Shown here: positions 1 to 64,000 of the stretch, in pieces | How the letters are laid out: the number at the start of each line of letters is the position of its first letter | Position numbering within the stretch: position 1 is the first letter of the stretch | Source: Candidatus Moraniibacteriota bacterium | Lineage (GTDB): Bacteria; Patescibacteriota; Minisyncoccia; Moranbacterales; UBA1568 | Length of the DNA: 64,000 nucleotides | Direction of reading: 5' to 3' | NCBI GenBank assembly: GCA_049287005.1 | Contig: JBAQEZ010000003.1 | Location: forward strand, 605,670-669,669 | Program-made: the position numbers and the translations under genes | The notes under the pieces: generated by a model | The model's database searches: none | The model's input: only the letters and a program-made list of their open reading frames with translations | What the model was told of the DNA's origin: nothing

Positions 1-1
1 C

Positions 2-421
2 GTTTCCTTTGGCGGGCCATCCGCGCTGCTTGCCTCGTCGCTTCCTATTGTCTCCAAAGTCGTGGCTATCTCGCCTGTGGTTGACTGGAAAATTGATAGC
101 AAGACCGATCCCTTTATCTCTTTCGTACGTTCTACACAAGAACAATTCGGCATGGCCTATCGTACAGAAAAAAAATCAGACTGGGATAAACTTATGCAAA
201 CTGACTTTTATAATCCGATGGAACATATCGATTCATGCAACGGAAAAAAGATTTTTATTTTGCATGCCGAAGATGATGAGATCGTACCCATCGGTCCTTC
301 AAAAAAATTTGCAGAAAAAGTAGGGGGGTCGTATTACTGGAAACGAGTCGGCGGTCATACACTCCGCATTCACCATCAATTCATCTGGAAAAAAATCGAA
401 ACGTTTTTGGAAGCAAAATAA
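2..421 (+). CDS. alpha/beta-hydrolase (prolyl-oligopeptidase/dienelactone-hydrolase-like), C-terminal part; 5' end lies outside the window
   Basis: The frame stays open from the window start. The C-terminal region ...FILHAEDDEIVPIG...KRVGGHTL is typical of the Asp/His end of a serine hydrolase fold. Confidence 0.55.
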   Translation, partial: VSFGGPSALLASSLPIVSKVVAISPVVDWKIDSKTDPFISFVRSTQEQFGMAYRTEKKSDWDKLMQTDFYNPMEHIDSCNGKKIFILHAEDDEIVPIGPSKKFAEKVGGSYYWKRVGGHTLRIHHQFIWKKIETFLEAK

Positions 422-454
422 CTTTTTATTTCAATCACTTTTTTGAACCGCGAC

Positions 455-500
455 TCCCCCGGCATTCCTCAAAAAGCGGGGGAGTTTCCTTTCTTTCTTT
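455..500 (+). terminator. rho-independent terminator after the hydrolase gene
   Basis: A CTCCCCCG ... CGGGGGAG stem is followed by a T-rich run (tttcctttctttcttt). Confidence 0.6.
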
Positions 501-809
501 ACTAAATATACAGAAAAAATAAAAAGATCCTTTCTTTTTTATAAAAATTTTAAAAAAAGAACAGTCGAGGAAATGAAGCGAGGGGTGATACATAGATGTA
601 CTAGAAATTATTCAGAAAGCCGCATACGCGATTATACGCATTCGTTTTGAAGGAAAGAAGAAGTGTTTTGATGTATAAATATTGAATAGCGTATATCCAG
701 CCTTATGGGATATATTGAAATGTCGCATAAGTTACATTAGGAGACGCGTAGTATTAAATCTTAGTTGTTTGTTCTCTCAAGAACAATCGCTTACCCCCTA
801 CAGATTTAG

Positions 810-1448
810 TTATTGGATTATTGGATTTGAGTAACTTTCCTTTTTATTAATAATATACTGTAGTTCGTCTAACGATACAACCCTTACATTAATTGGTAGA
901 CCCTTCTTCTTGTTAGACATAAGACGGTCAATGTCACTTTGAGAAAAAGACAAGTTTGAAACCACAAAATATAATTCTTCTTTGAAATTTCTATATTTAT
1001 CAATTTTGACGTTCACATTCCCCTGTAAAGAGCGAGCAGAATCCGTAGAGAAGACATCAATTCCAAAATTCCCACTAGGTGAATAGATATAGAAATCTAC
1101 TCTGTTTTTTAAGTCACAAAAAATTTTTTCAGTATGGACAAAAACCTCATGAAATTTTTGTTTTAATACTACTTCTAATTCTGTTTCACTTAGTCTACCT
1201 CTAGTATTTACTCTCTTCGAGATTTCTGTTCTATACAATCCTTTTCCAAAATGAGTTTCAGTATATCCCAATTGACTGCGTAATTTTTCAATTCCTCCAA
1301 ATTTTCTTTGAATTTGTCGAGCTGAAGGTAAATAGTTAAGTTTATCGATTTCATCAACCCTAGGTAGTCTTTTATTTTCTTTCAGAAAACGTTGAAAACC
1401 AACAGCTATTTCTTCGGCGCTCCATTCTGGACCAGATCTTTTGCTCAT
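810..1448 (-). CDS. hypothetical protein (AT-rich; abuts the 3' end of the long tRNA)
   Basis: A 212-aa ORF with low GC and no family motif that I recognise. Confidence 0.45.
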   Translation of the reverse strand: MSKRSGPEWSAEEIAVGFQRFLKENKRLPRVDEIDKLNYLPSARQIQRKFGGIEKLRSQLGYTETHFGKGLYRTEISKRVNTRGRLSETELEVVLKQKFHEVFVHTEKIFCDLKNRVDFYIYSPSGNFGIDVFSTDSARSLQGNVNVKIDKYRNFKEELYFVVSNLSFSQSDIDRLMSNKKKGLPINVRVVSLDELQYIINKKESYSNPIIQ

Positions 1449-1561
1449 ATTTGTTATATTGACAATTCTGTTTCTATATGCTATAAATATATGTTGTAAA
1501 TGTATTTAATTTCTGGTATATTTACACTATATTTAAGAAGCTCCTTAAATCCTGAAAATAA

Positions 1562-1676
1562 GCTCCCGGCTAGGAATCGAACCTGCGACTCGTCACGCCA
1601 GTCCCCCCAAAAGAGATCCGGCAGTAGAGAACCATGGTTTGTCAGACCAGTGCCTTAACCACTAGGCAACGGGAGC
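1562..1676 (-). tRNA. tRNA-like gene, about 115 nt; candidate tRNA-Val(GAC) carrying an insertion or intron of about 40 nt
   Basis: The reverse-complement reads GCTCCCG-TT-GCCTAGTGGTTAAGGC-A-CTGGT-CTGACAA-ACCAT...GCAGG-TTCGATT-CCT(A)GC-CGGGAGC. The acceptor stem is 7/7 complementary, the D-loop and T-loop are canonical, and the anticodon loop CTGACAA (anticodon GAC) is well formed. About 40 nt lie between the anticodon arm and the T arm, and the T stem needs one bulge. Confidence 0.55.
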
Positions 1677-1703
1677 ATATTTTCAAGATTTAAAGGGCTT
1701 TTT

Positions 1704-2255
1704 TCATTTCTTGTCAGGTGCAACTTTCAAAGAATTAAGAATTCCAGTTACTATTGCAATTTCACTTTCAGTGATATCACGCGGGACTTCAATGAGAAAT
1801 TTCGCATCAGCTCTTAAGGCAAGTTCAATACGATGAATATCAGGTGCTGATATTTTTGGTAATGATCCACTGCTGTCGGGGCCCTTGGAAACCGCCGCCT
1901 CTCGTTGTTCCATAACGGATCTCTTTTTGCGAATTATAGGCTTTGAGGGTGTCCAACTCGCCATTTTTGTAAGATCCACTCCATACTTTTCAAAATCGGC
2001 TAAGACCTTTGCTACACGCGATTTATAAGTAGCCAAAGAACCAGAAGTAAAAGTGCTGTTTTTTGAACATACGGTCGCATAGATATGTGGGAGATTAGCT
2101 TTGAAAAGGCTAACTGACTCACGCTCTTCTTCCCGTAGCTCTTTTTCAAACAGTCGGAGAGCAACTGTATAAGCTCTTGCTGTTCCTGGCTGATATTTAC
2201 GACTCTTTTCCGCTCTATCAATAAAAGCGTAGAGATCTTGAAATTTTGCTGTCAT
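1704..2255 (-). CDS. hypothetical protein
   Basis: A 183-aa ORF on the 5' side of the tRNA with no family motif that I recognise. Confidence 0.4.
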   Translation of the reverse strand: MTAKFQDLYAFIDRAEKSRKYQPGTARAYTVALRLFEKELREEERESVSLFKANLPHIYATVCSKNSTFTSGSLATYKSRVAKVLADFEKYGVDLTKMASWTPSKPIIRKKRSVMEQREAAVSKGPDSSGSLPKISAPDIHRIELALRADAKFLIEVPRDITESEIAIVTGILNSLKVAPDKK

Positions 2256-2423
2256 AGTTTTATCTCTAAAAATTAAAATCTAGTCTGTGCAGAAATAATA
2301 ACTGATAAGTTGAATCCTGTCAAGCCAATCAACTTTTGACTCAACTTTATTAATTATTTTGCTTATAATAAAGCAAAATAATTATATTTTACTGTAAAGA
2401 CAATGTGTTATAATTTTGAACAT

Positions 2424-2463
2424 AAAAAAACCGGAGATATCTTGCTGCTGCAAAATACTCCGG
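2424..2463 (-). terminator. terminator downstream of the GGDEF gene
   Basis: A CCGGAG...CTCCGG hairpin is followed, on the minus strand, by a run of T. Confidence 0.5.
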
Positions 2464-2508
2464 GGCTCAAGTCCTCCATCAACCGACCGAAAAAGCTGTC
2501 CACAAAAC

Positions 2509-3351
2509 CTACACGATACGGAAGTTGTCTCCAACTGCCAGAGTAACCGTGTTTCTGCCGAGCTGCTTGGAATGATACAGCGCCCGGTCGGCTGATTCCT
2601 TCGCTATGTGGAACAAAAGATCCATTTCATCCGGCTTCGTATCCTGTCGAATATTGACCATCGTGACTCCGATGCTGGCCGTGATGAAGTTCTCCTGGGA
2701 AAAACGGAGTTCCTCTTCACTCTCGATCCTCTTGCGCAGGAGTTCAGCACGTCCGACTGCCTCCTCTTGTGTCGAGCTAGAAAGGAGAACGATGAATTCG
2801 TCTCCGCCCCACCGACAAATAGCTTCCGTCTCGTCGCGATGGAAGACCTCACGAAGGATTGCCGTCACTTTTAGCAGAGCCTGATCTCCTCTCAGATGTC
2901 CATAGATATCGTTGATGATCTTAAAATTGTCGAGATCCAGGAACACAATATGGGGTGGATAAAATTCCGACTTATGCGCGTGCGTGTAACGCTGAAGGAT
3001 GCTGGTTTGCCGATGCAGTGCCATGCCGAAACCACGCCGATTCAACAATCCTGTCAGCGGATCTTGAAAAGCCAGAACGTGAAGATTGGCCATCTGTTCG
3101 CTCTGAATGGCATATTTCCTGCGAAACTCCCCTTCCCGTTGAGTGGAGCCATCCAGAAGAGTCAAGAGGGTCGTAGCAACAGCTTCACCCTGCTTGTAAG
3201 TTTCGTTGATCATGAGCAGAAGTACTCTCTCCTGTTGCCGTGCTTTTTCCAGCCGTGCTTTCAACTGGACAATCTTCCGCTGAGATCGAAAGAGGCGTAT
3301 TGCTAAAGATCTGATAAACAGCCGGCTTATCTTTTCGAATAGAATCATCAT
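2509..3351 (-). CDS. GGDEF-domain diguanylate cyclase
   Basis: Carries LLNRRGF...FLDLDNFKIINDIYGH...RWGGDEFIV (the GG[DE]EF active-site motif). The start was taken at MMILFEK (3351) because the longer N-terminal extension looks non-coding. Confidence 0.8.
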   Translation of the reverse strand: MMILFEKISRLFIRSLAIRLFRSQRKIVQLKARLEKARQQERVLLLMINETYKQGEAVATTLLTLLDGSTQREGEFRRKYAIQSEQMANLHVLAFQDPLTGLLNRRGFGMALHRQTSILQRYTHAHKSEFYPPHIVFLDLDNFKIINDIYGHLRGDQALLKVTAILREVFHRDETEAICRWGGDEFIVLLSSSTQEEAVGRAELLRKRIESEEELRFSQENFITASIGVTMVNIRQDTKPDEMDLLFHIAKESADRALYHSKQLGRNTVTLAVGDNFRIV

Positions 3352-3559
3352 GATCACTCCTTTCGATGGGAAGATAGGGGGGAAAAATGGGGTATTCTGT
3401 TGTTTAAGTACAATCATACTACAATGGCATAAAAACCGTATTTTTGCAAGAATACAGAAGCGAACTTCTCTGATACAATATCGATATCTAGAAGCACATA
3501 CTTTTAATTGTTTTGTTTGATTCGTCATTCCTCGCTGATTAAAGTGACACGCTATCTAT

Positions 3560-4717
3560 ATGCGCATCTCCTATTCCACCCTCGATACGTACCAAAATTG
3601 TCCCCTGAAATATAAGTTTCGGGAGATAGACAAGATCAAAGAGCCCAAGTCTAAAGAGGCGGTTTTCGGTACGCTCATCCATGCGGTGATGAAGTATATC
3701 CACACGCCGAGCCTGCTTTCCCCTACTCTCGAGCAGGCGCTGGATTATTATGCCAAAGGCTGGAACAGCGAAGTCTACGAAAATGAGATGGAGGAACGCG
3801 CGGCCTTCACCCAGGGCGTTACCATCATCCAGAATTATCTCGCCCATACGAAGCCGGCCGACTACGCTATCGTTGATCTGGAAAGCCGTTTCGCTATCGA
3901 GATCGGCAATGATGAAACGGGCCTGCACACTGTCTCCGGCATCATCGATCGCATCGACAAGACCGAGGAAGGCTATGAGATCATCGATTACAAGACGACG
4001 CGCAAGATGCCCTCCCAGGACAAAGTTGACAACGACATTCAGCTCTCTATCTATCTCAAAGCCTTCCTCGCTCGCTATCCGAAAGAAGTAGATCATCTGG
4101 ACAAGATCACCGTCAGTCTCTACTACCTGAAGCACGGAGTGAAACTCTCCTCCAAACGCACAGCAGCACAGCTCGAAACGCTGGAAAAAACATTTCTCGA
4201 TGTCATCCATTCGATCGAAGAGGGAAAATTCGATCCCATTCTCTCTCCTCTCTGCGATTGGTGCGGCTATCAGAAAATCTGCCCGCTCTGGAAACACAAA
4301 TTCACTGAAACGCACCAGTTGGAAACTACAGAAGTGAAAGAAGTCATCGGCGAGTATCTCGATCTCAAAGGCAAACTGAGCGAGGAAAAATTGCGCCTGG
4401 CAAAACTGCAGGCGCTCATCCTCCAGTATATGGAACAGGAAGGCGTGGATCGCGTGTTCGACGATAACGGCATCATCGGCAAGTCGCTCCGCCAGACCTA
4501 CAAGTATGATGAAGCGAAACTGAAAGCCATCCTCGAACCGCTCGATAAATGGGAATCAGTTCTCAAGGTCGACGGCGTCGCGCTTCGCAATATCCTCGCT
4601 GTCCTCCCCTCCCCGGTGCGCCAAGAAGCGGAAGCGGCCAAGACGCTCAATAAAGAAAGCATCAGCCTGTCCGTCAAAAAAAATAAGATCGAAGTGGACG
4701 ATGAACTAAGCCTCTAG
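3560..4717 (+). CDS. PD-(D/E)XK nuclease with a Cas4/AddB-type Fe–S cysteine cluster (RecB-family nuclease)
   Basis: One N-terminal Cys (YQNCPLKY), nuclease motifs GIIDRIDK and EIIDYKTT, and a C-terminal CDWCGYQKIC cluster. Confidence 0.7.
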   Translation: MRISYSTLDTYQNCPLKYKFREIDKIKEPKSKEAVFGTLIHAVMKYIHTPSLLSPTLEQALDYYAKGWNSEVYENEMEERAAFTQGVTIIQNYLAHTKPADYAIVDLESRFAIEIGNDETGLHTVSGIIDRIDKTEEGYEIIDYKTTRKMPSQDKVDNDIQLSIYLKAFLARYPKEVDHLDKITVSLYYLKHGVKLSSKRTAAQLETLEKTFLDVIHSIEEGKFDPILSPLCDWCGYQKICPLWKHKFTETHQLETTEVKEVIGEYLDLKGKLSEEKLRLAKLQALILQYMEQEGVDRVFDDNGIIGKSLRQTYKYDEAKLKAILEPLDKWESVLKVDGVALRNILAVLPSPVRQEAEAAKTLNKESISLSVKKNKIEVDDELSL

Positions 4718-4843
4718 TGTTTTCCACTCCTCGTGCGTTTGAGTATATTTGCTCCACATCTCGGCGAAAAGCGGCGATGACTGCAAGAGCTCTGGTTCCG
4801 CCTCTCTATCAGCAATGAAGATTTTTTTCAAGCTTTCACTGCA

Positions 4844-6502
4844 TTACCAGTTTCTGACGAACGAGCTAGAAAGAACCAAAAAAGATCCCAAAAGTCCCAG
4901 CGCGGGAATGAAGAAGCCCTGCAGGGTGTCCCGATTGTCGCCAGGACCGGCTCCCACATTGGGAAGACCAGGAACAGAAACAGTGACTTTCGCCGTATCG
5001 GTATCTTTCACTTCTTCACCATTGGCGGTTCCTTTCGCGGTAACAGTGTTGGTTTCAGTTTTTCTCACTGTTTTTTTACAGGTATATTTCCATTCTTCAT
5101 CCGTATCAAGCAAATCATTGCTATTGTCATCGCCAGAAACATATTTTACAGAATCACATGTATCATCTTTGACCGACACGTCACTGAGCGTAACATCACC
5201 TCGATTGGTTACTTTGTAGGTGAAAGTGACTTTTTCAGGGCCTGAGCGCAAGACCGTCTTACTCGCTTCTTTTGTTACCCTGATATCGACGCTCGCTTCA
5301 TCGCTCACCGCCTGTGCGATATCATTGTCCGTGATGGTACATACCGTTGATTGCCCGAGACCAAGAGTAATTTGGCTGCTGCCATTGACAGTAATACCGT
5401 TCGTACAACTCCAAGAGGAAGCTGTGTAGCCAGTCAGACCGGTTGATTCGGAAAGAGTATACGTTCCCTGATCAAATGAGGCGCCGCTTACCACGTCAAT
5501 AGAGCCAGCTGCCCCAGCACCGGACAATGTTGTCGGACCGGTTGCCGTGAGCGTCCACGCCGTTTCGAGAGCGGTGCCAGCATTATCATTCACGACAACT
5601 TTATCAAGTGTCAGGGATGGTGCGATGTCATTATTATTTATAGTACACACTGTCGTCTGGCCAGAACCAAGAGTAATCTGGCTACTCGTTACAACAATGC
5701 CGTTCGTACAGGTCCATAATCCTGCAGTGTAATCAGAGTGTGTTATTTCTGAAAGAGTATATGTACCAGCAGTGACAGTGGCACCGGTAACCGGTCCTGT
5801 ACCGCTAACACCTGTGATGGTCGTTGTACCTGTGGCAGTTAACTGAAAGTCTGCCAAAGGCCTCGTACCACCATTGTCATTGGTGATTGTTTTCACCAAT
5901 GTGAGTGTGGCTGCCGCAGCCGTAACGGTGATTGTCGGTGAACCAGCGAGAAGAGCATGAACAGGACCAGGATCCCCGGCATCAGCGGTACTGACCGTCA
6001 GAGCTGTTGCTCCCATGGCTACTGCAGATGTTCCTTTATAAGTAAGAGTGATTATATTATTGAACGCGCAATCTGCCGTTATATCAACGGTAATTACTTG
6101 TCCGCTGGCGACCGTTATCGATGAGGCCGGATCCGAACTAACCGTGCAGCCACCGGTTCCGCTGCCCGCAGCTGCTACAACAGACCACTTACCATCAGCG
6201 TCCACATCGTTTGTAGTAGCGACAGCATGGAGAGTTGGCGCAGTAAAACCAGTCGGAATAGTAAAGGTTGGACTAGCCGCACCGAGAGTCATTCCGCTTG
6301 AATTAATCGTCAAGACGGTTGTAAATATATGTGAGGTTGATTGTACGACGGTCACTCCTGCACCTTGAGCACCACCATCTTTTGCAATCGTCGCCGTACC
6401 TCCACCGGTTGCTGCCAAAACTTTCGGCACCGAAGAAGCAAAACCACCAGCTAAAACGAGCGTGACGATTACAATAAAACTTAATTTTTTGATATTTTTC
6501 AT
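4844..6502 (-). CDS. secreted repetitive surface protein with an LPNVG sortase sorting signal
   Basis: Signal peptide, Thr/Gly/Ala-rich repeats (...CTINNNDIA..., ...CTITDNDIA...), then LPNVG plus a hydrophobic stretch and a charged tail at the C-terminus. Confidence 0.7.
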   Translation of the reverse strand: MKNIKKLSFIVIVTLVLAGGFASSVPKVLAATGGGTATIAKDGGAQGAGVTVVQSTSHIFTTVLTINSSGMTLGAASPTFTIPTGFTAPTLHAVATTNDVDADGKWSVVAAAGSGTGGCTVSSDPASSITVASGQVITVDITADCAFNNIITLTYKGTSAVAMGATALTVSTADAGDPGPVHALLAGSPTITVTAAAATLTLVKTITNDNGGTRPLADFQLTATGTTTITGVSGTGPVTGATVTAGTYTLSEITHSDYTAGLWTCTNGIVVTSSQITLGSGQTTVCTINNNDIAPSLTLDKVVVNDNAGTALETAWTLTATGPTTLSGAGAAGSIDVVSGASFDQGTYTLSESTGLTGYTASSWSCTNGITVNGSSQITLGLGQSTVCTITDNDIAQAVSDEASVDIRVTKEASKTVLRSGPEKVTFTYKVTNRGDVTLSDVSVKDDTCDSVKYVSGDDNSNDLLDTDEEWKYTCKKTVRKTETNTVTAKGTANGEEVKDTDTAKVTVSVPGLPNVGAGPGDNRDTLQGFFIPALGLLGSFLVLSSSFVRNW

Positions 6503-7197
6503 ATCTCTTCTTTATCAGCGAATACCACGAGCCGCTGGGAATAGCTTTTGGCATCTTTATTCCAGACTCCTTCACAGGTAATGAGGTTCAGGTGCGACTG
6601 CTCATCATCTGAGCTGAACACGTCTGCAGCATCCGCATTCGGGTCATACTCACGACTTTCGCGCACCACAAAAAGAGTTATCGCCCCTTTTTCATCTTCG
6701 ACAGATATACTGTCTCCTTTTTTCAATTTATTCAAATCATCAAATACCGACCCTTCCCCATTTTTCCAGCGACCGGAATGTCCATCGATCACCGCGCTGC
6801 CGATATCTCCCGGATGTGGTCCGAGGCTGTACCAACCTACATTGCGGCTACCCTTCGGCGCCTCCATCGCTCCATCGGCAGTAAGGCTCATAGAGTCTAT
6901 CGCCGCATCAACATTGACCCTTGGAATCTTGAGCCGCGCCGGCAATGGAGAATGTACATTTTCCTGTTCATCAAGAGCAACGGCATTTTCAATGAGCGGC
7001 ACTGGACGGTTCTCTGCGCTGCTTTGTACGTTGACATGAAAAATGATCAACACGAGAAAAAGCAGGAGTCCTGAAAAAAAGACTGGCAGTAAAGCGCGGC
7101 TTGATAAACTTTTCCATTGCATAGATTTTCCACAAGGCTCATAACGTAAAGGCCCCGCCCAAGACGGAGCCTTCTTTCCTGCCTCTCGATCAAACAC
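6499..7197 (-). CDS. sortase-family transpeptidase
   Basis: One TM segment, the catalytic His in IDGH and the catalytic Cys in LITCEG. It overlaps the downstream substrate gene by 4 nt. MQWKSL at 7122 is an alternative start. Confidence 0.8.
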   Translation of the reverse strand: MFDREAGKKAPSWAGPLRYEPCGKSMQWKSLSSRALLPVFFSGLLLFLVLIIFHVNVQSSAENRPVPLIENAVALDEQENVHSPLPARLKIPRVNVDAAIDSMSLTADGAMEAPKGSRNVGWYSLGPHPGDIGSAVIDGHSGRWKNGEGSVFDDLNKLKKGDSISVEDEKGAITLFVVRESREYDPNADAADVFSSDDEQSHLNLITCEGVWNKDAKSYSQRLVVFADKEEI

Positions 7198-7225
7198 ATG
7201 TGCTCGTCCTCGGAGAATGCCTCAT

Positions 7226-8119
7226 TTACATCGCGCGTTTTTTGAGAACTGCAGCGAGTGTAGTAATCGAAGTCAACATGAGGATACCGGCCAGCGCGAT
7301 GATATTCCATGAAACATTTTTCTCTTCAGGAGCAATGCCAGCATTCGGCAACTTGGGAACAGATTTGTGTTTACGGCTCCCGTTGCCGTTATCGCCACCA
7401 CCGCGGTTATCATTATCGCCAGAAGCGGCTACAGTGGCAGATGCACACGTCGGTTCGGTGATTTGGTTATTATCCATGGTTACCTGCGTGTGCGCCCAGG
7501 CTCGCCCTTTCAAAGGTACTCCTGACACAAATGTAATGTTACCTGTATTCGTGATAATCGTTCCTTCGATATTCCCAATAGCACCGAACGTCATCGAGGT
7601 GGGAATCTGCCAATAAACGTTGCAGGCCGTTGCGCCGTTGGTCAAAGACATCGTGCCACCGGTGGTTTGCGCGATACTCGACGTACTTCGGAAAATATAC
7701 ACGCCCGCGCCGCTGAGCGTGAGGGTAGAGTTGAATGCGGTCGCTGCTACATTGTAGACACCTGGCCCGACGGAAGGAGACGCAGCCAAACTGATAGCTC
7801 CAGTTTGCGTCTCTCCAGCCAGATCACCGTACGCTGAAGAGATAGCATTCACAACGGTGGTTTGGGTGACGTTGTATAACGTACCACTCACCTGTGAAGC
7901 GATGAGGTTCGCGACACCAAAAGCATTGCCACCGACATCTCCCCAGAGGTGGGACGTCTGGCCGGCAGTTTCCGTCACCCCCGCTACACCAAAGACCGAG
8001 TAGCCGGTAGCGACTCCCAGGTTCGGCGCTGTTGCCGCCTGAGTAGCGGTTGGTCCAGTCAGACCCAGCGTGATCATAACAGCCAATACGGCTATTAAAT
8101 TTTTATTAGGCATTTTCAT
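7226..8119 (-). CDS. secreted DUF3494/ice-binding-like repeat protein with an LPNAG sorting signal
   Basis: Signal peptide and a Gly/Thr/Asn-rich beta-solenoid-like sequence, ending in LPNAG plus a hydrophobic stretch plus KKR. Confidence 0.6.
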   Translation of the reverse strand: MKMPNKNLIAVLAVMITLGLTGPTATQAATAPNLGVATGYSVFGVAGVTETAGQTSHLWGDVGGNAFGVANLIASQVSGTLYNVTQTTVVNAISSAYGDLAGETQTGAISLAASPSVGPGVYNVAATAFNSTLTLSGAGVYIFRSTSSIAQTTGGTMSLTNGATACNVYWQIPTSMTFGAIGNIEGTIITNTGNITFVSGVPLKGRAWAHTQVTMDNNQITEPTCASATVAASGDNDNRGGGDNGNGSRKHKSVPKLPNAGIAPEEKNVSWNIIALAGILMLTSITTLAAVLKKRAM

Positions 8120-8450
8120 AATGTGGCAGCTAATTAATTGATTTTAAATCTTGTAAAGACACAAAAACAGGATTTTATCTTTATCCTGTCCCGTCGAAAG
8201 ATATTTGCTTATATTTTTATCCGTTAGTACAGTCGATCACCACACACAGAAAATTAGAGGAACCCTTACTTTATATGTTCTGAGAATCGATATATCTTTA
8301 TTGCGCTTTTATTATAGCACACACTTGGTACATAGTGTCACCGCTCTGCCCCCATTTGGTTCCTCGCCTATCAGACAAGGAAGAGAATGAGGCCGTATCC
8401 AGACATGGACACGGCCTGTGCGATATGGCCTTTCGAGAGAAGCATCGTCT

Positions 8451-8792
8451 CTAGAGATACCTGACGAAGCGATTGTTTTTATCGACAAGAATCTGTTTCG
8501 GTGGCGAGGGAGTATCCGCAAGACTGAAGCCCATAATGATAACCTGCTCCCCTTTTTTGATCAAATGAGCTGCTGCCCCATTCATGCAAATGACACCCGA
8601 ATCCTTTTCCCCTTCGATGATATACGTCTCGAGTCTGGCACCCGAGGTATTACTCACGACCATCACCTTTTCAAACGGCTCAAAACCGACTCTTTCCATA
8701 AGGGCCTTATCGATAGTGATGCTGCCGATATACTCCAGCGCCGCTTCTGTCACGTATGCCTGGTGTATTTTGGCGCTCAAATAAGTTTTCAT
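8451..8792 (-). CDS. panD: aspartate 1-decarboxylase
   Basis: Reads KIHQAYVTEA...GSITID...ICMNGAAAHL, which fits the PanD pyruvoyl enzyme. The start was taken at MKTYLSAK. Confidence 0.8.
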   Translation of the reverse strand: MKTYLSAKIHQAYVTEAALEYIGSITIDKALMERVGFEPFEKVMVVSNTSGARLETYIIEGEKDSGVICMNGAAAHLIKKGEQVIIMGFSLADTPSPPKQILVDKNNRFVRYL

Positions 8793-8811
8793 AGTATTCA
8801 TAAGTAAGTGC

Positions 8812-9396
8812 TTAATCAAGAATCTCATTCTTTTTGAAGAAATCTAACGCAATCGGAAGCTCTTGAATATGGTCGCTTCCACTAAAATGGCCCTTCCTGT
8901 GTTCAACTACTGTTTTTGCCTTCAGTCTTTTTTCAAACATTTCCTGGTTCTCTGTGGGAACAACATCATCATCGTCAGAAAAAACAGCAAGAAAGTTATT
9001 TGTGTGTCTTTTTACTTTTTCAGTGTCAATCGGCGTGGTAAGCCATAGCTCTGCAATTTCTCGTTCCTCCTCGGTTTCCAGATTCATAAGCGTAAACCAA
9101 GGAGCTACCAAGAGGACGCCGCCGACGCTATTGCTTTCTGGAAGACTTTCCAGATAACGAAGAATAGCTTGACAGCCTATACTGTGCCCAACAAAGAAAG
9201 TATTTACGTCAACCTCTCCCGCAACATGAGCAAGAAAAGAAACCCAGCGATCTATTCTTGGCGCTGCAGCTTCAGGCATAATAGGAATCTCCACGTGAAA
9301 CCCTTCTTTTTCAAGTTCCTTCTTGAGCCAAGGAAACCACCCTTCCTCCGGGTAGCCTTCCCATCCATGGACTATGATTACTTTTTTCATAAACAT
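8812..9396 (-). CDS. alpha/beta hydrolase (YdeN/RBBP9-like serine hydrolase)
   Basis: A GHSIG nucleophile elbow, with VIIVHGW near the N-terminus. Confidence 0.7.
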   Translation of the reverse strand: MFMKKVIIVHGWEGYPEEGWFPWLKKELEKEGFHVEIPIMPEAAAPRIDRWVSFLAHVAGEVDVNTFFVGHSIGCQAILRYLESLPESNSVGGVLLVAPWFTLMNLETEEEREIAELWLTTPIDTEKVKRHTNNFLAVFSDDDDVVPTENQEMFEKRLKAKTVVEHRKGHFSGSDHIQELPIALDFFKKNEILD

Positions 9397-9406
9397 AAGT
9401 ATGTGT

Positions 9407-9433
9407 GCTGAGGCTCTGGGATGAAGTTGGAAC
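9407..9433 (+). repeat. intercistronic repeat copy A (GCTGAGGCTCTGGGAYGAAGTKGGAAC family)
   Basis: One of five copies at more than 80% identity. It lies 10 nt from the start codon of the 8812..9396 gene. Confidence 0.8.
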
Positions 9434-9459
9434 TTATCTAAATCAGGAGTAATTACATC

Positions 9460-18325: not shown

Positions 18326-18400
18326 GTCGGTGTTATTAAAAATTAATTTTGATACATTAAGAACTAGACGCTTCTCAAGTCTACTGTGGATAACCTCCGC

Positions 18401-18436
18401 TTGCTTTCGTTAACTTTAGGTAGTATACTTTAGGTA
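18401..18436 (+). promoter_or_regulatory. sigma70-like promoter (TTGCTT-17-TATACT) with the direct repeats CTTTAGGTA x2 overlapping the -10
   Basis: Lies upstream of the LexA/CI-like gene. The direct repeats at 18414–18422 and 18428–18436 would suit an autoregulatory operator. Confidence 0.45.
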
Positions 18437-18458
18437 TTAAGATTTTGTCAAATTTACC

Positions 18459-19118
18459 ATGGAAAGGCTAACAAAGAAGCAGACAGAGGTGCTCCAGTTT
18501 GTGCAAGATTTTCAAAAGAATCACTTGCACTCACCTTCGCTAAAGGAAATTGCCCATTTTTTTGAAGTAAGCATTCCGACCATTTACCAGCATGTTTCAG
18601 CCCTTGAAAAAAAAGGCTATCTTCTTCGTACAAAAAACAAAAGACGTGATTTTGAAATTGCAGAAACGCCGATCCCTAAGAATGCAATAAAATCCCCTGC
18701 TTTTGAGGCATTCACGGTTCCAATTCTTGGAGCTGCTACTGCTGGTTTTCCAAGAAACTTTGCCGAGGGACATGTAGAAGGATACATCAAAGTTTCTCGT
18801 AGGTTATTAAAACCAAAAAAAGAGCTGTTCGCAGTGAGGATAGATGGCGAATCTATGAACAAGGCCTCTAAGGCAGATGTCCTTCTTGCAAATGGAAACT
18901 TTGCAATTATTGATCCGACAAAAACGAATCCCGAAAACAATACCTATGTGTTATCAGTTATTGACGGTCTAGCAAATATTAAGAAGTTTCAAAGAGATAA
19001 AAATGGGATTCGTCTCATATCAGAATCTACAGAAGGTATTTATAATAAACCTATTCACATATCTAGTAGCGACGAGTATATGGTCAATGGTGAGGTGGTA
19101 GCGGTAATTGAGAAATAA
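18459..19118 (+). CDS. LexA/CI-like repressor (HTH plus S24 peptidase)
   Basis: An N-terminal LexA-type HTH, then a C-terminal VRIDGESM...K S24 Ser-Lys dyad. Confidence 0.8.
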   Translation: MERLTKKQTEVLQFVQDFQKNHLHSPSLKEIAHFFEVSIPTIYQHVSALEKKGYLLRTKNKRRDFEIAETPIPKNAIKSPAFEAFTVPILGAATAGFPRNFAEGHVEGYIKVSRRLLKPKKELFAVRIDGESMNKASKADVLLANGNFAIIDPTKTNPENNTYVLSVIDGLANIKKFQRDKNGIRLISESTEGIYNKPIHISSSDEYMVNGEVVAVIEK

Positions 19119-19125
19119 TTAGGTT

Positions 19126-19902
19126 ATGTCACTAAAATCAAAGAAAGGTCAGAAAAATAGAGACCACGTCAATCTGCTTATTTCTGATCAAAAATTTCAA
19201 GAAGAAATCAGAAAAATAAGGGTAAAGCTTGGTATACCTTCCGAAGGGTTTACTAAAAACGCTGAAATCGAAGCTTGGACTTATAAAGCTGCAGATGAAG
19301 CTGACGAAATTTTTGATTCAGAAGATTTTTGTGAAAATCTTCTGAAGATAGATAAAGATTTTCAAGATCAGAAAATAACCTCTCGCGAGAAGGATAACCT
19401 AAGATATGAGGCACATCTTGTTTTGCCAACAAATTACGAAGCTCATGCTATAAGAGAGATAATTAAAAATTTCAATCTGCCGGAAAACTACGAATTCATG
19501 TTACGGACTTATCTGGTAAACAACAGCACTAACTTTCTTCCTAATAATTTTTCCATATCGTACTCAAAAGATCAAAGGAGTGTTTCTGTAAATATTTACA
19601 CTCGTCTAACCGATGAGGATTTAAGAGAGATTAAAGAATTTGTAAACACTTACCATGGAGATAAGCTCCCCTATATACAGAGCCTAAACAACTTAAGCGA
19701 AAAACTCTCTATAGAAGAATTAGATCGGAAAGCATACGAGGTAGATGCTGTTACCTACAAACCTTATAGACTCACAAATAAAGACATTGCGGAAAGAGTT
19801 CTAGGAGATCCTTCTAGAGGGAATGAGGTTTACGAAGCTAAAAGAGGACTGGAAAGACTGAGAAAGTCACGATTTACCACACGGAAAACTATTGACCAAT
19901 AG
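19126..19902 (+). CDS. hypothetical protein
   Basis: A 258-aa ORF with no family motif that I recognise. Confidence 0.45.
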   Translation: MSLKSKKGQKNRDHVNLLISDQKFQEEIRKIRVKLGIPSEGFTKNAEIEAWTYKAADEADEIFDSEDFCENLLKIDKDFQDQKITSREKDNLRYEAHLVLPTNYEAHAIREIIKNFNLPENYEFMLRTYLVNNSTNFLPNNFSISYSKDQRSVSVNIYTRLTDEDLREIKEFVNTYHGDKLPYIQSLNNLSEKLSIEELDRKAYEVDAVTYKPYRLTNKDIAERVLGDPSRGNEVYEAKRGLERLRKSRFTTRKTIDQ

Positions 19903-19966
19903 TTTTCCGATTATTGACAGTGCTGAGCTTTATACTAAGAACATAATTAATTTTATGTTTTTTAGT

Positions 19967-21250
19967 ATGAAAAAGCTCTCATGGACGACGATCCAAAAAC
20001 GTGTTGATGATCTCATCCCCCAGGAGATCAACCCTCGCAGAATCACTGACAAGCAAATGTCGGATCTCAAGCGAAGTTTGAAAAAATTTAATTTAGTAGA
20101 ATTGCCTGCGTCAGACAGCGACGGAACAATTCTCGCCGGACACCAGCGCATCAAAGCCCTGCAGTTGCTCGGCCGTGGAAAAGAATTGATCGACATCCGG
20201 GTACCGAATCGGAAATTGACCAATCAAGAAGTAAAGGAATACTTGATCGGCTCCAATAAGTTGGGTGGTGATTGGGATTATGATCTCTTGAAAGCCTTTG
20301 ACTTTGAAACTCTTTCCTTTGCGGGTTTCGACGCTATCGAAATCGCAAACTTCTGGGATGAGAAGAATGAGACGAAGGAGGACGCTTTCAATGTCACGGA
20401 AGAGCTCAAAAAAATCAAAGACCCGAAGACAAAACTCGGTGACATTATTCATCTCGGCAAACACAAGATTCTCTGTGGAGATGCGACTGATCCGAAAAAT
20501 CTTGCCCGTCTCTTTGGAGACGAACGAGCTAGCATGATCTACTCGGATCCTGTCTACAATATTTCTATCGATTACGACGGTGGCATTGGCGGAAACAAAG
20601 AATACGGAGGAAACGTGAACGATACTCGTACCTACGAGGAATACCAGCAATTCATAAAGGAGAGCCTTATAGCTGCTCTTTCCGTTTCCCAGTCCGATAC
20701 TCATGTCTTTTACTACTGTGATCAAGTTTACATCGGCCTGATCCAAGACATCTATCGATCGCTTGGCGTTGCGAACAAGCGTGTTTGTTTGTGGCTCAAA
20801 AACTCTCAAAATCCGGTTCCGAAAGTGTATTGTAACAAAGCCTATGAGCCGGCCGTATACGGCACCCGAGGGAAGCCTTATCTTGCCGAATCCATCACTA
20901 ATCTCAACGAGGTGATGAATCGTGAGTTTACTACGGGCAACGACCTGGTATCTCAGGTAGATGATTTTCTCGAAATCTGGACCGCTAAGCGTCTTTCCGC
21001 CAAAGAGTACCAACACGCTACCTCAAAGCCGATCACACTACACGAGAAGGCCATAAAACGCTGTACAAGACCAAACGATATCATTCTGGATAGCTTCCTC
21101 GGCTCTAGTAGCACTCTTCTCGCTGGAGAACAGTTAGGGCGCCGAGTGTACGGATGTGAGCTTGAGCCCCGGTTTTGCGATCTCGGCGCCAACAGGTACG
21201 AGGCTCTCACGGGAATTAAACCGATTATCGAACACTATGAAAAAGAATAA
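19967..21250 (+). CDS. ParB-like nuclease domain fused to an N4/N6 DNA methyltransferase
   Basis: A GHQRIKA ParB-N motif, the SDPVYN (DPPY-type) catalytic motif, and an FLGSSST SAM-binding loop. Confidence 0.8.
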   Translation: MKKLSWTTIQKRVDDLIPQEINPRRITDKQMSDLKRSLKKFNLVELPASDSDGTILAGHQRIKALQLLGRGKELIDIRVPNRKLTNQEVKEYLIGSNKLGGDWDYDLLKAFDFETLSFAGFDAIEIANFWDEKNETKEDAFNVTEELKKIKDPKTKLGDIIHLGKHKILCGDATDPKNLARLFGDERASMIYSDPVYNISIDYDGGIGGNKEYGGNVNDTRTYEEYQQFIKESLIAALSVSQSDTHVFYYCDQVYIGLIQDIYRSLGVANKRVCLWLKNSQNPVPKVYCNKAYEPAVYGTRGKPYLAESITNLNEVMNREFTTGNDLVSQVDDFLEIWTAKRLSAKEYQHATSKPITLHEKAIKRCTRPNDIILDSFLGSSSTLLAGEQLGRRVYGCELEPRFCDLGANRYEALTGIKPIIEHYEKE

Positions 21251-21635
21251 GTACCAAAATCAATTTTTGGAGGAACTGGCACACATTCCCATTATCCAAG
21301 TGGCTTGCGAGAAAACTGGGCTTTCCCGCAATAGCGTGTACCGATGGCGCAAAAAAGATTCCGTCTTTGCCAAAAAAATGGATGAGGCCCTTGCCGATGG
21401 CGTCGCTCTCGTAAACGACATGAGCGAAAGCCAGCTCCTCAATCTGATCAAAGAAAAGAGTTGGCCTGCGATTAGTTTTTGGTTGAGACATAGGAATGAT
21501 AACTACAAAGCAAAGGTACAAATTGATGGTTCCCTAAAGACCATTAGTGAGCTTTCTCCAGATCAAGAAAAGACAGTAAAAGAAGCTCTCAAATTAGCAG
21601 GATTAATTAAAGAAGACTATGAAGAAACTCAATAA
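21237..21635 (+). CDS. terminase small subunit (HTH)
   Basis: Lies immediately upstream of, and overlapping, TerL. It reads IIQVACEKTGLSRNSVYRWRKKD. Confidence 0.5.
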   Translation: MKKNKYQNQFLEELAHIPIIQVACEKTGLSRNSVYRWRKKDSVFAKKMDEALADGVALVNDMSESQLLNLIKEKSWPAISFWLRHRNDNYKAKVQIDGSLKTISELSPDQEKTVKEALKLAGLIKEDYEETQ

Positions 21636-23058
21636 AGAATTACTTGATAGCCTTGTGAAAGATCGTTCCGTTAGGCAAAAAGTAGTGTACGAAAGCCACA
21701 TGATGTTTTTTCTTGTTTACTTCGCACACTACGTTAAATATGAGTTAGCGAACTTTCATGAAGAAATCATTAATATCACGCAAGACAGTAAAAACAAACT
21801 GGCATGTATTGTTGCGTTTCGAGGTTCTGGCAAATCTACTCTGGTGACTACATCATACTCTTTATGGGCTATTCTCGGTCGGCAAGGTAAAAAATTTGTT
21901 CTCATCGTCTGTCAGACGCAAGCACAGGCAAAACAACATATGAGAAATTTACGATCCGAATTAGAAGAAAATAGACTCTTAAAAAGTGACTTGGGACCAT
22001 TCAAAGAAGAACCTGATCTTGAATGGGCTATTTCTTCATTAGTGTTCAGTAATACCGGAGCAAGAATCACCATTGCTTCCTTGGATCAGAGTATCCGCGG
22101 TATGCGACATCGTGAGTATCGTCCCGATCTCATTATTCTCGATGACGTTGAAGATGTGCAATCAGTAAAAACGGTAGAGTCGAGAGATAAAACGTTTGAT
22201 TGGTTTACAAGAGAAATCATCCCTCTCGGAGACCTCAATACGAGAACCATTGTTGTCGGAAATTTGCTACACGAAGATTCTCTTGTTATGAGATTGAGAG
22301 ACAAGATTGAAAATAAAGATATAGAAGGGGTCTATAGACAGTACCCACTTGTAAACCAAGATGGTATCTGTCTCTGGCCTGGAAAGTTTCCTAACAACGA
22401 AAGTCTGGAGTTATTTAGAAAATCAATTGTAAGCGAAACTAGCTGGCAAAGAGAGTATTTACTTCTTGTAGTGCCTGACGATTATCAGATAATTCATAGG
22501 GACTGGATACAACGTTATGATGAATTACCTAAAAATACCAGGTCATACTATGAAGTCATCATTGCCGTTGATCCGGCAATCACTCAAACAGAAAGATCTG
22601 ACTACACTGGGATAGTGTGCGGATTAGTGGTGTTTGAAAAATCAGATTATTATAAACTATATATCTTGCCTAATCCAATAAACGAAAAAATGGACTTTCC
22701 TACACTGGTAGACAGAATTAAGGCATTAGCGGAGGAGATTAAAAGAGATATCTATTATTCAATAGCAATCGTTGTAGAATCCGTGGGCTATCAAGAGGCA
22801 ATCCCTCAACAATTAAGACGAGAGGGTTTCGACAACTGTGAAGCGGTTAAACCAACGTCGGATAAAAGATCAAGACTGGCAGTAGTCAGTCATAGAATAA
22901 AAAATGGAGACATTTTATTTCCTAAGCAAGGAGCAGAAAACCTCATAAATCAAATTGTAAATTTAGGTAATGAAAAACACGACGATCTTGCTGATGCGTT
23001 TGTTATGTGCGCACAAAAGCATTCATCTTATACTGTACAGTATATAGGGTTTGCCTGA
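21619..23058 (+). CDS. terminase large subunit
   Basis: A Walker A motif AFRGSGKST, a Walker B motif LIILDDVED, and a C-terminal RNaseH-like nuclease region (AVDPAITQTERSDYTGIV). Confidence 0.8.
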   Translation: MKKLNKELLDSLVKDRSVRQKVVYESHMMFFLVYFAHYVKYELANFHEEIINITQDSKNKLACIVAFRGSGKSTLVTTSYSLWAILGRQGKKFVLIVCQTQAQAKQHMRNLRSELEENRLLKSDLGPFKEEPDLEWAISSLVFSNTGARITIASLDQSIRGMRHREYRPDLIILDDVEDVQSVKTVESRDKTFDWFTREIIPLGDLNTRTIVVGNLLHEDSLVMRLRDKIENKDIEGVYRQYPLVNQDGICLWPGKFPNNESLELFRKSIVSETSWQREYLLLVVPDDYQIIHRDWIQRYDELPKNTRSYYEVIIAVDPAITQTERSDYTGIVCGLVVFEKSDYYKLYILPNPINEKMDFPTLVDRIKALAEEIKRDIYYSIAIVVESVGYQEAIPQQLRREGFDNCEAVKPTSDKRSRLAVVSHRIKNGDILFPKQGAENLINQIVNLGNEKHDDLADAFVMCAQKHSSYTVQYIGFA

Positions 23059-23254
23059 TTTTTAAGAATCAAGAAAATATTTTCAAAATTCATTAGTTAG
23101 TATAGTGATAGAGCCTATAACAACGATATTATCTACTACTCCGATTATGTTGATGTGGGCTAGCAAAAGAGCTCGATTTTAGCTAAAAAAGTTGTCAACA
23201 AGTTGTCAACGATTGCCTCCTTTACTTCCCCCACCAGTCTGTCATTAATGAAGT

Positions 23255-24610
23255 ATGGATAATAGCTATATTTCAGCCCTCATTGGTCAACCAGCAGTAA
23301 TTCCGACAGTAAAGGTTAGGTACTGCCTCTATGCCAGAAAGTCTACCGAACAGGACGAAAAACAAGCCCTTTCCATTGAGTCGCAAGTGAAAGAAATGCT
23401 CGCTATCGCCGAAAGAGAAAATCTCGACATCATAGACATACGAAGAGAGGCGCATTCAGCTAAAGCTTCTGGACAACGGCCAGTCTTCAAGGAAATACTC
23501 GCCGATGTGCGAAGAGAACGGTTCAATGGAATCCTTGTTTGGCATCCTGATAGATTGAGCAGAAATGCGGGAGATCTTGGTTCGGTTGTAGATCTTATGG
23601 ATGAGCAATTGCTAGTGCAAATACGGACGTACGGACAGGCATTTACGAATACACCGAGCGAGAAGTTTCTCCTTATGATTCTATGCAGTCAGGCAAAACT
23701 CGAGAATGACAACAAGAGTATTAACGTAAAACGTGGACTCAGGACAAGGGTCGAGATGGGGTTATGGCCCGCCCCTGCCCCAACTGGCTACTTCAAAGAA
23801 AAGAGAATGGATCGCAAATGCGAAACGCTTATTGATCCAGATCGAGCACCAATCATAAAGCAAATGTTTGAAAAAGTGGCTTATGAAAAATGGAGTGGTC
23901 GGAAAGTTTATAATTGGCTGAAATTTGATCTCAATTTCAAAACAGCGGGTGGGAATAAGAATCTGACATTGAGTAACGTCTATATATTATTGCAAAATCA
24001 CTTCTATTATGGGACTTTCGAGTACCCGAAAAAGTCGGGAAACTGGTATCAGGGTAGACATGAACCGATTATTAGCAAAGAACTATTTGACCAAGTCCAA
24101 GCACAGGTAAAGAGCCATATACTGAGAACGCAAGAACCAAAAGAATTTGCCTTTACCAAACTGATGACTTGTGGACTTTGCGGATCTGGGATATCTGCTG
24201 ACGAAAAGTTTAAAAAGCTAAAAGATGGTTCAGCGAATAGACATGTCTATTACGGTTGTAGCAAATCCAAAGACAGAAATTGCAAACGAATTTATATTAA
24301 TGAATCAGATTTGATTAAACAACTTGAAATGCTTCTTGATAAAATAAGCATTGACGAAATTGGAATAGTAGAAAAAATAAAGTATGAAGTCGAAAGAATG
24401 AAGAAATTTCAACAATCTATTCTAAATATAAAACAAGAGGTACAAATAAAAGACGTAGACATCAGAGACTACGTTAAATTCATTTTGAAAGACGGATCAA
24501 TTGAAGAAAAGCGAGAATTACTAACTTGTCTCAAAAGTCGACTCATCCTTACAAAAGAGAAGAAATTAATTCTCAGGAAATATGAAACCACCATAGAAAA
24601 CAATATTTGA
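23255..24610 (+). CDS. large serine recombinase (phage-type integrase/resolvase family)
   Basis: A catalytic domain YARKSTEQ...VWHPDRLSRN, a recombinase domain, and a zinc ribbon CGLCGSG...YYGCSK. Confidence 0.85.
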   Translation: MDNSYISALIGQPAVIPTVKVRYCLYARKSTEQDEKQALSIESQVKEMLAIAERENLDIIDIRREAHSAKASGQRPVFKEILADVRRERFNGILVWHPDRLSRNAGDLGSVVDLMDEQLLVQIRTYGQAFTNTPSEKFLLMILCSQAKLENDNKSINVKRGLRTRVEMGLWPAPAPTGYFKEKRMDRKCETLIDPDRAPIIKQMFEKVAYEKWSGRKVYNWLKFDLNFKTAGGNKNLTLSNVYILLQNHFYYGTFEYPKKSGNWYQGRHEPIISKELFDQVQAQVKSHILRTQEPKEFAFTKLMTCGLCGSGISADEKFKKLKDGSANRHVYYGCSKSKDRNCKRIYINESDLIKQLEMLLDKISIDEIGIVEKIKYEVERMKKFQQSILNIKQEVQIKDVDIRDYVKFILKDGSIEEKRELLTCLKSRLILTKEKKLILRKYETTIENNI

Positions 24611-24692
24611 CTGAAGTTCCTTAAAAAGCCATAATAATAGTACAATATTGCCTAAACTCGTAGCAATACGAGCATGGCTCAATAGTAGAAAC

Positions 24693-24740
24693 CTACGTCA
24701 ATAAAAACGGTCTTCCGACCGGCACTTATTGACGTAGGTC
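24693..24740. repeat. 48-bp imperfect palindrome with 13-bp perfect arms (CCTACGTCAATAA ... TTATTGACGTAGG)
   Basis: Lies 80 bp after the recombinase stop codon. A third copy of CCTACGTCAA sits at 24848. It is a candidate att site or a terminator. Confidence 0.45.
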
Positions 24741-24862
24741 GATATCTCGAAAGAGATATCGGGCGGTTTCGAAAGGAATCGTCTGCTTGGTCGGAGGACC
24801 ATTTTTGTACCTTAAAAATCAAATAGCTCATTTCTCAATTAATTAAATCCTACGTCAAAAAT

Positions 24863-25678
24863 ATGTTCAACAATAAACCGCTTATATGTACGGCCTGTGG
24901 CTATGTCGGAAAACCACAGAGAATTACAAAGGGAAATACTTTAATCGAATTAATTCTCTGGCTATGCTTCCTGGTCCCTGGACTAATTTATTCAATCTGG
25001 AGACTGTCTTCGAAGTATGATGCTTGTCCGAAATGCAAGGGATCTTCTATGATCCCAACAGATAGTCCTGTTGGACAAAAAGTGATTAACGAACAAAAAA
25101 ATACTCTCGGAACAGACCCTGTTGAAACGTACAAAACAGAGAGTCAAAAAGAGACCGCTAAAAATACAAAGTTGGCCACGATAGTAATCGGAAGTGTTAT
25201 TGTGATGGTATCTATTTCAGCATACATTGGACAAAATAATGCAAAAAATGAACCACAAAATACCACCGTTCAACCAGTAGTGCAAACTTCCCAACCCACG
25301 TTTGATGTTCCAGCTCTGTTAGGAAAAAATATAGATGAAATTCGAAAAATTCTTGGAAAACCAACCGAAAAAAACATTGAAGCTCCTAAGGATATTCTCG
25401 ACAAGCAAAAAATGCTCGGCAATAGCTACGTTATGCAGACCTGGGATAACACTTTTGAATCCAATGGATTAAGAATAGATGTTGAATTCTATATAAAAAA
25501 TCGTTCCGTCAAAGAATTCTTCATTGAGGCTAATGATCCGTCTGGTATTACCAAAGACAAACAACGACTTCTTCTTATTGGCAACCTTAATGAAAAAGAT
25601 CCGCGATACTCAGTTGAATTTGTCAAAGCTAAGGTAGACCCAACTTCGTTTACTGGAATAATTATTTCTCCAAAATAA
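24863..25678 (+). CDS. hypothetical membrane protein with an N-terminal zinc ribbon
   Basis: CTACG...CPKC flanks a TM helix, and a second TM lies mid-protein. Confidence 0.5.
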   Translation: MFNNKPLICTACGYVGKPQRITKGNTLIELILWLCFLVPGLIYSIWRLSSKYDACPKCKGSSMIPTDSPVGQKVINEQKNTLGTDPVETYKTESQKETAKNTKLATIVIGSVIVMVSISAYIGQNNAKNEPQNTTVQPVVQTSQPTFDVPALLGKNIDEIRKILGKPTEKNIEAPKDILDKQKMLGNSYVMQTWDNTFESNGLRIDVEFYIKNRSVKEFFIEANDPSGITKDKQRLLLIGNLNEKDPRYSVEFVKAKVDPTSFTGIIISPK

Positions 25679-25814
25679 CCTCGTCATCCCGTTCTGTAAA
25701 TTCACGAGGAATGGAACTCGATTCAACTTCTTCGAGAAAAAACCAGAAAATCTTGCTGTGTCTTGTGATACGAACGGACAATTTCGAACCAACTACTTTA
25801 CGCTAGGTCAATAG

Positions 25815-25858
25815 CAAAAAAACAAAAACAGCGGTCAAGTGATCGCTGTTTTTTGTTA
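25815..25858. terminator. bidirectional terminator between convergent genes
   Basis: An AACAGCG...CGCTGTT hairpin flanked by an A run and a T run. Confidence 0.55.
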
Positions 25859-25893
25859 AAAAAAATTATTTCTAAAGCTTTAGCGTAAGCTTA

Positions 25894-26376
25894 TCACTCC
25901 AACTCTTTACTCATTTTTTCAAATCCTTTTCTATCTAAGTATTCACTAAGATCATAACGATGCCCGCCCTTTATCTCCCTGAAATCGAAAGCTTCTTTTT
26001 TCTGTGGATTCACCCATAAATAGTAACTATACCTGCCACCACCCTTAGTTTCGTGTAGTATTTTATGATTTAGTGATAATTTGCAAATCTCTTTCGTTGG
26101 GATCGTGATGGTATGTGGTTCAATATATCTCCTTCCTGTTTCCTCTGATTGCTCAATGACATAAATTAAAAAAATAAAGTAGTCTGCAGTGGCTTTCTGA
26201 ACGACATCTTTATGAAGAAAAAACCAACCACCGGAACCTTCACCAAAACTTTTCGACTCGCTTTTCTTTGGTTCATAGGCTTTGCTCCCTTTTACTTGAA
26301 TTGAAATAATTTTTTTATTTCTAACATTCATCAACACAAGATCAATTCCTTTCATTTGGGCATTGATAGGCATCAA
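25894..26376 (-). CDS. hypothetical protein (possible PD-(D/E)XK-like D...IQVK)
   Basis: A 160-aa ORF with GIDLVLMN...ISIQVKGSK. Confidence 0.4.
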   Translation of the reverse strand: MMPINAQMKGIDLVLMNVRNKKIISIQVKGSKAYEPKKSESKSFGEGSGGWFFLHKDVVQKATADYFIFLIYVIEQSEETGRRYIEPHTITIPTKEICKLSLNHKILHETKGGGRYSYYLWVNPQKKEAFDFREIKGGHRYDLSEYLDRKGFEKMSKELE

Positions 26377-26525
26377 AATCTCTACCTCTCTCGCGGTTTC
26401 ACTTCTTAATATGCCAGTGACAACCGCCTCGTCGGTATTCAGGCTCCAAAAGTTTTTATATGCTCTAATCGTAGTTTACGTTCATATAGGTATACTTAAT
26501 TGTGAAAACAAATCAGCCCCCTGTT

Positions 26526-26864
26526 TCAGGTATTTCTCATCATATCTAGAGTTAATTGTTTTTTTATTTTCTCCCAATCTCCCTCTGAGAAATTATATCC
26601 AGTTTTAAATCCTACCCAACAGATATCGTTAAGATGCTTATAATAACCATTTTGCTTTTCAACCATCTCCCACCATTTTTCATCGTTACCTAACAAATGC
26701 TTTGATGGATGAGCTGCTATTGCTTTATTATAATTTTGTGTTGTAATATTTCTCCATTCATCTTTAATTGTCGGATATTGTAACGCAACAGCTGCTTTCT
26801 TTAGATCTGCTGATCCTATCTTGACTTGATCAATGGAAAATATTTTTTTAAACACATCCCACAT
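26526..26864 (-). CDS. hypothetical protein
   Basis: A 112-aa ORF downstream of the AAA gene. Confidence 0.45.
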   Translation of the reverse strand: MWDVFKKIFSIDQVKIGSADLKKAAVALQYPTIKDEWRNITTQNYNKAIAAHPSKHLLGNDEKWWEMVEKQNGYYKHLNDICWVGFKTGYNFSEGDWEKIKKQLTLDMMRNT

Positions 26865-26883
26865 AATTTATATAATTTGCCAG

Positions 26884-27975
26884 TTATTTTCTTTCCATAT
26901 TTACAAATTGATCAAAGTATTCAATATCCTCCACTGAAATTGATGGGTTAAATTTATTGATTGCTTCAACTAGCATTTTCTCATCAACCATATTTTTATT
27001 TTGAGACACGGCAGCGCGAGCTGCCTCTGTGACAATCAGTTCAATATCTGATCCCACATAATTCTCTGACATTTTTGCAAGTTTTTCAAAATCAATGTCA
27101 TTATCATATGGTCGACCAGAGAGACAAATTTTAAACATATCTCTCCTTGCTTTAAAATCAGGCGGTCCAATATAAATTCGCTTGTCCATTCTACCTGATC
27201 GGAGTATGGCTGTATCAATCATATGTGGCCTATTTGTTGCTCCAACAACTAAAATCTTATTCTGACCAGCATTATTAAGTTGAAGCAAGAACTCATTTAT
27301 TTCTTCTTTTTTAATATCAGCCGAGGCGCTTAACTCTTCTCTTTTTGGTACAAGCCCTTCGATTTCGTCAATAAACACAATTGATGGTGCTTGCAGCTTT
27401 GCCATTTCAAAAACTTTACCAATATTACCTACCGCGCCGTGAACATAGGAGGTTGCAACAGAAGAAGGGGCCATCTCGATAAAGTTATACCCGAGTTCCT
27501 CTGCTAATTTTTTAACAATAAATGTTTTGCCGCATCCCGGAGGTCCAAAAAGTAATATACCATTCGGGATGCCGAGCTTGAATTTTATATACTTCTCCGG
27601 ATTCAACAATGGCTCTATCACCTCATTGATCAAAAGGTTTTTCAGAGATTCCATACCAGCGACACAATCAAAGCCACGCAAGACAGTAAGATCATCTATG
27701 ACGTCACCGATCTTTTCATTTGCGTGTTCATCTGTAATAACACAAAGGTGTTTTTTTCCTCCATGATTAATTGTAATCAAATCGTATTTTTTTGCGCGGT
27801 CAACAACTTCCTCTGGTTGTATATTAGTAAAAAGATAAAGATATTTTCCATTAGAAAGTACATACACTTCCGTAAAAAAGACTCGTTCAATGCGGCTCGT
27901 AACTGTGATGTCATCTCTTATTTTGAAGCCATTATGCAAAATTGGCTTTGTAGGTGTCGCCATATTTTTATTCAC
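26884..27975 (-). CDS. AAA+ ATPase (classic AAA clade with a single AAA domain)
   Basis: A Walker A motif GPPGCGKT, a Walker B motif IVFIDEIEG, and a second region of homology with an arginine finger (GATNRPHMIDTAILRSGRMD). Confidence 0.85.
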   Translation of the reverse strand: MNKNMATPTKPILHNGFKIRDDITVTSRIERVFFTEVYVLSNGKYLYLFTNIQPEEVVDRAKKYDLITINHGGKKHLCVITDEHANEKIGDVIDDLTVLRGFDCVAGMESLKNLLINEVIEPLLNPEKYIKFKLGIPNGILLFGPPGCGKTFIVKKLAEELGYNFIEMAPSSVATSYVHGAVGNIGKVFEMAKLQAPSIVFIDEIEGLVPKREELSASADIKKEEINEFLLQLNNAGQNKILVVGATNRPHMIDTAILRSGRMDKRIYIGPPDFKARRDMFKICLSGRPYDNDIDFEKLAKMSENYVGSDIELIVTEAARAAVSQNKNMVDEKMLVEAINKFNPSISVEDIEYFDQFVNMERK

Positions 27976-28576
27976 CAGAAATTATGAGTAAAAGAAATAT
28001 TATTACAATGATTATTGCTACAGTAGCTCGTATGAAACCTATTTTCTCATGCGTTACGGTGAAGTGGCCATCCTTGTCCCAAGTAGTAGCACCTTCTTTA
28101 TTCAAATAACTATATGCGGATGAAAGCGTGAAGAGACTAACAATAGGGATACCGAGACCAAGACCCCTAAACCAAACTGCAAAACTACGATTCAGTGCTT
28201 TGGAAAATTCAAGTTTACTGCCTTCAGGACTCTTGAGATTAACTCGAAGGAGCCATTTACCCGGAGTTGTTCCCCATGTATTTAGAAGAGCAGCCTCTGC
28301 AAATATCCAGACAAAGAGTATAAGTAAAGTTAAAAACGTATCTGAGGTTTCTAAAAGCGATGGTATAAAAATACCTAAAAAGACACCAAAGATAAGTGAA
28401 AAAACAATAACATCTAGAGATCTAGCCCAATACCGTATCCATGGACGAACCGTAGTTACTGAATCGGGATTTGATTTTTTCTCATCAACCCGCCCTTCAA
28501 CTACTGGCTTTGTAATTGGATCTTTCTTGTCTAAAAAATCAAGATCTATATCTAATTTTTTTAATGGTTCTGACAT
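27968..28576 (-). CDS. RDD-family-like polytopic membrane protein with an N-terminal LDIDLDFLDKKD motif
   Basis: RPWIRYWARSLD plus three TM helices. It shares its N-terminal motif with the next gene. Confidence 0.55.
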   Translation of the reverse strand: MSEPLKKLDIDLDFLDKKDPITKPVVEGRVDEKKSNPDSVTTVRPWIRYWARSLDVIVFSLIFGVFLGIFIPSLLETSDTFLTLLILFVWIFAEAALLNTWGTTPGKWLLRVNLKSPEGSKLEFSKALNRSFAVWFRGLGLGIPIVSLFTLSSAYSYLNKEGATTWDKDGHFTVTHEKIGFIRATVAIIIVIIFLLLIISGE

Positions 28577-28584
28577 ACAATTTT

Positions 28585-29208
28585 TTAATACCTCTTGGTG
28601 CAGTTAGCTGCCAAATAATTATTTCGTTTTTGAACTTGGGCGTTATAACGATCAATTCTTGTGTTCGTGTCCGCTACAGCTCGTTTATAGGCTGGGAGTT
28701 TCGAGTTATAGGCATCTACCGCTGCATTATATTGATTAATTTGATACTGTGAAGAATATTCATTCACATTAGAACCATCTATTTCTCTTTTTAAGCGTTC
28801 TAATTCGTTTGTTTGGTTCTCCAAAGTGTTTTGTGCTAATGCTATTTGTGATTCGTTTTCATCGGGATTAAGTATATCTGCTTGATTGGAATGATCTCGT
28901 GAACAGCTATACTGGCCAACTATCACATCATTTCCGGTAGTACTTGTGGTTGAAACAGTAGAAGGAGAGGTGTTGTTTGTTGTGTTCGAACTACTGCTGT
29001 CATCAGAAAATAGTGCCCATCCAAAAAAAAGAATAACTCCACCAATGATCAGAATATTTTTCCAGTTATACTTATGGCTGGCTAATATCGAAGTAGGAGC
29101 ACTAGAAGTCTGTCCAGTGTTGAAATCCGGTTTAGGTGTGACTATAAGCGAGTCCTTCTTATCAAGAAATCCTAAGTCAATATCAAGATGATCTTTCGAG
29201 TCTTTCAT
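28585..29208 (-). CDS. single-pass membrane protein with an N-terminal LDIDLGFLDKKD motif and a coiled-coil ectodomain
   Basis: Reads HLDIDLGFLDKKDSL, then a TM helix, a Ser/Thr-rich linker, and a Q/N-rich coiled coil. Confidence 0.5.
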   Translation of the reverse strand: MKDSKDHLDIDLGFLDKKDSLIVTPKPDFNTGQTSSAPTSILASHKYNWKNILIIGGVILFFGWALFSDDSSSSNTTNNTSPSTVSTTSTTGNDVIVGQYSCSRDHSNQADILNPDENESQIALAQNTLENQTNELERLKREIDGSNVNEYSSQYQINQYNAAVDAYNSKLPAYKRAVADTNTRIDRYNAQVQKRNNYLAANCTKRY

Positions 29209-29214
29209 ATATTA

Positions 29215-30861
29215 TTATTTTTCCCGATTATCATAACAAGCCTGCACAAGCGCTGGTAAAACAACTGCGTTAGGAGCTGACATTGGGATGGTAGAGAATT
29301 GCTGACTCTTCCCATCCTTATCCACCCACAGAATTACTGAGCCTTGATCAAATTTTGGAATGTATATAGTATCTGTCCAATAAACCATTAGTTTCTCATT
29401 TTTACCAAATAATTTAAATTGAATCTTTGAATACCCTTGTTTTGTAAACTCCACCTCACCAATTTTTACAGCTTCTCCGCGACTAAAAATCTGATCAACA
29501 ATTCTTTTAATAATAAGAGGTTCAATTAAGCTGGATGCTAGTCCAACTAGTTGTGCCCAACTATCTTTTGCTTTACTCTCTTCCCTGCTCGCAGAGAGAG
29601 ACAGTGAGATATTTTCTTTTTCAGAAGTGGCTGACCATCTGTAGACGTACGAAGTGGAAACTGGTACACCATAGACCCTTGACGTTGTTGCGGTTGAATC
29701 AAAAGAGATGTTTAGTACGTCTTTAAAAAAAATTCTTTTATCATTGTATTCGAGAAAGCTGTTTTTAAACACAACAGTGCCACTTCGGAATGTTCCAGGG
29801 ATCTCTATGGCGAGAGAATTCTCGATGTCATCAGAAATATTCTTTTTAATCTGTTCAAGTTCGCCATGCAGTTTATTTTTTAAACTTTCAGTACCAGCAA
29901 GTTTAATCGCCACTTCTAGAAGGCCTTGAGATTTGTTAAGTTCACTTAAGTTATTATGCAAGTCAAGAATGATAGATCGCAAGGCGTTAGCCGCACGATC
30001 GCGCATAATCTTAGTTTGACTATCTTCGTATAGACCGAGGTCAATCAGTTTATTTAGTTCTAGTGAGATTGAAGCGACAAGTTGTTTGATTGTTTGTGAT
30101 TCCTCTTTATCAAATTTCCCATCCTTGCTTACCTCCATTTTTTCAAGTCCCTCAACGGCCTGACTAATTGCTTGATAAGCCGGTCCCAAAACGCTCTTTT
30201 CTATCTTCTCGCCTTTTACTGAGAAAACTTTTTGAAACTCATTAATGTAGTCACTATTTTTATGAATGTGGTGCAGCTCTGTATATATATCTGACAGGTA
30301 TTCCACTACGTGCTTTCTGAAATCAGAAATAATATCCTCACTGGCCGTTTGTTCATCATGAAGTTTGTAAATCTTAGAAAAAGAGTTCCAGAACTTATCC
30401 GAATCGACAAGTTCTTTCCATGCAACCAAGGAATTCTGTAGGTATTCCTTATTGTCTTCTGCTGAAAGTATCAGACAATACAAAATAGCAAGATTTTTTT
30501 TGTAAAAGAAGGCTTTTGTGTTTTGACCTTCTGATGCATCTTGCCAAGTTCCAACAGCATTCAAATAGTCTTTGAGCTTAAACAAGCCCAACACTTGTTC
30601 ATCCACTCCATCTGCGATCTGAAACCAAAAAAAGTATTCCCTGATTCGTTTTTTAGGAGCTTGGAGTCGCTGTAAGGCATCTTTGACTGCATTCTCAGTT
30701 CTGAAATCTTCAAACAAACCTAAGTCTGTATCGTAGTCAGGAGTATCTTCAGCTCTGAGACGATTAACAATCTCTTTTGAGCGCTTTAAAATATCTCTTT
30801 CACTGACCGACGTATCCAGTCCAAGGATATGGTAAGAATTATTTTTAAGTGTAAGTGACAT
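29215..30861 (-). CDS. J-domain-like protein (HPD replaced by TPD) with a long helical C-terminal region
   Basis: N-terminal SYHILGLDTSVSERDILKRSKEIVNRLRAEDTPDYD aligns with the DnaJ sequence YYEILGV...AYRKLAMKYHPD. Confidence 0.5.
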   Translation of the reverse strand: MSLTLKNNSYHILGLDTSVSERDILKRSKEIVNRLRAEDTPDYDTDLGLFEDFRTENAVKDALQRLQAPKKRIREYFFWFQIADGVDEQVLGLFKLKDYLNAVGTWQDASEGQNTKAFFYKKNLAILYCLILSAEDNKEYLQNSLVAWKELVDSDKFWNSFSKIYKLHDEQTASEDIISDFRKHVVEYLSDIYTELHHIHKNSDYINEFQKVFSVKGEKIEKSVLGPAYQAISQAVEGLEKMEVSKDGKFDKEESQTIKQLVASISLELNKLIDLGLYEDSQTKIMRDRAANALRSIILDLHNNLSELNKSQGLLEVAIKLAGTESLKNKLHGELEQIKKNISDDIENSLAIEIPGTFRSGTVVFKNSFLEYNDKRIFFKDVLNISFDSTATTSRVYGVPVSTSYVYRWSATSEKENISLSLSASREESKAKDSWAQLVGLASSLIEPLIIKRIVDQIFSRGEAVKIGEVEFTKQGYSKIQFKLFGKNEKLMVYWTDTIYIPKFDQGSVILWVDKDGKSQQFSTIPMSAPNAVVLPALVQACYDNREK

Positions 30862-30866
30862 ATTAT

Positions 30867-33380
30867 TTATCGTGTAATACCCGAAAGTTTATTTCTCATT
30901 GTTTCCTGTTCATCAGATGGCAGTAGCAACAATAAGTTGTGAACGCAGCGCTTTAACTCGTCAACATCACCAAGCTCTATTGCGCGTCTGCCTTTCTCGG
31001 TATAATAACCAGCTTCCTTTTCATTGATAAATTTCTTATTACCATCGGTAAGTTGACTGAATTGATAGGCCCATGTTGCCGGATTAGAAAACAAAGCCTT
31101 GCCACCAAGTTCCTTGATTTGCTCGTTTACTCGGACCAGGAGAGCTTTATCATTTTCTGCTATAGCCTTTTCTCCTTCTTCTTTCATTTTTTTGAGATGC
31201 TCCTCGTGCTGTACTTTGTCTTTATCATCACCAAGTTCAGTGATAATTGTTTGGGTAGTTTCTGTGCTCTCTTTAAATTCTTTAAGCAACTGGGGCATCT
31301 CTTTTTCCTTTTCAAGTCGATCAATAGCTATTTTTAAATCCTTAAGTTGTTTGTTTGCCTTAAGCTTCTCGTCTTCGTCAATATGCGCGTTCCTCAAGCT
31401 GTTTGCTACCGAATTGATCGTGTTATTAAGTCTATTCTTTTCCTCAGTAGAACAGTTTTCAGAAACAGACCGTGCTCTTTCAGTTTGTATATTTAAATCA
31501 TATTCAATAGTCTTAACTTCTAGAGTTTCATCTTGCGCTGTAGAACGAGCCTTGAGGGTGAGGTCAACCAAAGGAATATAAGCGGTCACAAAGACTTCGC
31601 GCGACTCATTCATTTCGACAGTCAATTCCAATGGAGTTCCTTCTGGTAGATCATGAGGTAAATCCTTGCCATTAACGCCTAGCTCACAAAGATAGGTGTT
31701 GCGATCAGGGATCTCGGACTCGCCCTCAACCAAGGTAATATCCAATTTGCCTTCTTCATTTTTCCTTAGTTTTCTGGAAGTTTTTAAATCAGTTAGGACT
31801 TTCTTAATAGGAAGTATAGATCCCTTGTCGAAAATCTTCTCACAAACGTTTGTTGCAATATTCCGAATATGATCCTTTTTAGCTACAATTACACCAACCG
31901 AATGAGGCAATGGTGCACCGGATACTGATAGCCCCTGGGTAATAGAAAATGAGTCAGGATCAACCAAAACAGAATTGCCGTCTTTGTCAAAAAGGTAAAT
32001 CCAATAGACGTTTGGCTTGCCTGGTTCGACAGCAACCGTATCAAAAAATTTGCCACTCTTTAACTTGATTTTTGAACCATTATAAAATCCGCTGTCTGAT
32101 TGAATTTGTATATAATATTCTTCTTCGGAATCTTTAATATCCTCTATGACACCACTGATTGTTTCTTCGGTATCGGAAGTCAGAGATTCATAATTCAGAT
32201 TGATAGACATTGTCCCTTTTTTGAGTTTCTGAGGGTCATTTTCTATGAGTTCCTTCGGAATCTTTTGTCCAATTCCAAATACACAAGCACCTCTTGCAAC
32301 GACTGTGAGAGGGTCAACAGACGCATCTGCGATTATTTTAAGTTCGCTTTCTATTCTTTCACGAATGTATGGGATTTGAGTTGGTCCGCCAACGAGAATT
32401 ACCTTTGCAACAGAACTATTCTTAATACCAGCATCTTTCAATGTCTCCTTCGAAAGCTCAATGGTGCGATCAACCATTGGTTTGATTAGTTTTTCAAATT
32501 CTTTCCTCGTAAAATCAATGGTAAGAAAAACCTCTTTGCATTCATTGTCATTCCCGATGTTCTCTACTACGATTGATGTTTTTTCGTATTCGGAAAGTTC
32601 AATTTTAGCCCTCTCAGCAAAGAATTTCAATTGGGAAAAAATACCGCGGTATTTTTCATTGCCTCTATTGAAATTATTAATTGAAAATTTCTCTAAAATC
32701 TTTGGCACTATTACTTTGTCAACAATCTCCAAATCAAAGTTCTTACCACCAAGAAAATTGTCACCGTTATGACCAAGCACTGAAAGTGCTCTATCTTTGG
32801 AAGCTATCAAAGCTACGTCAAATGTGCCTCCACCAAAATCATAAATGAGCCAATTTTCATTCTTGGTGTTTGTGAAACCATAAGCAATAGCAGCGGCTAT
32901 CGGCTCTTGTAATAGTATTACGTGTTTAAATCCGGCAAGATTTCCAGCACGCTTTGTTGCTTCAGACTGTAAAACCGAAAAAGCAGCTGGAACCGTGATT
33001 ACGGCAGCTACGGTATTGAAGTCTGTATATTTTCTTAAAATGTCCTCTTTTAGACTTTTAAGGATCTCAGCCGAAATTTCTTCCGGCCCCATTTCTATAC
33101 CAGCTCTCTCAAAATAAAAAGTTTCCGAAGTGCCCATCAGCCTTTTAACTTCGGGTTTGTAGTTTTTTATCTCATCTTCAGATGCGTCCTTATAAAAATT
33201 CTCATAAGCCTTCTGACCAACCACTTTATTCTTTGATTTATCAAAACCAAACACAGACGGCGTATATTCAACACCGCCAGGTTTTTTGACGATTTCAATA
33301 TTGCCGTTATTGTTTATAGCAATAGATGAGTTTGTTGTACCCAGATCTATGCCTATTTGAATACTTTGTTGACTGGCCAT
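30867..33380 (-). CDS. atypical Hsp70-family ATPase (DnaK-like NBD plus a roughly 460-aa non-canonical C-terminal region)
   Basis: Carries [25 protein letters not shown] and ILVGGPTQIPYI. The C-terminus lacks a DnaK-type substrate-binding domain. Confidence 0.8.
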   Translation of the reverse strand: MASQQSIQIGIDLGTTNSSIAINNNGNIEIVKKPGGVEYTPSVFGFDKSKNKVVGQKAYENFYKDASEDEIKNYKPEVKRLMGTSETFYFERAGIEMGPEEISAEILKSLKEDILRKYTDFNTVAAVITVPAAFSVLQSEATKRAGNLAGFKHVILLQEPIAAAIAYGFTNTKNENWLIYDFGGGTFDVALIASKDRALSVLGHNGDNFLGGKNFDLEIVDKVIVPKILEKFSINNFNRGNEKYRGIFSQLKFFAERAKIELSEYEKTSIVVENIGNDNECKEVFLTIDFTRKEFEKLIKPMVDRTIELSKETLKDAGIKNSSVAKVILVGGPTQIPYIRERIESELKIIADASVDPLTVVARGACVFGIGQKIPKELIENDPQKLKKGTMSINLNYESLTSDTEETISGVIEDIKDSEEEYYIQIQSDSGFYNGSKIKLKSGKFFDTVAVEPGKPNVYWIYLFDKDGNSVLVDPDSFSITQGLSVSGAPLPHSVGVIVAKKDHIRNIATNVCEKIFDKGSILPIKKVLTDLKTSRKLRKNEEGKLDITLVEGESEIPDRNTYLCELGVNGKDLPHDLPEGTPLELTVEMNESREVFVTAYIPLVDLTLKARSTAQDETLEVKTIEYDLNIQTERARSVSENCSTEEKNRLNNTINSVANSLRNAHIDEDEKLKANKQLKDLKIAIDRLEKEKEMPQLLKEFKESTETTQTIITELGDDKDKVQHEEHLKKMKEEGEKAIAENDKALLVRVNEQIKELGGKALFSNPATWAYQFSQLTDGNKKFINEKEAGYYTEKGRRAIELGDVDELKRCVHNLLLLLPSDEQETMRNKLSGITR

Positions 33381-33392
33381 AGTAACAGCAGA

Positions 33393-33920
33393 TTAATTAT
33401 TGCTAAGTAGAATTATTTTAGCCTTTCGAACAACCTGACCTTTACACATAATAGTTGGCTCCACGGTTTCTTTTATTGTTGGCTCCAAAAGAGAGGCGTC
33501 TTTTTCCACAGATAGAATATCGAGATTAAGTCCCTCATTATATTTTTGGTTCTTATAGTCAATAATTTTGATGTCGTACTTTTCAAGATATCGCATTAAC
33601 TTTTGCACAGAATTTTCTAAGCCCTTCATTTGGTTTTCAGGCAAACTCGAAGCCGATTTAGCTATACGCTGTTCAATGCGCCATACTTCAACGGCAAGAT
33701 CAATTAAATCATTTACACCAATGGATAACTCGATAAATTTAGGCGCTACAGCAAACTTGATTTCTTCTTTTATTTTTAAATAAACGTCATTAATTTTGTT
33801 GATCTCACTTTTTTTAGTTAAATATGCAAGTAGATAAAGGATAACAATTAAGGTTGCGGCTATAAATAAAAATAGGAAGGGAATTGAATAATTTAAATTC
33901 GCTATCATTGAATTAGTCAT
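33393..33920 (-). CDS. membrane-anchored GrpE-like nucleotide-exchange-factor candidate
   Basis: An N-terminal TM helix. The C-terminal stretch KYDIKIIDYKNQKYNEGLNLDILS...EPTIMCKGQVVRKAKIIL aligns with the host GrpE sequence ...TIEAKEGETFDPSIHEAL...VVQKGYKFGDRVIRPAKVIV. Confidence 0.45.
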   Translation of the reverse strand: MTNSMIANLNYSIPFLFLFIAATLIVILYLLAYLTKKSEINKINDVYLKIKEEIKFAVAPKFIELSIGVNDLIDLAVEVWRIEQRIAKSASSLPENQMKGLENSVQKLMRYLEKYDIKIIDYKNQKYNEGLNLDILSVEKDASLLEPTIKETVEPTIMCKGQVVRKAKIILLSNN

Positions 33921-34119
33921 GATTTTTATGTTTAATGAATTTCAATAAATCGTCTTTTCGATATCTTCGATCTCCTCTAGTACCGAATCGGATTGCTTTC
34001 AAAATTCCCTTATTATCCCAATTCCGGAGCGTGTTTGGGTGGCAATTCAATACTTCACACGCCTCTTGAAGCGTCAAGATTTCTGGATATTCCTCGATTT
34101 TCTTCGGTTGAGTCTTCAT
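33913..34119 (-). CDS. excisionase/AlpA-family HTH DNA-binding protein
   Basis: LTLQEACEVLNCHPNTLRNW...FGTRGDRRY. It lies adjacent to the tRNA-Gln attachment site. Confidence 0.6.
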   Translation of the reverse strand: MKTQPKKIEEYPEILTLQEACEVLNCHPNTLRNWDNKGILKAIRFGTRGDRRYRKDDLLKFIKHKNHD

Positions 34120-34292
34120 AGTTTTTTTGACTTACTATTAGTCTACAACTTCCCTGCGAATAAGCAAGTATGAAAAGCACCGCCAAAGAAACTAAAAACA
34201 ACCTAATTTTGATTAGGATATTTTACTTCTTATCTTAAAATTCTTAAACGATAGGTTACTACGCATCTCGAGCGTTATAACCTATCACGACT

Positions 34293-34366
34293 TGGCTGGG
34301 GTGCTAGGATTCGAACCTAGGGTCATGGGACCAGAACCCATTGCCTTACCGCTTGGCCACACCCCA
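34293..34366 (-). tRNA. tRNA-Gln(CUG)
   Basis: The reverse-complement reads UGGGGUG-UG-GCC-AAGCGGUAA-GGC-A-AUGGG-UUCUGGU-CCCAU-GACC-CUAGG-UUCGAAU-CCUAG-CACCCCA-G-CCA. It has a U1-A72 pair and an encoded CCA, as in bacterial tRNA-Gln. Confidence 0.9.
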
Positions 34367-34514
34367 ATTTTACGGACTTCTTCGCTCATGAACTGTTAGC
34401 TTTTTAGCTTGAAAAAAGGATCAAACTCGCTCTATCATCCAAAACACTCCCCTATTCTACACGAAATGAGATTTTTTTCAAGAGTAAAAAAACGAGCCGC
34501 AACCACTGTTCTGG

Positions 34515-35174
34515 TTACGGCGTCGCGACGAGCTGGAGACGAGCGATACGTTCAGCATTTTCTTCGACCGTTGCCCTGAGCTCTTCCTTCAAGATGTTAT
34601 ATTGCTTCGCTATCGGGAGGATCAGGTGACGTGTTTCCTCGTTCTTCCTGGTCTGCTTTTCCAGAGTGCAGAACGAAAGGGTCAGCTGATTGTCCGTACG
34701 ATCCCACAATTTGAGAGGTACAAATTCCATGGAGCTCGCGATGCGGTCATAGTACGTCCGTTTACGATCATTATCGTCATGATAATAATACAGATTGCGG
34801 TCGATACTGCACCCCATAACGAGATACGCTGTCCTAGGCGTGCTCTGTGCCGCGATACGCTCCTCCGGCCACTCTCTAGGGAATTGCTCATGAATGTCAT
34901 GGAGCAATGCCGCAGCCAGTTGTTCGGGATCGGTATTTTTGCAGTACACCGCTCCGATAGCGCACACGCCATGCAGATGACGGACATACGGATCCCCGCT
35001 ATCACGAGGAGGGACAGCGGCAAATGCCTCGGTCACGAGCGCATTGACATCATGTAGGAATCGCAGAATACTCTTACCGAATCCGCAACGCTCAAGGTAA
35101 TCGAAAAGGGCGGCTTCATTGCCGTATTCTTGTACAACCTGGCGCAGACGAGCCAGTTTTGGATGGTACTCCAT
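34515..35174 (-). CDS. HD-domain (p)ppGpp-hydrolase-like protein (small alarmone hydrolase type)
   Basis: YVRHLHGVCAIG...AALLHDIHE fits the RelA/SpoT-type HD motif. Confidence 0.55.
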   Translation of the reverse strand: MEYHPKLARLRQVVQEYGNEAALFDYLERCGFGKSILRFLHDVNALVTEAFAAVPPRDSGDPYVRHLHGVCAIGAVYCKNTDPEQLAAALLHDIHEQFPREWPEERIAAQSTPRTAYLVMGCSIDRNLYYYHDDNDRKRTYYDRIASSMEFVPLKLWDRTDNQLTLSFCTLEKQTRKNEETRHLILPIAKQYNILKEELRATVEENAERIARLQLVATP

Positions 35175-35277
35175 GGTATCCCTCGCAAAATGTTAAGAAA
35201 AATGTTAAGAAACTAGAAATAAAATCATAACAAAAAAACACCTTCTCGTCAACCGGCTCGCTCGCAAGACGCTTGTC

Positions 35278-36192
35278 TCAGCCCTTCAGATAGCGGCGGA
35301 TAGCGATAGCGCTGCTCACCACGCCGAGTGTGATACCGAGGAGCGCCAGCCCGCCGAACAAGTACCAAAAATAATTCAGAAAGAGATCCATGAAATTTCC
35401 CTGGGCCATGGCTCCCGCGGTAAACGGAGCGATATAATAGGCTATTCCGTAGAGGGCGACGATGGTCACGAGAGCCGCTACCAGACCATAGAGCGCACCC
35501 TCGAAAACGAACGGCATCCGCACGTAGATATTGGAAGCGCCGACCAAACGCATGACTTCAAACTCCTGGCGATGAGAATAGATCGTAATCCGGATGGTAT
35601 TGAACGTGATCAGAATGGCCACGAAGATAAAAATGGCGCCCAATATCAGCCCGGTTTTTCCTGTCATTTTGTTGATGCGGTCGAGACGCTCAAAAATCCT
35701 TTTATTTTTTTCGTAATTGATACGGCTGATATCGTTCTGAAACGTCGATTTTTGGATCTGATCGACGATGAGCGGATAATCATCCGGCTTGATGGCTTTG
35801 ATTACCAATGAAGCGAACAGCGGATTTTCTCCGATTTCTTTGATGGCCTGCGCGATGACGGGATCGTTGCCGCTCTCGGACAAAAATTGCTTCAAGGCAT
35901 CCTCGCGCGAGACATACTCGACCGAGGCTATCTCTTTTTTGTATTTCGTCAGTTCATTTTTTATATCCAAGATCCGCTCCTCTGAAACATCAGGATTGAA
36001 AGAAACGCTCACGCTCACTTTTTCGCGCATATTCTGCAGGATCAGCTGTGACGTCATCCCCAGCAGAAAAGAAAGGCTCACGATAAAAAGCGATAGGGTC
36101 AAAATGCTGACGGTCGCGAATGTCAACCATCCATTGCGGACAAAATTTTCTTTTCCTTCTTTGAAAGTGCGCCACAGCTTGAGGGTTTGCAT
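35278..36192 (-). CDS. ftsX: cell-division ABC transporter permease FtsX
   Basis: Four TM helices with a large periplasmic loop. It pairs with the upstream ftsE. Confidence 0.8.
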   Translation of the reverse strand: MQTLKLWRTFKEGKENFVRNGWLTFATVSILTLSLFIVSLSFLLGMTSQLILQNMREKVSVSVSFNPDVSEERILDIKNELTKYKKEIASVEYVSREDALKQFLSESGNDPVIAQAIKEIGENPLFASLVIKAIKPDDYPLIVDQIQKSTFQNDISRINYEKNKRIFERLDRINKMTGKTGLILGAIFIFVAILITFNTIRITIYSHRQEFEVMRLVGASNIYVRMPFVFEGALYGLVAALVTIVALYGIAYYIAPFTAGAMAQGNFMDLFLNYFWYLFGGLALLGITLGVVSSAIAIRRYLKG

Positions 36193-36200
36193 AAGAATTT

Positions 36201-36902
36201 TTAGCTTAAAATATATTTGCCTTTATCCTGGTCATGGATAATTTGTCCCTTGCTGATCAACACCACGCGTTTACCGATCTTATCCACGATACCTTTGTTG
36301 TGTGTCGCCAGAAGTACCGTCGTGCCGAATGAATTGATCTCCAAGAGCAGTTGGATGATTTCATTGGCCGAAACCGGATCCAAGTTGCCCGTCGGCTCAT
36401 CGGCAATGATGACTTTCGGGCGATGGATCAGGGCACGAGCCAATGAGACGCGCTGCTGTTCGCCTCCGGATAACTGTTTCGGAAATTTGCATATTTTGTC
36501 ACCGAGACCGACGATTTCGAGAATTTCTGGCACTTCTTCATTGATTTCCGCCGTACTCCGTCCATCCACTTCCAGCGCGTAAGCGACATTTTCAAAAACG
36601 GTCCTCTGCGGGAGCAGCTTGTAATCCTGAAAAACGGTACCAATGTTGCGACGAAAGAATGGGAGGTGCTTACGATTGATTTTCCCCAATGGGCGTTCGT
36701 TGAAATACACCTCGCCTTGCGTCGGTATCTCTTCCGCATAGATCAGTTTGAGCAGCGTCGACTTGCCAGCGCCGCTGGCACCGACAATAGAAATGAATTC
36801 TCCCGGCTGAAAGGATATGTTGATGTTATCCAGCACGGTAACATTGCCAGGAAAAACCTTGGCAACATTTTCAAAACGGATAATTGGCTGCACGGATGAC
36901 AT
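36201..36902 (-). CDS. ftsE: cell-division ABC ATPase FtsE
   Basis: A Walker A motif GASGAGKST, the LSGGEQQR signature, and a Walker B motif IIADEPTGNLD. Confidence 0.85.
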   Translation of the reverse strand: MSSVQPIIRFENVAKVFPGNVTVLDNINISFQPGEFISIVGASGAGKSTLLKLIYAEEIPTQGEVYFNERPLGKINRKHLPFFRRNIGTVFQDYKLLPQRTVFENVAYALEVDGRSTAEINEEVPEILEIVGLGDKICKFPKQLSGGEQQRVSLARALIHRPKVIIADEPTGNLDPVSANEIIQLLLEINSFGTTVLLATHNKGIVDKIGKRVVLISKGQIIHDQDKGKYILS

Positions 36903-36928
36903 ATTTTTTATATTTACGAATGTTTCTT

Positions 36929-38031
36929 TTAATGCGACTGGAGATACCGGAGCTCGCTTTCGATAAAAATCTGCAAGTCCCCGTCCAACACTTTCCCCGT
37001 ATCACTGGTTTCCATACCGGTGCGATGATCTTTGACGAGCGTATACGGATGGATGACATATGAGCGGATCTGATTTCCCCACGCCGCGCTCTTGAAATCG
37101 CCGCGCAGCTTCCGTTTCGCCTCCGCCTGTTCTTCGATGTGCTTCTGTGCCATCTTGGAACGGAGCATCTTCATCGCTTCTTCTTTGTTCTGGAGCTGAG
37201 ACCGCTCGCTCTGACAGGCAGCCACCAGACCCGTCGGAATATGCGTGATACGTACGGCACTTTCTGTCTTGTTCACATTCTGGCCACCGGCACCCGATGA
37301 GCGATACGTATCGATACGCAATTCGTCTGGCTTGATGACCACCATCTCCACGTCATCGATGACTGGCATCACTTCCACGGAAGCGAACGATGTTTGTCTG
37401 AGACTGTTGGCGTTGAAAGGTGACAAGCGCACGAGACGATGAATGCCGGCCTCTCCGTGCAAATATCCATACGCATAGGCTCCTACGATTTCTATTGTAG
37501 CACTTTTTATGCCCGCCTCCGTGCCGCGTGATTCGTCAAGCAGATGGGTCTTCCAGCCTTGCCGTTCCGCATAGCGGATATACATGCGAAGCAGCATTTC
37601 AGCCCAGTCCTGGGCATCGATACCGCCGGCACCGCTTCTGAGAGTCACGAGCGCGCCTTTCGTGTCATATTCGCCCCCGAGCAAAGTTTTCAACTCCCAT
37701 TCTCCGAACGTTTTCTCTATCTCCGCATACTCTCTTTCCAATTCACTCGCGTCTTCAGGCTGCAAATCCTCCAAGGCTGCCAGCCCCTCAAGATCCGTCA
37801 CGGTCTTCTCCAACCCTTCGAAAGCAAGTTGTTCGCTTTGCAAAGCTTCCAATTCTTGCATGATCTGACCGGCTATTTTCGGATCATTCCAAAAACCCGG
37901 CTGCTCACTCTGGATCCTGAGTTCCTGGGTGCGAATGGCCTTCTCTCCAAAGTCAAAGATAGTCCTGCAACTGCAGGAGTTTTTGTCTAAGAACTGCTAT
38001 GTTTTCTTGCATCGTACTCATATGTCTCTGA
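36929..38031 (-). CDS. prfB: peptide chain release factor 2, with a programmed +1 frameshift at CTT TGA C (near 37952–37958)
   Basis: SPF and GGQ motifs. The upstream ORF MSTMQENIAVLRQKLLQLQDYL stops at TGA inside CTTTGAC, and a +1 shift joins it to DFGEKAIRTQEL...MQELEAL. Confidence 0.85.
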
Positions 38032-38105
38032 GTATACCATAATTCTCGTTCTCTGGGAAAGAAAAAACAGGCGCTTGTTGAGCCTGCCATATCCCTCTTC
38101 TTTTT

Positions 38106-38181
38106 TGGAGCCACCTTCCAGAATCGAACTGGAGACCTACGCGTTACGAGTGCGTCGCTCTACCGACTGAGCTAAGGTGGC
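38106..38181 (-). tRNA. tRNA-Thr(CGU)
   Basis: The reverse-complement reads GCCACCUUAGCUCAGUCGGUAGAGCGACGCACUCGUAACGCGUAGGUCUCCAGUUCGAUUCUGGAAGGUGGCUCCA. Confidence 0.85.
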
Positions 38182-38373
38182 TGATATCAAACGTTTCCCA
38201 GTCTACAACAAAAAAGCACAAACATCAACCCCGCGCTTATTTTCCAAGAGGCAAGAAAAACCCTTCTCTGGCAAGGGGCGCAGAGAGTATGTCATCGGAC
38301 GAAAAGAAGGAGCCTTCGCCAGAATACTGGGGAAAATAAATGCGGGATCGACCTGCCGTAGCACTGCCGCAAC

Positions 38374-39420
38374 CTACTTGGCCAGTTCGGCATCAATCGC
38401 TTGTTTCAGAGCGTCTATTCCGACCGCGCCCGGCAAGAAAGTGCCATTCACAAATGTTCCCGGCGTACCACTGATGGAAAAACTGGCAGCTTCTTCTCTA
38501 TCGGCATCAATCTTGTCCTGATATTTCTTCGTATCGAGACACTGCGTGAAGCTTCTCCCGTTCAACCCCAGCCGCCAGGCATAGTCCTTGAATTTCTGCG
38601 TACCGACTGTCTTTCCCCATTCATCCTGCTTCGCAAAGAGGGTGTCAGCGTAGGTTTGGAATTTCTTCTGCTCATTGGCGCAGGACGCCGCGAGTGCCGC
38701 ATTTTCTGCCTGCTGGTGAAATGAGAGCGGCAAATGCTTATAGACGAACGATACCTGATCGGCGTACTCTTTCGATGCCTTATTCAGATCAGCGTGAAAA
38801 GCTTTCGAATAAGGACACTGAAAATCCGAAAATTCGATAATAGTGACTTTCGCGTCTTTTGCTCCGCTTGTGATATCATCCTCCCTCACCGCTGGCAATT
38901 TCAGGTATTTCCCAACTGGTAGGCCGATTTTTCCCATATCAAAAAAATATTTCCCGCCTTCTGTCGCGAACAAGCTTGAAGCTTGGGCATAGAAATCAGT
39001 CACCGTCACAGTATCAGAGAATATGAACGCGGGCAGGGAGGCGATTTGAAATCGCTCGATCAACAGCTTGCCGAGATCAGAGTCAGTTTCAATCCGAGAG
39101 GCTTCGATAGTCGGCATCACACGACGCAACCACACCAACGCTTCGCTCGGATCGCACGCGATACAGCCGGTATCGGTTACCACCTGGACATTCACCTTCG
39201 GCTCGCCATAAGCCACCCATGTTTTTCCTCCCGTCTGCAGAAGATCATATTGCTTCACGGCACCGCCGGAAAAGCCGCTCCCTGTCATCAATTGCGCAAA
39301 ATCGACGAACAGACTGCCGACAAATAATCCCGCTAGAATAATCGCCAAAGCAGAAAAATGTTTCACTTTTTCACTGTCCGTGACTGTTGATTCGTTTTTT
39401 TCCGGGTAGAGGATATCCAT
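38374..39420 (-). CDS. DsbA-like thiol:disulfide oxidoreductase with tandem thioredoxin-fold domains (CIAC and CPYS)
   Basis: Carries TDTGCIACDP and EFSDFQCPYSKAF. The start was taken at MDILYPEK, followed by a TM helix. Confidence 0.65.
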   Translation of the reverse strand: MDILYPEKNESTVTDSEKVKHFSALAIILAGLFVGSLFVDFAQLMTGSGFSGGAVKQYDLLQTGGKTWVAYGEPKVNVQVVTDTGCIACDPSEALVWLRRVMPTIEASRIETDSDLGKLLIERFQIASLPAFIFSDTVTVTDFYAQASSLFATEGGKYFFDMGKIGLPVGKYLKLPAVREDDITSGAKDAKVTIIEFSDFQCPYSKAFHADLNKASKEYADQVSFVYKHLPLSFHQQAENAALAASCANEQKKFQTYADTLFAKQDEWGKTVGTQKFKDYAWRLGLNGRSFTQCLDTKKYQDKIDADREEAASFSISGTPGTFVNGTFLPGAVGIDALKQAIDAELAK

Positions 39421-39442
39421 ATGGCTGCGTCTATACATCAAA

Positions 39443-40000
39443 TTAATTATCAAATTCTGAGCACGCGCCGCCCTGCGCCGCGTAGTTTTCAAAAGAAGCG
39501 TCTCCTTGATTGATGATTTTCTGCTGCAACAGATTGATATCATACAAAGTCGCTTTCGGAGCCAACGTATAATCTTCAAAGCCGATGGTGATGCGCTCTG
39601 ACGCGATCGTCTTGATGGCCGCACCGAGAAAAAAAGCGACGACGAACAGGACCGTCAAGCTCCGTTTTGTATATTCGCCCCGTACCACCCATTTTTCGTA
39701 TATGTCAAAAAAGAAATTCCTGACATGTCGAAAATTCTTTTGAACGAACAGGGTCCGCCGATCAGCTCGAATGGAGAGTCGTCCGATCCGCAAAAGAAAA
39801 TTTGCATATGCCTCCTTGACAAAAAACACCCTTTGCCGCAAAAAATCGTTCCCATTGACAAAAGAGAATTTACCCTCCTTCATCTGCGGATTGCTGGCTA
39901 TGAATTTTCTGGTATGTTTCTTCGCTCGCTCGAAGGTCACGAGCATTCTCTCTCGATGAGTTTTGATTGCGGCCTTAAAAAAAGCTTTGCTTCGATTCAT
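39443..40000 (-). CDS. hypothetical membrane-anchored protein
   Basis: A 185-aa ORF with one TM helix. Confidence 0.4.
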   Translation of the reverse strand: MNRSKAFFKAAIKTHRERMLVTFERAKKHTRKFIASNPQMKEGKFSFVNGNDFLRQRVFFVKEAYANFLLRIGRLSIRADRRTLFVQKNFRHVRNFFFDIYEKWVVRGEYTKRSLTVLFVVAFFLGAAIKTIASERITIGFEDYTLAPKATLYDINLLQQKIINQGDASFENYAAQGGACSEFDN

Positions 40001-40100
40001 ATATCTTCTTTCCCTGAGAGAAGGGCTTTCAAAAGGTAATACGCTAAGTTATCACAAAGGCTTTTTTTGTACAAGTCGCCGTTACGACACGACAAGCCCG

Positions 40101-40442
40101 CTAGAGTTTCTCAATGTCTTCCAAAACGGCATCCAGGGCATCCAGACTTTTCGATCCCAGTCCGTCGGCCTTGCACGATGGATTATCCAGCTCCGCCCGC
40201 ACGAGCTCAATGGCCGAGAAAGGGCGCACCCCCTTCACGATATTGTCATTGATGGCGATATTCGGCCCATCTTTGCAGAATCCCAGGCATTCATGAATAG
40301 GCAAAACGAGAGCCTCTTCTTTGGTCAGGCCTTCTTTGAGATTCTTGTAGATATCCGCGGCTCCTTTTTGGCAACATTTTTTACCCAGACACACCTTCAC
40401 TGTGGCCCGAGCATCCTTGAATTTGTGGGGTATTTCTTCCAT
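40101..40442 (-). CDS. thioredoxin-like [2Fe-2S] ferredoxin
   Basis: CLGKKCC ... ECLGFCKDGP cysteine pattern. The start was taken at MEEIPHK. Confidence 0.55.
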   Translation of the reverse strand: MEEIPHKFKDARATVKVCLGKKCCQKGAADIYKNLKEGLTKEEALVLPIHECLGFCKDGPNIAINDNIVKGVRPFSAIELVRAELDNPSCKADGLGSKSLDALDAVLEDIEKL

Positions 40443-40653
40443 AAGCGTTCGTATATTATACCGGTAAATACGAGAAATATCAAGACTCTCTCCTCCCCTA
40501 TCCACTACCGAAAACAACTTGACTTTTCTGAGATTTTTTCATTTTTTAGAGTATAATTCCTTTACGAAAGCATCTTCTTATCATTAACGTAACCATGTGG
40601 TTGCCTAGAAAAAACATGCCGAGTACTCTCTCATCATTAACGCACACCATATT

Positions 40654-41010
40654 ATGGACGCAATGACATCAGGCAGTACCAAACCACTCTATCGTGGCAC
40701 GCAAATAGCGTGGTATCTCTTGGATTTTATAGAAGTGCTTCTCGCGTTTCGTTTCGTACTCAAGCTTCTCGGTGCCAATGCCGGTGCCGGTTTCACCAAT
40801 TTTATCTACATGGTGACAGGCCCGTTTACCGCACCATTCGTTTCTGTATTCAAAGTATCGAAAGCGCAAGGCAGCATCTTCGAATGGACGACTCTCCTCG
40901 CGATGTTTGTCTATTGGGTCATCGCCTGGGGAATCATTAGGCTCCTCGTCATGGGAAAAACAGTTTCCACGCCTGAGGCGGCAGTGAAGCTCGATCAGCA
41001 GGATCAATAA
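40654..41010 (+). CDS. YggT-family membrane protein
   Basis: Its hydrophobic profile and FRFVLKLLGAN...GPFTAPF fit YggT. Confidence 0.6.
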   Translation: MDAMTSGSTKPLYRGTQIAWYLLDFIEVLLAFRFVLKLLGANAGAGFTNFIYMVTGPFTAPFVSVFKVSKAQGSIFEWTTLLAMFVYWVIAWGIIRLLVMGKTVSTPEAAVKLDQQDQ

Positions 41011-41035
41011 AGTATGATTATTAACACTACGTATT

Positions 41036-41281
41036 ATGGGTATTCTCATTTGGATCATCTTCGGTGGCCTCGTCGGTTGGGTGGCATCGCTCCTGATGCA
41101 CACCGATAATCAGCAAGGCATCCTTCTCAATATCGTCGTGGGTATTGTCGGCGCTGTCCTAGGCGGCTGGATCATGACCCTTTTCGGTCAGGCCGGCGTG
41201 TCAGGATTCAATCTCTACAGCTTCATCGTGGCTCTCGTCGGATCCGTCGTCCTTATCTACATTGCGAAAGCGTTGCGCTGA
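41036..41281 (+). CDS. GlsB/YeaQ/YmgE-family small membrane protein
   Basis: GILIWIIFGGLVGWVASLL...VGIVGAVLGGWI. Confidence 0.7.
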   Translation: MGILIWIIFGGLVGWVASLLMHTDNQQGILLNIVVGIVGAVLGGWIMTLFGQAGVSGFNLYSFIVALVGSVVLIYIAKALR

Positions 41282-41304
41282 GGCTAGCTGGTCAATATGG
41301 TATA

Positions 41305-41335
41305 CAAAAAAGCCCTTTCACAAGGGCTTTTTTGA
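41305..41335 (+). terminator. rho-independent terminator
   Basis: AAAAGCCCTT-tcac-AAGGGCTTTT followed by TTG. Confidence 0.7.
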
Positions 41336-41401
41336 TTATCGAACGCAATTGAACAAAAAAACCCCACTGGCAAAACTTCCAGCAGGGCTACGCCACAGGC
41401 T

Positions 41402-42619
41402 TCAGAACTCAAAATGTCGCGGGACAACGACGATGCCGCTCTCATCGACATAGAGGCCGCGAGCGTGATCGGCATCGAGATTGACGCCGATACTCGTTCC
41501 AGACGGGATATCGACTCCTCTATCGACGATGACTCGCCTCAGGAGGCATCTCTCCCCGACCCGAACCTCGGAAAAAAGCACTGATTCCTCGATACTGGAA
41601 TTATATATCCGCACTTTTCTCCCACAAACAGCTTTATAGAGGTTGGAATCCTGAATGATGCATCCGCCACTGACCGCCGAACTCCTCACGAGACATCCGT
41701 GCTCATGCGTCTCGGTGAATTTCGCCGGCGGGAGGTTGTCATAGGGCGTCAAGATCGGCCATGCTTCGTTGTAGACGTTCAATTCCGGCGTGATGGATAC
41801 AAGGTCCATATTCGCCTCCCAGAGCGCGTGCACCGTACCGACATCGCGCCAGTAGTGCTCGCTTTGTCCAGGAATCTGGTTATCACAGAAATCGTATGCG
41901 TACACCGGAGCGCCCGCCCGCACCAGCTTGGGAATGATGTCCCTGCCGAAGTCATGCGAAGTGTCTGGATCCTGGGTGTTCTCCTCGAGAACCTGTTTGA
42001 GATACGAGAGGTCCGCAAAGTAGTCCCCCAGTGAGACGAAGCTCCGTCCAGGTTTCCCTGGTATTTCCTTCGGATGATCGGGTTTTTCTTCGAATCCGAT
42101 GACCTTGGAGTGTTCGTCCACTTCGATCACACCGAAGCGCCCAGCTGCCTCTGCCGTCGGCAGAGAGAGCGTGCAGACCGTAAAAACGGCATTTTTTTCC
42201 TTGTGGAAGCTATACATCTGACTGAAATCCATTGCGAAAATTTGATCTCCGGACAGAATGGCTGCCGTTTGGAATTGGCCCCGCCGGAGCACAAGAGGAA
42301 GATTCTGGTACACGGCGTCCGCTGTGCCACGATACCACTCGTTACCGAACATTTGCTGCGGCGGTACCGTGTGCACGGAAAAACCGAATTTCGGAGCTGA
42401 TGGCCAATGATCCTGCAAATGATCGATCAGACCCTGGGCACGGTACTGCACAAGCGCCATGATCTTATACAGACCGGAATTGAGGCAATTACTCATCATG
42501 AAATCGATGATGCGGTATTTGCCGCCGAAGTGCACGGCTGGTTTGGATCGGGAAGCCGTCAATGGGCCGAGACGCGATCCGACACCGCCAGCCAAAATAA
42601 GCGTAATGATGTTCTTCAC
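41402..42619 (-). CDS. glgC: glucose-1-phosphate adenylyltransferase
   Basis: ILAGGVGSRLGPLT...KPAVHFGGKYRIIDF...YRGTADAV. Confidence 0.8.
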   Translation of the reverse strand: MKNIITLILAGGVGSRLGPLTASRSKPAVHFGGKYRIIDFMMSNCLNSGLYKIMALVQYRAQGLIDHLQDHWPSAPKFGFSVHTVPPQQMFGNEWYRGTADAVYQNLPLVLRRGQFQTAAILSGDQIFAMDFSQMYSFHKEKNAVFTVCTLSLPTAEAAGRFGVIEVDEHSKVIGFEEKPDHPKEIPGKPGRSFVSLGDYFADLSYLKQVLEENTQDPDTSHDFGRDIIPKLVRAGAPVYAYDFCDNQIPGQSEHYWRDVGTVHALWEANMDLVSITPELNVYNEAWPILTPYDNLPPAKFTETHEHGCLVRSSAVSGGCIIQDSNLYKAVCGRKVRIYNSSIEESVLFSEVRVGERCLLRRVIVDRGVDIPSGTSIGVNLDADHARGLYVDESGIVVVPRHFEF

Positions 42620-42738
42620 CCTGTCCTCCTGTGTAAGATATGGAAATTGTTAAAATAACGGTAATGTATTCTGAAACAATTTCAACGATTTGTCAAGAGG
42701 AACACGTCTTCTGGCAGATAGAGGTTCCTTCTCTTATT

Positions 42739-43332
42739 TCACAAAACTATTTTCATCTTGTCTGCCGGCCACAATGCCTGGAGCAGATCCGCTCTCCCCT
42801 CACCTGTTTTGGCGGAATAGCGGATGATCGGGCAATCCGGAAACTCCGTCCGCAGGGCGCGGATATGGTTCGTCATGTCGTTGCGGCCGCCTTTGTCGGC
42901 CTTGTTGGCGATGATGAGCACGTTCCGCCCGTATTCGCGCAGGAGTTTGAATGTTTCCCGATCCGAATCCTTCGCCCCGATGGACGCGTCGACGATGAGA
43001 ACCGCCCAGTGGAAATCCACTTCCTCAGCTCCCGCGTACCAAGAGAGGTGCTTCTCGAGCTTGGCGCGTACCGCCGCCGGACGATTGGCGTAGCCGTACC
43101 CGGGCAGATCGACGAGGTACCAGGCATCATTCACGATAAAATAGTTGATTTCCGTCGTCCGTCCCGCCGAGGAACTGGAGCGCGCCAGCTGCTTCTGTCT
43201 GACCAGAGAATTGATGACGCTGGATTTTCCGACATTGGAGCGGCCGAAAAAAGCGATTACCGGCAAGGGTGGCTGGGGCAATCCTTCGGAGCCGATCACT
43301 CCCTTCACGAATTGTACTGATTGGATTTCCAT
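42739..43332 (-). CDS. engB: ribosome-biogenesis GTPase EngB/YsxC
   Basis: G1 motif GRSNVGKSS, then DLPGYGYA. Confidence 0.8.
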   Translation of the reverse strand: MEIQSVQFVKGVIGSEGLPQPPLPVIAFFGRSNVGKSSVINSLVRQKQLARSSSSAGRTTEINYFIVNDAWYLVDLPGYGYANRPAAVRAKLEKHLSWYAGAEEVDFHWAVLIVDASIGAKDSDRETFKLLREYGRNVLIIANKADKGGRNDMTNHIRALRTEFPDCPIIRYSAKTGEGRADLLQALWPADKMKIVL

Positions 43333-43392
43333 AAGTTCTCTTCTCTCTTACCTCATTCCGGATTCTCCGGATTCATGTGTTATTTTTTTGCT

Positions 43393-43947
43393 TCATAAAC
43401 CTAACAGCTTGTGAAAAGCTTCTTTTTCTTCCGAATACAGGCGCATACGATACATCTCGGCAAGGAAATCCTTGTGGCGGAATTTCTCGTCATCCGCGAG
43501 AAATAAGAAATCCTCAAAGCTTACCAACCTATTTTCGATACGTTCCCCGGCATCGAGATTCTGTTTTCCGATAACCTTGCAATCTCTAGCAATAAAAAAA
43601 TAATTTTCCCAATGAAGAAAACCGCGCGAACCGAACACCTTCCATTCTGTCCAGTCGTCGCTTTTCAACCCGGTCTCTTCGAGGAGCTCTCTCTTGGCGG
43701 CCGCGAGGACATCTTCGCCCTTCTCTATGAACCCTCCCGGCAGACTGATGAAGGGTTTCTTGTGAGGCTGTTCCTGACTCTGAACAACGATCTTTCCGTC
43801 CTGAATAGCGATGATAGTAGCTGCCGGATACCGTCGTATATTTTCAAATGTAGTCTTGGAACCATCAAAAAGCTCCTGCTCCCACTGATATATTTCACAG
43901 CGAGTTCCTTTGAAAACCAGTTTCGCTTTTTCTGGAAGTTCTGACAT
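43393..43947 (-). CDS. Nudix hydrolase
   Basis: Nudix box PGGFIEKGEDVLAAAKRELLEETGL. The start was taken at MSELPEK. Confidence 0.75.
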   Translation of the reverse strand: MSELPEKAKLVFKGTRCEIYQWEQELFDGSKTTFENIRRYPAATIIAIQDGKIVVQSQEQPHKKPFISLPGGFIEKGEDVLAAAKRELLEETGLKSDDWTEWKVFGSRGFLHWENYFFIARDCKVIGKQNLDAGERIENRLVSFEDFLFLADDEKFRHKDFLAEMYRMRLYSEEKEAFHKLLGL

Positions 43948-43951
43948 ATTT

Positions 43952-44251
43952 TTATTCCTTCGACTGGAAACCGATGGTGGACGAGGGGGCTTCGGAGGCT
44001 TCGACTTTTCCGAAGCTGGCCTCATACTTACCAAGATTGCCCTCGAGGACACGAATCATCTGTTTCAGATGAGCCGGCGAAACGATGACGCGCGCATTCA
44101 GAGTTCCTGCCGGCGGGAACATATTCATGAAGTCCAAAACGAACTCCTGCTTGGTATGCAAGACCTGCATGGCATTAGCATACACACCTTTCAGCACTTC
44201 GTCCGTCGCCTTGATTTGAATTTGGCTCTGTCCTGGTTGTTGTTCTGTCAT
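43952..44251 (-). CDS. small conserved hypothetical protein (DUF3467-like)
   Basis: YANAMQVLHTKQEFVLDF. Confidence 0.45.
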   Translation of the reverse strand: MTEQQPGQSQIQIKATDEVLKGVYANAMQVLHTKQEFVLDFMNMFPPAGTLNARVIVSPAHLKQMIRVLEGNLGKYEASFGKVEASEAPSSTIGFQSKE

Positions 44252-44261
44252 AGAGAGATTG

Positions 44262-44960
44262 TTAAAATTTTCGATGAGGAAATTGAACGATATAGGCTAC
44301 CTGCGCTTCGATATATTCCGGCTTCTCGCGCCGATAGGAGAAATACTTTTCAGACAAACAATAGGTACATTCGTTCCAGTCAGAGATATGATCAAGAGCA
44401 ATCCCCGCGTCCGCGGTCTGCTTCCGGATGATGCCTTTCAGATCTGCCCGAATATTTTTGTCTCGGATAATAAAGTCGTCATAGGCCGCAAAGGCAGGCA
44501 GCGCATCGTCTTGGATTTCGAAATACTCGGCACAGATGCCCGGGCCGATGGTCACAGCGATCTTGGCTGCCTTTCCGCCCATCCCGACCATCGTCGCGAT
44601 CGTTTTTTCTACGATTCCCCCGACAATCCCTTTCCATCCGCAATGCGCGAGCCCGATGATGCCCGCCGTTTTTTCTTCGAAGTACACAGGAAAGCAATCC
44701 GCTCCCGTGAGGGTCAGGATAATTTCCGGTGATTTGGTAACGAGCGCGTCAGTACGAAGGATGAAATAGTCCGATGCGGCATCGACTTTTTCAACGTTTG
44801 TGCCATGTACCAGGTTGGCTACGATAATCTTCCTCCCGCCCAGACCCTTCGCCTCGAAAAATCGCTTCCGATTGGCGATATTCTCCGGCAAGGCATCAGT
44901 GACGGTGAGATACATCGAACCGTCCCCTTTCTCCGAAAATCCCTTTTGTACTTTTTTCAT
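44262..44960 (-). CDS. pgeF: YfiH/PgeF-family polyphenol-oxidase-like protein (peptidoglycan editing factor)
   Basis: HGTNV...GADCFPV...GLAHCGWKG. Confidence 0.75.
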   Translation of the reverse strand: MKKVQKGFSEKGDGSMYLTVTDALPENIANRKRFFEAKGLGGRKIIVANLVHGTNVEKVDAASDYFILRTDALVTKSPEIILTLTGADCFPVYFEEKTAGIIGLAHCGWKGIVGGIVEKTIATMVGMGGKAAKIAVTIGPGICAEYFEIQDDALPAFAAYDDFIIRDKNIRADLKGIIRKQTADAGIALDHISDWNECTYCLSEKYFSYRREKPEYIEAQVAYIVQFPHRKF

Positions 44961-45091
44961 AATTCACATTCTGACACACAATACCCTCTTTTCAAAATAG
45001 TCCCCAAACGATTGACTTTTCGGTCTTATCAATATACTATGTTTGGAAGTCTTTTTAACAACTGAAACAATATTACAAAAGGAGATTCCAA

Positions 45092-45622
45092 ATGCCCAAA
45101 CAAGCGTTGTTTATCATCATTGAAGACGGTAAACTCGTCCCGTCAAATGATCCCCAGCTCTTCAATCCATGGCTACAGACACTCAAGACGCTCTACGCGG
45201 CATTCCGCAAAGAAGACGGCCGCGATCCGCCCAGCAAGATTATTCCTTTCGATAACGAACGCGTTATTCGCTTCATCGCCAGTAGTCGCAAATGGCTTTA
45301 CGATAGCGACTTCACGGCCTATGGTATGGCTACGCTCGTCCTCTGCAATCACGGCACCGGAAAGCGATTTGTCGGCCATATCGAAGACGTCTTTGTTTGT
45401 CAGGAATATCGCTATCAAGGCTATGCTGAACAGCTGATCCTCGCCGTCAAAAACGAAGCGGTGAAACGGAGTGTCATCTATCTCGAGCTTACAGCCAATT
45501 CACAAAGAGCCGCCGCACACCGCCTGTATGAAAAACTCGGGTTCCGCATGATTGCCCAAGCGGTCCCTGACACCGACAACCGGGCGACCAACCTCTTCCG
45601 TTTGCCCATCAGAACAATGTGA
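45092..45622 (+). CDS. GNAT-family N-acetyltransferase
   Basis: VGHIEDVFVCQEYRYQGYAEQLI (motif A). Confidence 0.65.
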   Translation: MPKQALFIIIEDGKLVPSNDPQLFNPWLQTLKTLYAAFRKEDGRDPPSKIIPFDNERVIRFIASSRKWLYDSDFTAYGMATLVLCNHGTGKRFVGHIEDVFVCQEYRYQGYAEQLILAVKNEAVKRSVIYLELTANSQRAAAHRLYEKLGFRMIAQAVPDTDNRATNLFRLPIRTM

Positions 45623-45687
45623 AGTCAAAAACCTGCCCTGGCAAGGCCCAGACTACAAAAGGAGCCCACAAGGTTCCTTTTCTTTTC

Positions 45688-45996
45688 CTATTTCGTCTCT
45701 TCCCTGATCCAATCGGCGTAGGACTTATTGGATTCCACTTCAAACTTCATGATGCACGGAGTTTCGTAGGGATGAATCGCTAGAACGATCTTCTTCACCT
45801 TCGTCCAATTTTCTTTTTTCGTTTTTACAAGCGAAACGATTTCTTTCGAATTCTCTATCTTCCCCTTCCACCAATATGCACTCTCGATAGGGAAATAGTT
45901 TACACAAGCAATCAATTTTTCTTTCAACAAAGCCTCAGCCACTTTCTTAGCTTCTTTCAGATTCTTATGCGTGATATAGATAATGATGAATTTCAT
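45688..45996 (-). CDS. cutA: divalent-cation tolerance protein CutA
   Basis: IACVNYFP...ESAYWWKGKI...HPYETPCI. Confidence 0.75.
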   Translation of the reverse strand: MKFIIIYITHKNLKEAKKVAEALLKEKLIACVNYFPIESAYWWKGKIENSKEIVSLVKTKKENWTKVKKIVLAIHPYETPCIMKFEVESNKSYADWIREETK

Positions 45997-46007
45997 AAGT
46001 TTTATTC

Positions 46008-46601
46008 TTAAGCTGTATTTCTGAAACGAAATAATCGTTGAAAAAATCCTATTGTAAGAACAAAGACAAGCGTGTTGAGCAGAAAGAGATACAGAGGGAA
46101 TGCCGTGTTGATGAAATCAAAATTTGTTTTTGAGAGCAAGGCCAGTCCCAAACTGACGCATCCCATAGACCAGGAGAGCTGCGATTCTGATTTGGGCATC
46201 TTCCATACCTTCACGAGAGTCGGTACCGCAAAAAGGAAGTCCGCGCTGATGTTCATCGCAAGCGCGGTAGCGGGAGCATCCAGGAGAAGCCACGCCATGT
46301 ATGCAGCGATCCCGAGCGTAAGAGAAAACACATCTATAAGAGAAAATATCGTCACTCCGCGATAGAGGGAAAGAATGAAAATAGCCGTGCAAACAATAGC
46401 CGCAGCATAGACCACCATGACGGATGCATCCGTGCCATGGGCTGATTGGATGAGCGCGGCTGTCCATGTCAGGAGCGTCCAGCCGAACCATGTCACGCGA
46501 TTCGGCCGCGTCTCACCGCGAAAGGTATCCAGAAAATACGGGATGATCCCTATGAAATAGATACCGACTCCAATAACGCCAATAATCGTGTGAATGTTCA
46601 T
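46008..46601 (-). CDS. polytopic membrane protein, hypothetical
   Basis: Six predicted TM helices. Confidence 0.5.
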   Translation of the reverse strand: MNIHTIIGVIGVGIYFIGIIPYFLDTFRGETRPNRVTWFGWTLLTWTAALIQSAHGTDASVMVVYAAAIVCTAIFILSLYRGVTIFSLIDVFSLTLGIAAYMAWLLLDAPATALAMNISADFLFAVPTLVKVWKMPKSESQLSWSMGCVSLGLALLSKTNFDFINTAFPLYLFLLNTLVFVLTIGFFQRLFRFRNTA

Positions 46602-46617
46602 GCGACCTTTTCTAGAA

Positions 46618-47343
46618 TTATTCTTTCATATATTTTTCACTAGCATCAATAATAAATTTTTGCATGTTACCCACAGCATTAATTCCCATTGCTTCCTTTA
46701 GTTCATTTCTAACTTTTTCAAAACCGTTTTTACTATATAATTCCTCGATAGTTTGTGATGCTTTTTCAATTAGTTCCATTCTTTTGTTATTTTGTTTCGC
46801 CGTTAAACTGTCTGAGTTCTGTAAAATAATCAGGTAATGATTATCAGCCATAAAAGCAATGCGTCTCTTATTAATTTCTTCAACACTTTTTAAATCATCA
46901 TTCGGTAACCATTTCTCATATTTTTTTCTTAGTTTGATAAACTCAATAATTATATTTTGAAACTCCTTTTCATTCTCCGTACCTGGAAGACCATTTATCC
47001 AAAGCCAATCGTCTAGCTTATTCAATGTATCAATGTAAGTCTCATAAAACGCTTTCCTCTCATTATACAAGGATACAGAATAATGAGAATTAATAGCTAA
47101 TTCGAATAGCTGGTTATTTTTATGCCTATTAATCCCGATCAAAATAACAATTATAGATACAATCACAGATAATGCTGTGTTTATTGTTGAAAAAATATTT
47201 TCATACTTCTTCGGATTATCCAGTGACAAAAAAAGAATGCCCAGCCATATACCAGCAACAGTTAAACCAATGACCCACCCAACTAGTATCAACTCTTGTC
47301 TTCGAAATTTCGTATTCATATTCCCTATCTTAATCAGTGTCAA
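46618..47343 (-). CDS. hypothetical membrane-anchored protein (a low-GC insert in the high-GC core)
   Basis: AT-rich, with two N-terminal TM helices, flanked by GC-rich genes. Confidence 0.45.
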   Translation of the reverse strand: MTLIKIGNMNTKFRRQELILVGWVIGLTVAGIWLGILFLSLDNPKKYENIFSTINTALSVIVSIIVILIGINRHKNNQLFELAINSHYSVSLYNERKAFYETYIDTLNKLDDWLWINGLPGTENEKEFQNIIIEFIKLRKKYEKWLPNDDLKSVEEINKRRIAFMADNHYLIILQNSDSLTAKQNNKRMELIEKASQTIEELYSKNGFEKVRNELKEAMGINAVGNMQKFIIDASEKYMKE

Positions 47344-47391
47344 CTACATAAACTAAGAGCGGAGGAAAAACCTCCGCTCTTAGTATACTCC

Positions 47392-49323
47392 TTATTTTTT
47401 CTCTTCTTCTGCTGGCTTGTCACCTTCCGGCTTTGCAGGTTCTGTTTCGGCTTCCTTAGGAGCCTCGGCAGTACCTTCGCCTTCGGGCTTGGCTTCGCCC
47501 TGCTTGGCCTTTTCGGCCTCTTGGGCGGCAGTATAGAGCTTCTGGCCGATGGCTTGGGCGGCGGTGGAGAGCGTCTCGGTCGCCTTCTTGATGGCTTCCA
47601 GATCATCACCGTTCTTCACCTTGTTCAGTTCCGTGATGGCTTCCTCGACCGGCTTCTTCTCATCGGCGGTCAACTTGTCACCCGCGTCTTTCAGAGCTTT
47701 CTCAGTCGTGTAGGAGAGCGAGTCTGCCATATTGCGTGCTTCGATGAGTTCCTTCTTGCGTTTGTCTTCATCGGCATGCATCTCGGCATCCTTGGTCATC
47801 CGTTCGATCTCATCCTTGGAAAGTCCGGTGGATGATTCGATGCGGATAGACTGGGATTTGTTGGTGGCCTTGTCCTTGGCCGTCACTGAGAGGATACCCG
47901 AGGCATCGATGTCGAAGGTCACTTCCACCTGCGGGACACCACGTGGTGCCGGCGGGATACCATCGAGGATGAATTGTCCGAGAGACTTGTTGTCACTGGC
48001 CATCTCACGCTCGCCCTGGAGCACGTGGATCTGTACCGATGGCTGGTTGTCAGCCGCGGTCGAGAAGACTTGTGAACGAGAGACCGGAACAGTCGTGTTG
48101 CGATCGATGAGTGGGGTACGTACGCCTCCCAAAGTTTCAATACCGAATGTCAGCGGAGTCACATCGAGGAGGAGCACATCTTTCACCGATCCCTCGAGTA
48201 CGCCTCCCTGGATAGCGGCACCGAGCGCCACGACTTCGTCAGGGTTGACCGAGATATTCGGTTTCTTGCCGAAGAATGCTTCTACCTTGGCAAGGACGAG
48301 CGGCATACGGGTCATCCCACCGACCAACACCACTTCGCTCAAATCCTTCACATCGAGATGGGCATCGGCCAAGGCTTTCTTGACCGGTTCGAAAGTGGCT
48401 TCAACGAGATCACCGACCAATTCTTCCAATTTGGCACGGCTCATCTTGATCAGCATGTGCTTCGGTCCGCTGGCATCAGCGGTGATGAACGGTTGATTGA
48501 TTTCTGTTTCATTGGCAGTTGAGAGTTCGATCTTGGCCTTCTCGGCAGATTCCTTGATGCGCTGGAGAGCCAGAGGATCTTTGGAAAGGTCCATGCCTTC
48601 CTGCTTCTTGAATTCGTCGAGGATCCAGTGGATGATGCGCTGGTCGAAGTCATCGCCACCCAAGTGGGTGTCACCGTTGGTCGACTTCACTTCGACGGTA
48701 TCTTCGGCCACTTCCAAAATAGAGATATCGAAGGTACCGCCGCCGAGATCATAGACCGCGATTTTCTCGTCTTTCTTTTTGTTGAAACCATAGGCCAGAG
48801 CTGCGGCCGTCGGCTCATTGATGATGCGACGGACATTGAACCCGGCGATTTCACCAGCCTCTTTGGTCGCTTTGCGCTGGGAGTCATCGAAGTATGCCGG
48901 CACAGTGATGACCGCGTCAGTGATCTTCTCGCCGAGTTTCTCTTCCGCATCGGCCTTCAGTTTCTGCAGCACCATCGCGGAGAGTTCCTGCGGAGAGTAT
49001 TCCTTGCCGCCCATCACGATCTTCACACCTTCACCGGCTTGGATGATCTTGTACGGAAGGGTTTTCATATCCCGCTTCACTTCATCATCGTTGAAATGCC
49101 GTCCGATGAGACGTTTCACGGAAAACAGCGTGTTCTCCGGGTTGGTCACGCCCTGGCGCTTGGCCAGAAGCCCCACCAGACGCTCGCCGGTCTTCGATAC
49201 GGCCACCATGGATGGGGTCGTCCGATTGCCTTCCTTGTTTTCGATTATGTTGGGGGTTCCGCCTTCCACGAATGCCATCGCGGAATTGGTCGTCCCCAAA
49301 TCGATACCGAGTATTTTACTCAT
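47392..49323 (-). CDS. dnaK: molecular chaperone DnaK (canonical Hsp70)
   Basis: [25 protein letters not shown] and a canonical substrate-binding domain [15 protein letters not shown]. Confidence 0.95.
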
Positions 49324-49450
49324 ATTGTTGTTGTTACTTAATTTAAAACTTTGTTAATAAATGAGTGTTGCTTTTTAATTATGAATTTCTAATTTTGAAT
49401 TTTGATTGAAACTTGAATGATTTAATTTTTAAACACGTGATACTGGATAC

Positions 49451-50029
49451 TCATTTCACGATCACTTTCGCCGGACGGATCACTCTGTCCCCGAATTTGT
49501 AGCCCTTCTGCACGACTCTGGCAATAACATGTTCTTCTGGCTTGTCTTCTTTTTCTTCGACTTCTTCCCCCTCATTTTCCATTTTGATATTTCCATTTTG
49601 CATTTCTAATGCCTCATGGATGCTCGGATCGAATGTTTCCCCTTCCTTCGCTTCTATCGTCTGCATGCCGTTATCAGTCAAAACCGTTTCCAGCTGCTTT
49701 TCGATGTACTGGATGCCGACCACCCACGGACTGTCTTTCTGTTCTTCCGGTACATGCATCGTGGCGGAACAGAAGTTGTCGAGGACGGGAATGATATCGA
49801 GTACCAATCTCTCTATCAGGATTCCCCGCAAATCTTTCTGTGATTCTTGCTGACGCTTCTTGTAATTCTCAAAGTCCGCTCGTGCCCGTTTCAGATCCGT
49901 GAGATATTCCATCGCTTTCGTTTCCCAATCTCCGGCCGAAGCATCATCCGACGCCGGAGATTCGCCCGGCCCGGTCTCTTCTGGAGATTCCATAATTTCT
50001 TCCTCCTGATTCTTTTTCTTTTGTGTCAT
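49451..50029 (-). CDS. grpE: nucleotide exchange factor GrpE
   Basis: Sits in the hrcA-grpE-dnaK order and carries the C-terminal VVQKGYKFGDRVIRPAKV. Confidence 0.85.
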   Translation of the reverse strand: MTQKKKNQEEEIMESPEETGPGESPASDDASAGDWETKAMEYLTDLKRARADFENYKKRQQESQKDLRGILIERLVLDIIPVLDNFCSATMHVPEEQKDSPWVVGIQYIEKQLETVLTDNGMQTIEAKEGETFDPSIHEALEMQNGNIKMENEGEEVEEKEDKPEEHVIARVVQKGYKFGDRVIRPAKVIVK

Positions 50030-50033
50030 ATGC

Positions 50034-50795
50034 TTATTGCATCAGATAAATTACGTTGCCGGTGAAAACAATAACGAGCGATGAACTGAGCAGCTTCTTC
50101 ATATACTCGATGAGGGATTTGTTCTTGGCATATTCCATCCGTTTCGGTCCGATGATAGCAAGCATGCCGCGTTCGCCAGCTTTGTTCTGATACGGCGCGA
50201 TGATCATCGAACAATTGTCGATGCCCGAGATGGGATTCTCATCTCCGATGAAAATCTGTGTCTCTCCGTCTTTCAGTTTGAGCATGATACCATCCAGTTT
50301 CTCGTCCAACGAATCCAAGGTTTCTACCAAACGGCACAATTCATCCATTTCCTTGAACTCCGGCTTTTCGATCATCTCTTTCATCCCGAAATCGTATACT
50401 TCGTCTTTGCCGACAATGCCCGAGACCGCGAGATTCCCGGAAAGAGCGGAGAGGAGTTTGGCAGTCGTGCGACCGAGGCGGACGTGCTTGGCTTTCAGTA
50501 TGAGCAATTCTTTTTGCAAATGTTCCTGGTCTTTGCGCGAAAGGGTTTCTTCTCCCATCATCTCCTCGACGTACGTGCGGTAGCCTTTGTCGGTCGGGAT
50601 GCGTCCGGCGCTCACATGTGGCTGATAGAGATAGCCCTCTTCTTCGAGGGTGGCCATATCGCTACGGAGCGTCGCCGAACTGACCGGAAAATCAAATCGC
50701 TCCAGCAATGCCAACGACCCTATCGGTGATGCTGTTTCCGTATAGAGTTCGATGACCGCTGAGAGGACTTGCTGTTGGCGCTTGTTCATAAGCAA
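50034..50795 (-). CDS. hrcA: heat-inducible transcription repressor HrcA
   Basis: A winged-HTH N-terminus, in the operon position upstream of grpE. Confidence 0.8.
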   Translation of the reverse strand: MLMNKRQQQVLSAVIELYTETASPIGSLALLERFDFPVSSATLRSDMATLEEEGYLYQPHVSAGRIPTDKGYRTYVEEMMGEETLSRKDQEHLQKELLILKAKHVRLGRTTAKLLSALSGNLAVSGIVGKDEVYDFGMKEMIEKPEFKEMDELCRLVETLDSLDEKLDGIMLKLKDGETQIFIGDENPISGIDNCSMIIAPYQNKAGERGMLAIIGPKRMEYAKNKSLIEYMKKLLSSSLVIVFTGNVIYLMQ

Positions 50796-50879
50796 CTTAT
50801 TAGCTTGTAGCTTTTTTGCTTCGTTGGCTTAAAAAAATACTCAAACATTTACTCGCAATTTCATTATAAATACACGCTG

Positions 50880-50903
50880 GCACTCTGTCAAGTAGAGTGC
50901 TAA
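50880..50903. promoter_or_regulatory. CIRCE operator (GCACTC-N9-GAGTGCTAA) upstream of hrcA
   Basis: Matches the TTAGCACTC-N9-GAGTGCTAA consensus in the 3' half and 6 of 9 bases in the 5' half. Confidence 0.7.
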
Positions 50904-51375
50904 TGTTTCCGGACAGTTGAAAAGGGGCCCTATCGAGGATACCCCTTTTATTCTGCGGCAATGCCGCAAGATCACTAGCAATTCTTGCATTGATCGAGGC
51001 TGAGACATTCGAGAACGCACACGCGCTTGCTCGGATCATACCGCTCAGCCGCCCGTTCCGCTGACATCCTGATACCTCCCAAAGCCATACAATTGACCAT
51101 TACTGGGAAGTCAGGCGGGTCAGCCTGGCGTGGTTGTTTTTTTGAATCCAGCGCAGGCTTTTTCATGTTTTCCCTCCTTGTTGTTGAGCAACCCGCCGGT
51201 TGAAGACAAACTGACATCTGTTGGTAAGAATCCTGCTTGGCAAACACGCCCCGGCTCTGATACGACGCATCTCCTCCGCAAATGGGAGCGGAAGTCGCAC
51301 CCCCAGAATACTCAGCATGAGACACTCTATGATGTTCATTTTTTCTCCTTGATACGTGGGGGGTCAGCTAAATAT

Positions 51376-51582
51376 CTATTGGCACTTTCTTTGGCAGATA
51401 CCTCCGCAGACGGTGCTCCCTTCGCTGAAGTGATTCTGCCGCGCCTGCGCTACGGAAATAGCACGCTCTGGCACAACGGTTTTTTCCTTCTTCGCGAGCG
51501 ATGTGAGAAACACCTCACAGACGACACGCCCTGATACAGGGCGCGGTTTACGCTTTGTGCTCTGGATCTTCGATGGCGACAT
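51376..51582 (-). CDS. small Cys-rich hypothetical protein
   Basis: A strong RBS (GAGGAGA-6-ATG), in a GC-rich region with no other clear annotation. Confidence 0.3.
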   Translation of the reverse strand: MSPSKIQSTKRKPRPVSGRVVCEVFLTSLAKKEKTVVPERAISVAQARQNHFSEGSTVCGGICQRKCQ

Positions 51583-51608
51583 CGCATATCTCCTCTCTGT
51601 TGTTAAGC

Positions 51609-51845
51609 CTACTGTACCGGATCATATCCGCCGTCATTCCACGGATGACAACGCAGGATACGCTTCAGCCCCATAAAACCTCCTCGCACGATGCCGTACC
51701 GCTCTATCGCTTCATACGTATAGGCACTACAGGTCGGATGGAAACGACAGAAACGCTCCCCGAACACCTTGCCCATAAACCCGTGCTCCAGAGAGAGAGT
51801 TTTCTGGTATAAATGAATGAGTGAAAGCAAAAGTCGTTTCAACAT
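51609..51845 (-). CDS. yidD: membrane protein insertion efficiency factor YidD
   Basis: RFHPTCSAY...[11 protein letters not shown]. The start was taken at MLKRLL. Confidence 0.8.
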
Positions 51846-51931
51846 ATTCAGAGCATAATCCCCCCATGATAGTTTTGTCAATTCTGCCTTTGCTTGATAT
51901 ACTGAATGCAAATAAATCCCCTGGAAACGAA

Positions 51932-52840
51932 ATGCAAATTGTCCAACACAAAAAATTGACGTGGATAGATTTTGAAAACCCGAAAAGTGATGATATCACG
52001 TATCTGCAGGAGAATTTCAACATCCATCCGCTCGCGATAGAAGAGCTGATCACGCCCACCTATCAGCCCAAAGTCGTCCAATATGATAGCTGCCTGTTCC
52101 TTTCCATCCATATTCCTCTCTTCGATACGGAACATCGGACAACCTATCCCGGCGAGCTCGATATCATTCTCACGGCCGATCATCTCATCACGAGCCACAA
52201 GCAAAGTATCTACCAGCTGAGCAAGTTTCTCGAAGACTTGGAAAAAAGCACCGGCAAACGCCGACTATCGCTCGAAAAAACCCCTACCCATCTCTTGCAC
52301 GACCTAATCGAAGTACTCCTCGATTCCTGTTTCCCGCGCCTGAACCATATCAGCCAGAAGTTGGATTTCATCGAGACGCAGGTCTTCGCGGCGAAAGAAA
52401 AAGAGATGGTGTTCGAAATTTCCGTCCTCAAACGCGATATCCTCAATTTTCGCCGGACACTGAAACCGCAACGCTCGATCCTGGAATCCGTCATCCAAAA
52501 AAATCATCCCTTCATCCCGACGGATATCAAGATCTATTTCCAGGATCTGATCGGCACCAATGTCCGCCTCTGGAACATCCTGGAAAGCCAAAAGGAAACC
52601 ATCGAAGCTCTGGAAGCGACCAATAATTCTCTCCTCTCCAACAAGCTCGACCTCACGATGAAGGTGCTGACCATTTTCTCGGCTATCCTGCTTCCGATGA
52701 CGGTGTACTCCAATATGCTCGCGATGAGCGCCCAGATTCCCTTCGGACACAGTCCGTATGCTTTCTGGATTCACGCCGGATTTATGGCGCTCCTTTCTAT
52801 CATGACGATCACAATTTTCAGAATCAAGAAATGGCTCTGA
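51932..52840 (+). CDS. corA: CorA-family magnesium transporter (divergent GMN region)
   Basis: A cytoplasmic domain plus two C-terminal TM helices with YSNM in the GMN position. The start is uncertain, either 51821 or 51932. Confidence 0.6.
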
Positions 52841-52909
52841 TGTCATCCATGAAGTTATCAAGTTCATAAAGTGAAATAGCTTTACAACTTTAAGAACTTT
52901 ATACTGTTT

Positions 52910-54322
52910 ATGCAATTCTACAATACCCTCTCCAAAAAGAAAGAAATATTTGAACCTCTCCATCCCGGCAAAGTCGGGATGTATACTTGCGGTCCGACGG
53001 TCTATGGATATATCCATATCGGCAATATTCGCGCCTACATGTTCGCCGATACTTTGCGTCGCGTACTCGAAGACGCTGGCTATGAAGTCCGCATGATCAA
53101 GAACATCACCGATGTCGGCCATCTGACGGCCGATGACACCGGACAAGGCGACAGCGGAGAAGATAAAATCGAGAAAAAAGCCCAGCAGGAGAAAAAAACA
53201 CCCGAAGAAATCATTCGTTTCTATGAAGGATATTTTCTGCAAACGGAAAAAGCGCTCAACATCCTGCCGGCTCATTATTTTCCCCGTGCAACAGCGCACA
53301 TCAAACAGATGATCAAGCTCATTGAAGAGCTCATAGCCAAAGGGCACGCCTATGAGAAAAATGGCAATGTCTTCCTCGATGTCACGACATTTCCGGCGTA
53401 TGGAAAACTTTCCGGTAATACGCTGGCAAATCTGAAAGTCGGCGCGCGCCTCGAAGAACATCCTGACAAAAAAAATCCCTGGGATTTCGCTCTCTGGCTC
53501 AAGGCGCCCCAAGGCCACCTGATGCATTGGACTTCTCCGTGGAGCGAAGGCTATCCCGGTTGGCATATCGAATGCAGCGCCATGAGCATGGAGTACCTCG
53601 GCAACACTCTCGATATCCACACGGGCGGCGAAGACAATATTTTCCCGCATCACGAAGCGGAAATTGTTCAGTCCGAAGGCGTCACCGGAAAACCCTTCGT
53701 CCGTTACTGGCTCCATACCCGCCACCTCCTCGTGAATGGCGAGAAGATGGCCAAATCAAAAGGGGATTTTTATGTTTTGGAAAATATCGTGGAGAAAGGT
53801 TTTTCCCCGGTGGATCTGCGCATGCTCCTCATCAGCACGCACTATCGCAGTCAGATGAACTTTACCTGGGAAGCCCTCGAACAAGCGAAGAAAAACAAAG
53901 AAGCGCTATTCGGCATCGTAGAGAGGCTGCAAGGCATCCCCGATACTCAGAATGACCCGGCATCATTCGATGGAGCAGATTCGCTCTCCTCATTCCGCAA
54001 TGCGATGCAGGACGATATGAACGCGCCTGAAGCGCTCGCCATCGCTTTGGAGCTCGCAAAAAAAACAAATGCGCTGCTTGATACCAAAGAAACGGTACAT
54101 CGCGCTGCCCTGCAATCGCTGTTCGGAAAAATATTCTTTCTTTTCGGTCTGAAGCAGGAAACCGATGCTGTCCCCGAAGAAGTCGATGTCTTCGCCCGAG
54201 CTCGTGAAACAGCCCGCGCCAACAAAGACTTCGCCGAGTCCGATCGTCTGCGTGATCTCATCCTCGCTCACGGCTACAAAGTGGAAGATGTCCCGGAGGG
54301 CTATCGTCTGAAGAAAAATTAA
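52910..54322 (+). CDS. cysS: cysteine--tRNA ligase
   Basis: The HIGH motif ([13 protein letters not shown]) and the KMSKS motif (KMAKSKGD). Confidence 0.9.
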
Positions 54323-54398
54323 ACGCTATTACGCTCCAATCCCGCTCTTTTGTCAAGATGTGTTGAATTCTCCAGCCAAAGGCGTATAATGGTAATCT

Positions 54399-55757
54399 AT
54401 GGCAAAAACTCCTGAACATCTCCGCGTTCCGCCGCACAATCTCGAAGCTGAGACTTCTGTCCTCGGTTCTTTGATGCTCGACAAGGACGCAATCATCAAA
54501 ATCGCTGATTTGCTGAAAGTCGGTGATTTCTACAAAGATGATCACAATCTGATTTATGAAACCATGCTCGCGCTCTATGAAGAACGTGAGCCGATTGACG
54601 TTTTGTCACTGGCCAACAAGCTGGAAGAAAAAGGGAAACTCGAAAGCGTCGGCGGATCGAATTATCTCGCCTCGCTCGTGAACTCCGTTCCGTCTGCTAC
54701 CAATGTCGTCCACTACGCCAAAGTCGTCCAGAAAAAAGTCTTGCTTCGCCGGCTCATCAGCGCGGCCAGCGATATCGTCGAAATCGGCTATGATGAATCG
54801 GAGGACGTACAGAAGATTCTCGACGAAGCCGAGCAGAAAATATTCGCGGTTTCTCAGAAATATATCAAACAAGATTTCGTTCCGATCAAATCCATCCTTG
54901 AAGTGGCATTCAACCGTATCGACGAATTGCACAAAAGCGATCACGCTTTCCGCGGAGTACAGACGCATTTCCATGATCTCGACAATATTCTTGCCGGACT
55001 GCAGAAATCCGACCTCATCATCCTGGCCGCTCGTCCTTCCGTCGGCAAGACCTCCTTGGCGCTCGACATCGCCAGGCAAGTGGGCGTGCATTCCAAAGTC
55101 CCTGTCGGGATCTTTTCGCTGGAAATGGGCTCCGATCAGCTAGTGGATCGTATGATCGCTTCCCAGGCTGGAGTGGATCTCTGGAAACTCCGTACCGGCA
55201 AACTCTCCAGCGAAGGCCCGGGCAACGATTTCGAACGGATTTCCGACGCTATGGGAGTGCTTTCTGAAGCCTCTATTTTCATCGATGATTCCGGTTCGCT
55301 CAACATCATGGAAATGAGGACGATGGCTCGGCGTCTGCAAGCGGAACACAATCTCGGCCTCATCATCGTCGACTATCTCCAGCTGATGGAAGGCCGGAGC
55401 AGCAAAGGAGACAACCGTGTCCAGGAAATTTCGGAGATTTCCCGCGGTTTGAAGCAGCTCGCACGTGAACTCAATATCCCGCTCATCGCCCTGTCGCAGC
55501 TGTCCCGTGCTGTCGAATCCCGTCCCGACCAAATCCCGAAGTTGTCCGACTTGCGCGAATCAGGTTCCATCGAGCAGGATGCCGACGTAGTGATGTTCCT
55601 CTACCGTGAAGACCGTGTCAAACCGGATACCCCGAACAAAAACATCGCCGATATCATCATCGCCAAACACCGCAACGGCCCTGTCGGGAAAATTCAGCTG
55701 TTCTTCGATGAAAATGCCGCTACATTCAAATCACTGGAAAAAATCCACAACGATTAA
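54399..55757 (+). CDS. dnaB: replicative DNA helicase DnaB
   Basis: An N-terminal DnaB domain, a Walker A motif AARPSVGKTS, and DYLQLM. Confidence 0.9.
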   Translation: MAKTPEHLRVPPHNLEAETSVLGSLMLDKDAIIKIADLLKVGDFYKDDHNLIYETMLALYEEREPIDVLSLANKLEEKGKLESVGGSNYLASLVNSVPSATNVVHYAKVVQKKVLLRRLISAASDIVEIGYDESEDVQKILDEAEQKIFAVSQKYIKQDFVPIKSILEVAFNRIDELHKSDHAFRGVQTHFHDLDNILAGLQKSDLIILAARPSVGKTSLALDIARQVGVHSKVPVGIFSLEMGSDQLVDRMIASQAGVDLWKLRTGKLSSEGPGNDFERISDAMGVLSEASIFIDDSGSLNIMEMRTMARRLQAEHNLGLIIVDYLQLMEGRSSKGDNRVQEISEISRGLKQLARELNIPLIALSQLSRAVESRPDQIPKLSDLRESGSIEQDADVVMFLYREDRVKPDTPNKNIADIIIAKHRNGPVGKIQLFFDENAATFKSLEKIHND

Positions 55758-55793
55758 GACTCTAGCTGCATATACCAAAGTAAAAATAAACAT

Positions 55794-56390
55794 ATGCACT
55801 ATCCGAAAGTTTTCCAATCCTTGATTGCGCACTTCTCATCGCTCCCCTCCGTCGGACCGAAGATGGCCGAGCGTATCGTGCTCTATCTCTTCAAACAAGA
55901 CGAGGAAAGGCTGCAAGGCTTCGCCGAGAGCCTCGAAGCGCTCCATCACCTGAAAAGCTGCGTCCGCTGCTTCCATATCGCCGAAAGCGATCTGTGCGCG
56001 ATCTGCGCCGATCCGAAACGGATCACGAACACGCTCTGTCTCGTCGAAGAGCCGCTCGATGTCATCGCTATCGAACGTACCGGTACCTATCAGGGGCTCT
56101 ATCATGTCCTAGGCGGCCTCCTGGAAAGCGGACGGAGCGACAATAGCGGTAATCTCCGCATCAACGAACTCCTCAAGCGGGTAGAGGATGACGCTATAGA
56201 GGAAGTCATCCTGGCGACCAATCCGACCACGGAAGGCGATATGACCGCTCTCTACCTGAAAAAGAAGCTGGAACCGTTCCATATCAAGGTCACCCGCATC
56301 GCTCGGGGCATGGCCACCGGAGGCGACATCGAATACGCCGATGAAATGACCCTCACCGCCTCCTTGACAAATCGCAAGGAACTGGCATAA
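55794..56390 (+). CDS. recR: recombination protein RecR
   Basis: A helix-hairpin-helix, a zinc finger CVRC...CAIC, and a Toprim domain. Confidence 0.9.
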   Translation: MHYPKVFQSLIAHFSSLPSVGPKMAERIVLYLFKQDEERLQGFAESLEALHHLKSCVRCFHIAESDLCAICADPKRITNTLCLVEEPLDVIAIERTGTYQGLYHVLGGLLESGRSDNSGNLRINELLKRVEDDAIEEVILATNPTTEGDMTALYLKKKLEPFHIKVTRIARGMATGGDIEYADEMTLTASLTNRKELA

Positions 56391-56476
56391 TATTATCATA
56401 AGTAAGTACCTTTTAATTGACGAGTTATCGAGCTCGTTTTTTCATGAATCCAACCGAATCATACAAGGAGGAAACA

Positions 56477-56659
56477 ATGATACCCCATCCCATACTGTTT
56501 CAACCCGGAATGGAGGGGAAATTCGTCCCTCACGAGGCCATCGAAGAAGGAAAGATGGCAGAGCAGCTCTTGTTGTTTCCGCCGAGTATTGAAGAGGAGC
56601 AGCTTATCCCTCCTCAGGCAGAAACACTATCAGGTCAATCCGCAGAGGAAAGGAGGTAA
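56477..56659 (+). CDS. small hypothetical protein
   Basis: A strong RBS (AGGAGG-6-ATG) and a terminator hairpin after it. Confidence 0.35.
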   Translation: MIPHPILFQPGMEGKFVPHEAIEEGKMAEQLLLFPPSIEEEQLIPPQAETLSGQSAEERR

Positions 56660-56719
56660 GGGGGCAAGCCCGCGGAGAAGATTCTTTCTCCCGGGCTTTT
56701 CAATTGATAAGAAGCAGCA

Positions 56720-56751
56720 AAAAACCCGCTCGGATATTCCCGGCGGGTTTT
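56720..56751. terminator. bidirectional terminator hairpin downstream of rplU
   Basis: AAAACCCGC...GCGGGTTTT. Confidence 0.6.
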
Positions 56752-56770
56752 GCAATTTCTGAGAGAAAGA

Positions 56771-57079
56771 TTAGGCAACGATCTTGGTGATCTCTACTTC
56801 CGTGTAGGTTTGGCGATGACCGAAGCGAACCAGATAGCGCTTCTTGGCTTTGTGCTTGATACCCTTGACTTTGGGGTGACGCTCCTGCGCGAGCACCTTG
56901 CCTTCCACAACCGCCTTTTCCAAGACCGGCGTGCCCACCTGTACCGCTTTTTCGTCTCCGGTGAACAGCACCTCGAACGTCACGGTATCACCGACTTCCT
57001 TTTCCAGCTTTTCAATCTTCACTTTTTGACCCTGGGAAACCTTGTACTGCTTTCCGCCGGTTCTGATAATCGCGAGCAT
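56771..57079 (-). CDS. rplU: 50S ribosomal protein L21
   Basis: MLAIIRTGGKQYKVSQGQKV... Confidence 0.9.
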   Translation of the reverse strand: MLAIIRTGGKQYKVSQGQKVKIEKLEKEVGDTVTFEVLFTGDEKAVQVGTPVLEKAVVEGKVLAQERHPKVKGIKHKAKKRYLVRFGHRQTYTEVEITKIVA

Positions 57080-57167
57080 ATGCCAAAATACGAGTCATTT
57101 AAATACTTGTCCACTATACGTGATTTCCCCTTCACTGTCAAATGGGCGGCGGCACTTCCTCGTTCTA

Positions 57168-57196
57168 TTGACAAATTCCCTATTCAGGTGTATAAT
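57168..57196 (+). promoter_or_regulatory. consensus sigma70 promoter (TTGACA-17-TATAAT)
   Basis: An exact -35/-10 pair with 17-nt spacing, reading toward the LuxI-like gene. Confidence 0.6.
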
Positions 57197-57317
57197 ATTC
57201 CGTTAGATCATTAACAACGAGCAGCCCTGTTTTTTCCTTATTTTTGCTCCCGGTGAGCCGCCATATTTTCGCATCCCCTTACCCGGGGAAGGCATGCGGC
57301 TTATCGTGGAGCAAATC

Positions 57318-57962
57318 ATGAAAAACAATCTGGGAGTAGTAAGAAGCATCACCCCCGCAGCGGCACCACTACCGTATGAACCGACGATTATCTTCGCTGG
57401 CACCAAGAACAAGCGGCAAAAGGAGCTTGTCAAGGATCATTACCGGCGGCGTCATGATGTTTTCGCCGTCCAATACGGCTGGGAAGACATCCGTGCCGAC
57501 GGGATGGAACAAGACGGCTACGACCGCTTCGGTCATTGCGACTACGTCCTCCTGGTGCGTGCCGATGGAAGAGTAGGCGCTGGCTGCCGTCTCATTTGGA
57601 GCACGCCGGCCTCACCGCTCCCGATCCAGGAGTTTCTCGAGGATCCCAGCAGCGTGCCGACTGGTTCCGTGGAAATTTCACGGATGACCGCCACGCCCGA
57701 AACGGCCAGGTCTTCCAGCCGCTTCCTCGGATATCTCCTCGGTTACCTGGCGGAACGCGAAGTATCGGGCTTCTACGTCACCATCCGGAAGCGTCTGCTC
57801 GAGAAGTACGCTCATAGCGGATTCAATCGCTACGAGCTGCTCCCTGGACAAGCGATGGAAAAGACCAGCCGGGACGGAACGAGAGAGTCCTTCCTTCCGG
57901 TCCGTATCGGTCTGGAGGGAGAACAACAAGCTATCAGCCTCCTCTCGAGGCTGTGCCGATGA
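57318..57962 (+). CDS. LuxI-family autoinducer-synthase-like GNAT (N-acyl amino acid/homoserine-lactone synthase family)
   Basis: HDVFAVQYGWEDI, EQDGYDRFGH, GCRLIWSTP and EISRM correspond to the conserved LuxI blocks R..VF...W, E.D.YD, RL.PT and E.SRF. Confidence 0.6.
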   Translation: MKNNLGVVRSITPAAAPLPYEPTIIFAGTKNKRQKELVKDHYRRRHDVFAVQYGWEDIRADGMEQDGYDRFGHCDYVLLVRADGRVGAGCRLIWSTPASPLPIQEFLEDPSSVPTGSVEISRMTATPETARSSSRFLGYLLGYLAEREVSGFYVTIRKRLLEKYAHSGFNRYELLPGQAMEKTSRDGTRESFLPVRIGLEGEQQAISLLSRLCR

Positions 57963-58025
57963 AAAACAACGAGCCCCACTAGTGTAACAACACAGTGGGG
58001 CTCAAAAATTTTCCAGAATAAAAAT

Positions 58026-59927
58026 CTATTCGAGTATCGCCTTGATACGCCGGACGCCGGCGGATGAAGCCTCTTCTTTGATAATCTTGAACTTTCCTTT
58101 GATATCGCCCGTATTGGTGACATGCGGGCCTCCGCATAATTCTTGCGAATACACTGTGCCATCGTCGCATTTCACTATATAAGCCGTCACTTTATCCGGG
58201 TACTTTTCCCAAAAACTCCCCTCAACGCCGGCTGCCTTGGCTTTCTCTTTCTCCATGACTTCCGTCGTCATGTCGCATTTTTTGCCGATCGCTTCATTAA
58301 CATAGGCCTCCACTTTATCCAAAATGTCACGCTCCACTTTCCGCGCAGAAGTGAAGTCAAATCGCGTCCGTTCTTCAGTGATATTGGAGCCTGCCTGATG
58401 AACATCATTGCCCAAATACTTGCGCAATCCAGCCAGCAGAAGATGCGTAGCCGTATGGAGCATGGTCGTTTTCTCACCGTGATCAGCGAGACCTCCCTTG
58501 AACTTTCCGGCACTGGCCGTACGGGAAAGCTCTTGGTGCCGGGCAAACTCTTGCTGAAATTCTTCTTTGTTGATCGTGATGCCTTTTTCTTGCGCGATTT
58601 CCGCTGTCATCTCCAGCGGAAAGCCGTACGTGGAAAACAATTCGAACGCGTCTCGGCCGGTCAGCTCCGCCAGACTCAAACGCTTTTCGAGTTCTTTCAT
58701 GCCGCGCGTCAGCGTCTCACGGAATTTCGCTTCTTCCCCATCGATCACGGAAACGATGCCCGGCTCTTTTTCTGCCAGATACGGGTACGCATCCCGATAT
58801 TCCGCCACTAGGGCCGCCACGCACCCCGGCAGCGACTGCGGCGCGATATCGAGCGTATCCGCGTAACGGACCGCCCGGCGGAGCAACCGCCGCAGGACGT
58901 AGCCCTGATCCGTATTGGACGGCAAGACCCCGTCGGCGATCAGAAACGTCGCGGCGCGCATATGGTCCATCAGGACGCGAAAGGCATAGGTATACTGTGC
59001 ATCGGCGCCGTATTGCTTCCCGGAAAGCTCCTCGACAGCCCCGCGCAAAGCATCGAAAATATACCCCAAGAACACATCCGGATCATCCTGCTTGGCAACG
59101 ATGAGCCGCTCCAGTCCGCCTCCGAAATCGACGTTTTTCTGCGCGAGTTTTTCGAAACCGGCGGCAGTCTTTCTATATTCCATGAAAACATTGTTGCCGA
59201 TTTCTACGAACCGGCCGCAGTCGCAGTTCACATGGCAGGGTTCGTTTTTCCAGACGGATTTTTCATGCATCCCGTGCTCCGTGCCGAAGTCCCAGAACAT
59301 TTCCGTGTCCGGTCCGCCCGGCTCGCCTTCTGGCATATTGCCCGGTACGCCGGCCCGACTCCACCAGTTTTTCTTTTCGGAATAATAAAAGATCTTTTCC
59401 CCGTCACGCATGCCATCCTGTTCCGGGTTCTCGCCGATTTTCACCTCGATCCCTTTCGAGGCGAATAATTTTTGCCACGCTTCGGCTGATTCCGTGTCCT
59501 TAGGGATACCCAAGCTCTCGTTGCCGCGGAAACACGTGAAACACAGGCGCTTGGGGTCGAGACCCAGTTCCTCCACCAAAAATTCCCACATCCAGGCGAT
59601 CTGCTCTTCTTTGAAATAACCCGGCTCGCCGATGCCGTCGGCCGAGGTCGGATCTCCGAACGACCAGTTGCCGAGCATCTCGAAAAACGTCGTATGGCGG
59701 TTGTCGCCCACTTCTTCGATATCCTGGGTGCGGAAACATTTCTGTGAATCCGCAATGCGCGCGCCGAGCGGATGCGGCGCGCCGAGGAGATACGGCAAAA
59801 TCGGCTGCATCCCGGATCCGGTGAAGAGCGTGGTCGGATCATTTTCCGGAACGAGCGGAGCCGAAGCGATGACTGCATGCTTTCTCTTCGCAAAGAAATC
59901 TAAATAGGCTTTTCTGATATCTTTCAT
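58026..59927 (-). CDS. alaS: alanine--tRNA ligase (short form lacking the C-terminal C-Ala domain)
   Basis: MKDIRKAYLDFF..., a class II catalytic core, and the editing HTATHLL...CGGPHV. The call ends at about 633 aa. Confidence 0.85.
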   Translation of the reverse strand: MKDIRKAYLDFFAKRKHAVIASAPLVPENDPTTLFTGSGMQPILPYLLGAPHPLGARIADSQKCFRTQDIEEVGDNRHTTFFEMLGNWSFGDPTSADGIGEPGYFKEEQIAWMWEFLVEELGLDPKRLCFTCFRGNESLGIPKDTESAEAWQKLFASKGIEVKIGENPEQDGMRDGEKIFYYSEKKNWWSRAGVPGNMPEGEPGGPDTEMFWDFGTEHGMHEKSVWKNEPCHVNCDCGRFVEIGNNVFMEYRKTAAGFEKLAQKNVDFGGGLERLIVAKQDDPDVFLGYIFDALRGAVEELSGKQYGADAQYTYAFRVLMDHMRAATFLIADGVLPSNTDQGYVLRRLLRRAVRYADTLDIAPQSLPGCVAALVAEYRDAYPYLAEKEPGIVSVIDGEEAKFRETLTRGMKELEKRLSLAELTGRDAFELFSTYGFPLEMTAEIAQEKGITINKEEFQQEFARHQELSRTASAGKFKGGLADHGEKTTMLHTATHLLLAGLRKYLGNDVHQAGSNITEERTRFDFTSARKVERDILDKVEAYVNEAIGKKCDMTTEVMEKEKAKAAGVEGSFWEKYPDKVTAYIVKCDDGTVYSQELCGGPHVTNTGDIKGKFKIIKEEASSAGVRRIKAILE

Positions 59928-59952
59928 AAGCAGGTCTTTCATTCGAGTTACC

Positions 59953-60186
59953 CTAAGCGCGTTGCAAGCGTTTTTCAATTTCAGCGAAATCATGGCGGTC
60001 GATGGTATCGGTTTCCTTATAGAGTGCTTCCAATCTCTCAATAGCCGCAGAGATATCTGCCTTTCCGCTGCTATAATCGCGCGCCAACGCATTCAAATCC
60101 GCTGTGCCGAAACTGGAAAGATGTGGCTCTTTCGAGCTGATCACCGCGGCAACGATGCTTTTGAATTTATCCGAGGTCATACGCAA
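59953..60186 (-). CDS. small hypothetical protein
   Basis: A 77-aa ORF upstream of alaS. Confidence 0.4.
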   Translation of the reverse strand: MRMTSDKFKSIVAAVISSKEPHLSSFGTADLNALARDYSSGKADISAAIERLEALYKETDTIDRHDFAEIEKRLQRA

Positions 60187-60201
60187 ACGTACACAAAAAA
60201 A

Positions 60202-60471
60202 TTAAAGGCTGTTCATCTGTTTTTTCGCACGCATAATTTCTTCCTCTATCAGCTCCACTTCTCTGGTAGAAGAACGAAAAGCCATTTCTTTGCTGTCCAA
60301 GTCCGCTTTGAGATGAGCAATTTCTGATTGTATCTGGCGAATTTCCGTCTGCAGAGCGCTCTCTGCGCGCTCCAGCCGTTTCTTGTCAACCTGCAAAGAA
60401 AATAAGGCCAATTGAGCCTCCCGGATCGCCGTCTGACGATGGGCGTTTTCTGCGGTACGATTATCCCTCAT
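60202..60471 (-). CDS. coiled-coil protein (possible division-associated)
   Basis: A heptad-rich 89-aa ORF between the ftsA cluster and alaS. Confidence 0.4.
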   Translation of the reverse strand: MRDNRTAENAHRQTAIREAQLALFSLQVDKKRLERAESALQTEIRQIQSEIAHLKADLDSKEMAFRSSTREVELIEEEIMRAKKQMNSL

Positions 60472-60525
60472 AGTTGTACAGTGCTAAAAATATCCTGTCA
60501 ATCATGGCTCAAAACCCCACAAGAT

Positions 60526-62436
60526 TTATGGACCGTCTTCACTCGGCTCAACCACAAGAGTCACCCGCTTCTGAGAATTGGGGATACTCTCCGCGAACCA
60601 CTGGGGATGAAAAATGACTTGAATATTTTTTACCTCCGGAAAACTCTCCAGTACTTGCTTGATGCCGTCTTCATTTTTCCCCAGAAGCATCACCTGTAAT
60701 TTCTCCTTATCGATATCCGATTCCATGGTGACAAGAGCGTGCGCTCTGACTCGGAGCGTGCCCGAAGCGAAGTCCGCCGAAGAGTCGCCATAGGTGATAC
60801 TCGAAAAAACCGGCCGGAAGCGCATTCCCTGAAAATTTTTCTCACTGGCGCCTGCTACTTTCTCTTTGACTACTTTTTCTGAAAAAGCAAACGCGCGCAC
60901 CCTGAACGTCCCCCGGTAATCAAACGCGCTCGCTACTGTACCGATCGATGGCAAATCAGGAGCAACCAGCGGGACGATATCCAGCTCCTCATCCAGTATT
61001 TTCTCATCTGATGCCAAGGCGTCACGGATCCCACTCAAAAAATCTCCTTTCGCTTTTTCTGTCGCCTCGCGGAGCGCCGCATCCACATCAACCTTCGTCA
61101 CGACAGCGACATCAGATACGCCTCCACTCCCTCCGCCCGTCATGGCTTTCGTGGATTTGGCGGAAAACTTGTCATATTTCGCCCCCCCCTTGAAACCAGG
61201 GATAGTAAACGTCGTCGCCTCGATATTGTATTCTGCTCCTGCCTGATCAGCGATGACAGTTGCCTCTCTGGCTCCCGACTCATTGCCAGCCATCGCCGGA
61301 ACAGTCACGCCGCCCTGCAGTCGGAAAATTTTTCCATCAGCGGTTTCCAGCCGAGTGGTCGCCACCAAAGACTGCGGTTCGGTATTATAATTGTTATACA
61401 GGATGACTGTTCCGTGGGCTTTCTGATTTGCTCCTCCGGATTTGCCAGTCGTCGCGACAGTCACGGCCACTTCTATGTCTTTTTCAAGCATGCGCACAGG
61501 AAAAACATCTTCCTCAGACAATACGCTGTCAGCTGTGCCATTGAATTCCGTATCAATGGTTTGGACGATTCGGTACGGCGTCACATGCACTTCTGCCTTC
61601 GGAAGCACGAAGAAGAGCACCACTGCCACGAGAGATAGCAGCGAAATACCCCCCAAGATAAAAAATATCATGTGCGCCTTCTTGCCAACGGTCGCTTGAG
61701 GCGCAGACGCTGACACCCTTTGCGTTGTGACAGCTGGCGCAGCCGGTATGGTTCCGTTGTAAAAGTTTTTTAACCGTTCGCCGTTATCTTGCCGCGGCAT
61801 CTGCTGAGACACCGGAACAGATGGCTGAGGAGAAGCGGGCGAGGCATATCCGGAGAGAGGCGGCACATCCGCCAGACGCGGCCGTATCGACATCGTTTGT
61901 GACGGAGCGTTCTGCTCGAAGCGTTTGGAATTGAGACTCGTCAAGGTTTCTGGGGAAGCGTTACGCACGCGTAGCGAGGTGCCGGCTTGCGGCGCAATCG
62001 TCAGCGGAGGCACACTGCCCGCGCCAGCTGGCGCGGCCTCCTGCGCGTAAAAATCAACACTGCCGATAGCATTGGAATGCGGCATATGCTCTTCTACCGA
62101 AACAAGTGCTTTCGGCAACGATTGAGGCATGGCAGCCACCTTTTGAGAAGTCAACTCGAGATGAGCAGCTTTCTGGGAAAAATCTTCTGAATAGTTTTCT
62201 GTCTCAATCCCCGCTTTTGCGGCCAACATTCTGCCGACTTCATCCTGACTGACAACGGTGATCTTCTTGCCCAATTTCTCCGCTTCGCGCTGGAAAAGTC
62301 GCAGGTTGATGATGCTCTGCAACACCAGGGCGCGCTTCGGAAAAACAAAGATATTCTCTTCCGCGGAAGATTTGCGTAAACGGCCGATAACCGAGATAAT
62401 CTCTTCGTCGGATTCGATATAGAAGGTCTGTGACAT
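60526..62436 (-). CDS. bitopic membrane protein with an N-terminal cytoplasmic domain, a Pro-rich linker and a C-terminal extracytoplasmic domain (FtsA-associated)
   Basis: It follows ftsA with a 40-nt gap, and a TM helix sits near residue 250. Confidence 0.5.
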   Translation of the reverse strand: MSQTFYIESDEEIISVIGRLRKSSAEENIFVFPKRALVLQSIINLRLFQREAEKLGKKITVVSQDEVGRMLAAKAGIETENYSEDFSQKAAHLELTSQKVAAMPQSLPKALVSVEEHMPHSNAIGSVDFYAQEAAPAGAGSVPPLTIAPQAGTSLRVRNASPETLTSLNSKRFEQNAPSQTMSIRPRLADVPPLSGYASPASPQPSVPVSQQMPRQDNGERLKNFYNGTIPAAPAVTTQRVSASAPQATVGKKAHMIFFILGGISLLSLVAVVLFFVLPKAEVHVTPYRIVQTIDTEFNGTADSVLSEEDVFPVRMLEKDIEVAVTVATTGKSGGANQKAHGTVILYNNYNTEPQSLVATTRLETADGKIFRLQGGVTVPAMAGNESGAREATVIADQAGAEYNIEATTFTIPGFKGGAKYDKFSAKSTKAMTGGGSGGVSDVAVVTKVDVDAALREATEKAKGDFLSGIRDALASDEKILDEELDIVPLVAPDLPSIGTVASAFDYRGTFRVRAFAFSEKVVKEKVAGASEKNFQGMRFRPVFSSITYGDSSADFASGTLRVRAHALVTMESDIDKEKLQVMLLGKNEDGIKQVLESFPEVKNIQVIFHPQWFAESIPNSQKRVTLVVEPSEDGP

Positions 62437-62475
62437 AAAACTTTGTATACAATATTTTTTACGTATTCCGCTTAA

Positions 62476-63744
62476 TTATTTTTTTTCTATAGATTCCATG
62501 CTTCTGCGTAAAATACTCGAGAGCATTTTTTCCTCTTCAATATGATCCAACAAAGCGAGATGGGCAAGTCCGATGGGGGTAATATCTTGGGGATTGTTCA
62601 GCTCACCGGTCGCGTCCACGATGCGCGCGACATCACGCGGCTGCAAAAATCCGACCTGCGGCTGTTTGGCGAACGGGAGGCCTTGCACCCATTCCGGAGA
62701 GAGGAGCGCCTGCTTGATACCGGGCAAAGCGGAACCGCCGCCGCACAGGAAAATCCGCGATGGCAAAAGATCGGTCTCCGCGAACTCCAAGAGGGATAAC
62801 TCGACTCCGCCAAGCCAGACGCGACAATCGTCAGCATACAGAAGCGAGATACGCGTTCCATCCTCATTCTTCAGCCGACCATTGGCATAATCGATCTTCA
62901 TCTGTTCAGCGACATCGAAACTGAGATGAAATTCCTGCGCCAGACGCTTCGTAAAGGCTCGCCCGCCCAGCGCGAACATTTTCGTCCCTTCCAGGCCGCC
63001 GTTGCGCACGACCGCGATATCCGTCGTACCTCCGCCGATATCGATAAAAATAGCGCTGAAATCCAGCATGTCTTCTACTTCGATGGAACGTGCTACCGCA
63101 TAGGGCTCAGCCGCGATAGATAGCAGATCCAAATCCAGCTCGTCAGCGATCGTCTGCAGCGCTCCCAGATGGATCATCGGCGCGTAAGCATTAAACACGC
63201 TCATCGAAACATCGCGCCCCTGAAAGTTGACCGGATTCAAGATATGGTACCCATCGATGCGCACATCCACGATAGCCGCATTGATCAGTTTCACATCGAT
63301 ATCATCCTGCCCAGTTTCCCATGCCAGCTGCCGCTTGATCCGTTGGTAGGCTTTTTCCTGAACCTTCTGAATGATCATCTTCAGCTCCGGGATGCCGATG
63401 TGCATTTCAGGGTTGACACGATCATAATGTACGGTCGTCGTTGTCCCCTTCACCAGCTCGCCGGCGATGCCGATGATGCTTTTTTCGACGCGTTTCACGC
63501 CGGCCTTTTCTTTAGCCAGCAGAATCGCCTCGCGTGAAGATTTGATCACGCCATTGATATCCGATACGGCACCGCTTTGCATATTACCGATTTTCTGAGG
63601 CACGCGCCCCACGCCGATTACCACTCCGTGCTTTTGATCTTTATCGACACGAAAAATCAGAGCTTTCACCACTTCCGTCCCTATATCGAGAGCCAGAATC
63701 AGATCCGCATCTTTGCTCCACGGCAATTTTGAAAAAATGCCCAT
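62476..63744 (-). CDS. ftsA: cell-division protein FtsA (actin-like ATPase)
   Basis: ILALDIGTEVVKAL, DIGGGTTDIAV and an SHS2 insert. Confidence 0.75.
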   Translation of the reverse strand: MGIFSKLPWSKDADLILALDIGTEVVKALIFRVDKDQKHGVVIGVGRVPQKIGNMQSGAVSDINGVIKSSREAILLAKEKAGVKRVEKSIIGIAGELVKGTTTTVHYDRVNPEMHIGIPELKMIIQKVQEKAYQRIKRQLAWETGQDDIDVKLINAAIVDVRIDGYHILNPVNFQGRDVSMSVFNAYAPMIHLGALQTIADELDLDLLSIAAEPYAVARSIEVEDMLDFSAIFIDIGGGTTDIAVVRNGGLEGTKMFALGGRAFTKRLAQEFHLSFDVAEQMKIDYANGRLKNEDGTRISLLYADDCRVWLGGVELSLLEFAETDLLPSRIFLCGGGSALPGIKQALLSPEWVQGLPFAKQPQVGFLQPRDVARIVDATGELNNPQDITPIGLAHLALLDHIEEEKMLSSILRRSMESIEKK

Positions 63745-63756
63745 ACGAACGCTCCT

Positions 63757-64000
63757 TTAATTTAAACGCTCCGGAATAATCGTTTCTATGCTCTTGTGCA
63801 TATCATGTCGCGATAGCAGTCCCAGGATGGCTCCGTACTCGCCCACCACGCTCCCGCTATTGGCCATACCATACCGGAGTGCCTGCTCAATAGACTGACC
63901 ATCAAGAAGCGCCGCAAAAAATCCGGATCCGAAAGCGTCCCCGCAGCCCGTACTATCCACCACGCCATGTTTCGTATGAATGGGGCAATACCAATATTCC
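63757..64000 (-). CDS. PfkB-family carbohydrate kinase, C-terminal part (the gene continues beyond the window)
   Basis: The GCGDAF anion-hole motif near the C-terminus. Confidence 0.6.
   Translation of the reverse strand, partial: EYWYCPIHTKHGVVDSTGCGDAFGSGFFAALLDGQSIEQALRYGMANSGSVVGEYGAILGLLSRHDMHKSIETIIPERLN

Follow-up and report, generated by a model that had tools for sequence, protein, structure and literature searches.

The window analysed here is a stretch of 64,000 nucleotides (64 kb) of contig JBAQEZ010000003.1, from the genome of a Candidatus Moraniibacteriota bacterium. Near its beginning, four features follow one another in the minus-strand direction: a promoter-like site (2323–2295), an open reading frame (ORF) encoding a protein of 183 amino acids (1704–2255), a tRNA-Val(GAC)-like gene (1561–1676) separated from the end of this ORF by 27 nt and, downstream of it, an ORF of 212 amino acids (810–1448). 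The tRNA-Val-like gene spans 116 nt, with RNA position p corresponding to window coordinate 1677 − p, and was delineated by means of Rfam family RF00005 and of ARAGORN applied to shortened versions. The two flanking ORFs bear the locus tags WAV46_04055 (183 amino acids) and WAV46_04045 (212 amino acids): WAV46_04050 is skipped between them, and the annotation pipeline probably called some feature in this interval.

The tRNA-Val-like gene and its arms

RF00005 aligns with the gene end to end, from window position 1676 to 1561 (model positions 1–71 of 71), with a score of 42.4 bits, above the family's gathering score of 29; the E value is 1.3e-5 when the 64-kb window is searched and 4.2e-7 in a local search. 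All four arms are aligned, the anticodon and T arms being set apart by a single long insertion. A preliminary description of this DNA had reported a tRNA-like gene of 115 nt at 1562–1676 and left its strand unnamed. The tRNA-derived nature of the gene is borne out by the RF00005 score, whereas its extent had to be amended: it runs on the minus strand, from 1676 to 1561. The same description regarded the acceptor stem, D arm, anticodon loop and T loop as recognisable, and each of them is aligned by RF00005.

The acceptor stem is complete: the 5′ strand GCUCCCG (1670–1676, RNA 1–7) forms seven of seven possible pairs with CGGGAGC at 1562–1568, and the sequence continues with a discriminator U at 1561 (3′ strand and discriminator together, 1561–1568). 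The D arm, GCCU-AGUGGUUA-AGGC in the Rfam alignment (1652–1667, RNA 10–25), has a perfect 4-bp stem enclosing the loop AGUGGUUA. The anticodon arm, CUGGU-CUGACAA-ACCAU (1634–1650, RNA 27–43), displays the anticodon GAC at 1641–1643, and is separated by an expanded variable region from the T arm, GCAGG-UUCGAUU-CCU(A)GC (1569–1586, RNA 91–108). U8, A14, G18G19, A21, U33, A37 and the G53–T loop–C61 arrangement are all present, together with a possible G15–C48 pair. This intact set of core tRNA positions speaks for a functional accessory tRNA-Val(GAC) of the kind found on mobile elements, equipped with a giant variable arm of approximately 20 bp, charged and used in translation. When all the evidence set out below is considered, such a tRNA is unlikely.

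The stems themselves contain two irregularities that count against it. The anticodon stem comprises four Watson–Crick pairs and a C27·U43 mismatch, flagged 'v' in the Rfam alignment, and the T stem GCAGG/CCU(A)GC harbours a bulged A at window position 1571, which the alignment displays as an inserted 'a' in the 3′ strand. A canonical tRNA has a regular acceptor/T minihelix of 12 bp and a fully paired anticodon stem: here the minihelix is interrupted by the bulge and the anticodon stem by the mismatch. The anticodon arm, earlier described as good, deserves the adjective only with reservation because of C27·U43; its loop CUGACAA contains U33, the GAC anticodon and A37.

The 3′ end provides further arguments against a functional tRNA. 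The discriminator U73 is followed by UAU, so that CCA is not encoded, whereas the window's two resident genes, tRNA-Thr(CGU) and tRNA-Gln(CUG), both include it. Bacterial tRNA-Val identity, as known for the valyl-tRNA synthetase (ValRS) of Escherichia coli, resides in A35 and C36 of the anticodon and in the discriminator A73. Compared with this E. coli-derived set, which may not be that of the Patescibacteria, the gene possesses the GAC anticodon but carries U in place of A73.

ARAGORN at default settings calls no tRNA at this position. Upon deletion of the middle segment in 156 boundary combinations, 125 of the shortened variants were called as tRNA-Val(gac) at the default threshold in silico. 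The failure to detect the full gene is therefore attributable to the length of the variable region alone, and neither the T-stem bulge nor the C27·U43 mismatch sinks the detection of the cloverleaf by this program.

The expanded variable region

Between U43 and the first base of the T stem lie 47 nt (1587–1633 on the minus strand, RNA 44–90). Variable regions comprise 4–5 nt in class I tRNAs and approximately 10–24 nt in class II tRNAs, whose longest loops reach about 24 nt; the segment fits neither range and exceeds a class I variable loop by about 42 nt. The earlier figure of about 40 nt between the anticodon and T arms is corrected accordingly, and the two palindromes singled out at the time, AACCAUGGUU and GACU...AGUC, are both found in the sequence.

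On its own, the 47-nt segment is predicted to form an irregular hairpin in which about 20 pairs, six of them G·U, are interrupted by four 1-nt bulges, with an energy of −15.0 to −15.8 kcal/mol. This arm is no more stable than those of shuffled sequences (z about −0.8 to −1.0), which weighs against a tRNA that exploits it. The complementary strand of the segment reaches only −6.1 kcal/mol, as opposed to −15.0 kcal/mol on the tRNA-sense strand, and the predicted pairing thus relies on G·U pairs of the tRNA sense: the segment is not a DNA palindrome. The specificity of the arm for the sense strand is a point in favour of a functioning long-arm tRNA, as it is what an RNA-level structure would show, but a G/U-rich composition would explain it equally well. 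The five-arm cloverleaf, at −42.1 kcal/mol in silico, is isoenergetic with the unconstrained minimum free energy fold (−42.2 kcal/mol), which again agrees with a functioning tRNA. A five-arm fold is thus feasible according to these predictions, and nothing shows selection for it. If such an arm were functional, it might serve as a protein-binding handle or help to evade tRNA-targeting nucleases.

No second copy of the 47-nt segment occurs in the 64-kb window or in the fetched loci. An origin as a repeated hairpin of the REP or MITE type was discarded on account of this single copy and of the −6.1 kcal/mol antisense fold. In the interval 400–2500 of the window, no Rfam family other than tRNA was matched up to E = 5.

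An alternative explanation is the loss of 42–47 nt after transcription, through excision of a non-canonical intron or through RNase III cleavage of the long arm, yielding a tRNA-Val of canonical size or a split one. Deletion of RNA 45–86 does produce a 74-nt tRNA with the variable loop G-AGUC that ARAGORN accepts, and introns are uncommonly frequent in the tRNA genes of Patescibacteria (PMC13011429). The tRNA introns reported for this phylum are group I elements that match group I covariance models, self-splice and interrupt the anticodon loop, at positions from 33/34 to 36/37 with an enrichment at 35/36 (Nakagawa et al. 2026, PMC13011429). The genes that contain them share with the present one the phylum and an inserted sequence that conceals them from standard tRNA finders (PMC13011429). 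In contrast, the insert described here measures 42–47 nt and belongs to the variable region, and none of the Rfam intron families is matched. An archaeal-type bulge–helix–bulge motif consists of two 3-nt bulges flanking a 4-bp helix at the exon–intron junctions; the predicted extra arm has 1-nt bulges only, and an intron of this type is accordingly unsupported. Moreover, bacteria are not known to possess a splicing endonuclease, the nuclease encoded next to the gene is of the PD-(D/E)XK restriction type, unrelated to splicing endonucleases and found also without a tRNA partner, and RNase III cleavage would not religate the two halves. Removal of the insert is consequently highly improbable, and the intron proposed in the preliminary description, placed at a non-canonical site, finds no backing. 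ARAGORN with introns allowed, a check that had been recommended, returned only a low-scoring tRNA-Pro(GGG) with a 34-nt intron at 33/34. This solution was rejected as contrived: it emerges at the 80% threshold alone, depends on two G·U pairs and passes over a better anticodon arm.

A segment within the insert, RNA 75–87 (ACUGGCGUGACGA), is alike at 10 of 13 positions to RNA 26–38 (ACUGGUCUGACAA). A partial internal duplication was considered on this basis and dismissed, the match being judged compatible with chance. The same resemblance could be taken as a trace of an assembly artefact, a chimera fusing two tRNA fragments, and every copy of the gene comes from metagenome assemblies. Nonetheless, the gene is 100% identical in an NCBI contig of a Candidatus Moraniibacteriota (Patescibacteria/CPR) metagenome-assembled genome, JBAQNY010000037.1 (GCA_049304235.1), and in an independent Logan run assembly (L001), with flanks that are identical over several kilobases, and it is therefore not the artefact of a single assembly. 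A further Logan contig (L002) is identical to the window over 1.7 kb, though it stops 5 nt short of the gene on the upstream side. The 10/13 match is estimated to be at chance level at such a search depth, and a chimera is improbable in the extreme.

Neighbouring genes and related genomes

The 183-amino-acid ORF (1704–2255, minus strand) encodes an integrase N-terminal SAM-like domain; the integrase catalytic domain is absent. Its family includes 24 homologues, of which six match Phage_int_SAM_1, with a best E value of 8.2e-5. Elsewhere, members of the family adjoin large serine recombinases, an MmeI restriction–modification gene and a Prim-Pol gene, a setting that is a mobile-element context; no relatives of the family were found in IMG/VR. 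Upstream of the ORF, at 2295–2323 on the minus strand, the sequence TTGACA-17-TATTAT matches the sigma-70-type consensus at 11 of 12 positions. No other candidate was found that could drive the tRNA-Val-like gene, which has no promoter-like site of its own, and the match counts in favour of a working tRNA; promoter-like sites are no more numerous here than in shuffled sequences, and this one is a lead only.

The arrangement allows for a different role, outside decoding: the tRNA-like element may act as a module for RNase P/RNase Z processing or stabilisation at the 3′ end of the 183-amino-acid ORF transcript, or may be a leftover recombination (att) site of the element by which the ORF was introduced. 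Its location, 27 nt past the stop codon of the ORF and lacking a separate promoter-like site, fits such a role, and the integrase core-binding-like domain of the ORF product is in keeping with this reading. So is a 16-nt segment of the T arm, of which 15 nucleotides are shared with the resident tRNA-Gln; yet most of this match falls in the universally conserved T loop. Further observations speak against it. No tRNA-like element follows family members at any of five other loci (0/5), the ORF lacks the catalytic domain, and the 3′ end of the tRNA has no direct repeat in the window: the 3′-terminal 23-mer, with up to three mismatches allowed, has no second copy in the 64 kb. A non-decoding element is thus decidedly unlikely. 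The comparison of loci took in three homologues of the 212-amino-acid protein and four further members of the 183-amino-acid family (five distinct loci). A conserved partnership of the gene with its neighbours was rejected, as no tRNA-like gene occupies the equivalent position at the fetched loci of either family.

The 212-amino-acid ORF downstream (810–1448, minus strand) combines a HEAR-like N-terminal domain with a PD-(D/E)XK nuclease-like domain and has more than 200 homologues in Patescibacteria. Weak matches to HNH_repeat, a homing-endonuclease-associated repeat, are displayed by 12 of 42 members of the family. In a Foldseek search with the AlphaFold model (pLDDT 82.9), the C-terminal domain resembles the nuclease domains of Can2, PspGI, Ecl18kI and R.BspD6I. 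A role of this protein as a tRNA-splicing enzyme was rejected in view of its restriction-type fold and of a gene that is unlinked to tRNAs elsewhere. Its homologues in relatives have no adjoining tRNA, which indicates that the protein is a bystander.

The GC content is approximately 30–40% over positions 400–2400, compared with about 50% elsewhere in the window, in line with the AT-rich pocket at the edge of which the gene had been placed. An island delimited by the 11-nt repeat AAGCAAAATAA (411–421 and 2371–2381) was considered and abandoned, since blocks conserved in relatives and the syntenic 212-amino-acid gene lie inside it.

Hydrolase homologues with about 55% identity to the flanking enzyme led to five syntenic loci in Moraniibacteriota-like genomes, which share the order GluRS, Peptidase_M23, hydrolase, spacer, GGDEF and PD-(D/E)XK nuclease. 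The spacer between the hydrolase and GGDEF genes contains in different cases no called feature, a 41-amino-acid ORF, a 96-amino-acid ORF or a 211-amino-acid homologue, and its content differs even among contigs with an identical hydrolase protein: the spacer is a genuine hotspot of variability. None of the five syntenic spacers contains a tRNA according to ARAGORN and to Rfam at the gathering score, and in two of them (L023 and L024) a search for tRNA remnants at E ≤ 2 was negative as well. At the DNA level, window positions 1561–1676 have no counterpart in the relatives. In the comparison with relatives that had been advocated, synteny is clear at five loci, whereas a tRNA counterpart in the spacer is missing.

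Two features would be expected of an attB/attL site, a direct repeat of the tRNA 3′ end and a conserved tRNA at the locus, and neither is found. In view of the tRNA-free spacers of the relatives and the lack of a 3′-end repeat, the gene is variable cargo rather than a conserved integration target. The idea of an integration hotspot is supported as regards the setting: the hypervariable spacer, the low GC content and the ORF of mobile-element type sustain it, while the tRNA itself is not a conserved target, with no related copy and no repeat.

Known tRNAs and the likely status of the gene

The searches for homologues were based on a pattern for the 5′ half of the gene, consisting of U8, G10, the D loop AGUGGUUAA, C25 and the anticodon loop CUGACAA. 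Among 185,579 species, each represented by one genome, it retrieved no match and subsequently two chance matches that are not tRNAs; in JGI metagenomes it produced a single chance match and no tRNA. In IMG/VR, the 5′-half pattern, the exact 5′ end, the exact 3′ end and a long-gap pattern all yielded zero matches, and blastn against phage genomes returned no homologue of the gene. The gene therefore did not arise by recent disruption of any housekeeping tRNA-Val among those sampled. The lack of homologues weighs against a working tRNA and also means that no conservation or covariation can be demonstrated.

The D arm taken alone, GCCUAGUGGUUAAGGCA, is present on 69 viral contigs, in tRNAs for His, Asp, Ile, Thr, Gly and Asn. 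Viral contigs with this D arm encode tRNAs of class I isotypes, 84–94 nt in length (a range limited by the tool), that possess extra arms, Ile(UAU), Asn, Gly and His tRNAs being examples. A looser long-gap scan of phage contigs disclosed tRNA-like genes of 100–116 nt with perfect acceptor stems. Long extra arms are hence known in phage tRNAs of class I isotypes, which favours a working tRNA, and an expanded arm in a tRNA of a mobile element is not necessarily a sign of a dead gene. In view of the shared D arm and of these long-arm tRNAs, the present gene appears most similar to the divergent tRNAs of mobile elements, with which it shares the D-arm sequence, the long extra arm and the gene length of 100–116 nt, and may represent an extreme of arm expansion. 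It also differs from them: none of those in IMG/VR is a sequence homologue or a Val(GAC) tRNA, and viral tRNA genes mostly have clean stems, in contrast to the bulged T stem and the mismatch observed here.

Class II tRNAs (Leu, Ser, Tyr and Sec) likewise have a fifth, helical arm inserted into the cloverleaf after the anticodon arm and ahead of the T arm. In its D arm, GCCUAGUGGUUAAGGC, the tRNA-Val-like gene is one base removed from GCCGAGUGGUUAAGGC, a type found in tRNA-Ser. Members of class II combine an anticodon for Ser, Leu, Tyr or Sec with G73 or A73. The gene under study shares the long arm but pairs it with GAC, the anticodon of a class I isotype, and with U73, and its arm measures 47 nt and is broken by four bulges; the variable loops of class II have been defined as containing '10 or more' nucleotides (PMC7609411). 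Further parallels are the allo-tRNAs and selC*-type tRNAs (Mukai et al., PMC5389517): they are rare, are scattered among bacteria and phages and come to light in relaxed searches only, their variable arms are long, and their anticodons belong to unexpected isotypes. Allo-tRNAs and Sec-like tRNAs have acceptor/T-stem geometries of 8/4, 9/3 or 8/5 (PMC5389517, PMC7609411), and the 8/4 or 9/3 geometry of allo-tRNAs is accompanied by long D and anticodon stems (PMC5389517). The tRNA-Val-like gene instead has a 7/5 geometry with a bulge: an eighth acceptor pair would be a U8·C108 mismatch, which sets it apart from this group.

Synthetic tRNAs supply a further comparison. The 'V-Spinach' and other aptamer-tagged tRNAs (PMC7590224) resemble the gene described here in that the variable loop or arm of an otherwise normal tRNA accommodates a hairpin tens of nucleotides long. 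E. coli translation tolerates small hairpins in the variable arm, and only these, on an allo-tRNA chassis, performed well (PMC7590224), which lends some support to a working long-arm tRNA; according to the same study, E. coli tRNAs engineered with an aptamer, and thus a large insert, in the variable loop retain marginal activity only, which points the other way.

The preliminary description had offered, besides an intron, a novel long-arm tRNA and a pseudogene. Overall, the irregular stems, U73, the missing CCA and the failure to find a homologue incline the balance towards a pseudogene or accessory gene rather than a long-arm tRNA in use. By a modest preference, the locus is best explained as an orphan gene of tRNA-Val type associated with mobile DNA, with an expanded variable region, probably co-transcribed with the upstream ORF and specifying a poor or dead tRNA. 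The gene would reside in a horizontally acquired, low-GC, hypervariable spacer, and its variable loop would have grown by about 42 nt. It may have arrived with, or arisen beside, a fragment of a mobile element, of which the 183-amino-acid ORF with its integrase SAM-like domain would be the remnant. Transcription would probably proceed from the promoter-like site at 2323–2295, with the gene forming the 3′ part of the ORF transcript, and the RNA can be folded in silico into a five-arm cloverleaf. Owing to the bulged T stem, C27·U43, U73, the missing CCA and the oversized arm, this RNA would at best be a poor substrate for processing, ValRS and EF-Tu. Given these shortcomings, the gene most likely specifies an accessory tRNA that is dispensable and decaying, which amounts to a pseudogene. 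Nor, most likely, does it supply the housekeeping tRNA-Val of the cell, contain an intron or represent a new, conserved class of tRNA.

Decay has against it an otherwise intact cloverleaf, with perfect acceptor and D stems, and a five-arm fold at the level of the minimum free energy. The codon usage of the host was likewise counted against it, GUC and GUU together making up 53% of the Val codons of host genes, as was the skipped NCBI locus tag WAV46_04050. The boldest version of events would have either a working tRNA-Val(GAC) with a 47-nt arm of about 20 bp, roughly twice the natural maximum, or an insert excised by a novel bacterial pathway, and in either case a gene that belongs to an unrecognised set of 100–116-nt tRNA-like genes of mobile elements and phages; this is quite unlikely.

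If the gene is simply a decaying accessory tRNA, its import is small: it would be one more aberrant tRNA scattered by mobile DNA in the reduced genomes of the CPR. A caution for annotation applies, as ARAGORN misses the gene and tools based on covariance models will label it tRNA-Val. Should the RNA turn out to be made, CCA-tailed and charged, natural tRNAs would prove to span a wider structural range than is currently known. A charged RNA of this type would also offer a natural template for large variable-arm handles in synthetic biology, and would justify a systematic hunt for tRNA-like genes of 100–116 nt, several of which were encountered incidentally on phage contigs.

Extended tRNAs and tRNA-like genes on viral contigs

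The 69 viral contigs that share the D arm of the tRNA-Val(GAC)-like gene (loci L026–L094) accommodate 591 unique tRNAs, 16 of which are unique sequences of class I isotypes with a long variable arm. These phage tRNAs of class I isotypes comprise Ile-UAU, Asn, Gly, His, Arg, Cys and Glu species and are characterized by a total length of 84–94 nt, as exemplified by L092 14087–14172. On the 411-kb viral contig L074, a tRNA match scoring 29.2 bits (1259–1380, minus strand) harbours an insertion of ∼64 nt 3′ of an intact Gln(UUG) anticodon arm, and a related motif, CAGGTTTGTTACTCAGGTATCC, follows a Tyr(GUA) 5′ half at ∼1980–2055 (minus strand) of the viral locus L044.

Viral contigs recovered by a looser long-gap scan contain tRNA-like genes of 100–116 nt, whose acceptor stems are perfect and whose D and T arms are normal: L098 (8601–8670), L100, L105, L101 (13653–13722), L103 (800–885), L107 (5431–5512) and L112. 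ARAGORN calls these genes only with 'introns'. In L107 and L112 the variable region of ∼42 nt accommodates a second T-arm-like hairpin (GGACGTTCGATTCGTCT), and the acceptor stem of the L103 gene consists of 8 bp.

Individual tRNAs at cellular loci

At L004 (2978–3215), a locus of a Parcubacteria relative, part of the 3′ end of a tRNA-Glu(UUC) recurs ∼140 nt after the tRNA (ggtcgagtcccgtagggttacc). The arrangement looks like an att-type duplication adjoining the 188-aa and 212-aa genes. A different locus, L012 of 'Candidatus Acheromyda pituitae', was reached via a chance pattern match and carries a tRNA (1188–1260, minus strand) whose anticodon, UUA, would decode the stop codon UAA.

The 212-aa gene and its intergenic surroundings

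The part of the window that separates the hydrolase gene from the 212-aa gene contains two short intergenic blocks (609–663 and 713–746) whose DNA sequence is conserved in related genomes, with 80–93% identity. DNA comparison places their counterparts at 5954–6006 in L023, L024 and L025, and at L019 6075–6102 and L021 2608–2641; in L021 a 41-aa ORF is called at the conserved block. The blocks may represent a small gene or an RNA. Elsewhere in the window, a LOOT RNA (Rfam RF03000) matches at 24649–24783 on the plus strand; its 60.6 bits exceed the gathering score, which is 46.4 for this family.

The 212-aa protein, encoded at window 810–1448 (minus strand), combines a HEAR-like N-terminus with a PD-(D/E)XK nuclease fold; more than 200 Patescibacteria proteins make up its family. 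Among contigs that harbour an identical hydrolase, the presence of its gene at the same locus varies (L023 versus L024 and L025). This variable occurrence beside an unchanged neighbour suggests that the 212-aa gene is a selfish or dispensable nuclease gene.

Follow-up and report, generated by a model that had tools for sequence, protein, structure and literature searches.

Small integrated elements with a terminase but no virion genes: a widespread and apparently undescribed family in Patescibacteria

The temperate siphophages of the ultra-small CPR/Patescibacteria carry a packaging block in which a ParB-N/methyltransferase (MTase) gene and a gene in the TerS position precede the gene for the terminase ATPase/nuclease, TerL. 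From there they go on to portal-MuF, protease, capsid, connectors, tail tube and tape measure, and they have the replication genes Phage_rep_O and AAA_24. The element described here has the same block order, with 28–34% identity to these phages in the ParB-N/MTase and 34–44% in TerL, but lacks the virion genes, has no recognised replication gene, and carries a LOOT RNA that the phages lack. It also resembles PICIs and SaPIs in being integrated and repressor-controlled, with a TerS, defence cargo and no virion genes, and P4-like satellites and PLEs, which are small integrated hijackers that have hotspots for anti-phage systems. LOOT itself has been described as a structured RNA with ~43 pairs in six helices (PMC7657543). 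Rfam lists it (RF03000) only as an sRNA gene, and in the searchable literature we found no link between LOOT and any genetic element.

The window, a 64,000-nucleotide stretch of a Candidatus Moraniibacteriota bacterium (GCA_049287005.1, JBAQEZ010000003.1:605670-669669), contains the following features.

14957–18325, minus strand: probable left-arm cargo, of uncertain membership (domain matches, family positions); its four genes follow
14957–15325, minus strand: membrane protein
15330–16427, minus strand: Zn-ribbon protein (family c8)
16434–17861, minus strand: Shedu SduA (SduA_C by Pfam and PADLOC)
17867–18325, minus strand: LTD-domain protein
18326–18458, no strand: putative regulatory gap of 133 nt between the divergent LTD-domain (minus) and repressor (plus) genes
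18459–19118, plus strand: LexA/CI-type autocleavable repressor, winged-helix LexA DNA-binding domain and S24 peptidase (Pfam, PHROG)
19126–19902, plus strand: 258-aa protein (family c11), no database match
19955–21250 (longest ORF from 19892), plus strand: ParB-N domain fused to an N6/N4 DNA methyltransferase (Pfam, PHROG)
21237–21635 (longest ORF from 21156), plus strand: TerS-like small HTH protein (weak HMM matches and position)
21619–23058, plus strand: TerL, ATPase and RNase H-like nuclease (phrog_38, 2e-79; Terminase_6C, 5e-11)
23255–24610, plus strand: large serine recombinase (Resolvase PF00239, Recombinase PF07508, Zn_ribbon_recom PF13408)
24636–24806, plus strand: LOOT structured RNA (Rfam RF03000 match at 24649–24783)
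24863–25678, plus strand: LOOT-associated 271-aa protein, N-terminal zinc ribbon and two predicted TM segments
25894–34366, minus strand: possible right-arm cargo block, of uncertain membership (gene content, GC, comparison with relatives); genes for GrpE-like, 837-aa Hsp70-like, 548-aa, coiled-coil, RDD and IetA-like AAA+ proteins and two small ORFs
33913–34119, minus strand: excisionase/MerR-type HTH gene heading the right-arm block
34293–34366: tRNA-Gln(CTG), end of the right-arm block

The repressor, ParB–methyltransferase fusion, TerS, TerL and recombinase named in the preliminary description all lie where it had placed them, on the plus strand. Its end of the module at 24610 is too early, since the LOOT RNA and the gene at 24863–25678 are also part of it. 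The repressor matches LexA_DNA_bind (E 8e-12) and Peptidase_S24 (E 7e-18), and an Ala-Gly (AG) site, the GESM serine and the NIKK lysine can be read in its sequence. In a promoter scan the region's best sigma-70-like match fell in the divergent gap upstream of this gene (minus strand, 18451–18422, 11/12). The c11 protein, which gave no match in Pfam, PHROG, PADLOC or PDB, occupies a slot directly 5' of the MTase gene that in every case holds a member of one of four small families (c6, c11, c12 and c14). The C-terminal part of c12 and c14 is an OmpR-like 'SGYRL' winged helix, and the C-terminus of c11 is HTH-like; c11 is probably DNA-binding and possibly an activator of the packaging operon.

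For the MTase we adopted the start at 19955 from the gene call in an identical contig (L001). The protein matches N6_N4_Mtase (2e-29) and, at its N-terminus, the ParB-like families phrog_498 (2e-77) and phrog_620 (1.5e-21). The next gene overlaps the start of TerL and is termed TerS-like on the basis of its position and weak HMM matches (phrog_4044, 9e-10; also phrog_4102 and a weak Sf6_terminase match). TerL has an N-terminal Walker A/B ATPase and a C-terminal RNase H-like nuclease, and an alignment of 24 sequences shows Walker A (GSGKST), Walker B (LDDxED) and the acidic residues of the nuclease to be invariant; searched against the PDB, the profile of this alignment matches T7 gp19 (4BIJ). 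All three Pfam domains of the recombinase score above their cut-offs and its catalytic serine lies in YARKST. This Resolvase, Recombinase and zinc-ribbon set is that of large-serine-recombinase integrative elements, and the protein is a candidate for the element's integrase/excisionase.

None of the ORFs of at least 100 aa at 8.4–35.2 kb, nor any of ten further window ORFs, matched a portal, capsid or tail family, which bears out the lack of such genes reported earlier, and the ORFs scanned gave no tyrosine integrase. Pfam and PHROG likewise found neither a primase nor a helicase or Rep domain in the module core, c11 and c8 gave no such match, and no capsid-size-redirection gene was recognised in the element. 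PADLOC matches were confined to the MTase, which fits generic type II MTase models, and the Shedu gene next to the module; TerS, TerL, the recombinase and c11 had none. The possibility that structural genes would adjoin the module in a fuller assembly, making it a split prophage, was not borne out: the window lies inside a 766,823-bp Moraniibacteriota contig with host genes (FtsX, RF, AlaRS, DnaK, DnaB) on both sides, and the module is therefore not an assembly split. GC in the module is 35–46%, compared with ~50% where the window carries host genes.

The low-GC region stops at 34 kb in the window. On this side the HTH gene at 33913–34119 is about 85% identical (by eye) to a copy beside another module (L085), and relatives have cargo operons on the downstream side of TerL, often with a tRNA next. 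On the other side, 18 loci have c8 upstream of TerL and three have it downstream, and the pair c143 and c8 occurs in one further locus (L073). The true left end of the element was not found in the window.

Searching GTDB species representatives, metagenomes and IMG/VR revealed the order MTase, TerS, TerL in about 165 independent loci of Patescibacteria, taken from MAGs and metagenomes. None of them includes virion genes, and in all of them the nearest 10 kb are free of structural genes. The searches yielded more than 2800 TerL homologues, with at least 569 confirmed stretches in GTDB species representatives and at least 531 in metagenomes. TerL is intact in nearly all loci, with 177 full-length copies that keep the catalytic motifs. 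In IMG/VR, 13 of 15 loci were of the module type, and the small number of copies there was counted against a satellite reading. In 72 of 74 loci an MTase gene is found no more than 1.5 kb upstream of TerL, and a TerS-like gene adjoins TerL in 67 of the 74. Where at least 8 kb of downstream sequence was available, the recombinase follows TerL in 45 of 65 loci, 44 times on the same strand, and is absent within 8–10 kb in the other 20; over all loci it is downstream in 94 and upstream in 8. The flanks are strongly polar. LexA/S24 repressors (49 upstream, one downstream) and c6 (33:0) are found upstream of TerL, hsdR (27:0) and c5 (23:2) downstream. No other gene family occurs in more than 17 of the first 86 sources, and there is therefore no conserved portal or capsid gene.

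Defence genes are found on both sides of the module (Shedu, type I and III R-M, ThsB-TIR-like, RT, AbiV). Cargo includes whole type I R-M systems between TerL and recombinase in two loci (L179 and L109), ThsB-TIR-like, RT, and an Eco57I-type MTase with SNF2 elsewhere, and Shedu in the window. Some contigs hold two modules (L014/L047, L063), and a 4.5-kb block from MTase to recombinase retains 80–94% identity despite different left flanks. Such duplicates, the conserved block in varied flanks and the atypical GC are signs of mobility. A search for element ends gave no convincing repeats and no close relative with an empty site; no attL/attR, circular contig, terminal repeat or recombination directionality factor was identified for the element. 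In one subgroup, similarity ends exactly at the stop codon of the recombinase.

The LOOT copy in the window scores 60.6 bits, above the Rfam gathering score of 46.4, and has a fold z-score of -7.1. Promoter and terminator scans placed a promoter-like site at 24607–24635 and a terminal hairpin with a T-run at 24788–24810. With a purpose-built covariance model, LOOT was found in 79 of 180 sources. In the resulting alignment 92% of cells are paired, against 35–47% in slid controls, and 42 of 45 pairs show compensatory double changes, so the helices are backed by covariation. The window copy resembles the published RNA in having six helices, with about 45 pairs compared with its ~43. A same-strand ORF starts within 100 nt of LOOT in 34 of 47 copies (57 nt in the window). 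Most of these ORFs encode Zn-ribbon/TM surface proteins, e.g. with tRNA_anti-like OB, bPH_2, DUF4352 or SNase domains. LOOT is a regular part of the element, usually 20–70 nt 5' of a gene for a small membrane or surface protein.

As positive controls we used two IMG/VR phages (L101, L102) and two prophages (L184, CP064977.1; L185) in Patescibacteria genomes of 729–811 kb. In all four, TerL is followed by portal-MuF, protease and major capsid, and in the prophages it is preceded, as in the window, by a ParB-MTase and a gene in the TerS position. Among the window ORFs scanned, and in the about 165 related loci, no portal or HK97-fold capsid is linked to the terminase, and classification as a Caudoviricetes prophage was rejected. 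Only the MTase and TerL families are common to the four phages and the elements. Over its full length the window TerL shares 34–39% identity with the prophage TerLs, and the MTase is 28% identical to that of L185, with matching architecture. The TerS-like protein shows no similarity to the phage proteins in the TerS position, which is what a difference in packaging specificity would lead one to expect. The TerLs of the elements make up a tight clade, with a median identity of 53% compared with 37% to phage TerLs. These comparisons clearly point to an element that descends from, or swaps genes with, this phage family. Because of the TerL identity and the shared block order, the 30–35-kb siphophages, far larger than the element core of about 7 kb, are candidate helpers.

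Our best reading takes the module for the core of a mobile element, integrated and inducible, that belongs to a Patescibacteria-specific family. Its conserved plan runs from a repressor (LexA/S24, or an ImmA/ImmR pair in relatives) through a small DNA-binding protein, the ParB-N/MTase, TerS and TerL to a variable cargo zone, with LOOT just 5' of a surface-protein gene and often entire defence systems, and the large serine recombinase. The preliminary description had offered a satellite or a severely reduced prophage. The satellite is the better supported, because the capsid-less plan recurs, TerL is intact, the repressors are of an inducible type and a recombinase and defence cargo are present; a random remnant does not accord with about 165 loci. 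We hold with moderate confidence that this is a satellite-like element which depends on a helper and is packaged by the terminase it encodes. As it has its own packaging enzyme but no virus-particle genes, theft of capsids from related phages is the most likely mode of spread. Against this reading weigh the failure to recognise element ends, a replication gene or a capsid-size-redirection gene, the 20 of 65 loci with no recombinase nearby, and the weak HMM matches behind the TerS assignment.

In such an element the repressor would hold the packaging operon off during quiescence, until DNA damage or phage infection triggers RecA-stimulated self-cleavage, as the S24 catalytic residues suggest. 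MTase, TerS and TerL would then be expressed, and the recombinase may excise the element. Its own TerS would bind a pac site on element DNA and load its own TerL, which could dock on procapsids of a related 30–35-kb siphophage, co-resident or infecting. Element DNA would enter the capsids as multimers or, should packaging begin in situ, along with adjacent cargo and chromosome, and capsids would be diverted from the helper. The MTase may pre-modify the DNA and so guard it from the numerous restriction systems that new hosts possess.

The alternative that survives best, though we consider it unlikely, is a defence or interference module whose MTase, TerS and TerL are kept mainly for cell protection, mobility by the recombinase being secondary. 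On infection the terminase would cut or package DNA at the cost of the procapsids or genomes of incoming phages of the related family, and the methylase would mark self. The defence genes on both sides, the 20 loci with no nearby recombinase and the missing replication gene agree with this, and the phylum-wide conservation of TerL, unusually high at about 50%, might likewise suit a role in the cell or in defence. However, no PADLOC model matches TerS, TerL or the recombinase; prophage-type inducible repressors, a linked recombinase in most loci and multiple copies per contig are traits of mobile elements; and a full ATPase and nuclease terminase with a dedicated TerS exceeds the needs of a nuclease effector. 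Satellites, too, interfere with their helpers, so the two models overlap.

Horizontal movement, to which point the atypical GC in the window, varying copy number, duplicate modules and variable flanks and cargo, argues against a split GTA-like system, in which the module would be the packaging and regulatory part and head and tail genes would lie elsewhere in the same genomes. The recombinase and prophage-type repressors, and the lack of any structural gene within 10 kb of the loci, count against it as well. Although the highly conserved TerL, its very wide spread within one phylum, and the lack of replication genes and recognisable ends would suit such a system, we regard it as improbable.

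We find it very hard to credit that the module is a decayed 30–35-kb Patescibacteria prophage whose structural and replication genes were deleted. It does retain the MTase, TerS, TerL order of real prophages, but independent decay would not yield one gene set and order in about 165 loci or leave catalytic residues in 177 full-length TerLs. The element TerLs form their own clade, and LOOT, the unrelated TerS and the c6/c11/c12/c14 slot are specific to the element and absent from phages. Re-use of the terminase by a serine-recombinase integrative element for its own DNA processing (resolution of replication products, capsid-free mobilisation), of which we know no precedent, is scarcely plausible: RNase H-like TerL nucleases do belong to the transposase superfamily, but the packaging ATPase, nuclease motifs and partner TerS are all conserved and the closest relatives are working phage terminases beside portals.

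More tentatively, the family might constitute a new, phylum-wide class of phage satellites in CPR/Patescibacteria, with TerS and TerL, a methylase, serine-recombinase integration and a dedicated LOOT RNA, and no capsid or replication genes. It might then be the main vehicle of defence islands and may package in situ, with downstream cargo co-travelling as in lateral transduction. If so, CPR bacteria would have their first described satellite system, and LOOT, an orphan Rfam RNA, would gain a biological home.

On gene content the element belongs to none of the PICI, cfPICI, P4 and PLE groups. P4 is packaged by the terminase of its helper, whereas the element has its own; PLE-type genes, and Sid/Psu/Delta and the alpha primase-helicase of P4, are all absent (no PHROG or Pfam match for the P4 genes), and the small structured RNA of P4 immunity is a loose analogy to LOOT. 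cf-PICIs encode TerS and TerL, as the element does, but also portal, major capsid, protease and head-tail connectors, taking only tails from the helper; the element has none of these genes. The earlier label 'PICI-like' is apt as an analogy, and exploitation of helper capsids is presumably shared. The defining features of PICIs differ: a tyrosine integrase, often with AlpA, beside a divergent repressor pair, whereas the element has neither of these two proteins and its large serine recombinase is encoded at the opposite end of the module; a primase-replicase (pri-rep) and origin, compared with no recognisable replication module; and a TerS used with the TerL of the helper, whereas the element encodes its own TerL beside the TerS-like gene. 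The ParB-MTase and the LOOT RNA further set the element apart from PICIs.

The preliminary description of terminase genes grouped with a repressor, a ParB-methyltransferase and a serine recombinase at 18459-24610 was borne out by the ORF listing and HMM scans, which resolve the region into a six-gene block that is co-directional on the + strand:

18459-19118, + strand: repressor with LexA_DNA_bind and Peptidase_S24 domains; an Ala-Gly site, a GESM serine and a NIKK lysine are present in the sequence
19126-19902, + strand: 258-aa protein (cluster c11), from the ORF listing
19892/19955-21250, + strand: ParB-like N-terminus fused to an N6_N4 methyltransferase (MTase; phrog_498, 2e-77; PF01555, 2e-29)
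21156/21237-21635, + strand: small HTH protein, TerS-like, with weak TerS matches (phrog_4044, 9e-10)
21619-23058, + strand: TerL (phrog_38, 2e-79; Terminase_6C)
23255-24610, + strand: large serine recombinase (Resolvase, Recombinase and Zn ribbon domains) with a YARKST catalytic motif

The 258-aa protein is without match in Pfam, PHROG, PADLOC or PDB, and PADLOC gave no match for TerS, TerL or the recombinase. The lack of capsid, portal and tail genes also held, as HMM scans of all ORFs of at least 100 aa at 8.4-35.2 kb and of ten elsewhere (with 36-57 kb covered in part) returned no portal, capsid or tail family. The window belongs to a 766,823-bp contig of a Candidatus Moraniibacteriota MAG and includes genes for DnaK, DnaB, AlaRS, RF and FtsX; the element is present in the samples SRR28062879 and SRR11476867. 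A misassembled or split prophage, whose structural genes should adjoin the module in a better assembly, was rejected, since on this 767-kb contig host genes flank the element on both sides.

A search for relatives of its TerL found more than 2800 homologues, the top 120 of which are 53-96% identical to the window protein, and their named sources are Patescibacteria MAGs. Among the matches listed from 50,697 phage records the best was 27.5% identical (Helicobacter prophages and Mu-like phages), and a close cultured phage relative was rejected on this basis. Pattern scans confirmed at least 569 stretches in GTDB species-representative genomes, at least 531 in metagenome contigs and 15 in IMG/VR; the record titles mostly name Patescibacteria lineages, with a minority bearing other, auto-assigned or short-contig labels.

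Locus maps were drawn from ORFs that a simple script predicted under genetic code 11 and that BLAST grouped into families; the counts are approximate for this reason, yet the maps are unambiguous. They exhibit a conserved order of MTase, TerS and TerL, with a second MTase of 257 aa sometimes following the first. The MTase lies at most 1.5 kb upstream of TerL in 72 of 74 loci and TerS adjoins TerL in 67 of 74. Of the 65 non-redundant loci whose sequence extends 8 kb or more beyond TerL, 45 have a large serine recombinase downstream, on the TerL strand in 44 of these and a median of 1.0 kb away; in the remaining 20 no recombinase is in reach. Any further family is present in at most 17 of the first 86 sources, which argues that no conserved portal or capsid gene is hidden in these loci. 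Full-length TerLs numbered 177, and an alignment of 24 TerL sequences shows no variation in Walker A, Walker B or the acidic residues of the nuclease; the profile of this alignment reaches T7 gp19 in PDB. One locus (L063) includes two TerL genes within 8.8 kb, and two others (L014 and L047) are located about 20 kb apart on one contig. Such differing copies close together on MAG contigs point to tandem insertion, or to insertion at the same region more than once.

Phages of the same hosts encode a related block. Two IMG/VR contigs (L101 and L102), with TerLs 35-38% identical to that of the window, carry a portal-MuF fusion after TerL, followed in L101 by a protease and a major capsid protein. 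Homologues of this portal number 228; many lie on contigs of 30-35 kb, and some of them in Patescibacteria chromosomes. Two prophages, one at 767122-789320 of CP064977.1 (L184; Candidatus Campbellbacteria, 811 kb) and one on a 729-kb scaffold (L185), share the order ParB-N/MTase, small gene, TerL, portal-MuF, protease, Phage_capsid, connector and tube, with later tail-type genes that include a tape measure in L185 and Collar/Gp10_C in L184. The CP064977.1 prophage also encodes the replication genes AAA_24 and Phage_rep_O upstream. These four phages are members of a family of temperate Patescibacteria siphophages of about 30-35 kb, characterized by portal-MuF and a ParB-MTase/TerS/TerL block, and are candidate helpers of the element. 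The window TerL is 34-39% identical to those of L184 and L185 over its full length and the MTases are 28% identical with the same architecture, whereas the proteins in the TerS position are unrelated. MTase and TerL are the only families common to about 165 element loci and the four phages. Median pairwise identity is 53% among element TerLs (5th percentile 46%) and 37% between element and phage TerLs (95th percentile 41.6%), and by this measure the element TerLs form a tight group distinct from those of the phages.

The genes around the conserved core are distributed asymmetrically. Upstream of TerL, a LexA-type repressor is found in 49 loci (versus one downstream), the alternative regulator being a pair of an ImmA-like M78 peptidase and HTH_3. 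The slot directly upstream of the MTase is occupied by one of four small protein families, c6, c12, c11 and c14, which lie upstream versus downstream of TerL in 33:0, 19:0, 9:0 and 8:1 loci and gave no convincing alignment as one family. ThsB-TIR-like, DUF2188 and Zn-ribbon (cluster c8; 18 loci upstream versus 3 downstream) genes are also found upstream. On the other side, downstream versus upstream counts are 94:8 for the recombinase, 27:0 for hsdR, 19:1 for hsdM and 10:0 for reverse transcriptase. Further downstream genes encode an Eco57I-type MTase with an SNF2 helicase, type III R-M, membrane SNase, DUF4352 and tRNA_anti-like OB proteins, and in two loci (L179 and L109) entire type I R-M systems are inserted between TerL and the recombinase. 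Since random chromosomal neighbours would lack such asymmetry, we read these flanks as cargo arms of the element. The corresponding regions of the window contain the following features:

15330-16427, - strand: 365-aa multi-zinc-ribbon protein (c8), of a family that recurs beside TerL modules
16434-17861, - strand: Shedu SduA nuclease, between the 365-aa protein and a lamin-tail-domain protein
17867-18325, - strand: lamin-tail-domain protein, flanking Shedu
25894-34119, - strand: low-GC operon headed by a 68-aa excisionase/MerR-type HTH gene
34293-34366, - strand: tRNA-Gln(CTG), listed with this operon

The Shedu gene in the left arm and the block at 25.9-34.1 kb in the right arm, with its excisionase-type leading gene, are probably parts of the element. 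PDB sequence searches with the 365-aa protein, as with the 258-aa protein, gave nothing usable. The 68-aa HTH protein matches PADLOC mad1, and the operon continues with genes for GrpE-like, 837-aa Hsp70-like, 548-aa, coiled-coil, RDD and IetA-like AAA+ proteins and two small ORFs. Relatives at least 90% identical to the Hsp70-like protein are labelled Parcubacteria, Peregrinibacteria and Omnitrophota, which indicates that the block is itself mobile; it may represent an undescribed defence-type system.

The 252-nt gap that follows the recombinase holds a structured RNA, LOOT (Rfam RF03000), matched at 24649-24783 on the + strand with 60.6 bits (gathering score, 46.4):

24636-24806, + strand: LOOT unit, immediately behind the recombinase gene; a Zn-ribbon/TM protein gene starts 57 nt further on

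The window copy folds with a z-score of -7.1, is closely preceded by a promoter-like site and ends in a hairpin and T-run. With a covariance model derived from seven copies, LOOT was found in 47 sources out of 100 and 32 out of 80 (79 of 180 TerL-module sources), but in none of the four true phages examined. The structure has strong support, with 92% of cells paired and compensatory changes in 42 of 45 pairs, compared to 35-47% in slid controls. Of 47 LOOT copies, 34 are followed within 100 nt by the start of a same-strand ORF, and about 28 of these 34 ORFs encode proteins for which TM segments are predicted, frequently together with a zinc ribbon at the N-terminus. LOOT nearly always directly precedes a gene for a small membrane or secreted protein. 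The common layout places the gene and LOOT, both in reverse orientation, between TerL and the recombinase; in the window subgroup the order is TerL, recombinase, LOOT and gene, all in the forward direction. LOOT may act as leader or attenuator for the surface-protein gene, as a free RNA with a regulatory role, or in connection with packaging. In the window's closest structural subgroup, a tRNA-Ser(CGA) lies about 100 nt after the LOOT-associated gene with its 3' end towards the element (L058, 14050-14139; L085, 13788-13875), and the two loci have different genes between LOOT and this tRNA, as though by cassette exchange.

Alignment of the sequence after the window's LOOT-associated gene with relatives abutting tRNA-Ser(CGA) did not define the end of the element. 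Searches for direct and inverted repeats around the module gave low-identity, AT-rich matches only, and the window includes no partial copy of tRNA-Gln. For an empty site, the HD protein of the right flank had no close homologue on a long contig. Terminal repeats indicative of circular forms were found on none of 31 short contigs of the first sets and none of 80 metagenome loci. In 60 loci about 50 tRNAs were counted, close to the density expected for genomes of such size; those on the right side mostly point to the element, but as the left side has the same strand bias, tRNA targeting was set aside.

Two other features of the window were observed. A 43-nt repeat with the core GCTGAGGCTCTGGGATGAAGTTGGAAC is present in five copies (at 9398, 10215, 10550, 12162 and 12893, spanning 9398-12935) that are 72-86% identical to a reference copy. 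Each copy is located between two successive - strand genes (hydrolase, deformylase, small ORFs, SDR and kinase-like), directly 5' of where the next one starts; the arrangement resembles an array of cassettes or a 5' leader common to these genes. At 1561-1676 on the - strand, an Rfam tRNA match of 42.4 bits extends over 116 nt with no ARAGORN call; it is possibly a tRNA gene interrupted by an insertion or intron.

We conclude with high confidence that the module is real, recurrent and not a prophage. Its methylase and terminase correspond to the opening genes of the late operon in Patescibacteria siphophages, and they are combined with a TerS of the element's own, inducible repressors of prophage type, a serine recombinase, defence genes as cargo and a private RNA. 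As the module encodes no particle-building genes, we consider, with moderate confidence, a helper-dependent satellite to be the most economical mechanism. Self-cleavage of the repressor would induce the element, the recombinase would excise it, TerS would recognise a pac site, and the terminase, docking on the helper portal, would direct element DNA into procapsids of related phages, while methylation would protect against restriction. Interference with helper phages would then be a side effect of procapsid use. This reading is weakened by the searches that returned no att site, empty site or circular form, by the core of about 7 kb, far below the 30-35 kb of the candidate helpers, by the 20 of 65 loci with no recombinase in reach, and by the replication genes, of which none was recognised. 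In view of this last point, and of cargo that is confined to the downstream side of the terminase, packaging may also start in situ and take the downstream arm with it.

A defence or interference module, the first alternative, overlaps with the satellite idea and is consistent with the defence genes of the arms, but PADLOC support for it is absent. Other alternatives are a split GTA-like system and a terminase re-used for capsid-free DNA processing. The preliminary description had also allowed for a severely reduced prophage; recurrence, intact TerLs and element-specific parts count against a decayed prophage.

Patescibacteria form a large, mainly uncultured share of bacterial diversity with tiny genomes, and their gene exchange and phage resistance are poorly known. 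If the satellite reading is correct, the element represents a design outside current classes and detection rules (own TerS and TerL, no capsid genes, serine integrase), would rank among the main vehicles of R-M, Shedu, TIR and RT defence genes in these bacteria, and would give the orphan LOOT RNA a concrete, testable genetic context. For virus-mining pipelines, a well-conserved TerL that stands alone in a CPR genome should not be taken as a sign of a prophage.

According to a 2025 preprint, whether satellites extend to the viruses of CPR bacteria is unknown. Full-text literature searches returned no account of the element and none of LOOT in such a setting, nor any link of LOOT to a genetic element or published genetic context. 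The element meets the definitions of TerL, large serine recombinase and LOOT RNA. Its likeness to PICIs, proposed in the preliminary description, is functional, as for other satellites, and does not extend to their defining features: the tyrosine integrase/AlpA and pri-rep are absent while TerL is present. Neither the cf-PICI set of capsid and portal genes nor the genes characteristic of P4 and PLE are present in it.

Follow-up and report, generated by a model that had tools for sequence, protein, structure and literature searches.

A mobile gene cluster encoding a divergent Hsp70 with GrpE-type, J-like, and AAA partners and tagged membrane proteins

At the edge of a low-GC island (GC content of 0.34 to 0.39, versus 0.46 to 0.54 for the region from 34 to 64 kb, with a step at ~34 kb), the window (the whole 64,000-nucleotide stretch of DNA analyzed here) carries a cluster of eight tightly packed minus-strand genes, extending from position 26526 to position 34119 and bordered by a gene for tRNA-Gln. 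From high to low coordinates, the tRNA gene and the cluster comprise the following features:

34293..34366, minus strand: tRNA-Gln(CTG), the edge of the island, 173 nt from the HTH gene (ARAGORN)
33913..34119, minus strand: small excisionase/MerR-like HTH protein, with which the cluster begins (Pfam and NCBIfam)
33393..33920, minus strand: GrpE-like nucleotide-exchange factor, 175 aa (Pfam GrpE)
30867..33380, minus strand: atypical Hsp70, 837 aa (Pfam HSP70, AF2, Foldseek, and hhalign)
29215..30861, minus strand: J-like adaptor, 548 aa
28585..29208, minus strand: tagged single-pass membrane protein, 207 aa (translation)
27968..28576, minus strand: tagged RDD-family membrane protein, 202 aa, with ~4 transmembrane (TM) segments (Pfam RDD)
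26884..27975, minus strand: classic-clade AAA ATPase (Pfam AAA and AAA_lid_3)
26526..26864, minus strand: ORF of 112 aa in the same orientation, following the AAA gene, with no family match

A sequence-only reading of the locus had described seven co-directional, tightly spaced ORFs; all seven were found on the minus strand where they had been placed, with gaps of -8 to +19 nt, but an eighth gene, encoding the HTH protein and overlapping the start of the GrpE-like gene by 8 nt, had to be added. Its product matches Pfam HTH_17 (1.7e-12) and MerR_1 (2.7e-8), as well as the NCBIfam excise domain (32.4 bits versus a cutoff of 28.8), and in four related loci (L001 to L003 and L064), another small HTH gene, of the XRE type, is located upstream in that position. 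The inclusion of the 112-aa ORF in the operon, on the other hand, did not hold up. Profile searches yielded no family match, a tblastn search of 64 related loci returned no relative, and other loci carry in its place a gene for a three-TM membrane protein, DUF6804. Since no relative exists in the 64 loci, the ORF is probably not part of the system, its membership being doubtful on these sequence grounds. Taken as a whole, the original observation was thus partly confirmed and the interpretation attached to it partly supported.

The protein encoded by the second gene had been proposed to be a GrpE-like factor with an N-terminal TM segment. Indeed, it scores above the gathering threshold of Pfam GrpE (PF01025; 34.8 versus 25.8 bits), with aa 33 to 170 covering profile positions 34 to 162 of 165, and a TM segment is present:

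33819..33887, minus strand: N-terminal TM anchor, ~aa 12 to 34
33411..33824, minus strand: cytoplasmic GrpE domain, aa 33 to 170

The same Pfam profile matched 26 of 32 relatives (E ≤ 0.01), and the TM anchor was found in nearly all bacterial copies and was absent from archaeal ones. The reported C-terminal alignment with the GrpE protein of the host (whose hrcA-grpE-dnaK operon was confirmed in the window) was reduced in pairwise comparison to only ~10 to 15 C-terminal residues, and homology rests on the Pfam profile instead. Because the family profile retrieved no GrpE from the PDB sequences, we regard the protein as a remote member of the family; judging from its sequence, it is a genuine GrpE homolog, with predicted exchange-factor activity.

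The Hsp70 protein can be divided into five segments:

32241..33380, minus strand: nucleotide-binding domain (NBD), aa 1 to 380
aa 381 to 402: linker, disordered in the AF2 model
31941..32168, minus strand: inserted small beta domain, aa 405 to 480
31539..31898, minus strand: divergent beta part of the substrate-binding domain (SBD-beta), aa 495 to 614
30891..31517, minus strand: helical lid plus an extra helical bundle, aa 622 to 830

The NBD is canonical, as initially noted: Pfam HSP70 (PF00012) scores 259.3 bits over aa 9 to 368, the translation contains the motifs [18 protein letters not shown] and LVGGPTQIP, and 77 family sequences show no variation at [11 protein letters not shown]79, E159, and DFGGGTFD. 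In the same 77 sequences, the equivalent of DnaK R167, the residue that contacts the HPD motif of J domains, is a hydrophobic V/I155, and that of N170 is Q158. The protein also falls far below the equivalog cutoffs for DnaK (TIGR02350; 266 versus 822.55 bits), for NF001413 (265 versus 648 bits), and for HscA (TIGR01991; 215 versus 708.55 bits).

The C-terminal half had been judged to be unlike an SBD, a view that we had to revise. In the AF2 model (pLDDT of 80.6, with AF2 models here built on shallow alignments of 65 to 89% identity), aa 495 to 614 form a beta domain that is followed by helices. A Foldseek search with this model ranked DnaK structures comprising both NBD and SBD best (640 to 790 aligned columns; E values of 1e-37 to 1e-34), with NBD-only entries being weaker (1e-29), and hhalign aligned aa 8 to 602 to residues 5 to 483 of the host DnaK. 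The C-terminal half therefore does comprise an SBD-beta and lid, located behind the inserted beta domain. Since searching PDB with the sequence of this half by itself gave no match, the SBD is very divergent. Additionally, because the segment following the NBD is predicted to be disordered and no hydrophobic interdomain linker of the DVLLLD type is evident (there is no VLLLD-like run in aa 381 to 402), the allostery of the protein may differ from the canonical scheme. The C terminus is an invariant, disordered tail ending in SGITR.

Directly downstream, the 548-aa adaptor combines three parts:

30622..30861, minus strand: HPD-less, J-like four-helix domain, aa 1 to 80
29818..30609, minus strand: TPR/14-3-3-like helical solenoid, aa 85 to 348
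29230..29814, minus strand: two PH-like beta-plus-helix modules, aa 350 to 544

Here, the sequence-only reading had seen a J domain with TPD in place of HPD. A remote J-domain homology remains probable, and the absence of HPD was confirmed, but TPD is not its substitute, only P41 being conserved. When a profile of the N-terminal family was compared with PDB, 22 of the 24 matches were J domains, with a best E value of 0.003, and the AF2 helices (aa 9 to 12, 21 to 36, 56 to 67, and 69 to 77) follow in the right order, but the loop between helices II and III measures 19 residues. Pfam DnaJ (PF00226) did not match the window protein at E ≤ 0.1 and was listed for none of the 40 plus 46 family members scanned. 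All 40 diverse members that were aligned lack HPD, the loop reading K-I-[DG]-[DE]-x-P-x-Y instead; in the HMM alignment, HPD lies opposite R36-A37-E38 of the window protein, at which position the family consensus is K-I-D. By sequence comparison, then, the N terminus is probably a remote J-domain homolog from a family without HPD and, lacking both this motif and an R167 equivalent to contact, it may fail to stimulate ATPase activity. The C-terminal regions of the family consist only of interaction modules (PH-like, TPR, and Zn ribbons), with no enzyme domain among the 86 members scanned, and the PH-like modules are swapped for other domains in relatives.

The AAA protein had been described as a classic single-domain AAA+ ATPase, a description borne out by the Pfam AAA (PF00004; 116.6 bits) and AAA_lid_3 (43.5 bits) matches. 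It measures 363 aa from a GTG start, but an ATG at 27963, which gives 359 aa, as in relatives, is the more likely start from its sequence. From there, two parts follow:

27676..27963, minus strand: family-specific N domain
26941..27675, minus strand: AAA module plus lid

The module contains Walker A (GPPGCGKT), Walker B (IVFIDEIE), and SRH (ATNRP...RSGRMD) motifs, and its closest PDB relatives are the D2 modules of Cdc48, VAT, and p97 (~140 bits per module); a profile of the N domain found nothing in PDB. The protein also matches the PADLOC IetA profiles (1.2e-35). We nevertheless rejected IetAS as an assignment, given a score of 113.3 bits for NCBIfam IteA_antiphage (cutoff, 510 bits) and the absence from the operon of an IetS-type protease; the resemblance is no greater than is expected for classic AAA modules in general.

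Between the J-like and AAA genes lie the two membrane proteins, which had been noted to share the sequence LDIDL[GD]FLDKKD, and both do contain it. In the 207-aa protein, the N-terminal tag, predicted to be cytoplasmic, reads LDIDLGFLD (nt 29161 to 29187) and precedes a single TM segment (~aa 50 to 70), a linker rich in Ser/Thr, and a coiled coil that contains two cysteines, the parts beyond the TM segment being predicted to be extracellular. This protein has only weak matches of the coiled-coil type, and homologs with the same tag occur in most related loci. One such weak match is to an Rz-like spanin PHROG (E value of 0.002). In the 202-aa protein, the tag is LDIDLDFLD (nt 28529 to 28555), and the remainder matches Pfam RDD (PF06271; 58.3 bits versus a gathering score of 24.1). 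The RDD component is optional, being found in a minority of related loci, with tagged copies in L004, L008, L040, L042, and L061. A relaxed regular expression for the tag, applied to all six frames of the 64-kb window, matched these two places only. Across the 64 related loci, the tag heads 43 of the 47 ORFs located between the J-like and AAA genes and just 4 of 946 other ORFs, all 4 of which lie in that very place, on contigs that end ahead of the AAA gene. The 41 distinct versions (consensus roughly K-x-H-L-[DN]-[IF]-D-L-[DE]-F-L-D-K) sit on membrane proteins of unrelated families: single-pass proteins like that of 207 aa, RDD proteins, and Yip1 proteins. Archaeal, Saccharibacteria, and Bacteroidota versions of the system have no tagged membrane protein, and because of this, the core machine must have a function independent of the tagged partners. 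Conservation specific to the lineages with the tag is strongest in aa 241 to 300 of the J-like solenoid and nearly absent from SBD-beta, a weak lead, from sequence, toward this part of the solenoid as tag reader; candidate receptors could be the J-like solenoid, the SBD, the N domain of the AAA protein, or the Hsp70 tail.

A membrane-anchored exchange factor next to an HPD-less J-like protein recalls the mitochondrial PAM motor (mtHsp70, Mge1/GrpE, Pam18, Pam16, and Tim44), in which an Hsp70, a GrpE-type factor, and an HPD-less J-like subunit likewise meet at a membrane. By analogy, the tethered factor, the J-like protein, and the Hsp70 might draw polypeptides through the membrane or extract them from it, with RDD or Yip1 proteins as the channel and the AAA ATPase adding force. 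The lack of HPD, which the J-like domain shares with Pam16, and the docking tag on operon-encoded polytopic membrane proteins would fit, as would the enrichment of the cassette in episymbiotic CPR and DPANN genomes in our scan. We nonetheless consider translocation, which for the present system is a proposal, very unlikely. The operon encodes no active, HPD-bearing J partner, and there are no Tim44 or Tim23 homologs; the most common partner is a single-pass protein and not a channel; no secretion or uptake genes are linked; and archaeal copies lack the anchor as well as the membrane partners. Unlike in the PAM motor, moreover, the exchange factor here is itself anchored in the membrane and is accompanied by an AAA ATPase.

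The gene order (GrpE-like, Hsp70, J-like, one or more membrane proteins, AAA, and DUF6804) recurs across the related loci (L001 to L064), which belong to very distant lineages, namely, CPR bacteria, other bacterial phyla, DPANN, and Thaumarchaeota; the neighborhood conservation that had been proposed as a check was therefore found. When 185,579 species genomes were scanned by pattern, an approach biased to close relatives, 54 loci were found, and the distribution is patchy. Copies in metagenome-assembled genomes (MAGs) assigned to Moraniibacteriota, Omnitrophota, and Bdellovibrionales are ~80% identical, which points to recent transfer, with the proviso that misbinning may lie behind the taxonomic assignment of some MAG contigs. 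The tRNA-Gln(CTG) gene is the likely integration site of the island, although no att duplicate was found. Further into the island lies a mobility module:

19892..24610, plus strand: island mobility module, consisting of the three genes below
19892-21250, plus strand: N6/N4 DNA methylase (Pfam N6_N4_Mtase, 2.2e-29)
21619-23058, plus strand: terminase-large-subunit-like gene (Pfam Terminase_6C, 5e-11)
23255-24610, plus strand: large serine recombinase (translation)

Homologs of all three flank the operon in other loci (the recombinase in 19, the methylase in 9, and the terminase-like gene in 8 of the 64), in L064 in the same order as in the window. Together with one IMG/VR contig that carries the operon, this recurrence lends support to the early suggestion of a phage- or satellite-encoded system. 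It might even be taken to mean that the cassette serves the life cycle of such an element, as its own Hsp70 system for remodeling of replication complexes, assembly of virions, or timing of lysis, with a spanin- or holin-associated role for the single-pass coiled-coil protein; the spanin match mentioned above and an Amidase_2 gene upstream of the operon in L061 could be read in the same way. We find this highly improbable, as the J-like protein matched nothing in 50,697 sequenced phage genomes, the IMG/VR pattern scan confirmed only that 1 relative, no capsid, portal, or tail genes were present among the operon neighbors scanned, and the operon is elsewhere found beside a tyrosine integrase, Fic, or efflux genes, in loci whose available flanks contain no phage genes. 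Annotated phage and plasmid collections likewise yielded no carrier of the J-like protein.

The view that the locus is an additional Hsp70 module, carried horizontally and equipped with an exchange factor, an HPD-less J-like protein, an AAA ATPase, and tagged membrane partners, is supported. Such cargo could in principle provide proteostasis or stress tolerance to hosts with minimal chaperone sets, as a disaggregase or a form of membrane protein quality control, following the logic of Hsp70-ClpB or of heat resistance loci on mobile elements. In keeping with this idea, the core parts all belong to true chaperone families and have their catalytic motifs intact, the reduced genomes of CPR and DPANN commonly carry the cassette, and the archaeal core persists without membrane partners. 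Still, we think it unlikely: the host already has hrcA-grpE-dnaK, the loss of HPD and R167 and the dedicated tagged partners would be unexpected for a generalist, the patchiness in the (biased) genome scan does not fit, and the AAA protein is a single module of ~359 aa without a ClpB-type M domain.

As had been stated at the outset, the gene set matches no known chaperone or defense module in PADLOC, NCBIfam, or the literature searched. Several systems do resemble it in part. In HscA-HscB-IscU and HscC-DjlB/DjlC, a divergent Hsp70 paralog with its own co-chaperone exists beside a housekeeping DnaK; these systems, moreover, act on dedicated clients recognized by a short motif (LPPVK in IscU), and the J proteins that cooperate with HscC are anchored in the plasma membrane (PMC8215388). 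However, HscA and HscC need no GrpE, whereas the present system has a membrane-tethered one, and their J proteins keep the HPD that is missing here. Neither has an AAA partner, operon-encoded tagged membrane proteins, an inserted beta domain, or a 200-aa helical extension, and NCBIfam HscA scores for the present Hsp70 (215 to 225 bits) are far below the cutoffs (620 to 708). The pairing of an Hsp70 with a ring-forming AAA unfoldase is shared with Hsp70-ClpB/Hsp104 and Cdc48/p97, the latter being closest to our AAA protein, and p97 is recruited to membrane adaptors by short linear motifs. In contrast to these unfoldases, the present protein consists of one module, preceded by a novel N domain, and has no M domain, double ring, or ubiquitin or proteasome partners; its pairing with the Hsp70 is fixed by a shared operon on a mobile element.

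Two further types of conflict systems were considered and rejected. First, accessory Hsp70 and GrpE genes accompany a J-domain protein (a DnaJ-FNIII fusion) in the GAP1-N2 GTPase systems, which are predicted conflict systems and occur chiefly in Actinobacteria and Firmicutes (Kaur et al. 2020, PMC7159879). These are defined by their GAP1-N2 GTPases, however, and lack AAA or tagged membrane proteins; neither a GTPase nor an FNIII domain occurs in our operon or its conserved neighborhood. Second, the Hsp70-like CnuD proteins of CoCoNuT systems are associated with McrB-like GTPase/McrC-N (DUF2357) proteins and have degenerate Walker motifs (PMC11090510), whereas the present Hsp70 has intact NBD motifs and no linked McrBC genes.

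On balance, we favor, with somewhat better than even confidence, the view that the cluster encodes a self-contained, mobile, specialized Hsp70/AAA machine acting, on the cytoplasmic side of the membrane, upon its own tagged partners. The shared N-terminal tag, facing the cytoplasm, would be a dedicated docking or client motif, in the manner of LPPVK in IscU, which serves HscA/HscB, of EEVD, which serves TPR co-chaperones, or of the linear motifs by which p97 is recruited. The 548-aa protein would be the targeting factor, its solenoid most likely reading the tag or the invariant Hsp70 tail, and its J-like domain may dock on the Hsp70 through a coevolved, noncanonical interface, a suggestion made because HPD and the DnaK R167 equivalent have both been lost. 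The tethered GrpE would reset the Hsp70 locally, and a hexamer of the AAA protein would supply unfolding or extraction force. The net output might be ATP-driven control of the assembly state, insertion or extraction, or turnover of the tagged proteins or of whatever they recruit.

What such a machine is for is the least certain step. The cassette rides on integrative, terminase-encoding elements beside defense genes, and for that reason its role is most likely related to conflict, e.g., exclusion or abortive-infection-type control of membrane effectors, although the cluster contains no recognizable toxin or nuclease effector. In a concrete version of this role, the tagged proteins would be latent membrane-damaging or entry-blocking effectors, continuously held or extracted via their tag by the Hsp70 and AAA proteins and set free when a phage titrates or inhibits the chaperones or when the variable C terminus of the J-like protein senses a phage protein, much like chaperone addiction in toxin-antitoxin-chaperone systems. 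The att-proximal "moron" position on prophage-like integrative elements and the recent transfer across phyla would suit such a guard, and so would the swappable membrane partners and J-like C termini, reminiscent of the modularity of sensors and effectors in conflict systems. Shedu-like, SoFic, and RM methylase genes and a Gabija-like pair (in L060) occur near the operon, but these neighbors are mostly methylases and the association is not overwhelming. Since, furthermore, PADLOC gave no match beyond the generic AAA resemblance to IetA, lineages without a tagged membrane protein keep the core, and proteins of the RDD, Yip1, and single-pass coiled-coil types are not known to act as toxins, we regard this version as possible but tentative. 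More speculative, and in our view doubtful, is the idea that the specialized machine represents a fourth prokaryotic type of Hsp70 system, spread by prophage-like elements among CPR bacteria, DPANN, and other lineages and reading, close to the membrane, a dedicated N-terminal peptide code on interchangeable membrane proteins, either as a chaperone-gated membrane effector system for conflict with phages or between elements or as a translocation motor that has converged on PAM.

In summary, a probable chaperone machine composed of an Hsp70, a GrpE-type factor, a degenerate J-like protein, an AAA ATPase, and tagged partners, previously undescribed, recurs across many uncultivated bacteria and archaea. 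Reviews distinguish three kinds of prokaryotic Hsp70 (DnaK, HscA, and HscC) and a large set of uncharacterized "DnaK derivates" (PMC8215388 and PMC13580251), one of which the cassette would provide with a complete set of partners: an exchange factor, an adaptor, an AAA motor, and tagged clients. It raises the mechanistic question of how an Hsp70 is driven without HPD and its R167 contact, and its client tag, 9 to 13 residues long, would be a peptide code open to exploitation or direct testing. As widespread cargo of mobile elements, it belongs to the biology of CPR and DPANN, in which defense and host interactions are almost unexplored.

The operon comprises eight minus-strand ORFs, running from 34119 down to 26526 with intergenic gaps of -8 to +19 nt.

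ORFs of the operon (window positions)
33913-34119, minus strand, small HTH protein
33393-33920, minus strand, GrpE-like protein
30867-33380, minus strand, Hsp70
29215-30861, minus strand, 548-aa J-like protein
28585-29208, minus strand, 207-aa membrane protein
27968-28576, minus strand, 202-aa membrane protein (RDD)
26884-27975, minus strand, AAA protein
26526-26864, minus strand, 112-aa ORF

The start of the AAA gene is more likely the ATG at 27963, which would yield a protein of 359 aa, as in its relatives. The 112-aa ORF had been counted as an operon member in the sequence-only reading, an assignment that is now doubtful, since none of 64 related loci, found elsewhere with the same gene set, contains a relative of it. 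A promoter and terminator scan returned sites no more numerous than those in shuffled sequences. The host's hrcA-grpE-dnaK operon, at 47.4-50.8 kb, was recovered as first assigned, with DnaK scoring 845 bits over its full length, GrpE scoring 128 bits, and the C-terminal domain of HrcA present.

The nucleotide-binding domain (NBD) of the operon's Hsp70 is canonical, as had been proposed (259 bits), and its catalytic residues are invariant in the family; DnaK, HscA, and YegD were rejected as equivalogs, with whole-protein DnaK and HscA scores falling far below the equivalog cut-offs. A phmmer search of the C-terminal half against the PDB gave no significant match. Nevertheless, the accompanying claim that this half is unlike a DnaK substrate-binding domain (SBD) was wrong in part, because the AF2 model (pLDDT 80.6) resolves into the NBD (aa 1-380), a disordered stretch (aa 381-402), a small beta domain (aa 405-480), an eight-strand beta domain (aa 495-614), and helices (aa 622-830); because Foldseek ranks SBD-containing DnaK structures (E 1e-37 to 1e-34; 640-790 aligned columns) above NBD-only entries (1e-29; about 372 columns); and because the hhalign alignment with host DnaK extends to DnaK residue 483, with a concordant weak BLASTP segment. 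A divergent SBD-beta and lid are thus present, with an inserted domain ahead of them and an additional helical bundle after them. The extreme C terminus, ...LSGITR (aa 830-837; window positions 30867-30890), is invariant or nearly so among 77 family members and disordered in the AF2 prediction; this ...SGITR tail looks like a short linear or docking motif, by analogy EEVD-like in its logic.

The GrpE-like protein matches Pfam GrpE over aa 33-170 (34.8 bits, against a cut-off of 25.8), and of 32 relatives encoded at other loci, 26 also match this family. The previously noted alignment of its C terminus with host GrpE survived only for the last 10-15 residues, corresponding to the last strand, and nothing beyond these was recovered by pairwise BLASTP or hhalign. 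Judged by its sequence matches, the protein is a real GrpE family member, albeit a remote one, since a profile of its own family, run against PDB sequences, did not retrieve GrpE. Nearly all bacterial copies carry a single N-terminal TM helix and then basic residues, so that, by the positive-inside rule, their GrpE domain is predicted to be cytoplasmic; the archaeal copies (in loci L025, L026, L032, and L055) have no TM anchor.

A Candidatus Moraniibacteriota MAG (from a CPR bacterium) encodes a protein with 100% identity to the 548-aa protein, which matched nothing in the family libraries (Pfam, PADLOC, NCBIfam, and PHROGs). Its relatives number 476 in clusters at 90% identity, and there are 644 clusters at 50% identity; about 340 N-terminal residues are conserved in this family, while the C terminus is exchanged, with TPR repeats or zinc ribbons as the C-terminal additions of longer relatives, and no enzymatic domain was seen in the 86 members scanned. 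The helix-by-helix resemblance of the N terminus to a J domain received partial backing from the AF2 model (pLDDT 88.4), which contains four J-like helices, II and III being joined by a long loop, and from a profile built on the ~92 N-terminal residues of 40 diverse members, for which J domains made up 22 of 24 PDB matches (best E, 0.003), but not from the Pfam DnaJ model, which no family member scanned reached. Beyond this domain, aa 85-348 are modeled as all-helical and aa 350-544 as two beta+helix modules. A Foldseek search of the model gave no PDB match at E<=0.001, and the weaker matches were to 14-3-3 and Tom70 and to the tandem PH domains of Rtt106 (E 0.03; prob up to 1.0).

The idea that TPD replaces HPD in this protein did not hold. 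HPD is absent from every member of the family alignment, and the loop consensus, K-I-[DG]-[DE]-x-P-x-Y-D-x-D, is conserved only at P41, Y43, D46, and R54; T40-P41-D42, of which only P41 is family conserved, is therefore coincidental. In DnaK, R167 is the residue that contacts the HPD aspartate in the interface with DnaJ; in the Hsp70 family described here, this position is occupied by V/I155, and that of N170 is occupied by Q158. Since HPD and the matching Hsp70 arginine have both been lost, the evidence points to a co-evolved, non-canonical contact between the J-like protein and its Hsp70.

The AAA protein is a classic AAA with a lid, Walker A and B motifs, and the SRH, and its AAA module has its nearest relatives in Cdc48/VAT/p97 D2. 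Its N domain of ~100 aa is highly conserved within the family, and a profile of this domain found no match in the PDB. Identity with IetAS was rejected; the protein matches IetA generically and scores 113 bits against the NCBIfam IteA model, where the cut-off is 510.

Between the J-like and AAA genes lie the genes for the two membrane proteins, of which the 202-aa protein belongs to the RDD family and the 207-aa protein has one TM segment, a linker rich in Ser and Thr, and, at its C-terminal end, a coiled coil containing two cysteines, and gives weak coiled-coil-type matches only. The shared LDIDL[DG]FLDKKD start of these proteins was confirmed, and the pattern occurs only at those two sites in all six frames of the 64-kb window. 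In related loci, this N-terminal peptide, or tag, heads every membrane-protein family found between the two genes (single-pass coiled-coil, RDD, Yip1-domain [234-238 aa], and longer single-pass proteins). With a relaxed regular expression, it was detected on 43 of the 47 ORFs located there and on 4 of 946 other ORFs, all 4 of which come from the equivalent position on contigs that stop short of the AAA gene. The 41 distinct versions yield the consensus K-x-[HK]-L-[DN]-[FI]-D-L-[DE]-F-L-D-[KE], with SKDHLDIDLGFLDKKD as an example. No tagged protein was found in the archaeal, Saccharibacteria, and one Bacteroidota version of the locus; the Saccharibacteria loci (L045-L048) encode a longer J-like protein (~615 aa) and, after the AAA gene, an untagged protein with 5-6 TM segments. 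When tag-bearing and tag-less lineages were compared, the largest tag-specific conservation fell in the J-like solenoid (aa 241-300) and almost none in SBD-beta, a crude comparison that is confounded by phylogeny and serves as a lead only.

On contigs of close relatives, the shared order is small HTH, GrpE-like (~174 aa), Hsp70 (~837 aa), J-like, membrane protein(s), AAA (~359 aa), and DUF6804. The last of these, a protein of ~103 aa with three TM segments, is encoded downstream of the AAA gene in most loci (e.g., L001:13367-13681 and L060:13007-13315) and is missing from the window, where the unrelated 112-aa ORF occupies its place. Related loci were sought with an alignment of 13 sequences. 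A pattern scan with one genome per species, which favors close relatives and in which some MAG assignments may be binning errors, yielded 54 loci in many CPR phyla, Omnitrophota, Bdellovibrionales, Alpha- and Gammaproteobacteria, Bacteroidota, Thermodesulfobacteriota, Woesearchaeota, Nanoarchaeota, and Thaumarchaeota. ORF calling and BLASTP on 60 loci showed that three components co-occur almost everywhere, namely the J-like protein, the AAA protein, and an Hsp70 bearing this specific C-terminal half; most of these loci also have the GrpE-like gene, which is absent upstream in readable alphaproteobacterial copies (L058).

For this cassette, PADLOC (2023), NCBIfam, and PHROGs gave only generic Hsp70-NBD and AAA matches. 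The earlier suggestion that the gene set resembles no known chaperone or defense module thus stands for the libraries and literature searched, as no description was found in these libraries, the full-text literature, or the papers on Hsp70 conflict systems. GAP1-N2 GTPase/Hsp70 conflict systems were rejected as the identity of the cassette, as was CoCoNuT CnuD as that of its Hsp70. Among prokaryotic Hsp70 types, recent reviews list only DnaK, HscA, and HscC as characterized and treat the other "derivates" as uncharacterized (PMC8215388, PMC13580251).

The identities of the components, their synteny, and the tag are established; the reading built on them is inferred. The most economical one is that the cassette is a specialized Hsp70 system of the HscA/HscB/IscU or HscC/DjlBC kind, extended in four ways: unlike those systems, it has its own membrane-tethered NEF, a targeting co-chaperone with a probable J fold that lacks the catalytic HPD alongside an Hsp70 that lacks the matching arginine, a Cdc48-like unfoldase, and operon-encoded membrane partners with a dedicated cytoplasmic peptide. 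Because short linear motifs of acidic or hydrophobic character, EEVD among them, are the typical ligands of TPR-type solenoids, the J-like solenoid is the leading candidate for the part that would read the tag or the Hsp70 tail. The core machine must also function without membrane partners, since the archaeal and Saccharibacteria versions have none. All parts of the cassette belong to known superfamilies; what is unusual is the tag code, the joint loss of HPD and R167, the AAA partner, and the spread over both prokaryotic domains.

The operon lies at one end of a low-GC island spanning about 8-34 kb, with a GC content of 0.34-0.39 in the operon versus 0.46-0.54 from 34 kb on.

Island genes and adjoining tRNA (window positions)
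16434-17861, minus strand, Shedu SduA-like defense nuclease gene (Pfam SduA_C 5.1e-16; PADLOC SduA 6e-16)
18459-24610, in a row, genes for a LexA-like repressor, an N6/N4 methylase, a terminase-large-subunit-like protein, and a large serine recombinase
34293-34366, tRNA-Gln, 173 nt past the HTH gene

A duplicate att copy of the tRNA-Gln was searched for, and none was found. Two further ORFs occupy the interval from the recombinase to the operon. The first (24863-25678, plus strand) encodes a 271-aa zinc-ribbon/TM protein, and the second (25894-26376, minus strand) encodes a 160-aa protein whose only similarity, to Mrr_cat_2/DUF4365, is faint (E 0.05-0.06); related loci contain neither. In its distal part, the island holds, between small minus-strand genes, five copies of a 43-nt direct repeat (9398-9440, 10215-10257, 10550-10592, 12162-12204, and 12893-12935; 72-100% identical; core, GCTGAGGCTCTGGGATGAAGTTGGAACTTATTTA). 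A segment of 0.43-0.52 GC lies between the main island and a second low-GC stretch (0.37), at positions 1-2000.

Among 142 neighboring proteins from about 47 non-redundant loci, the commonest families were large serine recombinases (8), DNA methylases (about 7), tyrosine integrases (3), Fic/SoFic proteins (3), UvrD-type helicases (3), terminases (2), and TraG/HerA proteins (2). By tblastn, homologues of the window's own island proteins lie near the operon in 19 (serine recombinase), 8 (terminase-like), and 9 (methylase) of the 64 loci, and one locus (L064) has the methylase-terminase-recombinase order of the window. In another (L061), a block that includes a phage-type amidase has the operon at its edge, next to a tyrosine integrase. 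In the single IMG/VR match (L060), the operon is immediately preceded by an OLD-TOPRIM/UvrD (Gabija-like) pair and a Cas4/DUF2779 nuclease (L060:103-5589), and a trypsin-like peptidase lies downstream (13379-14662). A tblastn search with the J-like protein found no match in 50,697 phage and 72,556 plasmid records. The low GC content of the island and the recurrence of recombinase, terminase, and methylase genes near the operon uphold the view that this is a horizontally carried, extra module; since the methylase, terminase-like gene, and recombinase recur beside it in other genomes, the row hints that CPR bacteria host a family of elements resembling prophages or satellites. Of the possible roles for the cassette, one in conflict seems most likely, because integrative elements that encode a terminase carry it at their att-proximal end, among defense genes; it may instead be a proteostasis module that is mobile, a translocation motor like PAM, or a phage life-cycle chaperone.

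Follow-up and report, generated by a model that had tools for sequence, protein, structure and literature searches.

We found that a genome of Candidatus Moraniibacteriota, a lineage of the CPR/Patescibacteria, carries a gene for a divergent member of the LuxI/autoinducer-synthase superfamily, which stands without a detectable LuxR partner inside a block of housekeeping genes and is preceded by a strongly conserved leader RNA predicted to sequester the Shine-Dalgarno (SD) sequence. We consider it reasonably probable that the locus as a whole is a monocistronic unit in which this leader gates the translation of a LuxI-type enzyme that makes N-acyl-homoserine lactones (AHLs). The enzyme alone is not new in kind, since NCBI already names it an AHL synthase and LuxI homologues from CPR genomes have been reported in silico (PMC7567580). 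What is new, as judged from Rfam and the searchable literature, is the combination of an orphan LuxI-type gene in a CPR housekeeping block with an undescribed SD-sequestering leader.

The analysis covered a window of 64,000 nucleotides, and the features that make up the transcription unit within it are as follows.

57168-57196, + strand: sigma-70-type promoter, with the -35 element TTGACA at 57168-57173, a 17-nt spacer and the -10 element TATAAT at 57191-57196 (12/12 match)
57202-57217, + strand: conserved box GTTAGATCATTAACAA, shortly 3' of the -10 element, seen in the alignment of upstream regions, with TTAACAA nearly invariant
57246-57312, + strand: conserved structured leader RNA of ~70 nt, delimited by RNAalifold, fold energy, a covariance model, conservation and covariation
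57318-57962, + strand: coding sequence of the divergent LuxI/autoinducer-synthase superfamily member, 214 aa, recognized by PF00765, PDB sequence matches, AlphaFold2, Foldseek and identity to TraI
57971-58003, no strand assigned: hairpin between the convergent luxI-like (+) and alaS (-) genes, -26.6 kcal/mol, z -6.86, flanked by A/U runs on both sides

The transcription unit and its genomic context

The open reading frame that the preliminary description had placed at 57318-57962 is present, and the start codon given there is the conserved one. ATG 57318 has the SD motif GGAG (57308-57311) 6 nt on its 5' side and is also the start of the 214-aa form held at NCBI (P0001), where the protein bears the name 'MAG: acyl-homoserine-lactone synthase [Candidatus Moraniibacteriota bacterium]'. 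A mechanical list of open reading frames begins the same frame at ATG 57294, with the stop at 57962 on the + strand. We rejected a start at this codon, and likewise an upstream peptide, because four homologous loci have ATA or GTA in place of ATG 57294, which covaries as the 3' side of helix P3 of the leader RNA, and because a 1-nt indel breaks the frame.

The TTGACA-17-TATAAT promoter that had been noted upstream of the gene was borne out by its rarity and its conservation. Perfect matches of this kind occur twice in the 64-kb window and never in 100 shuffles, the second one lying upstream of hrcA-grpE-dnaK, and the -35/-10 pair of the luxI-like gene is kept in all homologues with enough upstream DNA. 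The box GTTAGATCATTAACAA that follows is retained in a distant homologous locus (L021) and missing from another (L023); it is predicted to be the 5' end of the transcript or a putative operator. On the other side of the intergenic region, a divergent promoter with an 11/12 match at 57141-57113 serves rplU. Downstream of the coding sequence, the hairpin at 57971-58003 is a probable bidirectional intrinsic terminator, identified from its fold energy and absent from the output of the promoter/terminator scan.

The surrounding gene order is corA-cysS-dnaB-recR / rplU(-) / luxI-like(+) / alaS(-) / ... ftsA-like. The order rplU / luxI-like / alaS recurs in every homologous locus whose length takes in the neighbours, and the gene keeps the same position between rplU and alaS even where the encoded proteins are just 33-70% identical. 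Moreover, the GC content of the luxI-like gene (0.58) and its GC3 (0.66) match those of the neighbouring housekeeping genes. This match in composition, together with the conserved synteny, argues against a recent horizontal transfer from proteobacteria and indicates that the gene has been long resident and vertically inherited in a Moraniibacteriota lineage.

No partner genes were found near this enzyme. Genes for LuxR, histidine/sensor kinases, ACP, Fab or MetK are absent within ~10 kb on either side in the syntenic loci, and a Pfam scan of the 40 largest open reading frames of the window returned no LuxR (PF03472), sensor kinase, ACP, Fab or MetK, so the earlier remark that no LuxR-type gene is adjacent holds over this wider range. 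CPR bacteria usually lack fatty-acid synthesis, and for this reason the source of the acyl donor is puzzling.

The enzyme and its likely chemistry

The protein belongs to the LuxI/autoinducer-synthase superfamily, of which it represents a divergent and rare branch. Its sole Pfam match is PF00765 (Autoind_synth), at 28.7 bits versus a gathering cut-off of 24 (E 1.2e-6), with an alignment limited to profile positions 3-66 of 183, in the N-terminal third of the protein. A sequence search of the PDB matched BjaI, RpaI, LasI, TofI, EsaI and MesI, in which only the N-terminal 60-90 residues align; AHL synthases account for all matches at E < 0.01 and for 7 of the 9 up to E = 10. Searching 72,556 plasmids with tblastn gave 27 matches. 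All 15 that were listed belong to replicons of Rhizobium or Sinorhizobium; where an annotated feature covers the matching position, as in four of them, it is a TraI-type AHL synthase, 31-36% identical over aa 23-136. Rhizobium TraI itself shows 35% identity over aa 30-133 (E 2e-13), with an hhalign probability of 93%.

The residue blocks on which the preliminary description had relied (R..VF..W; E.D.YD; RL.P.; E.SR) are all present, as R45, F49, W55, E64, D66, Y68, D69, R91-L92, E119, S121 and R122. These residues are invariant across an alignment of the 11-homologue family and nearly invariant in 60 distant relatives. When aligned with LasI, in the residue numbering of the literature, R45, F49, W55, E64, D66 and D69 fall on R23, F27, W33, E42, D44 and D47, and R91 and E119-x-S121-R122 correspond to R70 and E101-x-S103-R104 with near-identical spacing. 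The set of conserved SAM-site and catalytic residues is complete when aligned to LasI, BjaI and TraI.

An AlphaFold2 model built on the family alignment (pLDDT 86.3, pTM 0.82) extends this similarity, at the level of the fold, beyond the N-terminal region. The best ten Foldseek matches in the PDB are all AHL synthases, led by BjaI with E 2e-8 and a TM score of 0.65; the best structural and profile matches include the CoA-dependent enzymes BjaI, RpaI and MesI, and LasI scores equally. The predicted model thus has the AHL-synthase fold over its full length, including the acyl-binding C-terminal half, and together with the residue alignment it supports a LuxI-like fold with a complete set of SAM-site residues. 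A generic GNAT acetyltransferase mis-assigned to LuxI, lacking the LuxI residues, was the case that the preliminary description had held against its own reading. We consider it very unlikely: the protein has no match to any Acetyltransf family, it possesses the LuxI-type N-terminal extension and residues, and AHL synthases rank above all generic GNATs in both fold searches.

The branch is small. Only 11 clusters at 90% identity were recovered among 5.8 billion proteins, and a profile search run exhaustively over 1.84 billion representatives yielded 198 matches at E <= 1e-3 and only 24 at E <= 1e-10. Sequence similarity to bona fide AHL synthases ends at about residue 100-135, and the C-terminal acyl-binding half matches them by fold only. 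The NCBIfam AHL-synthase models score below their cut-offs (NF052393 equivalog, 30 bits versus 250; NF010408 TraI, 35.6 versus 292). Furthermore, the R..VF, E.D.YD, RL and E.SR blocks are common to the whole clan of LuxI, Acetyltransf_5, FeeM and TIGR03694 proteins, and therefore the blocks alone are no proof of AHL synthesis. The earlier designation of the protein as a LuxI-type homologue stands, as membership in the superfamily, on the Pfam, PDB and fold evidence.

The main competing explanation is that the enzyme is another N-acyltransferase of this clan, such as a FeeM/NasY-like N-acyl amino acid synthase or an OlsB-like lipid N-acyltransferase, with a free amino acid or amine in place of SAM as its acyl acceptor; what the leader RNA gates would in that case be the production of a lipid or lipo-amino acid. 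The distant relatives of the protein lend some weight to this possibility. The closest outgroups (P0013-P0023, about 25-33% identical) give equally marginal scores with PF00765 and with PF13444/FeeM, relatives at 20-33% identity match PF13444/FeeM weakly, and among the 60 relatives PF00765 was detected in 40, PF13444 in 37, FeeM in 16 and TIGR03694, weakly, in 56. The clan-wide nature of the N-terminal motifs and the lack of a LuxR partner in the regions surveyed are also in its favor. However, the protein itself has no match to PF13444 (Acetyltransf_5) or FeeM (PF21926) in the Pfam search even at E <= 10, its significant PDB sequence matches and the annotated plasmid matches among those listed are AHL synthases, and its identity in structural alignments is 17-22% to AHL synthases versus 10% to FeeM. 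In addition, the tryptophan of the G-W motif and the R/F/W/D/D/R/E/S/R set are invariant with LuxI spacing. We regard a non-AHL N-acyltransferase as a serious but less likely alternative. The lineage lies in little-characterised territory, with true AHL synthases on one side and N-acyl-amino-acid or lipid N-acyltransferases on the other, and because the nearest relatives fall between PF00765 and the N-acyl-amino-acid-synthase families, the product may be an AHL or another N-acyl compound. Since AHL synthases are the only sequence matches of the protein itself, and both the G-W tryptophan and the full residue set are retained, AHL synthesis is the most likely chemistry, a judgement in which our confidence is about evenly divided.

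A role in protein sorting, as a PEP-CTERM/exosortase-type or sortase-linked acyltransferase, had also been suggested. The nominal best NCBIfam match is indeed TIGR03694 (E 3.7e-9), and a sortase and a SpaA-like pilin are encoded in the window. However, this match reaches 36.4 bits versus a cut-off of 111.95 and covers the clan-wide N-terminal block only, so that in the comparison of profiles proposed as a check PF00765 passes its threshold and TIGR03694 fails. Moreover, the sortase/SpaA-like pilin genes lie at 4844-7197, 50 kb from the luxI-like gene, and no sorting genes adjoin it in the homologous loci whose length reveals the neighbours, which are rplU, recR, dnaB and alaS. The link to sorting was abandoned on these grounds, and we consider it extremely unlikely.

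Structure, conservation and distribution of the leader RNA

Between the promoter and the coding sequence lies a predicted transcribed leader of ~115 nt in total, whose core is more conserved than the gene that it precedes. The preliminary description passed over this leader, although it is the part of the locus with the highest conservation and the one least accounted for. The leader core (57246-57317) is 75-93% identical in nucleotides to that of other loci, versus 56-70% for the coding sequence. In 14 distinct homologous loci, conservation of the leader exceeds that of the coding sequence; the 15th has a diverged leader with the same fold. In locus L020, the leader is 80% identical and the protein 33%. 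The 1-nt indel and the non-conserved ATG described above exclude a coding explanation for this conservation.

RNAalifold gave, for 12 distinct sequences, a consensus in the form of a nested four-helix hairpin, with the following helices.

P1, + strand: GCUCC 57246-57250 pairs with GGAGC 57308-57312, which includes the SD motif GGAG at 57308-57311; consensus GCUCC/GGAGY
P2, + strand: UGAGCC 57254-57259 pairs with GGCUUA 57298-57303; consensus UGRGCC/GGCUYA, next to an A/U-rich internal loop
P3, + strand: CGCAU 57270-57274 pairs with AUGCG 57294-57298; from RNAalifold, with compensatory changes
P4, + strand: CCCC 57275-57278 pairs with GGGG 57285-57288; apical loop UUACCC and 3' bulge AAGGC

These structures are thermodynamic predictions. 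The leader of the window has a minimum free energy of -45.6 kcal/mol (z -4.97), and none of 200 shuffles was equally stable; the folded leaders range from -22 to -42 kcal/mol. In 15/15 leaders the SD is predicted to be paired; most leaders give a probability of ~1 at every one of the four SD bases, and the others at the majority of them. Two drawings of the apical part are possible, with either CCCC/GGGG or CCUU/AAGG.

Base-pair covariation supports the consensus. In the model-fitted alignment, 95.6% of cells pair, versus 31-51% when the partners are slid against each other, and the covariation score exceeds that of 499 of 500 shuffles. An unbiased count found double changes at only 2 pairs, covariation being limited because most leader positions never vary. 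In a direct count of P3 over 14 sequences, 68/70 cells are paired and three of the five positions show double changes (C-G to U-A once at one position, C-G to U-A four times at another, and A-U to G-C twice). Variation in P2 consists solely of G-C, G.U and A-U exchanges, which would be A.C mismatches on the opposite strand. Since only the sense strand accommodates these substitutions, through G.U pairing, and the spacing of the arms varies, a DNA-level inverted-repeat operator is disfavoured. A hypothetical pseudoknot, in which CCCGG on the 5' side would pair with CCCGGG, a palindrome within the core, lost its apparent support from locus L021 (CCUG/CAGG) when folding showed this pair to be the P1 anti-SD/SD helix of that locus.

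A covariance model of the leader (R1) detects a single copy in each locus, with scores of 74-102 bits and always before the luxI-like gene; neither the window nor ~160 kb of related loci yielded a further copy of the kind that a regulon would have. The model also recognizes diverged leaders before two distant homologues, in L025 (36.6 bits, E 7e-11) and L023 (27.3 bits, E 2e-7). The apical sequence CCC(C)-UU(UU)ACCC-GGGG-AAG persists in these two, with outer helices of different sequence. The leader of L021, whose covariance-model score is not significant, folds on its own into the P1(SD)-P2-P3-P4 arrangement. The near-invariant apical sequence of 17 nt is retained even where the protein is ~30% identical.

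Scans with Rfam 15 (4227 families) gave no match to the leader of the window or to those of six other loci, only noise at E >= 0.2 and less than one third of the gathering scores, which eliminates the known riboswitch and leader classes for these sequences. In IMG/VR, the 17-nt core has six matches, all by chance and none with the full element. Neither Rfam nor the searchable literature contains a description of this leader RNA.

Proposed mechanism and comparison with known systems

The explanation that we favor can be put together as follows. The consensus sigma-70 promoter would drive strong, largely constitutive transcription of a message in which the ~115-nt leader is followed by the 214-aa enzyme, and the transcript would end at the hairpin that it has in common with the convergent alaS gene. 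Because the leader hairpin pairs the SD with the upstream GCUCC in P1, we infer that the ribosome-binding site is occluded and that translation is closed by default. A factor, either a small molecule, in which case the leader would be a riboswitch, or a protein, may recognize the near-invariant apical CCCC-UUACCC-GGGG-AAG and would probably either open the structure or keep it closed. One possible route of opening is an alternative local hairpin, GCUC-CCGGU-GRGC, that would free the SD. The enzyme, once made, would take an acyl group from a CoA or carrier-protein thioester, attach it to the SAM amino group and release an N-acyl-homoserine lactone and methylthioadenosine, as LuxI does; alternatively, it may acylate another amine.

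The leader may be no metabolite sensor but the binding site of a protein, such as a CsrA-like or other repressor or the enzyme itself in an autoregulatory loop, or else a constitutive damping or mRNA-stabilising hairpin that holds a costly enzyme low despite its consensus promoter. Pairing of the SD in all leaders, whatever their details, suits these readings, as do the high stability of the folded leaders, the GGA-containing motifs in the conserved core and in the SD, and the lack of a match to any known riboswitch class in Rfam 15. However, a purely structural damper would have no need for an apical sequence that stays near-invariant while the protein diverges so far, and no candidate binding protein was identified. 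Taken together, we give a leader that is not a metabolite sensor close to an even chance. That the factor recognizing the apical module is a metabolite, i.e. that the leader is a riboswitch, we consider rather unlikely. We likewise regard as unlikely the more specific proposal of a new riboswitch class, confined to one Moraniibacteriota lineage, that senses a metabolite (e.g. SAM, MTA, SAH or a host-derived compound) and gates an orphan LuxI-type synthase.

The CPR/Patescibacteria are regarded as organisms that attach themselves to host cells. A vertically inherited LuxI-type enzyme without LuxR, kept in a housekeeping block, suggests one-way chemical output. If SD gating by the leader is true, the locus would be an unusual case of RNA-level control for a gene of the autoinducer-synthase type. 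The leader itself is compact, strongly conserved and so far unclassified, and its ligand or partner would show the condition that triggers the product. Should the riboswitch reading be true, a LuxR-less CPR episymbiont would emit an acyl-HSL-like signal to its host or community only in a defined metabolic state, and this would be the first autoinducer synthase controlled by an RNA sensor.

When compared with the LuxI-family AHL synthases (PF00765; LasI 1RO5, TofI 3P2H, EsaI 1KZF, the CoA-dependent BjaI 5W8A, RpaI 6WN0 and MesI 6WNS, and rhizobial TraI), the protein shares their N-terminal SAM-site residues and spacing and is of like size (~200 aa), and TraI is 35% identical over the first 100 aligned residues. 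In contrast to these enzymes, its C-terminal half has no detectable sequence similarity and its NCBIfam scores are far below the cut-offs. Its gene also differs from theirs in lying in a housekeeping block of a CPR host, with no LuxR partner found, and in having a structured leader RNA instead of a lux box. FeeM (PF21926), Acetyltransf_5 (PF13444, OlsB-like) and TIGR03694 proteins share the clan, the fold and N-terminal blocks of the R..F / E.D.YD / RL / E.SR type; the protein falls below each of their thresholds, and its structural and sequence similarity to them is lower than to AHL synthases.

The closest precedent by lineage is the set of LuxI homologues already reported in silico from CPR genomes (Bernard et al. 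2020, mSystems, PMC7567580). Those homologues are likewise known from Patescibacteria genomes and conserve the key residues, and 18 of them, half of the set, are reported to adjoin a sensory kinase, whereas no sensor kinase lies near the luxI-like gene within ~10 kb in the syntenic loci. That study describes no leader RNA, and no LuxI entry from Moranbacteria was seen in the supplementary passages covered, which are not exhaustive.

The leader RNA most resembles the SD-sequestering translational riboswitches (such as SAM-II, SAM-III/SMK box and SAM/SAH), which are likewise conserved 5' leaders that base pair the SD and combine a conserved, aptamer-like apical part with more variable outer helices before one gene family. 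It differs from them in having no match in Rfam 15; as a candidate riboswitch it is characterized by its conservation, its covariation and the predicted pairing of the SD. Control through the 5' UTR is also a feature of proteobacterial AHL-synthase genes, as in the RNA thermometer of lasI and the sRNA control of sinI. Typical RNA thermometers are far less stable than the structure predicted for the leader described here.

Sequence elements flanking the luxI-like gene

We found a conserved box directly downstream of the -10 element in the promoter of the luxI-like gene, and a very stable hairpin at the other end of the gene, where it separates the convergent luxI-like gene and alaS.

57202-57217, conserved box GTTAGATCATTAACAA, immediately 3' of the -10 element
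57971-58003, very stable hairpin

Within the box, the TTAACAA motif is almost invariant among the loci, including the distant locus L021, and an inverted repeat GTT...AAC is present with variable spacing. The box could be an operator or a 5'-terminal hairpin. The downstream hairpin is flanked by A/U runs on either side and is probably a bidirectional terminator; it was absent from the output of the promoter/terminator scan of the window. Besides the promoter of the luxI-like gene, the only perfect TTGACA-17-TATAAT match in the window lies upstream of the hrcA-grpE-dnaK operon.

50863-50891, minus strand, perfect promoter
50034-50795, hrcA
49451-50029, grpE
47392-49323, dnaK

Conserved neighbors in related loci

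Between the FtsA-like gene and alaS lies a gene for a 636-aa protein without a Pfam match, with a pair of short conserved ORFs, roughly 75-89 aa in length, adjacent to it.

60526-62436, minus strand, 636-aa protein
13087-14997 in homologous locus L001, counterpart
13155-15065 in homologous locus L005, counterpart

Its synteny is kept in all related loci, with the FtsA-like gene on one side and alaS on the other. The L009/L005 contig, CAYVHS010000008.1, carries the title 'uncultured Bdellovibrionales bacterium'. Because its gene order, luxI-like gene and leader are all the same as those of the Moraniibacteriota loci, the taxonomic label of this bin is probably wrong.

Other regions of the window

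The stretch at ~8000-35000 has a GC content of 36-42%, compared with about 50% in the flanking core genes, contains defense and mobile-element genes, and is probably a genomic island or integrated element.

16434-17861, Shedu SduA-like gene
18459-19118, LexA-like repressor
19892-21250, DNA methylase
21619-23058, terminase-like gene
23255-24610, serine recombinase
26884-27975, AAA ATPase
30867-33380, HSP70-like protein, 837 aa

The sortase-anchored context mentioned in the preliminary description corresponds to a minus-strand cluster (4844-8119), in which both other genes adjoin the sortase gene and which is unrelated to the luxI-like gene finding.

4844-6502, minus strand, SpaA-type prealbumin-fold surface protein
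6499-7197, minus strand, sortase
7226-8119, minus strand, ice-binding-like protein

The window also encodes a GGDEF diguanylate cyclase (2509-3528, minus strand); therefore, this small genome has c-di-GMP signaling.
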